A DNA stretch of 64,000 bases from Lingula anatina. Lineage: Eukaryota > Animalia > Brachiopoda. Both the position numbers and the translations under genes were made by a program. Each line of letters begins with the position of its first letter. The first letter of the stretch is position 1. Shown here piece after piece: positions 1-64,000 of the stretch. The stretch is from assembly GCA_051362555.1 (NCBI GenBank), contig CM120644.1, forward strand, positions 12,670,567-12,734,566, written 5' to 3'. The notes under the pieces are model-generated. The model was not told where the DNA came from. It worked only from the letters and a program-made list of their open reading frames with translations, and searched no databases.

Positions 1-28
1 TGCATATAAGTAACTTTTTTCTCTTCAG

Positions 29-761
29 GAGACCTTTATTATGTTGGCAAAGGTGACAAATCAGGCATCAGACAAAGAGTTATTTAGGATGTAGAGGATA
101 TGTCTGGTACAAGATGACACAGGATGTAACAGAATATGTAAGTATGTCTGAGCAAAACAGGTACACTTTGTTTTAAGCTCTTCTATATAAAGATCTTCAG
201 GTACATTTCTTAATATGTATGTATTATCAGATACTATTCTGATCAGAATAAGCCATATTAACTTATTGTACTTAATACACATGGAAATTCAAACATTAGC
301 TTTTTGCTTTAAAGAGTTTTCTTATATTTTTACTCCCTGATGATGGTGACTGACAGTCACAGAAATATTGGAGGTAATACCAACATATTTTATAAGCTCT
401 TGATAAAAATAATAACAATAATTTAAATTTATACGTACAGAGATAATGAAACTGTTCTCTCATTTTCTTATTATGTTCACTCCAAAGACAGTGTGTTTGT
501 AAACTATTCAGATAGTGCCCATGTAGCATCAGTGACTAATTTGTAGTAGTTTAGGAGTTTTCAGTGTACTTGTAGTTTTATTATTTTTGCAAAATAATAG
601 GAAGGATCACAATTGATATACATCAGAAAAATTTATCTTTCTGCTGCAGATTGAAGCGTGTGATGCATGCCAAAGACAAAGTAAGATAAAGACTTGGAGC
701 CCAGAGCTTAATCCCATATCAGTCAGTGAGCCTCTGGAATTAATTGGGATGGATCTCATAG
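29..761 (+). pseudogene. GIN1/Ginger-like integrase fragments, two exons (29-137, 650-761)
   Basis: AG/GT-bounded exons read DLYYVGKGDKSGIRQRVI*...YVWYKMTQDVTEY | IEACDACQRQSKIKTWSPELNPISVSEPLELIGMDLIG. This matches the H2C2 zinc-binding region and the first catalytic Asp of Gypsy/GIN1 integrases. There is an in-frame stop, the His half of the finger is missing, and no remaining DDE core was found. Confidence 0.8.
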
Positions 762-1472
762 GTATAGTATCTATTGCTTTGAAGGTAGCAGAAATTTGTT
801 TTCTCTCTCAGAAAGGAATATACCGTATTAGGGTTAGGGATTTCAAGGGATCATTCAAGTTTTCAGTCAGTGTTTATTCAATGCATTGATCTTCACCAGT
901 GTGCTACCTAGAGTAAATTGATTAAATGTATCAATAATCAATATGTATGTCATGTAATTCAAAGGTTTATTAGAGCATCTGCACAAATGTTGGTAACATT
1001 CAAACTTTAAATTGTTGCCTCTGGTTACCTCCACAATATGAAGCTGTTCATAATGTTTCAAAGTGGTTTAATAGCATTTGTACTTGAACCTTAGTCGTAC
1101 AAGTACAGGTGCTTATTTTGTAATATACTTCTCTTATGTATAGACATGGCATCACTCACAAAACACAGATTGAAAATGTCTCTTCTTGTATAGCATAAGA
1201 GATAAAATTAAACAAACCTTTCCTTTACATTTTATTGTAGATGACTAGTTTGATTTTTCTATTACCTATTTAGTCTGTACATTTGGTAGCTTGTCTTGTA
1301 GCATTTACCAAGTTATCAGAATATAAATTTTTTTTTTAATGTATCCCTCGAAATAGTAGCTTTATTTACTTAATTACTTGTTAAATTAACAGAAACTACA
1401 AGCTTTGAAAAAGCTTTTTCAGGTATAAAGGAATTTTTAACTGTCTTACACTTTTTTCACTCTTATTTACAG

Positions 1473-1761
1473 AATACAGAAGCTATCCTTAAAGGAGCTG
1501 GACTGAACAGTATCGACAACGCACACTGCAAGTGGTTTAGGGAATATGTTAGACAGAAAATTAGAAAGAGTGGAAGAAAGTCAGAGGATGAAGCATGCGA
1601 CATAGCATTCTGCCAAAATAAAGGATACCATCGATGGATACAGTGCAGCACTTGCCAAAGTTGGCTACATACCATTTGTGCTAAAGTCAAATGTTCGAAA
1701 AAAAAAAACACTTCGTAAAACCCAGTTTACATGCCCAATTTGCATTTCTGTACAAGGTTAG
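1473..1761 (+). pseudogene. Terminal transposase exon with PHD finger, frameshifted in an A-run
   Basis: After a TTTACAG acceptor: NTEAILKG...FREYVRQKI...CDIAFCQNKGYHRWIQCSTCQSWLHTICAKVKCS, then after a shift in the A-run near 1698-1708, TLRKTQFTCPICISVQG*. This is the C4HC3 PHD pattern. The part before it may be the end of a Ulp1-like domain (weak). Confidence 0.75.
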
Positions 1762-4700
1762 CTGAAAATTGCACCTGTATTACTGGTTTAAAGTTTTCTC
1801 AACCCATAACATAATGCAATTTACATATATTTATATGATAGTACTGAAATCTGATAAAGTTTTTAAAATAGTTTTCGATGCAAACTGAGACTGAAATAAA
1901 AACTTAAAATTTTATTAGAACATTTGATTTAGTGCATGCTACTAAAGTGTATTGATTTAATGAAAAAAATTGATAATCATCCATTTGCAGGGATCCCAGG
2001 GACCTACTACATTGTCACTTATTTTAAATGTACATGACTTATTACTGTAAGGTGAGAATAAATAAAATAAAAGTCTTGTAACTAAGACAACTTGTTTTAG
2101 CATATTTATTCATTTTATGTAACTTTTCTCCTAGACCAGCATGTGTTGGTCTAAATAATTGTATTGATAACCAATATACATTTTGTAAAAGGCTCTATAA
2201 AGAAGAATAATAAATGCTGAAAGCAAAAGGATGTTACAGTAACAAAAAAAAATCATTTGAAAAAGCTTTCTAAATAGCTATATTGAATGTTTCCAATAAC
2301 CATTAAATGAATAAGGTATCAATTCACCGAAAATAATGATAAGGTAAAAGTAAAAACTGAATGGAAACATATAAGTATACATCGTAGCAGTTATAGCTAA
2401 TAATCTGTATGACAGTGAAATTAATTCATCAAAAAAAGTACTTCATATGAGTATATATGATATTGACCTTGTAAAGAACACACTGCAATAGTTACATTAT
2501 ACAAAATATACAAATAAGAGAATAAAAAAATGTATAAGAAATATTAGAAAATCAATCGGATGTGCTGTCCAAAACACTTTCGTTCTCACTAATTCTGTCA
2601 ACACTTGATGTTGGTAAATATGAGGCATCTAAACAACCTTCTACACAACTTAATTTTCAATTGTCTCACTGCCTTTTGGCAAACCTTATATACCTCAGGA
2701 CTCAAGTGATATATGCACAACTTCCAACTGTCTAGAAACCTACTTTACACTGACAGTACCAGCCACCGATGGGTCTAGTTTTTGCTACTGGAGGTCTGAA
2801 TCCATGGGCTGTACTGGTGGCTAGATGTGTGCCTTGACTGTATTTTGGCTCTGATTCAATCAGGTGCTAGTGGTCTCTCACTATTTACCAAGCCAATAGG
2901 TTTTCACTGATGTCCTTGACATCAGAAGCCATTCATAGCATTTTGGCCTAAAAAAAATACAGTGCTATTACAAATAGTGCTGGTGTTGAAGCTTAAGTCA
3001 CAAGTACATGTAACAAAACTAGGGTGTGTGTGATAGAGCCTTTCTTTTACTTTTCATGCTAAATAGATGTAAAAGGGGGTATTTACACAAAAAATTTAGT
3101 TGTAGAATATATACTTTAATCCCCATTAGGAGTGGGGTGGGTCAAGCCCACCCTATGCAAAAGGTCTCTATAGCATGAGTCTCTATATAAAGTAGGGGCC
3201 ACCACAATGTATGCCTGCTGTTAAAATCATTACTATAAATTTGGATATCTGAAAAACATTTTACCTTTACTAATCCTTAGAAATGAGAATAGAAATAGAT
3301 TATACTAACTGTATTTAGACTCCACTTCTCATCCATATTTTGCATTAATTTTTGATATTTCAAAATCAAAAAAAAAAAAAAAATCAGATTCACAATTTAT
3401 TTTTCATGTACAAAGGTGGGCACTTTTACCCTCTTATCAGCACCTCATCCTTTATGGAAAAAGAAAACAAAACTAATTTTATGAAATTAATTATGGAAAA
3501 AGATGGGGGGGGGGGAGGACAAATTATTTGTTCGTGATGTTCAAGTTATTACAGCAATTACTGTGAAGGCATATATCTGAGTCTGACCATTATTAAGCGC
3601 TGCTTCTTCCTTAGCGAACCCAATCACCTAACAAAAAATTACAAATATTCATCTAAAGTTGTGACCAAAATTGTCCAGATAATAAAAGATAACAAACATG
3701 CCTAGATCTATACACAAATGAAAATGAAAAGGCAGAAATCTGCTTTCATGCATGGTTATTAAAAAAAAATAATGTGACAATTTTTGTGAAAAAAAGTATG
3801 CATCCACCTGCCAAGGAGAGCACCACCCCAAGGATCATAGTGTCAGTCCTAGTGTTGTTGTTCCTTTTATTATAGATAAAATGTAAAGTAATATTTATAA
3901 AAATTCACTTACCTATAATATACTTCATATAAAATAATAATCAAAACAAAAGCAATTCTCCGTGCAACAATGGCCAGGGACCACAACTCCAAGGATACAC
4001 AGGATGGATCTTGACTATTGATTACAAATATAAAACAAAAAATCTTCCTTGATGCGAGTCTAAACATATTGACGCCAAAAATTGGAATCATCAACTCGCA
4101 GGACCAGCCCACCTCCCAGTCACAGTAAAATTCCAAAGCAGGACACGTACATGCACATGTCCCTGTTGATGTGCCTGGTACTAACATTCAGATATTCAGT
4201 TTCAATTTCCTCAATCTAATGGTCTACAAGGGCAAACGCACCCCATGATGAACGAGCAGGATATCATGATCCCAGACTTTGTCACATACAATATTAAGTA
4301 CATTACTTTAATAAACATTATTTTAAGTATAATAAATATACACCGTTAAGAACAAACTGCAAATTCAAACATAATCTTTAGAAATATTCATATCTTATAG
4401 TTGTTCATGTAAGATGTATAGCAAGTATTTATTGTTTACAATGTACTTCTACTGCAATTTCCTTCAGGTGGCTATATATCACACTATCCTAGTAAAAATC
4501 AACACATTAAAACATGTAGTAGGCCAACAACTGAATAACGACGGCCTGTCCACGGTAGGTTCATCCATGCAATGCGACGAATTAATTTTCTATCAAAATT
4601 ATCAATTACAAACTCTGTATCAACACATGAATTTTACCTAGAAATACCCCCATTATAGTAAATATATAAATGAGGTAGGAAACGAACAGGCCAAATCAAT

Positions 4701-4843
4701 GCACTAGCCAAGTATAACAGTGTAGGTGAATAACAACGGATCATTCACGGAACGGTTCATACACGCGACTGCTGCGTGTACAATCGGTCAGGACGGATGG
4801 TTCACGCAGAACGGACTGTACACGTGACACCGGACATACTCAC

Positions 4844-4856
4844 TGGAAGCCGACAT
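4844..4856 (-). other. Possible tiny first coding exon (ATG TCG GCT TCC A | GTGAGT) of a divergently transcribed gene
   Basis: An ATG followed by a consensus GTGAGT donor about 230 bp from the TEX10 promoter motif. Downstream exons would lie left of the window. Confidence 0.3.
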
Positions 4857-5078
4857 AGTGAAATTTACTAAAACCAAGATCGTCTTAAACAGTAAAAACA
4901 TCAATTGCTTTTATTGTGTTTAAAAGAGTTTAATATAATTTGGATATGTTGACATTAATTAAATTTTCAAAATAAGTAAGTCTTATTAAAATATAAATAA
5001 AAGAGCTTGCCTTAAATAATGCGAACATATCCATATCATTCCGAATGCATCTTTCTTTGTGACAGTCCCCCATGTGCA

Positions 5079-5134
5079 ACTTCCGGTTTTTGGTGGAACG
5101 TAAAACGCGTTGAGCTTTAAAATTGTTATTTGAG
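5079..5134 (+). promoter_or_regulatory. Candidate TEX10 core promoter / non-coding first exon
   Basis: ETS-type motif ACTTCCGG at 5079-5086, a possible donor GAG|GTTTGT at 5134/5135, and an acceptor at 6037 just before the ATG. Confidence 0.4.
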
Positions 5135-5443
5135 GTTTGTATAAAGTATTAAATGCGTTCTACAACCGTAAAAATATATCTTTTATCATTTTATGTGATC
5201 CTGGGTTTTTATGTAAACGAAGATAAAGAATGATGCACTACAAAGAAATATTGCAGTTTACAAAGCTGGGAGACGGTTAACCCGAGTACGGGGCTACCTG
5301 CTAATGTTACACCCCAGTACACACACATTTTGACTGATTTGTCTTCTAGAATAATAATTGAATTGGTTATGGGATTACTAGTTTATACGACATACCCCTT
5401 AAAACTTTTGTCCATGAAGCATTTTGCTGTGTACATTTGACTC

Positions 5444-5939
5444 TGTAGCGATTTGGGGTGAGTGCAGAAAAACCACCGACCAGACCAGGAATCGAACCCG
5501 GGACCCCTCGCTTACAGGGCGAGTGCTCTTACCTACTAAGCTACCCGACCGGTTCTACCTGCCCCTGGCACTACACTCCTCCCCCCCAAATGCCGAAAGA
5601 CGCAAGCCCTATCTCGCAACACCATTGTAGCGATTTGGGGTGAGTGCAGAAAAATCACCAGCCAGACCAGGAATCGAACCCGGGACCCCTCGCTTACAGG
5701 GCGAGTGCTCTTACCTACTAAGCTACCCGACCGGTTCTACCTGCCCCTGGCACTACACTCCTCCCCCCCAAATGCCGAAAGACGCAAGCCCTATCTCGCA
5801 ACACCATTGTAGCGATTTGGGGTGAGTGCAGAAAAATCACCAGCCAGACCAGGAATCGAACCCGGGACCCCTCGCTTACAGGGCGAGTGCTCTTACCTAC
5901 TAAGCTACCCGGCCGGTTCTACCTGCCCCTGGCACTACA
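5444..5939 (-). mobile_element. Tandem TRIM (non-autonomous mini LTR retrotransposon) with tRNA-like sequence in its LTRs; Helenus/TRIMp3-like
   Basis: Three 132-bp LTRs with TGTAG...CTACA ends (5444-5575, 5626-5757, 5808-5939) and two identical 50-bp internals. On the minus strand each internal starts with a PBS-like TGGTGTTGCGAG and ends with the PPT GGGGGGGAGGAG. The 4-bp TSD ACTC is at 5440-5443 and 5940-5943. Confidence 0.92.
5478..5550 (-). other. tRNA-like cloverleaf with Pol III A and B boxes in LTR 1 (repeated at 5660-5732 and 5842-5914)
   Basis: GGTCGGG-TA-GCTTAGTAGGTAAGAGC-A-CTCGC-CCTGTAA-GCGAG-GGGTC-CCGGG-TTCGATT-CCTGG-TCTGGTC, 73 nt. Anticodon position TGT, C instead of U33, G-U-rich acceptor stem, TTTTT run 5 nt downstream. 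Confidence 0.85.
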
Positions 5940-6052
5940 ACTCTGTACAGTATGTCCATGTGTGCATTTAATGTGTGGATCACATTCCATTATTAATTTT
6001 GATGGATATTTATAGTTTTATACTATTAATTCCTAAGATTCGATCTGCAAAC

Positions 6053-9000
6053 ATGGCAAAGAAGAAGAAGAACCAAGATTTCCAGAAAGTGAAACTGAAA
6101 GTGGGCCGTAAGTTACCCCGGGAGAGTTCAACCAACACCAGCTTCAAGACCCACTCCATTCAGATCAAGGAGCAGTTGACTCAGGCCAGCTCTACTGAGC
6201 CTACAACTAAGAGGAAGCTGAAGATTGAGGTAGGTTGTATGCGTTGTCACAGATTAACATATATAGGCACTTTTTCACAACAATGTATACAGACACATAT
6301 TGTCACAGATAAACACAGTTATGTACAAATTACATGTAGGCATGGTGCCAAAAGTAAAAGTATTTAGACATATTGCCAAAGCTTAACATATTCAGACATG
6401 TATTCACGACAAAACACATGATTATAGACACAGCTAAACATTTAGACACATTTTACTTCTGAGATAGCCCTACCTTACACCAGTAACACATGAATCACTC
6501 CTAATAATGCAATCAGTACATATTACAAAATATTTTCGGTAAGTTGCTGTAGGAGCTTGAATGATGCATTTCAGGACCTGTTGAGTCAGTTGCAGCACTA
6601 CAATGCAGGTTCCAGACACGGTGCCGTTGCAGGCCTTCGGGAACTTGTCGCTACACACCCTGCTCTCATTTCACAGCACCTGGCAGCCATGTTGGAAAAA
6701 GTGACTCCGCTCTTTATGGATAAGGATTCTGTGGTGAGGCAAGCCGTGATTAAGTTACTGAAGGTGGTGCTCTCAAATACTGACACGGGAGAATTGGTGC
6801 CTTTCTTTGGCATTCTCAGCAGCCATCTTAGCTGTGCCATGACACACATAGTAGAGGACATCCGATTGGATGCCTTGTCTGTCCTTGACGTTTGTCTTGA
6901 ATTCCACCCCAAGTTGATCATCACAGGGACATCTCAGTTACTGCCCAATTTCATTGATCAGATATCGCAGTGCCAGTCCCAAGGGAGTAAATCGGGAGCT
7001 TTCTCTTTGACTATAAACCCCAGTGGAAAGATGGGGGCGCTGAAATGGAGGGGGAAAGTCTTGGAGAGACTAAACAGGTTCCTGTCTGTTTATCTGGAAA
7101 GTTTCCCCAAGAGGACTGGAATGTTTGAAACAAGTGAGGTCTGTCATGTCGGGTGGAAGGATGATGGGATAACATGTTACCAGCCCTGCTCTTCTGTGGG
7201 ATTGATAAACAGTGATTTTACATTCAGGTAACATATAAGGATGTGTTGAAGCAAAAGTATTTGCTAGTACTGTTAAAGAAAACCACTCAAAAACAGATGA
7301 ATGAAGCAGTCTTAATTCTTACAAACTTACCCTAGCAACTTCAGTCTAACTTATACATTGTTGTCCATTTATTCGATAAATTTTCTTATAATGATACTGA
7401 TATAATTTTTATATTTCGGCAAGAAGTTCCCGTTAGTTCTGACAGTTCAATTTTACTATGAGAACCAATCTCTTGCACAAGTTCCTTTTTTTAGTAAACA
7501 ATTTTTAAATTCCTATTTGTGTACTGGTTGTCTGTTCATTTTTTTCTTGATTATGTTTTGAATATTATATGGTTATTCTGTCTAGTTGCAGTTCTTCTCC
7601 TGATTGTTCTTATTTTTTTAACTTTTAAATTTTTTATTTTTGAACCGCAGGTCGTCATTGTTGCCACAGCAGTCTCTTTCAACAGGTGCTGATTATTTGA
7701 AGAACTTCATTGGCACTGTTGTCCCCCTATTGTTTCAGTGTTGGGTAGAAGTCTTACCAGAGAATTCTGCAGGTAAATTTGCGAGACATGTTTCTTTGTT
7801 TAATATTCTGTCAGTCTTTTTCATTAGAAAATCTATTTTCAATATTACAGCACCTTAAATGTTAGATGTAAACGAAATGACACCATAATTATATTGTTCT
7901 CTTACATCATTTTTCATGGAATTTCCCCCCTCCCCCCCCCCCCCCCCCCCCAAGAACTCACCACTGTAACAGTCTTTCTACTTGTGTGGTTTTATAAGGT
8001 CACCCACTTCCAGTGGACAGTCATCCCACCATGTTTTGTGTGTTGCAAATCCTACAACATTTAGGGCTTTGTGTGGAAGCTCTTGGGGCAGAAGATCAAG
8101 CACTGTCTGTAAGTAGATAGTGTAGTTAGATTTTTTTAGGTGAACTCAAAATACATAGCAGTGCTTGGGCTTCTTAAATGGAAGATATTTTGGATAAATA
8201 CATGGTTGTCATTTTTAACAATTTCATTTATTAGTGATAAAGATCCTGCTAAGTGTTAGAATTGGTTTAAATTGATGATATTTTTAGGAAAAACTGGACA
8301 ATATGGAATTGCAGACTATAAAAATGATTGTGTGAATTTACTGAAAAAAGAAGAGCTTTTAACAGTTTACAAATCTTTCAGATGAATGCAATAATTGTAA
8401 TTTTATATCATTATTTATATGATATTATTTTATTTTCTAGTTGGATTGGCTGTATGGGTTCTACCATAAAGACCTGAGACAACACATTCAGCCTCACTTT
8501 CCTTTTTCTTTCTGTGATACTGCCAAAAGAAACAGAAAAGCAAACAGGGTGAATGTTAAAGTAAGGGAAATTTACTCAGTACTCCCCTTTCTCTTGTTAC
8601 TGTAAAGTAATGATTTACTTAATGCCAGTAATAATTACTATGTCACTTGCTGATGTTTATCGTTATTATTCTTTGCCCAGTTAGTACATTCAATTTATTT
8701 TCTTTCATTCAAAAAAGGAGGAATGATTTAGAACTTATTTTTTTCTTTTAGTCCCTCGCTCTGGATCTGAACCTGTGTTTCTGTGGGACTGTCTGCACAT
8801 TTTATAAAACACATGACAAACCAGACAGCAGACCTTTACAGGGAATATCCACAGCAGAAGACAGTTTATTGAAGATGGCAGTTAGCTACATGACACAGGC
8901 ATTTCCAACACCACATAACCCAGACCAGAGGAAAAAATCTGTTGCTATCATGAAGATGTTGGTGGAATGCTGTAGAACATCAAGTAAATATGCTTTATTT

Positions 9001-12000
9001 GAATTTTTTTTAGTGGTACAACAGTGTCAGTATGGTTTTGATGGGTTCTGTCGTGTAATTGGGCAACTTTACTCACCTTAACAAGTTTGCCAGAAGTTCA
9101 CTTCCTGCTGTTTAGAGGATGTTAATTGGTTGTGTCATTCTTTAAATAACTATTTCCAAATGTTTAATCTATACGGACTTATATAAAGAAAATTAAGAAA
9201 TTTCTATATGTTCATCTGAAAGTTCTTTACAGAATGTTTGGACCAGATATAATTGTAAGAATATATTAATAATATTTTTTTCTTGTACAGTAGATGCACA
9301 ATATGGTCTCCTTACTGCTATCCAGGTGGCTTACAAGACAAGCCACCCACTTTCCAGTGAGCGGCGACAACTGATGGATTTTTTCAGTCATGTGATTTTT
9401 AAGTCAGATGTTAGCAACCAGTGAGTAACTTCTAACTTGTAAGAATCTGAATGTACATGTACATCGAAGAAATATGCTGAAGCAGAAATATATATAGTGT
9501 TTTTTATTTGAAATTACAGGGCTAAAATCATTTAATAGTTAAAAATTCAGAAAAGTCAAAAATCAGTAAGTGATCTGCCTTACTCAAAGTAATTTAAAAT
9601 AAAGCTACAGACCACTAGATGTCAGCATGTGCCACAGGCACCCTCTTTTTTTAGCTACAAACATGTCATTCAAGAAATAACAGTCAAATAAAGTTTTCAA
9701 TAAAATTAAATCCAAGTGGTCGTAACATATTAACTCAACATTTAGATCACTTTCAGTCAAGTGGTCAGTCAGTGGCTGCAAGGACTTCCTGAAGAGCTGA
9801 GGTCACTGTGGTCGCAGGGAGAAGTGGACAGTGCGATACCAGTGTTACATGTGCTGTCCAGTGCGGTCAAGACACAGCAGCATAACCAACAGTTTATGAG
9901 TTCTGTCCAGGTTGCTCTATTAGAACTACTGAGTAGGTAGCTTTAAGATTAACACAGACTTTAGCAGTGACTGTAAAGTCACACTCAGACCTGTGATTAG
10001 GTAATAATACTAATAATAAAGTTAATTGCCAATGTAAATACTATAAAATGCACATAAAATTGTTTTACTATCTCAGGTTTAAGTTGGATCAAATAAGTAC
10101 ATAAAAATAAAATAGTAATGCCAGAAATAAAAACAGATTATTATTTTTTACTATTAAAAAGAGATGTAATAGTTGGATAAAAGCTTTTTAAAGTCCATTT
10201 GCTTCCTCTAATAGTCGACACAGGTGACTTTGAAAATACAAGTTTGAGAGTAGGTGTAAAGTTACACCCATACCAGTCTTAAATTTGACTTTCTTAAATC
10301 CTGTTAAACAAGAGAGACACCTCTGAGCATTGCTTACTCTTCTGTTTTGTTTGTTTGTTTGTTTGTTTTTTCAAGTACATTGCATTTTGACACTTGGTAA
10401 ATTAAATTAAAAAGCTGCACAAAATTTGAAATTTGTACATCAAGCCCTTAAATTGAGTTTTATCTTTTAAAGTCTTGTTCTGCATCTCTGTAATTTGGTC
10501 TTCTGTATTTTAGACGTAACTGTTACAGTATCAATTTTATCTTTAAGCTCAGAACAGGGCATCTTAATGCCAGTTCATTAGCGCAATCCACAATTTTGTC
10601 ATATTTCACCGTAAAATATTTTGCTGACTTCAACCTTTATTTTCAGGCCATGACACTTTCTTGACACTTTCTTCCCAGCAGAAGGAGGTTGCAGAGATGT
10701 GTTACTACTTTCCTGACATATCACGGGAGCTGTATATAGGGCTGGCTGGCTGGTGCAGAAGTGTAGGTGGCAGCACTGAGGATAAAGACTACCTGGTCCA
10801 AGTCCTAATGTGCAGGTGCCTGCTTTTAATAGGATGATTCAGGGGTTGCCAGTTTTAAAGCTCTCCCTGAAAATATTTTAAATTCTTACTCTATATGATA
10901 TGATATTTAAAAAAAATGGGTAACTAAAAGTAAAAAAGTGCCTAGAAAATTAATTGTTTGTATGCATAGATGCCAGCCTTGTCACCCACGTCTTGATCCC
11001 ATAGCAAATTTTAATTTTTGTGATTGGATAAAAAAAGTCATTTACAGTGTTATATGGTGAGAGAGATGTTGATAAAAAATATGATTTGTTGACAATTTAA
11101 CTAATCTCACGTTTAAGGCAGCAGATAATTGTGTTGAGACTTATTCTTTAATTTATTTTGAATAAAGTAATATTGTTTGTCATTTCCTTTTCTCTGTAAT
11201 TGAATATTACCACATGGTTTTGTTGGCTAAATTACACCTCTTCTTTCACATCTGTTTTAAGAATTTCATATGAGATTATGTTATATCAGAGTATGCTGTC
11301 TGACTTTTTAATGCCTTTTTGTATGCTTTTTTATATAGATTGTAGGTTTTGATTCTTTTGTCCTATTTACTCCATGTAAGATTTTGCTTATAATTTAGAT
11401 GGTTTTGTTTACTCACAACTAGCCCCCATTCACTGTCATTCAACCTAATAGAATACAGAATACGTCTGAGTGTAGGGGTCACAAAATGCTCTTCTTAGAC
11501 CATATGTTTTTCTTTTCATGTTAGGTATTTGAAAGTCCGCCATGAAAATTGCAGCGTGATGGAGACATCCAACTTTATCAGTTTTTTATTGTCTGTTTTA
11601 ATGGGTAAGATCACAGTCAGCTGTCTTGTTGATCAGTTGGTGAATCTAACAACCACACAAATATTAAAAATAATCCTTGTCAAGAAATAGTAGTAATGCA
11701 CAGAGAACATGTTCAGAAAGATAAACGTATTTGTTAATGTTTTTTTTTTTTAGATTTACCACGTTAATTCTAGGGCAAACTATGTAAGATAACAGATTGG
11801 AAAAGAATATGCCAATCTCTATTCTCGTCACCCCTGCACAGTTCACAGTAAAATAGACACAACCTTCAAATGACCTTCAAACAAATTACGGTAATGTCTC
11901 AATCTTTTCAATGGGCAAAAATAATATTTCTTTATGGCATTTGTGGTACTTTTACTGCATAGAACAGAACTATAGAGTAGCTTGCTTTTTGATTTTGTTG

Positions 12001-15000
12001 CTACCACTCAATAAGAATGTTCTAATTTTAAGAAATTATTAAAAATACAATATCTGCAAAATTCACAATTTTACCCTATGGAAAAGATCGAGTAATTACC
12101 ATACTCAAACTGTGCAGGTCCCATATCATTCTGTTCAATTATTGTTTATTATTTATTTGTTTTTAAACTGAGGCAGTTTTCACAAAATCAGCTTTCACAT
12201 TCAGAGTTCAACTTACAAAAGCTTCTCATGTACATTAACTGGGGAATCTATGACAACCAATTTGGCAAAGCTAACTGGGCTTATCAGAAGATTAGACACA
12301 CCCAAGAAAGAAAGAAGATTCAAGAAAGCCTTGTAGGCCATCACAAAATATCAGTCCTGTAAAAACACCGCTCCTTTTTTTTTCTTTTAAAAAGCTTAAC
12401 ATGCAATGTCAGGTTTTCTGCTGGTTATTATAGATTCATCAGCTGATCTTGGTGACAGGTGCGTTATGTAATGTTATTTTCATGAAAATCATTGCTACTT
12501 AAGCTATAAAGTTATAGTTTTTTGAATTATTGATAATATTATATTATATTGAGTAAGTAAAGTTGATATCATTCAGTGTTTTCAACAAGGAAACTTTGAT
12601 GATTACCCTATAATGATACATTCTTAACTGAAACTGTTTGTAACACAAAATGATTATCAGAAAGTTTTTTTTTCTTTCCAATGCCAGGGACAAGTGTATC
12701 CAGTTTGGCTGAAGCTGGTTCTGGTCAGAAAATGCCCATTGATCAGTTATTTAAAAAGTATAGTTTTACAGACAGATCACCTGTTGGGCTTGCCATCGCA
12801 CAGGTATGCATTTTCACTGGTATATGCATAATTTGAAGAGAGTGACTGGGTGAATGGGTGAATTTTATAACTGTGATAATACAATAATAACAATTCATGT
12901 AAAATTATAACTAAAAAGTAAAAACTGTGCATGTAAGTGGAAGTACAACTGTAACAGCATATTGAAATACATACCGACGTGAGAATTGATTTAATGTGGT
13001 ATATGTAATAAAACTGAATATTTCCTAATTAAATGTAAATTAAATTAAATATGCATTTTGAAAATCAACTATTGGATAGTTGATAACATAAAAATAATTA
13101 TGGGAAAAGGTTGAGCTGAAGTCTTTTTTTTTTTTTTGGGGGGGGGGAGGGATTGACTTCATATTGCCACAATTGTTTTTCTTATATATTATATACATAG
13201 ATATTTTAAAAGTCCCAATCATGTGACATTAAATAGGAAAAATAAATGGAATGCAATCAAAACCATAATTCATGTTCTGATCAGAAAAGAAAGATAACTC
13301 TTGGCCTTATTTCTAAATGACAAATAAATCATTTCAATTTTAGAACGTTTGCAGAGTTTTCAGACAGTTTCCAGAGGAAGACCAAGTGGGAAAATTGATG
13401 TCAACTTCTTTGTTTACCATTTTGGTAAGTGCCTTTTACAGGCATGATTTAGATTAATTCTATTAATTTATTTTCTGGAAATTTGATTAGAGTTGTGTAA
13501 GTCAAGATATAAGAACTGTTACCCCTGAGGCTCTGCAGAACTGCATGTATGTTATGAAAACTTAATAATCTAAAGTTTATCAGGTTCAGCAGTTTTCAAA
13601 TTTGGGAACAAAAAATTAATTAATTAACCAGTAATAATATGATAGTAAGAATGGTTGTTTTATTATATTATCTTTGCTCCATGTTAGGGGAAACTTTCAT
13701 GAGTTTGGAGTATTTTTAATTGATTCCAGAACAAATACCATCGATTCCCTATTAACACGGCAGTTGGTCTTCTTCATTGCTTTTCCACTGTCTCAACATT
13801 ACCACACACTATTAAGTCCAGTTGGTCAGTACCTAAACCTTTGTTGTCCAGTATTGTCCAGCTGATGGGCAGTTTGCTAGAGTGGGCAGTGGGCGATAAA
13901 GAAAAGGATACTACTGACGCCTTGAAAGTGGTCAAGGAAACTTTGACCTCATCAAAAGATATAAGGAAGCTTTTCCTAGGGGAAATTCTGAGTATTTTAA
14001 CAGGTATGACTTTTCTGATGTATTGTTAGTATTATAGAAAAATAATTTTTCATGTGAATGAACATTTGATGAATTATTTAGAATGGTTACCATAATTTTA
14101 TTAACACTTTGACAGCAGCTGAAAAGAAGCTACCACACAACTCTCTCTCTCTCTCTCTCTCTTACACACAAATGCACACACTTTACTGATAGTTTGACAA
14201 TTATGATGATAATTATATATTCTTCGACCAGATGATGATGTTGAAGACCATTATCCTGCTTCTGCATCACTATTGTTAGTCATATTGCTTCGCGATGATG
14301 AAATGGTCAAACATTTTGGAGACTGCAGGGATGTCATGAGTCAAGTGAAAAAGGCAGTGGAGGTGAGTCAACCAGTCTAGAAAGATCTAGTTTTGGACTT
14401 CATGATTTTTTTAATATGTACACATATGTGTCTTTGCATATAGCAATCAACTGCACATGTCATAGTCGCCATGGATGTGTACTTTCAGTGTTATAATGAT
14501 AAGTGGAAAACCATTTGACCTTTTGTTTTCAAACTTACAGAACTGATGAACATTCATAAAATATGGGTCAAGTTTGAAAATCAGCTTTATCGGACCAATT
14601 TTTTTCGAAAGTTCTGCTATTTTTTTGTTGGCTTTTTTGCATCACATTTTATCCATTGCTATACAAATGAAATGAAATTATCTTACTTTTTGTCCCAAAA
14701 CTTTCTGAACTGATGTATATTCAGGACCTGATTGGAACTTTTAAATAACAGTGATGCTTTTTTTTTCTTTTTTAACATATTTTTCTCCACAGTTATACAA
14801 ATAAACTGAAAACTGTTTTACCTTTTGTCTTTAAACTTATAGAACTGATGAATATTTATGAAATACAGATTGAGTTTGAAAATAACCTGACCATTTTTCC
14901 ATAAATTACGCTGTTTTTATATTCTTACTTTTTTTAATGCATACATTCGCCCTTCAAAAAATTGGACTAATAAGATTTGTAAAAGTGATTTTTTAACATT

Positions 15001-15399
15001 ATCTGCATCTTAGCAATTATGTTAGTTGATTTCATATAATAAAATGTTAAATCTGTTAAAATTTTCTAATTAAGTGTAAATAAAAGATATAAAATGGAAG
15101 TAAATAAAAAGTGCAGTATGTCAAATTCAATCCATCAGCATGTTTAGAATCTCAGGATGAGCAAATTGGACTTTTTTCTTTCCTGTTGGAAGCCTTGCTG
15201 CCTTAATTTAACATTCTCACTCTTATTCTATTACCCTTCCAATCTTAAATTATATTTTAATTTGCCTAGGGCACTTCATTACAAAAACGAAGTGTTTGTT
15301 TTTATCATTTTTTTTCCACCCATTCAGAGTGCTGAATCCAGAGGTAGCCACAGAAGCCAGCACGTGTTGGACTGTTTATATGTTGTCTCTACTTTGTGA
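6053..15399 (+). CDS. TEX10: Testis-expressed protein 10 / Ipi1 homolog (rixosome / 5FMC subunit), 15 coding exons, about 880 aa
   Basis: N-terminus MAKKKKNQDFQKVKLKVGRKLPRESSTNTSFKT..., followed by DLLSQLQHYN and HLSCAMTHIVEDIRLDALSVLD (Ipi1_N). Phase-compatible GT-AG exons: 6053-6229, 6575-7227, 7651-7772, 7999-8108, 8441-8560, 8752-8983, 9291-9420, 9757-9932, 10647-10815, 11525-11604, 12688-12803, 13344-13424, 13730-14003, 14232-14362, 15328-15399; total 2643 nt in one open frame. Confidence 0.93.
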
Positions 15400-15749
15400 A
15401 ACCACCAGAGTTGAGTGTGCGCAATTGTCTTGGGGACCACATTCCAAAGTAAAAAAAAAAAAAAAACTGATGGAACAATTACTGTGCCTACACAGAGAAA
15501 AAAAAACAAACCTTTTACTTCACTAACTGATCTGTCTTCACAATTTGTATGGCTAATCTTCAAAAGCGAAATGGGTGTTAGCGACAATAACTGGTCATGT
15601 ATCAGGTCACTGTCTCAGCTATGAATACAATACATGGTCAGATGTGGAAGCCAGTTGGGCATGGTCATCCCGCTCTTCCAAATCAAAACAGTGAACTCTG
15701 CTTTTGTCCAGTCCCATAAAAGGAAACAAAAACTGGGTTCGGGTACCTA

Positions 15750-15953
15750 GATTGATCTAAAAGGAACAGTCCATCTCCGAAGGGTTTCTCACAAAGTTGC
15801 TTTAAGCTGAAGTGGCTTAGATGTCTGGCACAGCTACTGAAGCTGCTTAAGGATATGTAAGTACCCCCTAGCAGCTTTAGTAGGCATGGCAGACTTCTAA
15901 GCCACTTAAGTTGATTGCAATTTAGCGAGAATCCCCTCGAAGATAGATCAATC
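15750..15953. mobile_element. Fold-back MITE-like element in presumed TEX10 3' UTR
   Basis: Imperfect long inverted repeat (GATTGATCTA...TAGATCAATC; AAGTGGCTTAGA...TCTAAGCCACTT). It is absent from the duplicated UTR copies near 20985 and 37058. Confidence 0.65.
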
Positions 15954-17019
15954 CACAGTTAGTACGATAGGGTCTGGGTGTGGTCCCAAAGTCTTCTTGG
16001 GTTCACAAGTCCTATGGAGTATAAAAGTGTCCGAAATTGCTTTTTAAAAAGTGCTACAGTAGGTTGGGGTGTGTATGATGGGAAGCACTTTAATACTTCC
16101 ATTGTATAGCTACATTCATTGTGTTTGAGAATTCTTTTCTAAGATCAACTTTTGCATATTAAGATGTTTTGCATGTTGTTTAATGATCACCTAAGGCATG
16201 GAATAATAATGTGCAGTACTAGAAGAATTTATTGTGTTTGTATTTGGTTGAATTTTTCTGAAAAAATATCAGATTCAAGAAGGAGCACCCTTGTGGGCTT
16301 TTATGTAAAGATAAATGGAATTTGTTTTCGAGTATCACCCAAGTGTGTGGGATTGGTAGCTGAAGCCAGCTGCACCTATTCCATTTCTAGTTTCCCGTGC
16401 AGCAGTGACTGGGAAGCAATGTTGCAGTTTTCCTTAAAACTCTTTGTGATTGATCATCACCTTTAAATGCAGGTAAAATTAAAAAATGTTCCTCTTTTTG
16501 ATTATCACATTTTTTGATACTAACATAAATATGGTGGAAACAGTTATTCTGCCATAAGAACAATGTGAAAGTTCTCATATGGCTCTAGTATATATTGATT
16601 ATTTTGTTGAGAAAGTGCGGGCAGAAGCCACAAAAAGACAGTGGAGTACTGGTCTTATATGTTTGTAAAATTCAGAGAGGAAAATTAACTTTAAAGTAAC
16701 AACAAAATTTCCAGAGATTTTGTAGTGTCGGTGTTTATAGAAGAGAAGTACAAAATGCAAAATGAAGCAAGTGACAAATAAAAAAGTATCAACAGAACGC
16801 ATTTTGAATGAAAAGTGTTCATCCCTCCTAAACTAACCCAATCCCCCCCCCCCCCAAAAAAAAAAATAAATAAAATAAATAAATAAAAAATAACAAATAT
16901 GAAAAAGCCAAATTAATTAAGTTAGAACATTTCACAATGAACTGTGTTGTAAAGTATATCTGGATTATTTAAGGCTTAACTGGACATGACAACTGTCTGT
17001 GCAGTATGGCACTGGATAT

Positions 17020-17120
17020 TTAAAGATCTAGTTTATAGCCATGATAGATTGCCTCTTGTAAATAGCCCGTTTTCCTTACCAATCTTTGGTCAATCCCACT
17101 GTTGTACTTGGTCTATTAGA
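17020..17120 (-). pseudogene. Degenerate duplicate of the last codons of the sulfotransferase CDS
   Basis: TAAAGATCTAGTTTATAGCC...CCAATCTTTGGTCAATCC...GTACTTG repeats 17216-17312 with many substitutions. Confidence 0.6.
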
Positions 17121-17214
17121 AATGAGATAAGTTAGGACAATAACCTAGGCTGTTTTTAGGTTTATATCAAACTGGCAGCTGTGCACTATGCACTATATGC
17201 ACTATGCACTATAT

Positions 17215-19228
17215 TTAAAGATCTAGTTTATATCCAAAATAACTTGCATCTTCCTTGTAAATATCCCAGACTTGCCTGGCCAATCTTTGGTCAATCCTGC
17301 TGTAGTACTTGTGTATTAGCTTCTGTCTAAAAGGAATATCCGCCCGATGGGATTGCGGGAATTGGCTTATCAAGTTTTCAGCATCAATCAGATGAAACAG
17401 GTTTGCTGCATCAGTTTGCAGAGTTTCGTGATGAACAATGATGTCATACTCAATATAACAGGGTCTACAAAAGTCATAAACTAAATTCCAGTGAATATTG
17501 TCTGGTCCATTATCCACTATATACCAAAGTAAATCCTGAAATGTTATGTCTTTGTTTTTTGAAATGTTCCTGTTGTACTGCTGGTTGATATAAGCTTTCA
17601 CTAGAGGACCTAGCTGGCGTGGCACTTGCTCCTTGAAAACTGACACAATTCGTTCTATTGGGTGACGCACAACTAAAACCTTAAGATAGTTTTTAATGCG
17701 CATTCTTCTTTCGCTATTGTTGAATGTGACTAACGGGGTAAAGGTTTGCTTCTTGTTCTTGTTGGATGTTAGATTTGATGAAGAAAAATGCCCAGTTAGC
17801 ATGTTATATACTATTTTCCAGTTACGACTTGCGGCTTTATACATGAAACACAAAATGAGTTTGTGTTTGTCATCGACAAGAATCCATTTTGCACTAAACT
17901 TATGGGAGTATGAAACATTTCTCCTGTTGTGGCATCTGTCTTGTAACAAACTTTTTCTTCTTTTGATGACTGACACCCAATCTTCTGGCACTTTGTTCCA
18001 ACTGAATGACTGAAAGAATATTTTAAAAAGTCACATCAACTGAGAAATGTGGTGAATGTATAAGAGGTGGCCAACAAAGATCACACACAAGCGTGGAAGC
18101 AGAGTATCTAATGGCACAGCTCAAATCTGTGTAGTTTGATGGGGTTTAAATAGATATGGGATAATGAAATTTGGTATGGAATTGTAGTTTTGAGATAATA
18201 TTTACTTTTGCTTTAAATCTGTAGCTATCTGTGTGTAATTTCTGTAGCACTGAGATGCAAGTCGAATAGTTTGCCTTTAAAACTATTTATCATCAAATCA
18301 CATGCAAAGCAAAAAAATAAAATGGAAGCAACTCTGATATTTTTTATATACTGATACACAGTGAATAGGAATGTTTGATCAAACTGGTGTTGATAAAAAT
18401 ATTGAGAGATGTACAGAGAAATACCTGCCAGATTGTATCATCTATGACATCATTCTCTTGATTGTATTTATCTCCGAGAATGCAGTATGAAAAAAAAAAA
18501 CACTAACCTTTACATTTACTTCATATTGATTCTTTTTGAAGTGTATACATTTACACATGGAGAAACTGGTGAAATTTTTGATAAAATATTGAGAGATGTA
18601 CAGAGAAATACCTGCCAGATTGTATTATCTATGACATCATTCTCTTGATTGTATTTCTGTGTTCCATTAGAGATGTTGATATATTTGTCTTTAAATTCAT
18701 CTTGATTTGCTTCTTTGCTTAGGTGAATTTCAGCAGGTTGAAAAGGGTGAATCTGGGCTAGGCGTTGGCTGCCTAAAAACATTGCACAATTATGTGATGA
18801 AAGCTGAGTCAATTTGATTTTATATGAATGTCAATTGAATACATAAATCCTTATGATTACCATCCACTTATTTGGAATAAGTTGGCAAGATAGTAACCCA
18901 AAACACACCTATGTAATTCAGTTTAAATGAAGCTTTCAGTTGGATTTTGTTTCATACATATTCCAATTTTCTTAAAATAATATTTTTTACCAAAAATTCC
19001 CTGCACTTTCTATTTACCTTAGATCGTTTAAAACAGGTCTTATAATACTTCTTCCAATTCCAATAATACTTGTTTTAAACTAGATATAATCAATATTTGT
19101 GTTATTGTAAGCAACAAGTTACAAAAATTTCAAACAATATACTTACCCATCCAATACAAAAAGAACAATATTGCAGAGCACTGAGTTATTACCAGTAAAA
19201 CAACAAGGACCTTTGTCCATGCCATCAT
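17215..19228 (-). CDS. Carbohydrate sulfotransferase (Sulfotransfer_2, CHST8-14/HNK-1ST-like), copy A, about 345 aa
   Basis: Exons 19147-19228 (MMAWTKVLVVLLVITQCSAILFFLYWM, type II anchor), 18612-18772 (stem) and 17215-18009 (catalytic). Motifs: LCFMYKAASRNW, VRHPIERIVS, HW...CRPC..YD, IYKED..FGY. Confidence 0.9.
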
Positions 19229-19597
19229 AATTAGTATCTAATATCACCAGGGATGATCTGTCACAGTGCTTATTCTTAAGTGGCTGCTTCTCAAGTTAAG
19301 GGTTACATTTTATCTCCGAGAATGCAGTATGAAAAAAAAAAAAACACTAACCTTTACATTTACTTCATATTGATTCTTTTTGAAGTGTATACATTTACAA
19401 ATGGAGGTGAAATACCAGTACATCATGTATACTTCATTCTTATATTACATCAGGCAAGCTGTACCATTAGATCAAATCTATCAGATTCAGCAGTTTTCAG
19501 TTTTTGGCCCAAAAGATAAGTTAATAATTAACCAGTTACTGTAATGATATCCCTGTTAACATGGGGGTGCTATTATATTATCTGTGTAGCATCTTAA

Positions 19598-19935
19598 AGG
19601 GATAATAACTCTTCGTACGATATCTATATTTCACAATAAAAACATTGTGAACAACTCATAGAAATATAATATATTCTGTTTTACCACAAAAACGGCAGTT
19701 ATAGCTATTATTCTGATATCTGAGCTTTTCTTCAGATCACGTGACCTCCATTGATGGCTGTACTCTGTTATAATCTCTTAAGATATTTTAACAAAAAACC
19801 AAACTCTTTAGAAAAAAAACCAGGGACTAACTTCGAATGTAAAAATGAATTCATTAACCACTGGTAAGTATGGGAAATTTGTTGTTTTCTCCGGGAAAAT
19901 TCATTTTTTGGCCAAAACGAAGAGTTATTATCCCT
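19598..19935. mobile_element. Non-autonomous Kolobok-like DNA transposon
   Basis: Perfect 19-bp TIR AGGGATAATAACTCTTCGT with TTAA on both sides (19594-19597, 19936-19939) and purine (AG) termini. The paralogous site near 36095 is empty. Confidence 0.85.
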
Positions 19936-19972
19936 TTAAGGGAAACTAGTATGAGTTTGTAATCGATTCCAG

Positions 19973-20609
19973 AACAAAAACCCTTGATTCCCTATTTACA
20001 TGGGGTCGGTCAACTCCATTGCTTCTCCACTGACTCAACATTTCCACATACTAAATAAATCCAGTTGGTCAGTGCCCCAACCTTTGTTGTCCAGTATTGT
20101 CCAGCAGTTTCCTAGAGATTGCAGTGGGCGATAATGAAAAGAATACTACTGATGCCTTGGAAGTAGTCAAAGAAATTTTGACCTCATCAAAATATATAAG
20201 GCAGCTTTTCTTAAGTACTTTATCAGGTATGACTGCTCAGGTGTATTGTTATTAGACTTAAAAAATACTTTCCATGTGAATGAACATTTTTCATTATTTG
20301 AAATGGACAAGGGAGATGTATAATATAATGCACAATTATAGAAATGAATGATTATCAAATTATTGTAAAAAGGCCAGAGGCACTATATACAGTGAAATAA
20401 ACTTTACCATTCTCACTTTAATATTATACTGTTTCCCTTCCAATCACATTCCTATATTATATTTTAATTTGCCTAGGGAACTTCATAACAAAAACCTAAA
20501 ATGTTTATTTTTCTCAGTTTTTTTCCCACCCACCCAGAGTGCAGAATCCAGATGTGGCAACAGAAGTCAGCATGTGTTGGACTTTTTATACGTTGTCTCT
20601 ACTTAGTGA
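19973..20609 (+). pseudogene. Duplicated TEX10 3' fragment (exon 13-like 19973-20226, exon 15-like 20538-20606), followed by UTR homology to about 21160
   Basis: Clear similarity to 13730-14003 and 15328-15399. The exon 13 copy has indels and the exon 14 region is absent. Confidence 0.85.
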
Positions 20610-21167
20610 AACCACCAGAGTTGAGTCAGGACAATCATCTTGGGGACCCCCCCGCCCCCCCCCCCCAAAAAAAAAAAAATAATAATAATAATAATAAAAG
20701 ATGGAACAATTACTGTGCCTTCACAGAGGAAAAGCAGGTCTTTTAATTCACTAACTGAATAATAATGCAATAATCCGGCTTTGCAATTGGTATGGCCAAT
20801 CTTCAACAGTGAAACAATGGACTGGTCACGTGACAGGTCACATGAATGCAAGCATTCACTATGTCAACTTTGAATACAATACGTGGTCAGATGTGGAAGC
20901 CAGTCGGGCATGGTCATCCCACTCTTCAAAACCAAAATAGCCAACTTTGCTTTTGTCTAGTCCCCAAAAAAGGGAACAAAAAGTCTGGGGTTCGCAATGC
21001 ACTATGGAATATACAGTGTTTAAAATATTTTTAAAAAGTACAACGGTAGGAGAAGGTGTATGATGGGAAGGACTTTAATACCTTCATTATGTAACTACAC
21101 TTATTGTATTTGAGAATTCTTTTTTAAAATCGGTATTTGCATAAGATAATTTATATGCTGATAAATG

Positions 21168-22636
21168 GGCCACTAGTAGTAAAACGACCAAAGGCATAGA
21201 AATAATGCCCTGGGCTTATAACTTTTCACAAAAAATTAAAACATACTTCCCAAAAGGCCAATTAAAGACAGAGATTAAGTGCAGTGTCCAACGGATGACG
21301 CTATAGTGCCAATTTGAGAAGAAAATGCCGTTATTGGCATTGGGATTTTCTCTATAACCAAGACAGCTATTCAAGTGATTCAAACGACCTCATAAAGCTG
21401 GTTGAAAGCACTTCAGTGGGGTACCAGGGAATCGTCTTAAACTATTTACTTTTGATTTTATCATCTTTTACGTTAAATTACCCCATATTTTGATGGGTTA
21501 TTCACTTCAAAAGACAATAACTTTCAAACAAACAATTTCCACCAACACCCCTGGTATCAGACAGTAATCCACATTTTCAACAACAATTACTGGGATTTTC
21601 GTAACGATCTGTTGCTTAGATAGGGAGATATACCTGAAACCGATTCACTTATCTCGTCAATCTGGTAAGCTGTTAAAACAGCCAAAAACGTTCACAGGTT
21701 GGTTAACAGAGCTTATTAGTCAAATGCTTTGCTGAGAAATTAACCTGTTATTGGTTATACGATCAGATGGAACTATTGCTCCTTGTTACTAAAAAATATT
21801 TTGTTTGGGTGCTTTGAAATGCCAGAAAATCGTGCTTTTGATACATTTTCCAATCAAGCGTTAGACTTGTAAGCGTGCCGCCATCTTCATTGACAGCTCT
21901 GGAGAGGGCCCTATCCTAGTGATGCCCAGTAGGGTGTCAAGGATATGTAAAAAGAAGCGCTTACAAAGGCGATTACGTTTAACCGCAGTTAAGAGGGGTG
22001 AAGATGCATTTGAACGTTTAAGTGGGTCTTCCTTGGCAATTGAGTAATTTTACCTCGGAGATTCCTTCTTTGTTATCGGCCAAGTGATCAGATGAAACTG
22101 TCTGTTGAGAGCAAGTGGCCGTCACTTGTGTTAATACGAGTTTTTTACAGGTAACGCTGCAGGATTACTGTGGATTGCCTCTAATACCAGATCATTCACC
22201 GTACTTTAGGCCAATATGAAGTTATTAATTATTTTATGAATAGGTTTGATTTTCTTTCTTTCCTCTGGAAATGCATTTTTAACACGAATTTTTCTCTTCC
22301 CCATAACGTACTTGACTTCTTCACTGCTTAGCTGATGTAAGACTTATGACCTATTACCGCCCACGTAATCAGCTTATAACTTATTAACTATGCTCCGACC
22401 CTTCATGGCAACGGCCCTTAGCAACAGAGGCGTGGCTTAGTCGTCAGCCTGACTGGGGCGTGTTGTCGGTTGAAAAACTCATCAAAAGACACATTTTGCG
22501 GTGCAAATTCAAAAAGAAAAAAAAAAATATATATATATATATATTAAATCCAACGTCAGATAATTTTTATAATTAATATAAACACACAAAAAACTCAAAA
22601 ACATGATTTTAAGCGTAGTTTACCCTACTACTGGCC
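21168..22636. mobile_element. Degenerate Kolobok-like DNA transposon in the duplicated TEX10 UTR
   Basis: Ends GGCCACTAGTAG ... CTACTACTGGCC followed by TTAA. It is absent at the source locus near 16191. Other copies: 37239-38962, and partial 29243-30173 and 44631-45441. Confidence 0.55.
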
Positions 22637-23262
22637 TTAAGGCATGGAATGATAATGTGCAGTACTAGAAGAATATATTTGCATTTGGTTGAATTTTTCT
22701 GAAAAATGAAATCCAAGCAGAGGCATCCGTATGGGCTTTTTTGTTAAGATATATATATATATAGCCAGATACGCTTATGCCATTTCTCATTTCCTGTACA
22801 GAAATAACTGGTAAGCAATGTTGGTGTTTTCCTCAAAACTCTTGAAGAGTAATCATTACTTTTAGATGCAGGTAAAATTCAAAAATGGCCAAGGTCCCCT
22901 TTTTGTTATCATGCGTTTTTGATAGTAACAAAGGAATCTGCCATAAGAACAATGTGAAAGTTTTGATATGGCTGAAGTATATATTGATGATTCTACTGAG
23001 TGTACTGACAAATTACTCCAGTATACTTACAAAATTCAAAGAGGAAAATAAACTTTTAAGTAAAAATAAAATTTCCATAGATTTTGCAGAGTGCGGGTCT
23101 TTATAGAGGAACTAACTCAATGGCTAAAAAAGAAAACAAATATGAAAAAGGCAAATTAATTAAGTTCCAACATTTGACAATGATCTGTGTTGTAAAGTAT
23201 ATCTGGATTATTTTTGGCTTAAATGGACATGACAACTGTCTGTGTAGTATAGCACTTGATAT

Positions 23263-25118
23263 TTAAAGATCTAGTTTATATCCAAAATAACTTGCGTCTT
23301 CCTTGTAAATATCCCAGACTTGCCTTGCCAATCTTCGGTCAATCCCTCTGAAGTATTTTTGTATTAGCGTCTGGTTGCTAGGAATTTCAACCTTGCGATG
23401 GGATTGCGGGAATTGACTTATCAAGTTTTCAGCATCAAGAAGTTGAAACAGGTTTTCTGCATCAGTTAGTAGAGTTTCGTGATGAACAATGATGTCGTAT
23501 TCAACATAGCAGGGTTTACAGGTGTCTGTTAAACTCCAGTGGTTGTTGATTGGCCCTTTATCGACTATATACTGAAGAAAATCTGAAAATAAAATATTTC
23601 TGCTTTTTGTAATGTTCCCATTGTAATTGCGGTTTATATAAGCTTTCACTCTAGGACCTATTTGACGTTCCCGCACTTGTTCTTTGTAAGCTGATACAAT
23701 TCGCTCTAATGGATGACGTACAACCATTACCTTAAGGTAATTTCTTAAGCGTGCCCTTATGCCATTGTTGTTGAAAGAGAGTAACTGCGTGTAATTGCCA
23801 GATTTTTTCTTGGTTATTGAATCTGATGAGGGATCAACCTGTCCAGAGAGAATCCAATACACCATTCCCCAGCTACGACTTGCAGCTTTATGCAGGGTGC
23901 AGAGAATGAGTTTGTGTTGGTCTTCCACAAGAATACGCTGTCCTATACCCACATGGGAGGTTGAAACATTTTTACTGTTGTGGCATCTGTCTTGTAACAT
24001 ACGCTTTCTTCTATTGATGACTGACACCCATTCTTCTGGCACCTTGTTCCAACTGAATGACTGAAAGAAAATCTTAAAAAATTACCTCAACAAAGAAACA
24101 TGTTTATGGGTAAAAAAGAGGTCAACAAAGATCACCGCACGCCAGTGTGGTGGCAGAGGTTCCAGTGGTGCAGTACAAATCTGTGCAATTTGATAGGGTT
24201 TTACATGTTATAGTTAAAATGCATATAGGATAATGTAATTGGATATGGCATTTTAGTTTTGAGATAATATTTACTTTTGCTTCAAAATCTTTAGTTGTCT
24301 GTGTGCATAATTACTGTGGCACGTGCAAAGCAAAATAATAGAATGGCGGCAACCCTCATATTTTTTATGTACTGATACACAGTGAATAGGAATGTTTGAT
24401 CTAACTAGTGAAAATATTGAGAAATAAGTAGAGAAATGTACGGAGAAATACCTGCCAGATTGTATCATCTATGGCACCATTCTCTCGATTGTATTTCTGT
24501 GTTCCATTAGCAATGTTGATATTTTTGCCTTTGAATTCATCTTGATTTGCTTCTTCTCTGTGGTGAACTTGAACAGGTTGAAAAGGGAGAACCTGGGCTA
24601 GGTGTTGGCTGCCTAAAAAATTGCACAATTATGTGATAAAAGTTGAGTCAATTTGATTTTATATGAATGTCTATTTAATACATAAATCCTTTTGATTACC
24701 ATCCGCTTAAATAAGTCAGCTGTCTTTTGGATTGCTATCTCGCCAACATATTCTATTCAAAGTAGAACATGTTGGCGAGATAGTAGTCCAAAACACATCT
24801 ACGTAATTCAGTATTCTTGAAGATTTAAGTTTGAATTTTTCAGACATATTCTAACTTTCTTAAGATAATATTTTTTTCATCTCAAATTCCATGCACTTTC
24901 CATTAACCATCGATTGTTTGAAACATATCTTATAATACTTCTCCCAATTTCATCAATAGTTGTTTTAAACTAGACATAATCAATGCTTGTATTATTTTAA
25001 CCAAAGAGTTACAAAGGGTTAAAGAAATATACTTACCCCTCCAATACAACAAGAACAATATTGCAGAGCACGGAGTTATTACCAGTAAAATGACAAGGAC
25101 CTTTTTCCATGCCATCAT
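23263..25118 (-). CDS. Carbohydrate sulfotransferase copy B, about 346 aa
   Basis: Exons 25037-25118, 24452-24612, 23263-24060. Motifs LCTLHKAASRSW, VRHPLERIVSAY, HW..CKPC. Frame open across the splice junctions. Confidence 0.9.
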
Positions 25119-25242
25119 AATAAGTATCTTATCACCAGGGATGATCTGTCACAGTGCTTATTCTTAAGTGACTGCTTCTCTAACCGATGGATGCTCTCAC
25201 TGAACAATCGCTCACTTATGCTCAAGTAAACCTTTCACTCAC

Positions 25243-25528
25243 ACGATCAATCCCACATCAATTGATCTAAAACTTCACGTAAGTGTTTGCGACAGAAACC
25301 AAGTCGACCACAAGACTAAGTTAACGTAACGCTGCTTTGTTCAACAATATGAAAAAATACTAGCCTTTGCTTTTACTATATATTTATGCCTTTTTGTAAC
25401 GTATGCATAAACACATGGAGGTGATATACCAGTACATTATGCATACTTCATTCTCATATGCGGCAAGACTGATTCATTTTCATATATTCATTCTCTTCAA
25501 TGCGGCACAACTGATGAGTCTACACAAA

Positions 25529-25587
<59 letters not shown>

Positions 25588-26509
25588 TAAAAATAAATAA
25601 ATAAACAAAAGACATGCAATAACCCCGACTCCGATTTTCACGGGCATACCCAGAAGGTATGCCCGATCGTCAGGAGGTTTATTAATTATAATAAAGTACA
25701 AATGCTCCGTACTGTTGAGCACTTTGTTCCACACTTACGCTTGTTATATATATATATGTTATATATTCTATTCGGTATATAATTCAAAATTAATAGTGTT
25801 TAAAACTGCAATTAAGATAATTAATTGTATTTATGTAGCAAATGGTTTGTTTTAGTGGTGGTATTAACTTTTTGGTAATACATCAACGTTTTGTTTGGGT
25901 CTTGTGTCTGCACATTTTGACCTTAAGAAGTTGACCAAGGCAAGGTGATAACAGGGTTAAGGAATGTCTTAGCTGCTGTGTATCTAGGCATACACATTTA
26001 TATTTTATGAAAGATGTTTTGGGGACTAATTCTAGCGAGCTGCATTCAGTGAGAAGTCATTCAGCTTTGTAGCTGCGGAGATATTTACCCGCAGTTTTAT
26101 CAGCTACACTGTATTATCACTTACGTTTCTTTATTGTTATTTGTACACTGGTTATATTACCAGTCATCACTTTTTGTGGTTTCAAGCTTTGGGGATGGCT
26201 ATTTGTTACTTTGTTACTTTGTTACGATCAATCCCACATCAATTGATCTAAAACTTCACGTAAGTGTTTGCGACAGAAACCAAGTCAACCACAAGACTAA
26301 GTTAACGTAACGCTGCTTTGTTCAACAATATGAAAAAATACTAGCCTTTGCTTTTACTATATATTTATGCCTTTTTGTAGCGTATGCATAAACACATGGA
26401 GGTGATATACCAGTACATTATGCATACTTCATTCTCATATGCGGCAAGACTGATTCATTTTCATATATTCATTCTCTTCAATGCGGCACAACTGATGAGT
26501 CTACACAAA

Positions 26510-26580
<71 letters not shown>

Positions 26581-27204
26581 TAAAAATAAATAAATAAACA
26601 AAAGACATGCAATAACCCCGACTCCGATTTTCACGGGCATACCCAGAAGGTATGCCCGATCGTCAGGAGGTTTATTAATTATAATAAAGTACAAATGCTC
26701 CGTACTGTTGAGCACTTTGTTCCACACTTACGCTTGTTATATATATATATGTTATATATTCTATTCGGTATATAATTCAAAATTAATAGTGTTTAAAACT
26801 GCAATTAAGATAATTAATTGTATTTATGTAGCAAATGGTTTGTTTTAGTGGTGGTATTAACTTTTTGGTAATACATCAACGTTTTGTTTGGGTCTTGTGT
26901 CTGCACATTTTGACCTTAAGAAGTTGACCAAGGCAAGGTGATAACAGGGTAAAGGAATGTCTTAGCTGCTGTGTATCTAGGCACACACATTTATATTTTA
27001 TGAAAGATGTTTTGGGGACTAATTCTAGCGAGCTGCATTCAGTGAGAAGTCATTCAGCTTTGTAGCTGCGGAGATATTTACCCGCAGTTTTATCAGCTAC
27101 ACTGTATTATCACTTACGTTTCTTTATTGTTATTTGTACACTGGTTATATTACCAGTCATCACTTTTTGTGGTTTCAAGATTTGGGGATGGCTATTTGTT
27201 ACTT
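25243..27204. repeat. Recent 981-bp direct tandem duplication
   Basis: ACGATCAATCCCACATC starts at 25243 and again at 26224. The copies are near-identical apart from (TA)n length. The paralogous region from 41593 has a single copy. Confidence 0.9.
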
Positions 27205-27683
27205 GGTGACATTATTTTCTTTGGATAATATTCAGTTTTCCCCCAGCCACCAGTTTTTGTTATTCAAGTTTCGGCGCTGGCTGTTTCCCTTTATTGGGTG
27301 ACTTCAAGTCTTGGATCACACACAGGCCAGTATTTATTTATTGTCTTCATTTTCCCCCCTTATTCATGTGTTCTTATCAATAGATTTATAATTTGTTGTG
27401 TGATGCAACAACAGTTGTTAGCTATTTTGTTTAGGTGTCACTTCATCATGTTATTCTTGATTTTTTTCTTTTGTGTGCATCTATTTTATTTATGTTTATA
27501 TTCCTATCGGGCCAGGAGTTTTGCAGTTTTCATATTTCCTATTTCCTGGCTGTCACTGACATGCCATAATCTATTCATATCCCCATTTTCCGATTGTCTC
27601 CGTGTCCGCATTACCAGGTGAAGTATTATTAGGGGTTTCTGGTCGACTAGGTAATATGTATTTTTGGAGTTGTTATGATCTTT

Positions 27684-27986
27684 GTTCTGGGTGTACTTCC
27701 CAGGTTTTTAACTGTTTGCCTAGTAGTGAGACCCCTGTGGTGGTATCTGGTATACTAGGTTCTGGGTGTATTTCCCAGGTTTTTAACTGTTTGCCTAGTA
27801 GTGAGAACCCTGTGGTGGTATCTGGTATACTAGGTTCTGGGTGTATTTCCCAGGTGTTTAACTGTTTGCCTAGTAGTGAGAACCCTGAGGTGGTATCTGG
27901 TATACTAGGTTCTGGGTGTATTTCCCAGGTGTTTAACTGTTTGTCTAGTAGTGAGAACCCTGAGGTGGTATCTGGTATACTAGGTT
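27684..27986. repeat. 75-bp minisatellite, 4 copies
   Basis: GTTCTGGGTGTA...GGTATACTAG repeated at a period of 75 bp; paralog at about 43367-43670. Confidence 0.9.
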
Positions 27987-30045
27987 TATATTTTGTGGGA
28001 GCTGTTATGCCCCTATTCACCTAGCTGTATGTTCGTTTGCCTAGTCGGTTTTACCAGATATCCCTGTTTTTACGTGCACGGCTAAGCTGAGGCTGTTGCC
28101 TGCATGGATTTTCTCTGGCGGCAGACTAGGAGATGTTTTCTGCACTTTTAATATCAATATGGCTCGTGCCATATCTACCCAAGCTATTCGTTGGGTTTAT
28201 GCCGGGTATATATGTTCTCTGTACAAGTGTATATTTTATTCATATTACTTATTCCGTTTACTTGAATTACCTGGCCTGGGAAATTTTATTACTGAATTGT
28301 CTTATATATAAATGCAACTGCCTTTGCGCGGACTTCTTAGTTTCCTTTGTCTTTATGTTACCATGCCTTCCAAGACCCCTCCCGGGAGGAGTACCGTAGG
28401 CGATCCAGGATGTCGGTTGTCTCCAATGCGCGCTCATTATCCAGCAAATGACGATTGGCTCTTACATCCACTGCTCCTGGTGGAAAGAAGCCGAGTCACA
28501 CCGCCACACACTTCTTCTGAGACGGAATCAACCTCTACTTCACTTGTTATCGACTGCGATTTGTTGGCACAGCGTATTATTGCTCATCAAAACTGCTCAG
28601 AGGCACAGAAATGCCGAGCGCTTCTCCTTCTCCCGACTCCTCCCTGCAAGAGACTAACGTTCAGCAGCAGATACCCTGTACCCAGTATCAGCAGTCTGTT
28701 CGACACTGTAAACACACGGTGTGAGCTTCTCTCACATCATATGGCCTTTTATTTTCATTTGCGCCAACTTTTTGCTCCTATAGCTGTTGTGATTTCTCAT
28801 ATTTTTCTTGATTAATCCTGGTTACACTCATTAACATACTTTATTATTTTTATATTATGGCACTTATATAGTTTGGGGGATGTTTGATTATCTCCCCAGT
28901 TTTGTAACTTTGTATCTTATTAGTTTTCGTCATTTATAAATGACAATTTATTTTATAAACCATAGACGTGTAGGAAATATATAAATATTTATTTATAAAT
29001 TTTTACTGCCTGTTCCCAAGAGCGTTAAATGCCCCTACACTCGCCTTAGTGTCATCATTCAAAAAGTTTCTGTTGAATTGTGATTTAATTATAAATATTA
29101 GCCTTGCAATAAATTGTAACTGTCAAGCATCAGGGCCCGGTAGAACCGGTGGCACTGGTAGCTGAGGCGTGGCAGTTTCGCCATAGTAACTGCAGCGCAA
29201 AACGATACGTCCGAGAAAAACAGTTGCACCACCAGGTCCATCTAACAGAGCTTATTAGTCAAATGCTTTGCTGAGAAATTAACCTGTTATCGGTTATACG
29301 ATCAGATGGAACTATTGCTCCTTGTCATCTAAAAAATATTTTGTTTGGGTGCTTTGAAATGCCAGAAAATCGTGCTTTTGATACATTTTCCGATCACACG
29401 TTAGACTTGTAAGCGTGCCGTCATTTTCATTGACAGCTCTGGAGAGGGCCCTATCCTAGTGATGCCCAGTCGGGTGTCAAGGATATGTAGAAAGAAGCGC
29501 TTACAAAGGCGATTACGTTTAACCGCAGTTAACCGGTGAAGCTGCATTTGAACGTTTCAGTGGGTCTTCCTCGGCAATCGAGTAATTTTACCTCGGAGAT
29601 TCCTTCTTTGTTATCGGCCAAGTGATCAGATGATCTGTCGAGAGCAAGTGGCCGTCACTTGTGTTAATACGAGATTTTTACAGGTAACGCTACAGGATTA
29701 CTGTGGATTGCCTCAAATACCAGATCATTCACCGTACTTTAGGCCAATATGAAGTTATTAATTATTTTATGAATAGGTTTGATTTTCTTTCTTTCCTCTG
29801 GAAATGCATTTTTAACACGAACTTTTCTCTTCCCCATAACGTACTTGACTTCTTCACTGCTTAGCTGATGTAAGACTTATGACCTATTACCGCCCACGTA
29901 ATCGGCTTATAACTTATTAACTATGATCCGACCCTTCATGGCAACGGCCCTTAGCAACAGAGGCGTGGCTTAGTCGTCAGCCTGACTGGGGCGCGTTGTC
30001 GGTTGAAAACTCATCAAAAGACACATTTTGCAGTGCAAATTCAAA

Positions 30046-30085
<40 letters not shown>

Positions 30086-30799
30086 TCCAACGTCAGATAA
30101 TTTTTATAATTAATATAAACACACAAAAAACTCAAAAACATGATTTTAAGCGTAGTTTACCCTACTACTGGCCTTAAGGCATGGAATGATAATGTGCAGT
30201 ACTAGAAGAATATATTTGCATTTGGTTGAATTTTTCTGAAAAATGAAATCCAAGCAGAGGCATCCGTATGGGCTTTTTTGTTAAGATATATATATATATA
30301 GCCAGATACGCTTATGCCATTTCTCATTTCCTGTACAGAAATAACTGGTAAGCAATGTTGGTGTTTTCCTCAAAACTCTTGAAGAGTAATCATTACTTTT
30401 AGATGCAGGTAAAATTCAAAAATGGCCAAGGTCCCCTTTTTGTTATCATGCGTTTTTGATAGTAACAAAGGAATCTGCCATAAGAACAATGTGAAAGTTT
30501 TGATATGGCTGAAGTATATATTGATGATTCTACTGAGTGTACTGACAAATTACTCCAGTATACTTACAAAATTCAAAGAGGAAAATAAACTTTTAAGTGA
30601 AAATAAAATTTCCATAGATTTTGCAGAGTGCGGGTCTTTATAGAGGAACTAACTCAATGGCTAAAAAAGAAAACAAATATGAAAAAGGCAAATTAATTAA
30701 GTTCCAACATTTGACAATGATCTGTGTTGTAAAGTATATCTGGATTATTTTAGGCTTAAATGGACATGACAACTGTCTGTGTAGTATAGCACTTGATAT

Positions 30800-33700
30800 T
30801 TAAAGATCTAGTTTATATCCAAAATAACTTGCATCTTCCTTGTAAATATCCCAGACTTTCCTTGTCAATCTTCGGTCAATCCCTCTGAAGTATTTTTGTA
30901 TTAGCGTCTGGTTGCTAGGAATTTCAACCTTGCGATGGGATTGCGGGAATTGACTTATCAAGTTTTCAGCATCAAGAAGTTGAAACAGGTTTTCTGCATC
31001 AGTTAGTAGAGTTTCGTGATGAACAATGATGTCGTATTCAACATAGCAGGGTTTACAGGTGTCTGTTAAACTCCAGTGGTTGTTGATTGGCCCTTTATCG
31101 ACTATATACTGAAGAAAATCTGAAAATAAAATTTTTCTGTTTTTTGTAATGTTCCCATTGTAATTGCGGTTTATATAAGCTTTCACTCTAGGACCTATTT
31201 GACGTTCCCGCACTTGTTCTTTGTAAGCTGATACAATTCGCTCTAATGGATGACGTACAACCATTACCTTAAGGTAATTTCTTAAGCGTGCCCTTATGCC
31301 ATTGTTGTTGAAAGAGAGTAACTGCGTGTAATTGCCAGATTTTTTCTTGGTTATTGAATCTGATGAGGGATCAACCTGTCCAGAGAGAATCCAATACACC
31401 ATTCCCCAGCTACGACTTGCAGCTTTATGCAGGGTGCAGAGAATGAGTTTGTGTTGGTCTTCCACAAGAATACGCTGTCCTATACCCACATGGGAGGTTG
31501 AAACATTTTTACTGTTGTGGCATCTGTCTTGTAACATACGCTTTCTTCTATTGATGACTGACACCCATTCTTCTGGCACCTTGTTCCAACTGAATGACTG
31601 AAAGAAAATCTTAAAAAATTACCTCAACAAAGAAACATGTTTATGGGTAAAAAAGAGGTCAACAAAGATCACCGCACGCCAGTGTGGTGGCAGACGTTCC
31701 AGTGGTGCAGTACAAATCTGTGCAATTTGATAGGGTTTTACATGTTATAGTTAAAATGCATATAGGATAATGTAATTGGATATGGCATTTTAGTTTTGAG
31801 ATAATATTTACTTTTGCTTCAAAATCTTTAGTTGTCTATGTGCATAATTACTGTGGCACGTGCAAAGCAAAATAATAGAATGGCGGCAACCCTGATATTT
31901 GTACCACCAGCGTTAGCGCTGGCGGTACACATGGTTTCGGTCCCGTCCGGATCGTTCTGCCGGCTCCGCCGGCTCCATTGGCTCTGCCGGCTCCGCCGGA
32001 CGGCTACCGTTACCGCTTCTCCTCCTAGACGGTAAGGGCCCCCGTACCCATCTCATGGATTTAGGTCACCTATAATCTCAACTCGTTCCACGTAAAATTT
32101 GGGCTTTGTCGGTATTGGGGTCTGGGTGTGGCACTCATTGCAATGCACCCTTGTCTAAAAATGGCAAAATTAAATGCTAATTATCTACCCTACGGAAGGA
32201 GTTATGGGAAAAATTTCTATAGACGGCTTTCCAAAAGTCATATGTGTAGATTTCAAATATACCCTTGGATTTGACCTTTGACCTTTACTTCAAGGTCAAA
32301 TGGGCCAAAATTTTCAAAAAAATGAAATTTTTTACGAAAAATATTTTTTTTGCCCTGCTATTCAGACACCACACAGATTTAACCAGTAATATTATTGGAA
32401 GGTGTTACCCTTCAGGTCATCTTTCATCTCCATGAATTTGGGGTCAATCGGTGCATTTTCACGGGAGTAGCGGCCATAAGATACCGAAACTGAAAACTGT
32501 CTCTAATTCGGGAACCGTTAATGCTAGAGACCCATTCTTTTTTGCAATTTGTAGAGCATGTAAAGCCCAACACTGGAGGTTATCTCGGTTTTTTTGTATT
32601 CCATACGGTTTTTGAGTTACGCTGTATCAAAAAGTACATATTGGTGGTAAAAGCAAAATGTGCAGAATGGTAATGGATAATAAATTTTGAACTCTGGAAA
32701 AATAAAACATAAGGCTTGGCAAAGCAGACAACTTGTGTTCAAAAATGACATTATTTCATCAAATTTGAACTTCTGAAACTTCAGAGCACCTCCTATTTCA
32801 AGAATTTTGACCAAAATGACATTTTCTTTATTTTAATTAATTTTTTTCTGTACGAAATTTAAGGCACATTATGGTAACTCCAAAATTATAACATTTAGTC
32901 CCTTATATCTCCAAAACTGGCAGAGATAGGTCCATAGTTACTATTGAACTTGAATAGGAAGTCATATACTGGCAATCTTACTATGACCTTGAAAGTGACC
33001 TTTGACCTACTTTTCACCATGAACTGAACTTTGCAAATTTTTCTTCCCTTTTATCTCCAAAACTGGCAGAGATAGGTCCATAGTTACTATTGAACTTGAA
33101 TAGGAAGTCATATACTGGCAATCTAAATGTGACCTTAAAATTGACCTTTGACCTACTTTTCACCATAAACTGAACTTTGCAAAATTTGCTTCCCTTTTAT
33201 CTCCAAAACTGGCAGAGATAGGTCCATAGTTACTATTGAACTTGAATAGGAAGTCATATACTGGCAATCTAAATGTGACCTTAAAATTGACCTTTGACCT
33301 ACTTTACACCATGAACTGAATTTTGCAAATTTTGCTTTCCTTTTATCTCCAAAACTGGCTGAGATAGGTCCATAGTTACTATTGATCTTGAATAGGAAGT
33401 CATATACTGGCAATCTTACTATGACCTTGAAAGTGACCTTTGACCTACTTTTCACCATGAACTGAACTTTGCAAATTTTTCTTCCCTTTTATCTCCAAAA
33501 CTGGCAGAGATAGGTCCATAGTTACTATTGAACTTGAATAGGAAGTCATATACTGGCAATCTAAATGTGACCTTAAAATTGACCTTTGACGTACTTTTCA
33601 CCATAAACTGAACTTTGCAAAATTTGCTTCCCTTTTATCTCCAAAACTGGCAGAGATAGGTCCATAGTTACTATTGAACTTGAATAGGAAGTCATATACT

Positions 33701-35767
33701 GGCAATCTAAATGTGACCTTAAAATTGACCTTTGACCTACTTTACACCATGAACTGAATTTTGCAAATTTTGCTTTCCTTTTATCTCCAAAACTGGCTGA
33801 GATAGGTCCGTAGTTACTATTGAACTTGAATAGGAAGTCATATACTGGCAATCTAAATGTGACCTTAAAATTGACCTTTGACCTACTTTACACCATGAAC
33901 TGAATTTTGCAAATTTTGCTTTCCTTTTATCTCCAAAACTGGCTGAGATAGGTCCGTAGTTACTTTTGAACTTGAATAGGAAGTCATATACTGGCATTAT
34001 AAATGTGACCTCAAAATTGACCTTTGACCTACTTTTCACCATGAACTGAACTTTGCAAATTTTGCTTCCCTTTTATCTCCAAAACTGGCAGAGATAGGTC
34101 CATAGTTACTATTGAACTTGAATAGGAAGTCATATACTGGCAATCTAAATGTGACCTTGAAATTGACCTTTGACCTACTTTTCACCATAAACTGAATTTT
34201 GCAAATTTTGCTTCCCTTTTATCTCCAAAACTGGCTGAGATAGGTCCATAGTTACTATTGAACTTGAATAGGAAGTCATATACTGGCAATCTAAATGTGA
34301 CCTTGAAATTGACCTTTGACCTACTTTTCACCATGAACTGAACTTTGCAAATTTTGCTTTCCTTTTATCTCCAAAACTGGCAGAGATAGGTCCATAGTTA
34401 CTATTGAACTTGAAAAGGAAGTCATATACTGGCAATCTAAATGTGACCTTAAAATTGACCTTTGACCTACTTTACACCATAAACTGAATTTTGCAAATTT
34501 TGCTTTCCTTTTATCTCCAAAACTGGCTGAGATAGGTCCGTAGTTACTATTGAACTTGAATAGGAAGTCATATACTGGCATTATAAATGTGACATTAAAA
34601 TTGACCTTTGTCCTACTTTTCACCATAAACTGAACTTTGCAAATTTTGCTTCCCTTTTATCTCCAAAACTGGCAGAGATAGGTCCATAGTTACTATTGAA
34701 CTTGAATAGAAAGTCATATACTGGCAATCTAAATGTGACCTTGAAATTGACCTTTGACCTACTTTTTATCATGAACTGAACTCTGCTAATTTCTTTCTCT
34801 TTTAACTTCAAACATGACAGAGATAGGTCCATAGTTACTCTTGAACTTGAATAGGAAGTCATATACTGGCAATTTACTGTGACCTTGAAATTGACCCTTG
34901 ACCTACCTTACGAAGAACTTAAATTTGATTGTACCATATATATTTTTTGCAATAGTTTAAAAATTCTTGTTGATTGCATTTTTACAGCTTGTCAAGCACA
35001 AAACTGGTGGCTGTGTCCCTTATTTTGTGTATGTGGGGGTCTATACGAATGCGCTTGCTCCAGCTGGTGGTACAATATTCGGAGGCGGTATCGCCTCTCT
35101 GATCCTCTAGTTTTTTATGTACTGATACACAGTGAATAGGAATGTTTGATCTAACTAGTGAAAATATTGAGAAATAAGTAGAGAAATGTACGGAGAAATA
35201 CCTGCCAGATTGTATCATCTATGGCACCATTCTCTCGATTGTATTTCTGTGTTCCATTAGCAATGTTGATATTTTTGCCTTTGAATTCATCTTGATTTGC
35301 TTCTTCTCTGTGGTGAACTTGAACAGGTTGAAAAGGGAGAACCTGGGCTAGGCGTTGGCTGCCTGAAAACATTGCACAATTATGTGATAAAAGTTGAGTC
35401 AATTTGATTTTATATGAATGTCTATTGAATACATAAATCCTTTTGATTACCATCGGTTTAAATAAGTCAGATGTGTTTTGGATTGCTAATTGGCGAGATA
35501 GTAACCCAAAACACATGAAGCTTTCAGTGGTCATCAAAAACTGGGAATTTTTCAAAGACATAATCTAACATTATAATTAAGATGTTGTGTCATATAATAC
35601 TTCTTTCAATAACATCAATAGTTGTTTTATCAATCGATACTTATGTAATTGAAAGAGTTACAAAAATTTAAAACAATATACTTACCCATCCAATACAAAA
35701 AGAACAATATTGCAGAGCACTGAGTTATTACCAGTAAAACGACAAGGACCTTTTTCCATGCCATCAT
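30800..35767 (-). CDS. Carbohydrate sulfotransferase copy C, about 346 aa (3.2-kb insertion in intron 2)
   Basis: Exons 35686-35767, 35202-35362, 30800-31597. The catalytic exon differs from copy B at 4 residues and exon 1 resembles copy A. Confidence 0.88.
31898..35110 (+). mobile_element. Non-autonomous Helentron/DINE-1-like element (HINE) with central tandem repeats
   Basis: Inserted in a T-run with no TSD; empty sites at 24361 and 40711. 5' TTTGTACCACCAG with an adjacent palindrome, a CCGG/CCGT simple-repeat tract, 3' sub-TIR CTGGTGGTACAA, 3' hairpin GAGGCG-GTAT-CGCCTC, and end CTAG|TTTT. Confidence 0.85.
32906..34905. repeat. 146-bp tandem repeat array, about 13.7 copies, inside the HINE
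   Basis: TATCTCCAAAACTGG recurs at 32906, 33052, 33198 and onward. Most units contain TGACCTTTGACCT. Confidence 0.92.
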
Positions 35768-36140
35768 AATAAGTATCTTATCACCAGGGATGATCTGTCA
35801 CAGTGCTTATTCTTAAGTCACTGCTTCTGAAGTTAAGGGTTACATTTTATCTTGTGAGAATGCAGTTTGAAAAAAAGACTAACATTTACATTTACTTCAT
35901 ATTTATTCTCTTTGAAGTGTATACATTTACAGGTGCAGGAAATACCTGTACATCATGTATACTTCATTCTTATGTTACATCAGACAAGCTTTACCATTAA
36001 ATCAAATCTATCAGATTCAGCAGTTTTCAGTTTCATTTAATGTAATAATATGCCTGTTAGAATGGATGTGCTGTTATATTATCTGTGTAGCATCTTAGGG
36101 GAAACTTGTATGAGTTTGGAGTATTTGTAATTGATTCCAG

Positions 36141-36704
36141 AACAAACACCATTACATTGATTCCCTATCCACATGGCAGTTGGTCTTCTCCAATGCTTTT
36201 CCACTGTCTCAACATTACCAAACACTAATAAATCCAGTTGGTCAGTACCTAAACCTTTGTTGTCCAGTATTGTCTAGCTGATGGGCAGTTTGCTAGAGTG
36301 GGCAGTGGGCAGTAAGGAAAAGGATACTACTGACGCCTTGGAAGTAGTCAAAGAAATTTTGACCTCATCAAAAGATATAAGGCAGCTTTTCTTAAGTATT
36401 TTATCAGGTATGACTGCTCAGGTGTATTGTTATTAGACTTAAAAATACTTTCCATGTGAATGAACATTTTTCATTATTTGAAATATACAGATATATAATT
36501 TAACATTCTCACTTTAATATTATACTGTTTCCCTTCCAGTCACATTCCTAAATTATATTTTAATTTGCCTAGGGAACTTCATTACAAAAACCTGAAATGT
36601 TTATTTTTCTCAGTTTTTTCCCACCCACCCAGAGTGCAGAATCCAGATGTGGCAACAGAAGTCAGCATGTGTTGGACTTTTTCTTTGTTGTCTCTACTTT
36701 GTGA
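36141..36704 (+). pseudogene. Second duplicated TEX10 3' fragment (exon 13-like 36141-36407, exon 15-like 36633-36704)
   Basis: Similar to TEX10 exons 13 and 15. The exon 13 copy is frameshifted; the exon 15 copy keeps its acceptor, frame and stop. Confidence 0.85.
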
Positions 36705-37238
36705 AACCACCAGAGATGAGTCAGGATAATCATCTTGGGGACCACCCCCCCCCCCCCCCAAAAAAAAAAAAAAACAGGTGGAACAATTATTGTGCCTATA
36801 CAGAGGAAAAAGTAGGCCTTTTACTTCACTAACTGAATAATAATGCAATAATCCGGCTTTGCAATTGGTATGGCCAATCTTCAACAGTGAAACAATGGGC
36901 TGGTCACGTGACAGGTCACATGCAAGCATTCACTGTCAGCTATGAATACAATACGCGGTCGGATGTGGAAGCCAATTGGGCATGGTCATCCCACTCTTCC
37001 AAATCAAAATAGTGAATTCTGCTTTTGTCCAGTCCCAAAAAAGGGAATAAAAAGTCTGGGGTCCGCAATGTACTATGGAATATACAGTGTTTAAAATATT
37101 TTTAAAAAGTACAACGGTAGGAGAAGGTGTATGATGGGAAGGACTTTAATACTTTCATTATGTAACTACACTTATTGTATTTGAGAATTCTTTTTTAAAA
37201 TCAACTTTTGCATAAGATAATTTATATGCTGATAAATG

Positions 37239-38789
37239 GGCACTATAGTAGTAAAACGACCAAAGGCATAGAAATAATGCCCTGGGCTTATAAGTTTTTA
37301 TAAAAAATTAAATTATACTTCCCAAAAGGCCAATTAAAGACAGATTAAGTGCAGTGTCCAACAGATGACGCTATAGTGCCAATTTGGGGGAAAATGCTGT
37401 TATCGGAATTGGCATTTTCTCCATAACCAAGACAGCTATTCAAGTGATTCAAACGACCTCAAAAAACTGGTTGAAAGCACTTCATTGGGGTACCAGGGAA
37501 TTGTCTTAAACTATTTACTTTTGATTTTATCATCTTTTACGTTAAATTAATATTAAGATTAAGGTTATTCACTTCAAAAGACGATAACTTTCAAACAAAC
37601 AATTCCCACCAACACCCCTGGTATCAGACAGTAATCCACATTTTCAACAACAATTAGTGGGATTTTCGTAACGATCAGTTGCTGAGATATACCTGAAACC
37701 AATTCACTTATCTCGTCAATCTGGAAAGCTGTTAAAACAGCCAAAAACGTTCACAGGTTGGGTTAACAGAGCTTATTAGTCAAATGCTTAGCTGAGAAAT
37801 TTTTCTGTTATCGGTTATACGATCAGGTGGAACTATTGCTCATTGTCATCTAAAAATATTTTGTTTGGGTGCTTTGAAATGCCAGAAAATTGTGCTTTTG
37901 ATACATTTTCCGATCAAGCGTGAGACTTGTAAGGGTGCCGCCATTTTGATTGACAGCTGGAGAGGGCCTAAGGAGTCAAGGATATGTAGAAGGAAGTGCT
38001 AACAAAGGTGATTACGTGTAACCGCAATTAAAAGGTGTGAAGTTGCATTTGAATGTTTCAATGGGTCTTTCTCCGAAACCGAGTAATTTTACCTGGAAAT
38101 CCTTCTCTGTTATCGGCCAAGTGATCAGATGAAATTAAGTGTCTGTCGAGAGCAAGTGGCCGTCACTTGTGTTAATACGAGTTTTAAACAGGTAATGCTG
38201 CAGGATGGTATTCACGACACTTGGTGATTGTCAGGTCAATGGAAAAATCCAGATATTGCTTCAGAGCGGTATCTCTCGAAATGCCATCTCTGCTGCATAA
38301 AAATCAGCAGTAAAAGTGGCTGAGGCAAGGTTTTTTGAATAAAATGACAGAGTGTGGGTGATTTTTGGAACCACGAGCGTGTTGATTGTAAAAAAATATC
38401 TATTCATATCTTTTGAAGCATGTTAAAATTGCGTCGGCATTTTACTGTGGATTGCCTCTAATACCATATCATTTACCGTACTTTAGGCCAACATGAAGTT
38501 ATTAATTATTTTATGAATAAGTTTGATTTTCTTTCTTTCCTCTGGAAATGCATTTTTAACACGAACTTTTCTCTTCCCCATAACGTACTTGACTTCTTCA
38601 CTGCTTAGATGATGTAAGACTTATGACCTATTACCGCACATATAATCGGCTTATAACTTATTAACTATGCTTCGCCCCCTCATGGCAATGGCCCTTAGCA
38701 ACAGAGGCGTGGCTTAGTCGTCAGCCTGACTGGGGCGCGTTGTCGGTTGAAAAACTCATCAAAAGACACATTTTGAGGTGCAAATTAAA

Positions 38790-38875
<86 letters not shown>

Positions 38876-38962
38876 TCCAACGTCAGATAATTTTTTAATT
38901 AATATAAACACACAAAAAACTCAAAAACATGATTTTAAGTGTAGTTTACCCTACTACTGGCC
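37239..38962. mobile_element. Longer copy of the degenerate Kolobok-like element
   Basis: Homologous to 21168-22636 with about 240 bp extra near 38205-38440. Right end CTACTACTGGCC-TTAA. Confidence 0.55.
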
Positions 38963-39074
38963 TTAAGGCATGGAATGATAATGTGCAGTACTAGAAGAAT
39001 ATATTTGCATTTGGTTGAATTTTTCTGAAAAATGAAATCCAAGCAGAGGCATCCGTATGGGCTTTTTTGTTAAG

Positions 39075-39119
<45 letters not shown>

Positions 39120-39450
39120 TACACTTATGCCATTTCCCATTTCCTGTACAGAAATAACTGGTAAGCAATGTTGATGTTTTCCTCAAAACTCTTGAAGAGT
39201 AATCATTACTTTTAGATGCAGGTAAAATTCAAAAATGGCCAAGGTCCCCTTTTTGTTATCATGCGTTTTTGATAGTAACAAAGGAATCTGCCATAAGAAC
39301 AATGTGAAAGTTTTGATATGGCTGAAGTATATATTGATGATTCTACTGAGTGTACTGACAAATTACTCCAGTATACTTACAAAATTCAAAGAGGAAAATA
39401 AACTTTTAAGTGAAAATAAAATTTCCATAGATTTTGCAGAGTGCGGGTCT

Positions 39451-41468
39451 TTATAGAGGAACTAACTCAATGGCTAAAAAAGAAAACAAATATGAAAAAG
39501 GCAAATTAATTAAGTTCCAACATTTGACAATGATCTGTGTTGTAAAGTATATCTGGATTATTTTTGGCTTAAATGGACATGACAACTGTCTGTGTAGTAT
39601 AGCACTTGATATTTGAAGATCTAGTTTATATCCAAAATAACTTGCGTCTTCCTTGTAAATATCCCAGACTTGCCTTGCCAATCTTCGGTCAATCCCTCTG
39701 AAGTATTTTTGTATTAGCGTCTGGTTGCTAGGAATTTCAACCTTGCGATGGGATTGCGGGAATTGACTTATCAAGTTTTCAGCATCAAGAAGTTGAAACA
39801 GGTTTTCTGCATCAGTTAGTAGAGTTTCGTGATGAACAATGATGTCGTATTCAACATAGCAGGGTTTACAGGTGTCTGTTAAACTCCAGTGGTTGTTGAT
39901 TGGCCCTTTATCGACTATATACTGAAGAAAATCTGAAAATAAAATATTTCTGCTTTTTGTAATGTTCCCATTGTAATTGCGGTTTATATAAGCTTTCACT
40001 CTAGGACCTATTTGACGTTCCCGCACTTGTTCTTTGTAAGCTGATACAATTCGCTCTAATGGATGACGTACAACCATTACCTTAAGGTAATTTCTTAAGC
40101 GTGCCCTTATGCCATTGTTGTTGAAAGAGAGTAACTGCGTGTAATTGCCAGATTTTTTCTTGGTTATTGAATCTGATGAGGGATCAACCTGTCCAGAGAG
40201 AATCCAATACACCATTCCCCAGCTACGACTTGCAGCTTTATGCAGGGTGCAGAGAATGAGTTTGTGTTGGTCTTCCACAAGAATACGCTGTCCTATACCC
40301 ACATGGGAGGTTGAAACATTTTTACTGTTGTGGCATCTGTCTTGTAACATACGCTTTCTTCTATTGATGACTGACACCCATTCTTCTGGCACCTTGTTCC
40401 AACTGAATGACTGAAAGAAAATCTTAAAAAATTACCTCAACAAAGAAACATGTTTATGGGTAAAAAAGAGGTCAACAAAGATCACCGCACGCCAGTGTGG
40501 TGGCAGAGGTTCCAGTGGTGCAGTACAAATCTGTGCAATTTGATAGGGTTTTACATGTTATAGTTAAAATGCATATAGGATAATGTAATTGGATATGGCA
40601 TTTTAGTTTTGAGATAATATTTACTTTTGCTTCAAAATCTTTAGTTGTCTATGTGCATAATTACTGTGGCACGTGCAAAGCAAAATAATAGAATGGCGGC
40701 AACCCTCATATTTTTTATGTACTGATACACAGTGAATAGGAATGTTTGATCTAACTAGTGAAAATATTGAGAAATAAGTAGAGAAATGTACGGAGAAATA
40801 CCTGCCAGATTGTATCATCTATGGCACCATTCTCTCGATTGTATTTCTGTGTTCCATTAGCAATGTTGATATTTTTGCCTTTGAATTCATCTTGATTTGC
40901 TTCTTCTCTGTGGTGAACTTGAACAGGTTGAAAAGGGAGAACCTGGGCTAGGTGTTGGCTGCCTAAAAAATTGCACAATTATGTGATAAAAGTTGAGTCA
41001 ATTTGATTTTATATGAATGTCTATTTAATACATAAATCCTTTTGATTACCATCCGCTTAAATAAGTCAGCTGTCTTTTGGATTGCTATCTCGCCAACATA
41101 TTCTATTCAAAGTAGAACATGTTGGCGAGATAGTAGTCCAAAACACATCTACGTAATTCAGTATTCTTGAAGATTTAAGTTTGAATTTTTCAGACATATT
41201 CTAACTTTCTTAAGATAATATTTTTTTCATCTCAAATTCCATGCACTTTCCATTAACCATCGATTGTTTGAAACATATCTTATAATACTTCTCCCAATTT
41301 CATCAATAGTTGTTTTAAACTAGACATAATCAATGCTTGTATTATTTTAACCAAAGAGTTACAAAGGGTTAAAGAAATATACTTACCCCTCCAATACAAC
41401 AAGAACAATATTGCAGAGCACGGAGTTATTACCAGTAAAATGACAAGGACCTTTTTCCATGCCATCAT
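39451..41468 (-). CDS. Carbohydrate sulfotransferase copy D, stop-loss variant, about 400 aa
   Basis: Exons 41387-41468, 40802-40962, 39451-40410. Offset exactly 16350 bp from copy B with the same catalytic-exon protein, but TAA is CAA at 39613-39615, adding 54 aa. Confidence 0.85.
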
Positions 41469-41878
41469 AATAAGTATCTTATCACCAGGGATGATCTGTC
41501 ACAGTGCTTATTCTTAAGTGACTGCTTCTCTAACCGATGGATGCTCTCACTGAACAATCGCTCACTTATGCTCAAGTAAACCTTTCACTCACACGATCAA
41601 TCCCACATCAATTGATCTAAAACTTCACGTAAGTGTTTGCGACAGAAACCAAGTCAACCACAAGACTAAGTTAACGTAACGCTGCTTTGTTCAACAATAT
41701 GAAAAAATACTAGCCTTTGCTTTTACTATATATTTATGCCTTTTTGTAGCGTATGCATAAACACATGGAGGTGATATACCAGTACATTATGCATACTTCA
41801 TTCTCATATGCGGCACGACCGATTCATTTTCATATATTCATTCTCTTCAATGCGGCACAACTGATGAGTCTACACAAA

Positions 41879-41942
<64 letters not shown>

Positions 41943-42625
41943 ATAAATAAATAAACAAAAGACATGCAATAACCCCGACTCCGATTTTCACGGGCATATC
42001 CAGAAGGTATGCCCGATCGTCAGGAGGTTTATTAATTATAAGAAAGTACAAATGCTCCGTACTGTTGAGCACTCTGTTCCACACTTACGCTTGTTATATA
42101 TATATATATATATATTCTATTCGGTATATAATTATAATTCGGTATAAAATTAATAGTGTTTAAAACTGCAATTAAGATAATTAATTGTATTTATGTAGCA
42201 AATGGTTTGTTTTAGTGGTGGTATTAACTTTTTGGTAATACATCAACGTTTTGTTTGGGTCTTGTGTCTGCACATTTTGACCTTAAGAAGTTGACCAAGG
42301 CAAGGTGATAACAGGGTTAAGGAATGTCTTAGCTGCTGTGTATCTAGGCACACACATTTATATTTTATGAAAGATGTTTTGGGGACTAATTCTAGCGAGC
42401 TGCATTCAGTGAGAAGTCATTCAGCTTTGTAGCTGCGGAGATATTTACCCGCAGTTTTATCAGCTACACTGTATTATCACTTACGTTTCTTTATTGTTAT
42501 TTGTACACTGGTTATATTACCAGTCATCACTTTTTGTGGTTTCAAGCTTTGGGGATGGCTATTTGTTACTTGGTGACTTTATTTTCTTCGGATAATATTC
42601 AGTTTTCCCGCAGCCACCAGTTTTA

Positions 42626-42840
42626 CACCCCATTTCCATAGATTAGATCGACCTACTTTAGATTGACCTAACTCCCTGGGGGTTCACGCTAAATAACTGT
42701 CAGCCGGGCGGACACGAAAGTTAATTACCTCCTTACAGCTTGTAGTAGGCGGGACGGACATTTAAGTCGGATTATCTGAAAGTAATCTAGTGAGACTCCC
42801 CGCGGGGATAGATCGATCTAAAATCTATGGGAATAGAGCC
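42626..42840. mobile_element. MITE-like insertion related to the element at 15750
   Basis: Inverted ends CCATAGATTAGATCGACCTA ... TAGATCGATCTAAAATCTATGG. Absent from the paralog near 27255. Confidence 0.6.
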
Positions 42841-43366
42841 TTGGTATTCAAGATTCAGCGACGGCTGTTGACGGCTATTTGTTACTTGGTGACTTTATTT
42901 TCTTCGGACAATATTCAGTTTTCCCCAGTCACCAGTTTTTGTTATTCAAGTTTCGGCGCCGGCTGTTTCCTTTTATTGGGTGACTTCAAGTCTTGGATCA
43001 CACACTGGCCAGTATTTATTTATTGTCTTCATTTTCCCCCCTTATTCATGTGTTCTTATCAGTAGATTTATAATTTGTTGTGTGATGCAACAACAGTTGT
43101 TAGCTATTTTGTTTAGGTGTCACTTCATCATGTTATTCTTGATTTTATTTCTTTTGTGTGCATCTATTTTATTTATGTTTATATTCCTATCGGGCCAGGA
43201 GTTTTGCAGTTTTCATATTTCCTATTTCCTGGCTGTCACTGACATGCCATAATCTATTCATATCCCCATTTTCCGATTGTCTCCGTGTCCGCATTACCAG
43301 GTGAAGTATTATTAGGGGTTTCTGGTCGACTAGGTAATATGTATTTTTGGAGTTGTTATGCTCTTT

Positions 43367-43670
43367 GTTCTGGGTGTACTTCCCAGGTTTTTAACTGTTT
43401 GCCTAGTAGTGAGAACCCTGTGGTGGTATCTGGTATACTAGGTTCTGGGTGTATTTCCCAGGTGTTTAACTGTTTGCCTAGTAGTAAGAACCATGAGGTG
43501 TTATCTGGTATACTAGGTTCTGGGTGTATTTCCCAGGTGTTTAACTGTTTGCCTAGTAGTGAGAACCCTGTGGTGGTATCTGGTATACTAGGTTCTGGGT
43601 GTAGTTCCCAGGTGTTTAACTGTTTGCCTAGTAGTGAGAACCCTGAGGTGGTATCTGGTATACTAGGTTT
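43367..43670. repeat. 75-bp minisatellite, 4 copies (paralog of 27684-27986)
   Basis: Same unit and period as 27684-27986. Confidence 0.88.
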
Positions 43671-45287
43671 ATATTTTGTGGGAGCTGTTATGCCCCTATT
43701 CTGGGTAGTCACCTAGCTGTATGTTCGTTTGCCTAGTCGGTTTTACCAGATATCCCTGTTTTTACGTGCACGGCTAAGCTGAGGCTGTTGCCTGCATGGA
43801 TTTTCTCTGGCGGCAGACTAGGAGATGTTTTTTGCACTTTTAATATCAATATGGCTCGTGCCATATCTACCCAAGCTATTCGTTGGGTTTATGCCGGGTA
43901 TATATGTTCTCTGTACAAGTGTATATTTTATTCATATTACTTATTCCGTTTACTTGAATTACCTGGCCTGGGAAATTTTATTACTGAATTGTCTTATATA
44001 TAAATGCAACTGCCTTTGCGCGGACTTCTCAGTGTCCTTTGTCTTTATGGTACCATGCCTTCCAAGACCCCTCCCGGGAGGAGTACCGTAGGCGATCCAG
44101 GATGTCGGTTGTCTCCAGTGCGCGCTCATTATCCAGCAAATGACGATTGGCTCTTACATCCACTGCTCCTGGTGGAAAGAAGCCGAGTCACACCGCCACA
44201 CACTTCTTCTGAGACGGAATCAACCTCTACTTCACTTGTTATCGACTGCGATTTGTTGGCACAGCGTATTATTGCTCATCAAAACTGCTCAGAGGCACAG
44301 AAATGCCGAGCGCTTCTCCTTCTCCCGACTCCTCCTTGCAAGAGATTAACGTTCAGCAGCAGATACCCTGTACCCAGTATCAGCAGTCTGTTCGACACTG
44401 TAAACACACGGTGTGAGCTTCTCTCACATCATATGGCCTTTTATTTTCATTTGCGCCAACTTTTTGCTCCTATAGCTGTTGTGATTTCTCATATTTTTCT
44501 TAATTAATCCTGGTTACACTCATTAACATACTTTATTATTTTTATATTATGGCACTTATATAGTTTGGGGATGTTTGATTATCTCCCCGGTTTTGTAACT
44601 TTGTATCTTATTAGTTTTCGTCATTTTCCTATCACACGTTAGACTTGTAAGCGTGCCGTCATTTTCATTGACAGCTCTGGAGAGGGCCCTATCCTAGTGA
44701 TGCCCAGTCGGGTGTCAAGGATATGTAGAAAGAAGCGCTTACAAAGGCGATTACGTTTAACCGCAGTTAAGAGGGGTGAAGATGCATTTGAACGTTTCAG
44801 TGGGTCTTCCTCGGCAATCGAGTAATTTTACCTCGGAGATTCCTTCTTTGTTATCGGCCAAGTGATCAGATGAAACTGTCTGTCGAGAGCAAGTGGCCGT
44901 CACTTGTGTTAATACGAGTTTTTTACAGGTAACGCTGCAGGATTACTGTGGATTGCCTCTAATACCAGATCATTCACCGTACTTTAGGCCAATATGAAGT
45001 TATTAATTATTTTATGAATAGGTTTGATTTTCTTTCTTTCCTCTGGAAATGCATTTTTAACACGAACTTTTCTCTTCCCCATAACGTACTTGACTTCTTC
45101 ACTGCTTAACTGATGTAAGACTTATGACCTATTACCGCACATATAATCGGCTTATAACTTATTAACTATGCTCCGCCCCCTCATGGCAATGGCCCTTAGC
45201 AACAGAGGCGTGGTTTAGTCGTCAGCCTGACTGGGGCGCGTTGTCGGTTGAAAAACTCATCAAAAGACACATTTTGCGGTGCAAATT

Positions 45288-45354
<67 letters not shown>

Positions 45355-45553
45355 TCCAACGTCAGATAATTTTTTAATTAATATAAACACACAAAAAACT
45401 CAAAAACATGATTTTAAGCGTAGTTTACCCTTCTACTGGCCTTAAGGCATGGAATGATAATGTGCAGTACTAGAAGAATATATTTGCATTTGGTTGAATT
45501 TTTCTGAAAAATGAAATCCAAGCAGAGGCATCCGTATGGGCTTTTTTGTTAAG

Positions 45554-45617
<64 letters not shown>

Positions 45618-46113
45618 AGATACACTTATGCCATTTCCCATTTCCTGTACAGAAATAACTGGTAAGCAATGTTGATGTTTTCCTCAAAACTCTTGAAGAG
45701 TAATCATTACTTTTAGATGCAGGTAAAATTCAAAAATGGCCAAGGTCCCCTTTTTGTTATCATGCGTTTTTGATAGTAACAAAGGAATCTGCCATAAGAA
45801 CAACGTGAAAGTTTTGATATGGCTGAAGTATATATTGATGATTCTACTGAGTGTACTGACAAATTACTCCAGTATACTTACAAAATTCAAAGAGGAAAAT
45901 AAACTTTTAAGTGAAAATAAAATTACCATAGATTTTGCAGAGTGCGGGTCTTTATAGAGGAACTAACTCAATGGCTAAAAAAGAAAACAAATATGAAAAA
46001 GGCAAATTAATTAAGTTCCAACATTTGACAATGATCTGTGTTGTAAAGTATATCTGGATTATTTTTGGCTTAAATGGACATGACAACTGTCTGTGTAGTA
46101 TAGCACTTGATAT

Positions 46114-48216
46114 TTAAAGATCTAGTTTATATCCAAAATAACTTGCATCTTCCTTGTAAATATCCCAGACTTGCCTTGCCAATCTTCGGTCAATCCCTCT
46201 GAAGTATTTTTGTATTAGCGTCTGGTTGCTAGGAATTTCAACCTTGCGATGGGATTGCGGGAATTGACTTATCAAGTTTTCAGCATCAAGAAGTTGAAAC
46301 AGGTTTTTTGCATCAGTTAGTAGAGTTTCGTGATGAACAATGATGTCGTATTCAACATAGCAGGGTTTACAGGTGTCTGTTAAACTCCAGTGGTTGTTGA
46401 TTGGCCCTTTATCGACTATATACTGAAGAAAATCTGAAAATAAAATATTTCTGCTTTTTTTAATGTTCCCATTGTAATTGCGGTTTATATAAGCTTTCAC
46501 TCTAGGACCTATTTGACGTTCCCGCACTTGTTCTTTGTAAGCTGATACAATTCGCTCTAATGGATGACGTACAACCATTACCTTAAGGTAATTTCTTAAG
46601 CGCGCCCTGATGCCATTGTTGTCGAAAGAGAGTAACTGCGTGTAATTGCCAGATTTTTTCTTGGTTATCGAATCTGATGAGGGATCAACCTGTCCAGAGA
46701 GAGTCAAATACACCATTCCCCAGCTACGACTTGCAGCTTTATTCAGGGTGCAGAGAATGAGTTTGTGTTGGTCTTCCACAATAATACGCTGTCCTGTATT
46801 CACATGGGAGGTTGAAACAGTTTTACGGTTGCGGCATCTGTCTTGTAACATACGTTTTCTCCAGTTGATAACTGACACCCAATCGTCTGGCACCTTGTTC
46901 CAACTGAATGACTGAAAGAAAATTTAAAAAAATTACCTCAACAGAGAAACATGGTTATGGGTAAAAAGGAGGTCAACAAAGATCGCACTCCAGTGTGGCG
47001 GCAGAGGATCCAGTGGCGCAGCACAAATTGCTACAATTTGATGGGATTTTAATAATTGAAATACATATGGGATAATGTGATTTGATATGCAATTGTTGTT
47101 TTGAGATAGTGTTGAGGTTTTTAAAAAAGACTTGAAAACATTCTTATTTTCACAGTACTTCAATTAAAATTTAATACTTGAAATTAAATATTTTCTCAGA
47201 AAATAGTTTTATTGTTTAGACTATTACTATTATCACCAACATTATTCATTTTAATTGTTTTATTAATCTCTGCTTTTATTATCTATATAATCACTTGTAA
47301 TTCTGATAATTATATTTGTAAACAGCACTGAGACAGTAGTGTAGTGCGGTTTTTAAGAAATAAATATTATTATCATTATTTACTTTTGCTTCAAAATCTG
47401 TAGTTGTCTATGTGCATAATTACTGTGGCACAGAGATGCAAGAAAAGTACGCCTTTAATGTCATTTATCATCAAAACACGTGCATAGAAAAATAATAGAA
47501 TGGCGGCGACCCTGATATTTTTTTTATGTACAGATACACAGTGAATAGGAATGTTTGATTGAACTAGTGAAATTATTGATAAGTAGGTTGAGAAATATAC
47601 GTAGAAATACCTGCCAGATTGTATCATCTATGACATCACTATGTCGGTGGTATTTCTGTGTTCCATAAGAGATGTTGATATATTTGCCTTTGAATGCATC
47701 TTGATTTGCTTCTTCTTTGTGGTGAACTTGAACAGGTTGAAAAGGGAGAACCTGGGCTTGGCGTTGGCTGCCTGAAACCATTGCACATGTATGTGATAAA
47801 AGCCCAGTCAGTTTGATTTTATATGAATGCCAACTGGATACATAAATCCTTTTGATTACCATCCGCTTAAATAAGTCAGCTGTCTTTTGGATTGCTATCT
47901 CGCCAACATATTCTATTCAAAGTAGAACATGTTGGCGAGATAGTAGTCCAAAACACATCTACGTAATTCAGTATTCTTGAAGATTTAAGTTTGAATTTTT
48001 CAGACATATTCTAACTTTCTTAAGATAATATTTTTTCATCTCAAATTTCATGTGCTTTCCATTAATCATCGATTGTTTAAAACATGCTTGTGTTATTGTA
48101 ACCAAAGAGTTACAAAGGTTTAAAGCAATATACTTACCCTTCCAATACAACAAAAACAATATTGCAGAGCACTGAGCTATTACCAGTAGCACGACAAGGA
48201 CCTTTTTCCATACCAT
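46114..48216 (-). CDS. Carbohydrate sulfotransferase copy E, about 345 aa
   Basis: Exons 48138-48216 (MVWKKVLVVLLVIAQCSAILFLLYWK), 47611-47771, 46114-46911. Motif LCTLNKAASRSW. Confidence 0.9.
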
Positions 48217-49129
48217 TGTAATATTAAGTATCTAATATCACCATGTATGATCCGTCTCAGTGCTTCTTTGATCAATCCCAGATTCAGTGTGTGCGACAGA
48301 AACCATGTCAACCACAAGGCTAAGTTAATGTAATGCTGGTTTATTCAACAACTGACACGGATTCATTACAAGAAGTGGCTTTTATACGCCCTTTAACAGG
48401 GCGACAGATTGATTTTTCACAAGATGTTTTCAAGGTATGTCTTTAGATAAATAGATAGTTATTTGATTCTCTGGCTTTTTGAAAATTTTTGTCTATATCT
48501 GCCACCTAGGTAGAGGGTAGCTTTTATACACATTTTATTAGTCATTACCATCTTACACGGATTCAGTGCTGCAAGTTTGCCTGCCCAGACTAAATTAAAA
48601 TTACGTCCTAAACTCGTCGTCTTTTGAACACCGGTCGATCCCGATTAAGGGTAAGTTTCATCTTGCGAAGAATTTATGAATGCAGTACGAAAAAATATTA
48701 ACCTTCGCATTTACTATATATTTATGCTTTTTTGTAGCGTATGCATATACACACGAAGGTGAAATACCAGTACATAATGCATACTTCATTCTCTTGTGCG
48801 ACACGCCTGATTCATTCTCATATATTCATTCTCTTCAATGCGGCACGACTGATGCAAAATTAATAGCGTTTAAATTAATTTTAAAAAAGTTTAGGTACTT
48901 TATAAACCGTAGACATGTTGGGAATTTATAAGTATTTAATTGCCTGTTCCCAAGAGCGTCAAATGCCCGTAAACTAACATGTCCTCATTCAAAAAGTTTC
49001 TGTTGCATTGTGATTTAATTATAAATATTAGCTATTAAGTTAGCACCGGTAGCTGAAGCGTGGCAGTTGCGCCCGAGTAACTTCAGCGCAAAGCGTTCTA
49101 TACTACAATTAGTTACTACTTGAGTAGAA

Positions 49130-50799
49130 ACTCGTATATTGAAAGTCTTCCTGTGACCTTGAATTTGACCTTTAACCTACTATTCACCATGAACCGGCCA
49201 CACTGCAAATTTCCAAGCTCTCGTAGTTTCTATAGACCCTTTTCATCTTTTGCGGAAATAAGAAGTGCGCGTGACAGAAACCGCGCGCCACATGGGTCAT
49301 TGTAGTCCTTCTGCTGTTTCCAGCATGGCACCGCTATGTGTCGATGATGTACATGGTGCGTATAGGCCTATAAAAGGCCGTTTGCAGCGTGCACTGCTAT
49401 GTCAAACTAAAAAGGTGGCTGAAGCACAGAAATGCGTCAACTGTAGGCAAGAAAACACAGCTATTTGGACGGAGAATCGAGCAATTATATGTAATATTTC
49501 TCAGTTTAAATACGATGCGCTGTACAACAAGACTTCACCTAAGCGTCCGACCCTTGGCTGCACTTTTTTTAATGATGACGAACTATAGCTTCAGCTAATG
49601 TTCTTTAAATGCTCGTACACAACTTTCTAGTGTATGGACAGGTACGTACGTCTTCACAATATTACATGTATATATGCAAGCTGTGGCGCTATCACTTCAT
49701 TTTAAATTTTACTATCATGCGTACATGTAGTATCAGTTCATTACGGTTTTTATGTCTTGTTTGAAGGATGTCTTAACAGATTTTTAAAATAATAAAATGA
49801 AAAGATTTCCTGAATTGATTTACTCGTACCTAAGATCTAATAAACGGATATATTAGATCTTAGCTTCAGGTAAAACTGACGCGCAGATTGTTCGTCGGTT
49901 TACTGATTAAATCATTTGGCACCTGATAAGGCATCGGGTATTACTTGCTCAATAGTTCGGGTAGAGGGGCGGCCACAATTATGTAATTAATTGTGTGTGT
50001 TAAATAGGTGAGGCAGGTTTTTTTCGACTCCTTCCTAGACGATATTATCGTCTAGGAAGGAGTCGAAAAAACCTGCCTCACCTATTATCATAATTACACT
50101 GTTTACCGTGTTTTACACTAGCATATGTACAAAATTTACGACAGGTAAAAATGTCCGACTTTCGGTCTGAAAAGTGTGAAAATTCTGTCAAACTGAAACA
50201 AAACCGTCAGACCAAAACAAAATTATAGCAATAGGGCAAATTATTTGATTTTTTATGTTTTCATGCGTATTTTCATCGTTTTCAATGATAGACAATAAAA
50301 TAAAGTATTTTCCATACATTTAACACTTTTCAACGTATTTAAGACAGTCAAAAAAATCCGTACTTAAATACTTAGCACATTTGTATTACTTTACAAATAC
50401 ATTGTTAGATAATTTTTTATTATCCATTTTATGTCTTTACTATATATGTACTATGCAGGAGAAGCTTACAGAAAGGCTTTTCTAAATAACAATATATGAC
50501 CCATAAATTTTCCAATTCACTTGTCGTTGAGTTCAGAAATACATTACTTTTTATTTTGCCGATAACGCGTTCAACAAGAGTTCTGAGCTGATGTACTTTG
50601 TTCTTCGTATGTCTCTACAATACGTGACTGGATACAAGAAGTCGTGAAAGTTATTGAATTCTTTATATAGTAGTAAACCCCGAGTAAAACTTAATAGCTT
50701 TTAGTTTCTTTTTCCATAACTTCATGCTTAGTCTTTTCTTTCTTTTTAATCTTTTTTTTATTCAGATATTTATTTATTTTTATTTATTTATTATAATTA

Positions 50800-50878
<79 letters not shown>

Positions 50879-51128
50879 GCATTGTTTTCCCCTGAGTTCT
50901 ATTTGCCGATACTTCGTTAGATCCGTTGATTAACTTTTCTCGTTTTTATTTAAACATTAATTGTAATTTTCTAAAAAAAATTGAGAACTTTTGTTTACTG
51001 CACCCTGTAGAGCTTGTCAAGCACAATACTGGAAGTGGTGTCCGCTTTTTTTGTTCTCCACACGAATGCGCTTACTCCAGCTGGTGGTACAATACGCGAA
51101 GACCGTATCGTCTCTCTGATCCTCTAGT
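49130..51128 (+). mobile_element. Split remnant of the same HINE family (about 49130-49230 and 50960-51128), interrupted by unrelated DNA
   Basis: One repeat-unit-like TGACCTTGAATTTGACC segment and the 3' end CAGCTGGTGGTACAATA...CTCTCTGATCCTCTAG|TTTT matching 35061-35110. Uninterrupted paralog at 61670-62045. Confidence 0.6.
50003..50086. repeat. Near-perfect palindrome, about 41-bp arms, 1-nt spacer
   Basis: AATAGGTGAGGCAGG(T7)CGACTCCTTCCTAGACGATA-T-TATCGTCTAGGAAGGAGTCG(A6)CCTGCCTCACCTATT. Confidence 0.95.
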
Positions 51129-51283
51129 TTTAAACGCGATTTAATGAAAAAATTTGTAATAGCTTACATTTGTATCTCACATGTTATGCACTGATTCTTT
51201 GACAATTGTTTGCTTGACATTTTTAATCGAGCAGAAACCAAGTTTTATGTCATGATTTTTACAAGCAGTCATAATATTATTAC

Positions 51284-51380
51284 CTGGAGCGGTGCTCATC
51301 CAATACAAACAGCACAACAGTATTGCAGAGGACATAGTTACCAGTACAACCGGTACCTTGGAGATCCTTTCCAGTGTCAT
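51284..51380 (-). CDS. Orphan or alternative first exon (cytoplasmic tail plus membrane anchor) upstream of copy E
   Basis: MTLERISKVPVVLVTMSSAILLCCLYWMSTAP then G|GTAAT; 97 nt, phase 1, compatible with copy E exon 2. Homologous to copy F exon 1. Confidence 0.5.
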
Positions 51381-53096
51381 TATAAGAACAACCCAGTCAG
51401 CAGGCGGGAGTCGTCAAAGTAATCTGTCTGTATATTGAGTTGTTGTTTTCAATCACTTGCAATAGGCATTTAGAATTAACGTAGTATGATGAAACTCATT
51501 TTGTATGTTTCATGTACGCTCATACCAGCACGGCATACATATTTCAATATGATCATGCACATGTGGCCTGGTTGTGCACACGAAACAACAAGGTTTGGCA
51601 TAAAATGTCGAAAACCACTATCCTATTCATTGTGTGACCTAAAGCTAAAATTACGTTTTCTTTTGCCTGAATCAATTTACCATTTGTTATTGTTTTGGTA
51701 ATGTCTTTTTTCTTATGCTGTATTAAAATAATGCTTTGAGGTATGTTACCTAATGGTCTGAGTACGGTAAACAGGCCTAGCAATAACGCCACTTTCCTAC
51801 AACATTAGTCGACGCAGTAGCAGAGGATCGAGCCCGAATCACGAAGGTCTTCTGGGTTTTCAAAAAGTGAATGTACACTTTGAACTGTCGCCTAGGATTT
51901 CTATTTTTAGTGCTCCATTGATTATAGGGCTGAGGGTGTGCGTATTTGGTCGGTTGTGGCAAATGTATCAAAATGACATTATTTGTTGACTTGGACTTAT
52001 TGAAAGGTCTTAAATAACTTCCATTATCAACCTCAAATGGTGAAGACCATACACCGGAAACCAAATAGAGATATCTTCCAAAATTTGAATTGTAAGAATT
52101 CAGCCATGCATTTAAGCTTCGACGCAGAACGTTTCTGCTAATTACTGTGCTCCCCCCATTTATGCAGCATTTATTTACGTATCTCTTATGACAATTTACG
52201 AGGTCACTTAATCTTTTGGCATGTTATTTTTTTTAAATAGGATAAAATACAACTGCACGCGTACGTCAATATATATTGCTCCAACAGCCCTTATTAAATC
52301 CCGCAATAAAATCAAATATTTTTTCTTCCCATTGAAACAAGTACAGTATTTCAAACGAGATGGGGACGATATATTTAGATATAGAATAATTATACAAAAG
52401 AGGAGAAAAATATAAAAAAAAACATGATTGCAGCGAGAGCAAGGTATTATCCCGTAATCAAAGTGGATTTCAAACGAGCGTTAAACATTTAATTACTTTC
52501 TTTTCACAATACATTGATGTAAATATCACACATGTTTTAACAGAATTATCTAGTTGTTGATAAAATATTCCAACACCGTCGTGCATTATAAGTCATGTTG
52601 AATACGAATATCTAGAAATATAATAGTCAGGATGCTTTGAAGTGTGGTGTGTTAAAAACCATTATCCGAATGGATTTTATTTTCCTACAAGATCATTCAA
52701 CAATACACCGTTTATACATTCGTTTTATACCCTCCCGTACAAATAGTGGTGTGGTCACTCCCTTGCCTCCAATACATCTATAAGTTTTTTTCTCCTTTGA
52801 AGTGCTTTTTCTTGATCCCTGCCCCCATGGGGTCCTGAAGCAAATTTGGCTTGGTTGCTACCTCGGCAACCTTAGCCAATTATAAATATCCAAGATGGCC
52901 ACCAATTCCCATAGAAATAAACACACTTGCTTACAATTTATATCCCTATATATATATATAACACCTTGCTTATCACGTATATCCCTATATAAATGTGTGT
53001 GTGTTGATTGGTATTTTATTCCCAATAATCAACTTAGCAAGATGGAAAGTGGGAGACTTCGAAATGCTAACCTTGCTATTTAAAGCCATAAACTGC

Positions 53097-55624
53097 CTAA
53101 AGATCTAGTTTATATCCAAAATAACTCGCGTCTTCCTTGTAAATATCCCAGACTTGCCTAGCCAATCTTTGGTCAATCCCGCTGTAGTATTTGTGTATTA
53201 GCGTCTGGTTGCTAGGGATCTCGACCTTGCGGTGGGATTGCGGGAATTGACTTATCAAGTTTTCAGCATCAAGCAGATGAAAAAGGTTTGCTGCATCAGT
53301 TTGTAGAGTTTCGTGATGAACAATGATGTCGTATCCGATATAACAGGGTCTGCAAAAGTCGTCAACTAAATTCCAGTGAATATTGTCTGCTCCATTATCC
53401 GCTATGTATCGAAGTAAATCCCAAAATGTCATGTCTTTGCTTTTTGAAATATTCCTGTTGTACTGTTGGTTGATATAAGCTCTCACTCCTGGACCTAGCT
53501 GGTGTTGCACTTGCTCCTTGAAAACTGACACAATTCGTTCTAATGGGTGACGCACAACTAAAACCTTCAGATAATTTTTCATGCGCATTATTCTTTCACT
53601 GTTGTTGAATTTGACTAACCGGGTAAAGGTTTGTTTCTTGTTCTTGTTGGATGTTAGATTTGATGAAGAAAAATGTCCAGTTAGCATGTTATATACTATT
53701 TTCCAGTTACGACTTGCGGCTTTATACATAAAACACAAAATGAGTTTGTGTTTGTCATCCACAAGAATCCATTTTGCACTTAAATTTTGGGAGTATGAAA
53801 CATTTCTTATGTTGCGGCATCTGTCTTGTAACATACTTTTTCTCCTATTGATAACTGACACCCATTCATCTGGCACCTTGTTCCAACTGAATGACTGAAA
53901 GAATATTGTAAAAAGTTACCTCAACAGAGAAACATGGTTATGGGTAAAAAGGAGGTCAACAAAGATCAGCGTGGAGGCAGAGGATCCAGTGGCGCAGCTC
54001 AAATCTCTGCAGTTTGACGGGGTTTAAATAGTTGAAATGCATATGTGATAATGTAATTTGATACAGAATTGTAGTTTTGAGATTATATTTACTTTTGTCT
54101 CAAATCTATAGTTGCCAATGTGCGTAATTACTGTAGCACTGAGATGTAAGAATGGTGCGTTTTCAACGCTATTAACCATCAAAATACATGCAAAGCAAAA
54201 TAAAAGAATGGCGGCGACCCTGATGTTTTTATGTGCAAACACGAAGTGAATAGAAATGTTTCATCAAACGGGTGAAGTCATTGAAAAATAAGTTGAGAAA
54301 TGTATACAGAAATGCCTGCCAGATTGTACCAGTACGTATCAACTTTCATTCTCCCCGGATTTGTTACAAATTATGGAGGTACACCTGTATTAACTGTCAT
54401 CACTTTAAGTAATCAGAAACTGCATGTGTACTAAGCCTCGCATCTCGATCAAGGCACTAATGTTGTTAGAATTTTGAGAGTGAAGTTGTGAAATCTGAAC
54501 AATGTCTTTCAGTTTTTAAAAGAACATCGTTTATGCAACGTAGAAAGATTATCAAATATACGAATGTTATGAAGTGGTGAATGTATTCGGCCAGGTCACT
54601 TTTAAGCGTGTCAATTTTCTTTCTAAGTAATGGCTAGGTCATCAACGAATGTCTTACGGAGTTTACAGTTTGGCCAACCAGTGCAAGAGCAAGAGGTCAG
54701 GTCACAGATTACAAATAACGTCTGTGACGTGCATCATTGTAAAATAGGTCAAGACGTAATTATCACACTTTGTGTCTCACTGGTTAGTCATATAAGCCCC
54801 CAAATCTAAGCATTCTACCTATCCTCAAAATTTCATCAAAATCCGCCCATGACTTTTTTCATAATGCCGCGGACAGACAAACTAACTAACAGTAAGGAAA
54901 ATATTACCTCCTTGGCGGAGGTAATTGGTTGCGAAATGTACGGAGAAATACCTGCCAGATTTTAGCATCTATAGCATCATGTTCTAGATGGTATTTATGT
55001 GTAACGTTGGAGAAGTTGATAAGTGTGACGTCCCCATGACTTGCAGCTTCCTTTCGGAGAAAAGGGCGGATCTCAGGTTGGCGGTGGCTAACTGGAAAAT
55101 CTTGTACATACATTCATATTGATATTTCATGAACTTCAATTGAAGAGCTTTAATCCCTTTTTCAATTATCATACAGTAATTTTGATTACGTCCATGGAGT
55201 TAAGTGGGCTGAGATTTTGAAAAGGTCATCAAAAAACTTGAAATCTTTTAATTTTTTATTCTCTCAAGTTGATATTTTCTATCTCAGAATCATTTTTCAT
55301 TTCATTTTCCATTAAGGATATTGTTATATCCTTAAATCAACGATATAATTTTCATATAATTTTTATTCCATCGATAGTTGTTTTGAACGAGATTCAATCA
55401 AAAACTTAATAGCAAGCAATTCTGTTTCACATGTTATGCACTGTCCCTTTGACAATTGTTTGCTCGACATTTTTAATCGAACAGAAACTAAATTTTATGT
55501 CATTTTTACAAGAAGTCAAAGTATAATTACCTGGAGCGGTACCCATCCAATGCAAATACAACAGTATTGCAGAGCACATAGTGACCAGTAAAACCAGTAC
55601 CTTGAAGATCCTTTTCAGTGCCAT
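53097..55624 (-). CDS. Carbohydrate sulfotransferase copy F, about 343 aa
   Basis: Exons 55531-55624 (MALKRIFKVLVLLVTMCSAILLYLHWMGTAP), 54952-55091, 53097-53894. The catalytic domain is of the copy A type (LCFMYKAASRNW). Confidence 0.88.
54330..54925 (-). mobile_element. Second HINE/DINE-like element fragment in intron 2 of copy F
   Basis: Minus strand begins with the palindrome ATTACCTCC-GCCAA-GGAGGTAAT, followed by a GTTA/GTTT/GTCT simple-repeat tract. The left boundary is approximate. Confidence 0.5.
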
Positions 55625-56772
55625 TATAAGAACAACCCTTTATCCAGACAAGAGTCGTTAAAGTTAAAATTATGTAATTTGTCTGTATTTTAAGTTGTTG
55701 TTTGCAATCACTTGCAATAAGCATTAAAATTAACGTAGTATGATGAAACTCGTTTAAATACGCTCATACCAGTACGGCATACATATTTCAGTATGATCAT
55801 GCAATTGTGGCTTGGTTGTGCATCACGAAACAACAAGGTTTGACCCGAAATATTACACAGTAATTCCACACTCAGGAACGAGTTTACGTTATCAGATCTA
55901 AAGCTGAAGCTCCTGTGCGGTGTGGATATAATTTTACGCAATAGGGGGTTTCTGCAAGTAATTATAGGCCTACATTATTTACTATCATCTAGGAGTTATG
56001 ATTTATGTTCTAGATTGAATTCAAATGTCAAATGACACTACTAAGTACTTCGTGGCATATTGATTTATTGATTAGTCTCAAATTACTCTCAGTTTCAACC
56101 TCAAACGGTGGAGTGAATACACCAGAAAACAAAAACAACTTCCCAAATGCAAATTGTGAGAAATCATGATCAGCCATGTAACGTTCGGTGCAGAAGCAAG
56201 ACTGGCTATTATTCTGCTTCTTTAAACACTATTCCCATTTGTACAGTAACTACAGATCTCTTCTTCTGATTTACTAAATCTAAACAACTTTCCGTCATGT
56301 CATTTAAAGAGATAAACAAAACACAACCGATATAAAATACCGCGATATAATCATTTATTCCTTTAACTTTATGAAAAATAGCAATATTTCAAACGAGATG
56401 GAGAAGATATTTCTATTGCAGATATAAGATAAGTATGTGAATGAAAACGACGAGAAAAAAATCCAAAAAACATGATTTTGCTGAGAGCAAGGTTTTGTCC
56501 CACCTTAAACGCGGACTTTAAATGGATGTTAATTAATTACTTTTAAGCTTTTGATTTACCAATATACTCAAAATATACTGATGTATATACTTTGCGTTGC
56601 GTTCTGTGTATTTTCATCTCAAATTCCATCCACCTTTCATTAATCAACGATTGTTTAAAACATGCCTTATAATATTTCTCCAAATTTTATCAATAGTTGT
56701 TTTGAACTAGACATAATCAATACTTGTGTTATTGTTATCAAGCAGGTACAAAGATTTAAACAATATGCTTAC

Positions 56773-56849
56773 CCTTCCAATACAGCAAGAACAATATTGC
56801 AGAGCAGTATGTTATTACCAGTAGCACGACAGACCTTTTTCCATGCCAT
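56773..56849 (-). pseudogene. Frameshifted copy of the AWKK-type sulfotransferase first exon
   Basis: 77 nt versus 79 nt in copy E (2-nt deletion after MAWKKV). The donor GTAAGC is retained. Confidence 0.7.
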
Positions 56850-57036
56850 TGTAATATTAAGTATCTAATATCACCATGGATGACTGCTTCTCTAACCGAT
56901 GGATTCTCACTTACACAAGTAAACCTTTCACTCCCACGATCAACCCCAGATACGTTGATCTAAAACTTCACGTAAGTGTGTGCGACAGAATCCAAGTCAA
57001 CCACAAGGCTAAATTAACGTATCTCTGCTTTATTAA

Positions 57037-57657
57037 AGCAATAATAACTCTTCCTTTGAGATTCAAAATTCCGCATGAAATACATTGTAAACAACGCATG
57101 GAAATATATTCTATTGTATTTTACCACTAAAACGGCCGTTATTGTAGTAAAACTAAAATATGTGCTTGTCAATAGGGCTTACGATGCTTTCATCAAGGCA
57201 TTCGTTGCTAATGACGTAATGGTGTCACGCGGATTCTCGCGTTCATTCGAGACCAAAATAACATATGGCGCCAAACGCATTAATGCGGACGCAGACGTAA
57301 GTTGCGAGTTTTTGTACAGTGCGTCGGATAACGAAAAGCCCAGAATGGCACACATTGTGGATATTAATGTATTTTTAACAAAAAGACGAATATATCTCAT
57401 GAATCTTATATAGTGTTGTTGTTGTCTGCTTTTCCCGCGGTTTTAAGTAGGTCAACAGTGACTATGCGATGTCAGAGAGAGCTCCGTCAGTTAAAATCTC
57501 TTAAGAGATTTTAACAAAAAACCGTACGTTTAGGAAAAAAACCCTGGATTATCTTTGAATGCAGGAATGGGGTCGCTGACCATTGGTAAGTACGGGAAAA
57601 TTGCCGTTTACTCCAGGAAAATCCAATTTTTGGCCAAAATGAAGAGTTATTATGACT
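57037..57657. mobile_element. Older Kolobok-like element, same family as 19598-19935
   Basis: TTAA-AGCAATAATAACTCTTC ... GAAGAGTTATTATGACT-TTAA. Its last 170 bp or so resemble 19770-19935. The paralogous site near 48345 is empty. Confidence 0.75.
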
Positions 57658-58339
57658 TTAAGCAAGTGACGCGGAGTCATTACAAGAAGTGGCTTTTATA
57701 TACCCTCAAATAGGGCGATCGACAGATTGATTTTTCACAAGATATTCACAGATATGTCTTTAGATAAATAGTCAGTCATTTGATTCTCTGGCTATTTGAA
57801 AATTTGCCTATAATATCTGCTTTCCAGGTAGAGGGTAGCTTTTATACATATTTTATCTGTCATTACAATCTCTTAAACGGATTCAGTGCTGCAAGTTTGC
57901 CCGCCAAGACTAAATTACTTATAATTACGTCCTTTACTCGTCAGGATTGCCTTTTGAATTCGGGTCGATCCCGACAAAGGGTTACATTTTATTTTGCGAG
58001 GAATTTATGAATGCAGTATGAAAAATACTAACCTTCGCATTTATTATATATTTATGCATTTTTGTGGCGTAAACATCCACAGATGGAGGTGAAATACCAG
58101 TACATCATGCATACTTCAATCTCATGTGCGGTACGACTGATTCATTCTCATATATTCGGTCTCTTTAAGGCGACACGATTGATGAGTCTACCGAAAAATG
58201 TTTTATTTTATTTTTAGCAAACTTAATAGTGTTTGAATTAATTTTAAAACGTTTAGGTATTTTATAAACCATAGACGTGTTGGGAATATATAAGTATTTT
58301 ATTGCCTGTTCCCAAGAGCGTTAAATGCCCCTACACTCA

Positions 58340-58591
58340 AATTCCCCCCTGTCTCATTTAACGCTCACTTACGGTTCTCAATCTGTCCGAGAACATAATG
58401 TTTTTTTCACTTTTTAATGAAAAATGTTCTTAATCTGTTCTAGGACATTCTGAAGGACTTCGCAAAAACAGTTCTAGGACTGTTACATTCATTACAGAAC
58501 AACATAATAGCTGTAAAAAAATACACCAAATGTTCTAAATTAGATTGGGAACTGTAAGTGAACGTCAAATGGAACAGATTTTCGCAGGAGT
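58340..58591. mobile_element. Small MITE-like insertion
   Basis: Imperfect inverted arms CATTTAACGCTCACTTACGGTTCTCAATCT / AGATTGGGGAACTGTAAGTGAACGTCAAATG. Absent at the paralogous site near 29045. Confidence 0.55.
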
Positions 58592-58947
58592 AGTGTCTTC
58601 ATTCAAAAAGTCTCCGTTGCAATATTAGCCTTGAGATAACTTTTAACTGTCGAGCTTGAGGGCCCCGTGGCACCGGTAGCACCGGTAACTGAGGCATAGC
58701 AGTTGCGCCCGAGTAACTTCAGCGCAAAACGATACGTCCGAGAAAAACCAGTTGCACCAAACTGGAGTAGTATTTTCACCAGTTTTAACTTGGTCGTAAA
58801 TTCACGCCTGCCTTTTAGGTGGTGTATGTCGGCCGTAGCTTGTTTGCCACTATTGTACTTATAATGTGAAAATGTGTGTTATTATTTGTTCGTTTCTTTT
58901 ACAAGTCTGTATAACTGTGCAGCGCGGCTTCGTTTTCAAAACGCATT

Positions 58948-60908
58948 CCCAGCGGGCACTCAACGTTGATTCAACATTGAGGATAGGTTGAGATGATGTT
59001 GATCCATCAATATTGATAGATCAACAAGATCTCAACATTGAATCAACCTTTTCTTGTCAACCAATATTCAATGTTGATAGATCAACAGGGTCTCAACATT
59101 GATTTAACCTTTCTTTGTCAATCAATTTTCAATGTTGATAGATCAACAGGATTTCAACATTGAATCAACCTGTGTTTGTAAACCCTTTGTCAATGTTGAC
59201 ATATCAACTGGATCTCAACATTGGGTCAACCTTAACCTTATAACCTTAATCATAACCTTGATAATAGTTTTAAATGATTATCTCACTAGAGAGGTATGCA
59301 TAGGGTAATTACCCCTCATAAAACGCTTGTTTTACCCCTTTTTCATTAAAATTAATTTTGTGAAAAAAGCGGTCGTCAGTTTTTTTTTAAACTTTCCAGA
59401 TTTGATGTTCAGGTTATCTTAAAAAAAAAAAGAAAAAAACATAGGGTCACCAGCCTTACTTTATGGCAAATGGACAAAATTTTACTCAAGGTTGAAGAAA
59501 AAGCTTGAAAAAGCCAAAAATGCCTGTTTTTCTGGAAATTTAAGTTAGCTGTGAGAAAAAATTAGACGGGTGACCCTTTGTTTTTGTTTTCTTAAAATTA
59601 TCTTAACTACCTGATGTGACGTTATTGTGTTAATTATTTTAGTAAAGCTAATTTGTTGTTTAATTTTTATGAGTAATTGCCGTACGTATGTGCCTGAATA
59701 CTTCTATAATGTAAATGAAGTGCGGGACTGTTATTAAGGGCGAGACTCCGGATAACATGAACTGATGCAACACGTGAGTGTGGACAGTGTGTAACAATTT
59801 TACAGTACAAAAACTGTACTTTTTTAACTGTACTTTGTGAGGCCACACTATCAGGAGGATCGTTCAACAGATAAGGACATGGAAAACGGTGACATTGCGT
59901 CTTCAAAACCCCACACTATCAGGAGGATCGTTCAACAGATAAGGACATGGAAAACGGTGACATTGCGTCTTCAAATCCCCACACTATCAGGAGGATCGTT
60001 CAACAGATAAGGACATGGAAAACGGTGACATTGCGTCTTCAAAACCCCACACTATCAGGCGGATCGTTCAACAGATAAGGACATGGAAAACGGTGACATT
60101 GCGTCTTCAAAACCCCACACTATCAGGCGGATCGTTCAACAGATAAGGACATGGAAAACGGTGACATTGCGTCTTCAAAACCCCACACTATCAGGAGGAA
60201 CGTTCAACAGATAAGGACTCAGAAAACTGTGACATTGCGTCTTCAAAACTTAACTGTCTACGAATCTGTTAGAATTTAACTGTATTTGACAAATGTTAAA
60301 GTTTATGCAACATGATAGTATTAGTTAGTGTATGTAGTGTATGTTCATTGTTTGTAATATATTATATTCATATTTAAATTAGTTGTTGTTTGTCTTTTTT
60401 TATGTTCGGGCTGTTTTGGTCCGTACATCATGCATACTTCATTCTCATGAGCAACAAACTGGAAAGTTTTAAAAGAATCTGACGACCCATAGGTGGATAC
60501 AGGGGCCTGTCCCGGTGTCTGGACCTCCCCCCTTTTCTTCCGAAATTACCTTTTTTTGTAGGTAATTTTCCTAATTTTCCCCCCTTTTCAGATCTGAGTC
60601 TTTTTTTTTCAAGAAATGCTTGATATCTTGGAGAACACCTTCAGCCATCAGGCAAATTTCAATCAAATATCCTGATAGCCTAATTGATATATCAACGTTA
60701 ATTCAATTTTCAAATTCAACTTAATTTCAACATTGATTCAACATTGAGGTATCAATGTTGATTCAACATTGATACCTCAAGGTTGATTCAACCTTAATGG
60801 TTCAACGTTGATTCAACTTTCATAGTCAAAGTCATATCAACATAGTTTCAAAGTTGACCGTCAAAGTTGATTCAACATTGATACCTCAAGGTTGATTTGC
60901 CCGCTGGG
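58948..60908. mobile_element. Non-autonomous EnSpm/CACTA (CMC)-like DNA transposon
   Basis: TIR CCCAGCGGGCA ... TGCCCGCTGGG with TT on both flanks (2-bp TSD). Dense subterminal TCAAC(G/A)TTGA repeats at both ends. Confidence 0.8.
59843..60249. repeat. 68-bp tandem repeat, 6 copies, inside the EnSpm-like element
   Basis: CCACACTATCAGG starts at 59843, 59911, 59979, 60047, 60115 and 60183. Confidence 0.93.
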
Positions 60909-60961
60909 TTACAATATATATACAATATATTATATTACTCGTACAGGAAAAACGTTTTAAC

Positions 60962-61021
<60 letters not shown>

Positions 61022-61669
61022 GTGGGTGTGTTCGTGTGTGTGAAACGTCGGCATAGTTACTGCTGACTAGGCTGTGAGTGGTGTTTCATACGTTTTGCAT
61101 GGGCTTCCTCCTGTTTCTTCCCTTCAACGGCACTGACACCAGATCGCACAGTGCTTCTCCATCCAACTCAGTCATGGGTCAGTGACTCCCAGACTGAAGA
61201 AGGATTTCAGCCTGCTTCAAATGTGCGTGTGGGGCACGTTTATACCCGAGCTTTGACAAATACTCTGCGTTGAACTCAAATTTATACCGTGCCAAAATTG
61301 AGAACCATTTAATCTTCAGAAACAATCAAACCGTACCACTAAATTATGTCCTGTTATAGTTCTTTGTGTGTTTTCAAATGAATTATTTTTTTAATATCCT
61401 CAGAGGACCGAATATTTTATTTCACCTCAAGACCTTTAAATAAGTTTTATTAACTTTATCCTCATTTAGTGAGTTTGACAATTTATATTACTGTACAATC
61501 CAACTGTTTTAGTTGCAAATAAACATTATTATTATTATTTTTATTATTATATTCGTTTTCCATGCGGTTTACGAGCTGCGCTATATCACAAATTGCAACA
61601 TCGCAATATTCACTGGTGAAAATAAAATGTGAAATACTCCAAAATTAGCAGGGATACGCCCATACTAAT

Positions 61670-62045
61670 GCACTTGAAAAGGAAATCAAATACTGGCAAT
61701 CTCACTGTGACCTTGAAATCGACCTTTGACCTACTTTTCACCATGAACCACACTTTGCAAATTTCCAAGGTCTCATAGTTACTAATGAATTCGGGAAGTC
61801 CTATATTCACAATCTTACCGCAATCTTGGATTTGATCTTTTACTTTTCCCCACGATTTTCTTATGAATGGTAATTTTCTAAAAAAAATTGAGAACTTTTG
61901 TTTACTGCATTTTGTATAGCTTGTCAAGCACAGCACTGGAGGTCGTGTCCCTTTTTTTTTTTTTTTTTTTTCCAAGACGAATGAGCTTACTTCAACTGGT
62001 GGTACAATACCCGAAGGCCGTGCCGTCTCTCTGATCCTTTGGTTT
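61670..62045 (+). mobile_element. 3' remnant of the HINE family
   Basis: One degenerate 146-bp-type unit plus the 3' end CTGGTGGTACAATA...CTCTCTGATCC. Confidence 0.65.
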
Positions 62046-62180
62046 TAAACGAAATTTAATCAAATATTTTGTAATAGCATGTTATGCAGTGTCCCTTTAA
62101 CAATTGTTTGCTTGACATTTTTAGTCGAGCAGAAATCAAGTTTTATGTTATCATTTTTAAAGAAGTCAAAGTATAATTAC

Positions 62181-62267
62181 CTGGAGCATCCAATGCAAAT
62201 ACAACAGTATTGCAGAACACATAGTGACCAGTAAAACCAGTACCTTGAAGATCCTTTTCAGTGCCAT
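62181..62267 (-). CDS. Orphan or alternative first exon (ALKR type) upstream of copy F, phase-0 variant
   Basis: MALKRIFKVLVLLVTMCSAILLYLHWMLQ|GTAATT; 87 nt, a 7-nt deletion relative to 55531-55624. About 1 kb of flanking sequence is co-duplicated. Confidence 0.4.
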
Positions 62268-64000
62268 TATAAGAACAACCCTGTCAGCATGCAGCAATCG
62301 TCAAAGTTAAAGTTATATATTAATATTGATGTGCTTTAAATTGCTTTTGGCAGTCGCTTGCAGTAGGCATTACAAATTAATACGGTATTAATTAAGGAAC
62401 ACCTTTAGCCTGTTTTAAATACGCTCTTACCAGTATGGCATATATATTTCAATATGGTCATGTAAGTATGGCTTGGTTGTGCAAAACAAGGTTTGGCCTG
62501 AAATATAAGCCAGTAAGACCTTCCTCAGGAACGAATTTATGTTAACAAACCTAAAGATGCAGCTCCAAAATGTGTGCGATTTGGATGTAAATTTACATAT
62601 TAGACTAACAAGTAACTACTAACTGATCACCTAGGATTTATGATTTATGTTCTAGATTGATTTCAAATGGCAAATGACACTGCTAAGTACTTCGTGGCTT
62701 ATAGATTTATTGATAAGTTTCAAGTGACTTCCGGTTTCACCCTCCAACGGTGGAGTGAAAACAAATAAAGATATTTCACCAAATTCAAACTGTGAGAAAT
62801 CGGCCGTTTAATGTTCAGTGCAGAACCAATACTGCCAGTTATTCTGATTCTTTTAACACCATTCCCATTTGTACAGTAATTACAGATCTCTTCTTCTGAT
62901 TTACTAAATCTAAACGCCTTCCCTTCATTTCATTTAAAGAGATAAACAAAACACAACCGATATAAAATACCGCGATATTACCATTTATCCCTTTATGAAA
63001 AAATAGCAATATTTCAAACCAGATGGAGAAGATACTTTTATTGCAGATATAAGATAAATATGTGAATTAAAACGACGAGAAAAAAATCCGAAAATCATGA
63101 TTTTGCTCAGAGCAAGGCTTTGTCCCACCTTAAACGCGGACTTTAAATGGATGTTAATTAATTTCTTTTAAGCTTTTGATTTACCAATATACTCAAAATA
63201 TACTGATGTAAATATTGTGCGTTGCAATGGTCTGTTTTAAAAACAGAATCATGTGGCATTATGATTTAATAACAAAGAAGGCATTCCAATAGCTTTGCAG
63301 TACTAGGTGAGTCAAATACGAAACATAATGGTTGGCATGCTTTGAAGTGTAGTGTGTTATAAATAACGAACAGATTTTATTTTACTACAAGAACATTTAA
63401 CATTACATCTCGGCTACATTCGGCCACTATCCCCCGGTATTTACAAACTGACGCTCTCCTTAATAACACGTATGACACTGGACTATTATTTGTCCTATTC
63501 CAAAATCTTTAATTTCTTACAGTTCTTTGGGAACAGGTCCACTTGTTGAATCAAATTTGTTCTAGGAAACGGATTTGATTGTGAACCTAGACAATACCTC
63601 AAATGTTTAAATAAACATCTCTGTTGAACATAGTGGGAAAAAATATTAAAAATTATGTAAAGCAATATGGCTTCTATACGTGCCTTGTGGCCATCACGGT
63701 CGTCCATGTTCTATATATTTTTTTCAACTAAGAGAGAGTTGTAAGCTTGTTGCAGACTTAATAACTTTGCTAATGATGTTGACTTTTCTGTCTGTAATCA
63801 AATCTCTCCGGTCAACGGCAACGTTGGTGGATAAAACAAAAAGGCAAAGTTTCACTTTTCTTTTCTTGTCTATCAATAGAATATCATAACCATTTAAAGC
63901 AAAACTCACAACACTAACTCCGGTACTATATGGTCCAGTCTGCACATTTTCGAATTCCAGCGTATAACAAAACGTACTTTTCACATCAAGAAAAACTGAT

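What the first reader, a model, noticed from the sequence alone, without database searches (positions are those of the whole stretch)
5444..5939. Mini LTR retrotransposon whose LTRs are built around a complete tRNA-like Pol III module, as a 3-LTR tandem
Seen: TG...CA LTRs of 132 bp, a 50-bp internal that is little more than PBS plus PPT, a 4-bp TSD (ACTC), and in each LTR a 73-nt cloverleaf with A box, B box and a perfect anticodon stem. Known: Cassandra TRIMs carry 5S-derived sequence in their LTRs, and as I recall the recently named Helenus (TRIMp3) group carries tRNA-like sequence and makes 4-bp TSDs in animals. Inference: this is a SINE/LTR hybrid mobilised in trans by a Gypsy-type partner, probably a new family for this genome. 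It is easily mis-annotated as three tRNA genes or a satellite.
Basis: partly seen in the sequence, partly recalled or inferred. Interest (0 to 1): 0.8.

Follow-up and report, generated by a model that had tools for sequence, protein, structure and literature searches.

The report
Broken copy of known Helenus mini-retrotransposon
This is a real but ordinary copy of a gene-less jumping element described in 2024 (Helenus-1_LAn, from the brachiopod Lingula), which carries a tRNA look-alike in each end repeat; this copy lies in a gene's first intron, is missing from some individuals, has lost most of its priming site and was likely doubled in place by unequal recombination.

Summary
The anatomy is real: three 132-bp LTRs, two identical 50-bp internals, a 4-bp TSD and a tRNA-like module in each LTR, all reading on the minus strand. 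It is not a new family. The supplement of Kojima 2024 (PMC10886601) holds Helenus-1_LAn from Lingula anatina (LTR 132, internal 59, TSD 4); the window's LTRs differ from it at 3-4 of 132 bases (by eye). Contigs of 3 of 4 DNA runs show the empty site; one run holds both filled junctions. The element lies antisense in the 5'-UTR intron of an Ipi1/TEX10-type gene. The middle LTR is a mosaic of the outer two, as unequal crossover predicts; L3I2 tandems are a known TRIM form. Pol III transcription and the Gypsy helper remain untested. The scan noted Helenus-type elements before in other genomes, none like this sequence. Verdict: already known, low interest.

The parts
5440..5443 (.). Target-site duplication, left copy (ACTC)
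   Evidence: single copy in the empty allele (joint 5439 to 5940)
5444..5575 (-). 3' LTR, 132 bp; 3 differences from published Helenus-1_LAn-LTR (nt 28, 38, 103)
   Evidence: one search compared by eye
5477..5550 (-). tRNA-like module in the 3' LTR
   Evidence: Rfam RF00005 53.4 bits; ARAGORN
5576..5625 (-). Internal region, 50 bp: PBS remnant (9-bp deletion at 5619/5620) and polypurine tract (5576-5587) abutting the 3' LTR
5626..5757 (-). Middle LTR: like the 3' LTR at nt 28 and like the 5' LTR at nt 97, 98, 103, with no private change
5659..5732 (-). tRNA-like module in the middle LTR
   Evidence: Rfam 54.1 bits
5758..5807 (-). Internal region, 50 bp, identical to the other: PBS remnant (deletion at 5801/5802) and polypurine tract (5758-5769)
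5808..5939 (-). 5' LTR, 132 bp; 3 differences from the published LTR (nt 38, 97, 98)
   Evidence: by eye
5841..5914 (-). tRNA-like module in the 5' LTR: A box 5907-5896, B box 5862-5852
   Evidence: Rfam 57.2 bits
5832..5836 (-). T5 run just behind the tRNA-like module (same place in all three LTRs; the only T4+ runs in the element); predicted Pol III terminator
   Evidence: function inferred
5940..5943 (.). Target-site duplication, right copy (ACTC)
5135..6037 (+). Host context: 5'-UTR intron (GT..AG, 903 bp with the element, 403 without) that holds the element in antisense
   Evidence: 4 RNA reads of run X11 with a loose end before 6036 that matches the exon ending at 5134; splice sites
6038..7231 (+). 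Host context: Ipi1/TEX10-type gene; exon 6038-6229 (ATG 6053), intron 6230-6574, next exon with Ipi1_N domain
   Evidence: 32 spliced reads; PF12333 E 1.1e-18; the name TEX10 is recalled

Best explanation
This is a copy of the published miniature LTR retrotransposon Helenus-1_LAn, inserted at an ACTC site in the first intron of an Ipi1/TEX10-type gene and absent from some individuals; it has lost 9 bp of its primer-binding site, so it is likely no longer mobile, and it was likely doubled in place by unequal crossover between its two LTRs. How the family works (inferred): RNA polymerase III starts at the tRNA-like module of the 5' LTR. Most transcripts likely stop at the T5 run behind it, and some read through the internal region to the T5 run of the 3' LTR, so the whole tRNA-like module would serve as the R repeat. 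A Gypsy-type helper then packages the RNA, primes it with host tRNA-Leu at the PBS, uses the PPT for the second strand and integrates the DNA with a 4-bp TSD. History of this copy. Shown: insertion, PBS deletion in both internals, mosaic middle LTR. Inferred order: insertion of a two-LTR element, then deletion between two GGTG microhomologies in the PBS, then unequal exchange giving LTR-I-LTR-I-LTR.
For: Family: 128-129 of 132 LTR bases and all termini match Helenus-1_LAn; Table S1 gives LTR 132, internal 59, TSD 4. Mobility: joints that skip the element in X3, X2 (500 bp = 496 + 4) and X4, X2 (505 bp), both filled junctions in X1; 4 runs, 3 studies. Dispersed copies: LTR depth thousands against tens in the flanks, and loose ends with mutually unlike flanks at the LTR termini. 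[quoted passage not shown] S2A over 14 nt, the window over 5; the 9 extra bases stand in X2 and X3 contigs and as loose ends in X1, X3 and X4 contigs, in 2 of 2 X14 reads, and in 4 of 8 X11 reads plus 3 loose ends. Tandem: both internals share the deletion and one substitution; the middle LTR switches once, in the direction unequal crossover predicts. This mechanism is discussed in PMC11899658, and L3I2 is the commonest tandem TRIM form in maize, 63 of 93. Animal Helenus PBSs resemble only Gypsy PBSs.
Against: Only three informative clusters support the mosaic, and 2 of their 8 possible patterns would fit, so this support is modest. Nt 97-98 is a roughly 50:50 family dimorphism (4185 of 8235 in X1) and nt 103 varies in the family too, so the outer LTRs probably differ through gene conversion or recombination with other copies, which complicates the history and forbids LTR dating. 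All three LTRs share T at nt 38, yet X1, which holds both junctions, shows no contig with it nor with the deleted PBS: either X1 carries a different state of the insertion or its contigs dropped a rare variant. No Pol III transcript was seen. Element reads in X11 run both ways and carry alleles and flanks of other copies; X14 gave only 10 laid reads in all. No helper element was identified.
Confidence: 0.85

Rival explanations
1. The tandem was inserted as such, from a read-through transcript or a one-LTR circle, and not made in place.
For: PMC11899658 Discussion holds both routes open; a weak T5 terminator would favour read-through; all three LTRs share a change (nt 38) not seen in other copies.
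Against: Both internals carry the broken PBS, which is predicted not to prime; the middle LTR is a one-switch mosaic of the outer two; a freshly reverse-transcribed element should have identical outer LTRs (established mechanism), and these differ at 4 sites.
Confidence: 0.08
2. The PBS-deleted form is a mobile subfamily that switched primer tRNA or primes without a PBS.
For: The junction restores TGGTG next to the LTR; Helenus lineages have changed primer tRNA several times.
Against: No listed contig or read spans the deleted junction; where resolved, all carry the intact form (tables are cut and contigs drop rare variants). The deletion has the microhomology signature of a single accident. 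Host tRNAs could not be searched.
Confidence: 0.03
3. Three real tRNA-Thr(TGT) genes, or a 182-bp satellite.
For: ARAGORN, Rfam and TRF call them so; a bivalve Helenus with the same anticodon loop is listed as a possible tRNA-Thr.
Against: TG..CA termini, PPT, TSD and empty alleles; C33 and weak acceptor stem; Helenus-1_LAn is not among the families of Fig. S1 predicted able to encode a tRNA.
Confidence: 0.02
4. The third LTR is an assembly artefact of a normal two-LTR copy.
For: No listed contig bridges the array; the two internals are identical and the middle LTR has no private base.
Against: Tandem TRIMs are PCR-validated elsewhere and seen in zebrafish Helenus. Reads of the source animal were not available, so this was not tested directly.
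Confidence: 0.05

Closest known systems
Helenus-1_LAn, Lingula anatina (Kojima 2024, PMC10886601; read main text parts 1-4 and 6 of 6, and supplement parts 1, 7, 9, 10 of 11 plus a term search)
   Same: LTR length 132, sequence 97-98% identical, same termini, tRNA-like module, PPT, one-base spacer before the PBS, 4-bp TSD.
   Different: This copy has three LTRs and two internals, a 9-bp PBS deletion, one further internal substitution and a change at LTR nt 38. The paper's main text reports tandems only for LTR-11_DR and has no occurrence of 'polymorphi'.
Tandemly arrayed TRIMs, L3I2 type (Gao et al. 2016, PMC4717578, passages read; Morales-Diaz et al. 2025, PMC11899658, abstract and Discussion read)
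   Same: Shared internal LTR, one TSD pair around the array, polymorphic between individuals.
   Different: Those are plant elements without a tRNA-like LTR.
Cassandra (5S-derived TRIMp3; as described in PMC10886601, and search listings)
   Same: Small-RNA-type Pol III promoter inside the LTR; tandem arrays.
   Different: 5S type promoter, plants, short 18-bp R; Pol III transcription is validated for Cassandra and not for Helenus.

Membership tests
TRIM | Two or more direct LTRs with TG..CA ends, unit under 1 kb, no coding capacity | tested here: met
   (only chance stop-to-stop frames of 90-97 aa); unit 314 bp
TRIM | PPT next to the 3' LTR | tested here: met
   12-nt purine run at 5576-5587 and 5758-5769
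TRIM | Intact tRNA-complementary PBS next to the 5' LTR | tested here: not met
   Not met in this copy (5 of 14 nt left); met in the family and in other copies. A defective member, since descent from the family is shown by sequence.
TRIM | TSD and insertion into an empty site | tested here: met
   empty single-ACTC allele in X3 and X2; a second empty allele in X4 and X2
TRIM | Dispersed copies with different flanks | tested here: met
   loose ends at LTR termini and depth excess; TSDs of other copies not read
Helenus (TRIMp3) | tRNA-like sequence with A and B boxes in the LTR | tested here: met
Helenus (animal) | 4-bp TSD | tested here: met
   Table S1
Helenus-1_LAn | Sequence identity to the published consensus | tested here: met
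   128-129 of 132 LTR nt; internal 49 of 50 aligned nt plus a 9-nt gap; compared by eye. The differing positions reappear as majority or common alleles.
Helenus (TRIMp3) | Transcription by RNA polymerase III | not testable with these tools
   poly(A)-type and fragmented RNA-seq only; no start or end pile-up; also untested in the paper
Helenus (animal) | Mobilisation by a Gypsy element | not testable with these tools
   no genome held; inference in the paper from PBS likeness
Functional tRNA gene | U33 and a sound acceptor stem | tested here: not met
   C33, 3-4 G-U pairs of 7; rule from textbook knowledge

The most novel reading that the evidence does not exclude
Helenus elements turn a whole tRNA-type gene, promoter plus a deliberately leaky T4-T6 terminator, into the R repeat of an LTR: stopping at the first run yields a short tRNA mimic, reading through to the second yields the genome. 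The run is kept right behind the module in 10 of the 13 mollusc, brachiopod and nemertean LTRs shown whole (by eye), and the 2024 paper mentions 'terminator' only for Cassandra. This polymorphic, three-promoter antisense insertion in the first intron of a ribosome-biogenesis gene would be a natural test of whether such modules alter host Pol II genes.
Probability: 0.3. Interest if true: 0.45.

Novelty: already known. Interest (0 to 1): 0.17.

Why it matters
As a discovery it matters little: the family is published with a near-identical sequence. It adds a few facts that I did not find in the paper: Helenus-1_LAn shows presence/absence polymorphism, forms an L3I2 tandem here, and is called as tRNA-Thr genes by ARAGORN and Rfam, a practical annotation trap. 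Filled and empty alleles in a gene's first intron would make a convenient locus for the open question of whether Helenus is really Pol III-driven and affects host genes.

Tried and rejected
No whole genome is held, so copies, their TSDs, host tRNAs and the helper could not be counted or searched. BLASTN of LTR and internal against the window found no further copy; best outside hit E 0.022. No RNA holder listed in the run index; this is no evidence. RNA reads (about 6 in 100 of each run read) showed no start or end pile-up and none carried this copy's private alleles at 5902 or 5786; the donors' genotype at the site is unknown, so nothing follows about this copy's expression or its effect on the host gene. 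Whole-LTR folding is not stronger than dinucleotide shuffles (z -0.27 to -1.55). LTR-LTR dating was rejected because the differing sites are family variants. Summed contig depth was not used as a copy number. 'Goes back 182' joints are the normal internal-to-3' LTR junction and do not show other tandems. Of 9 holder runs (3 studies) I laid 4, and 2 of 9 RNA runs. A translation check of the host exons was out of frame and is not used. Literature: 'Helenus'+'Lingula' gave only the 2024 paper; 'TRIMp3' or 'Helenus' from 2024 on gave 21 papers, 12 listed, seen as listings only. Repbase/Dfam and bioRxiv supplements were not available.

Full report
Observation. The window holds, on the minus strand, LTR(5939-5808) - internal - LTR(5757-5626) - internal - LTR(5575-5444), with ACTC on both sides. 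LTRs are 132 bp and differ pairwise at 1, 3 and 4 sites; the two 50-bp internals are identical. The element is 57% G+C in a 36% window, and no other copy lies in the 64 kb. Each LTR carries a 74-nt tRNA-like module (Rfam RF00005, 53-57 bits; ARAGORN tRNA-Thr(TGT)) with A box at nt 33-44, B box at nt 78-88 and a T5 run at nt 104-108. The module has C33 and 3-4 G-U pairs in the acceptor stem and folds no better than shuffles, so it is a promoter-like mimic and unlikely to be a working tRNA.

Identity. Kojima 2024 (PMC10886601) defines Helenus as TRIMs with tRNA-like LTRs and 4-bp TSDs in animals, with three families in Lingula anatina. A term search of its supplement with short motifs from the window hit Helenus-1_LAn (shown again): LTR 132, internal 59, full length 323, TSD 4. 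By eye the 5', middle and 3' LTRs differ from it at 3, 4 and 3 positions. The host is therefore very likely Lingula anatina (inference).

The PBS. [quoted passage not shown] S2A. That assignment is mine; the figure does not list the Lingula families. Both window internals lack 9 of these bases, between two GGTG repeats, leaving 5. Public runs confirm that the intact form is the rule: a 9-base insertion relative to the window in X3 and X2 contigs, matching loose ends in X1, X3 and X4, in 2 of 2 X14 reads, and in 4 of 8 X11 reads with 3 more as loose ends. No listed record spans the deleted junction, though the tables are cut and contigs drop rare variants.

Mobility and polymorphism. Four DNA runs from three studies were laid on 4900-6500. 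X3 and X2 have contigs that join 5439 to 5940, skipping the 496-bp element plus one ACTC. X4 and X2 have a second empty allele lacking 5 more bases. X1 has contigs running from the left flank 28 bases into the LTR and from the LTR into the right flank. So 3 of 4 runs show an empty site and 1 of 4 a filled one. Depth over the LTR is thousands against tens to low hundreds in the flanks, and loose ends with mutually unlike flanks begin at the LTR termini: a dispersed multi-copy family.

The tandem. At the variable sites the middle LTR follows the 3' LTR at nt 28 and the 5' LTR at nt 97, 98 and 103. That is the product expected when the 3' LTR of one chromatid crosses over with the 5' LTR of another. 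The shared PBS deletion says both internals come from one copy. Support is modest (2 of 8 patterns would fit). Two things do not fit neatly: nt 97-98 and 103 are family variants, so the outer LTRs may have been converted by other copies; and X1 shows neither the nt-38 change common to all three LTRs nor the deleted PBS although it holds both junctions. L3I2 tandems are the commonest tandem TRIM form in maize (PMC4717578), tandem arrays are reported for zebrafish Helenus, and both recombination and tandem transposition are discussed as routes (PMC11899658).

Host context. RNA reads of X11 splice 6229 to 6575 (32 reads), and 4 reads end before 6036 with letters that match the exon ending at 5134; the sites are GT..AG. 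The downstream exon encodes an Ipi1_N domain (E 1.1e-18). The element therefore lies antisense in the 5'-UTR intron of an Ipi1/TEX10-type gene, 113 bases upstream of the ATG at 6053. Element-matching RNA reads carry alleles and flanks of other copies and run both ways in X11; X14 has too few reads to interpret.

Mechanism. Shown: LTR-type integration (TSD, empty site), tRNA-like promoter boxes, PPT, family PBS. Inferred: Pol III initiation at the module, partial read-through of the first T5 run and termination at the second, tRNA-Leu priming, and a Gypsy helper (the paper infers Gypsy for animal Helenus, and states that Pol III activity is unvalidated). The T-run sits behind the module in 10 of 13 lophotrochozoan LTRs shown whole (by eye), while the paper's one mention of 'terminator' concerns Cassandra. 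This is the only point with some novelty, and it is untested.

Verdict. A real, correctly described element, filed as a defective, polymorphic, tandem copy of a published family. Searches for later work on it found only the 2024 paper. The scan's notes hold 55 findings with the same key words in at least 18 genomes and no look-alike of this sequence; they did not change my reading. Already known; interest 0.17.

Noticed in passing
window 5444-5950: A second empty allele (X4, X2) lacks 5 more bases right of the target site, between two GTA repeats; X1's filled allele shares left-flank SNPs (5400-5414) with this allele and not with the window. Recombination close to the junction is the likely cause; unexplained.
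   Followed up: partly
window 5808-5939 (each LTR): LTR nt 1-25 pairs with nt 100-132 at -21.9 kcal/mol (p 0.004 against mononucleotide shuffles; 0.0075 without the terminal repeats), extending the acceptor stem into a long hairpin, but the whole LTR is not more stable than dinucleotide shuffles.
   Followed up: partly
window 17215-18030, 23263-24081, 30800-31618, 39451-40431, 46114-46923, 53097-53915: Six similar minus-strand ORFs of about 270 aa in tandem; the one scanned is Sulfotransfer_2, E 1.8e-37: a local sulfotransferase gene expansion.
   Followed up: partly
window 27200-28800 and 42900-44500: Near-identical duplicated blocks, each with four copies of a 75-bp unit; segmental duplication or a repeat element.
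   Followed up: no
window 32899-34906: 146-bp tandem array, 13.8 copies, 94% matches; further 61-, 68- and 110-bp arrays at 59007-60897.
   Followed up: no
window 617-1718: Short frames that look like a decayed integrase piece (recalled resemblance; no Pfam hit) and a weak PHD-finger hit below cut-off, E 5.9e-4.
   Followed up: partly
window 4919-5342: Alleles in the flanks differ strongly (7 of 132, 5 of 144 bases, plus an 11-base indel at 5275), so the species is very polymorphic here.
   Followed up: no
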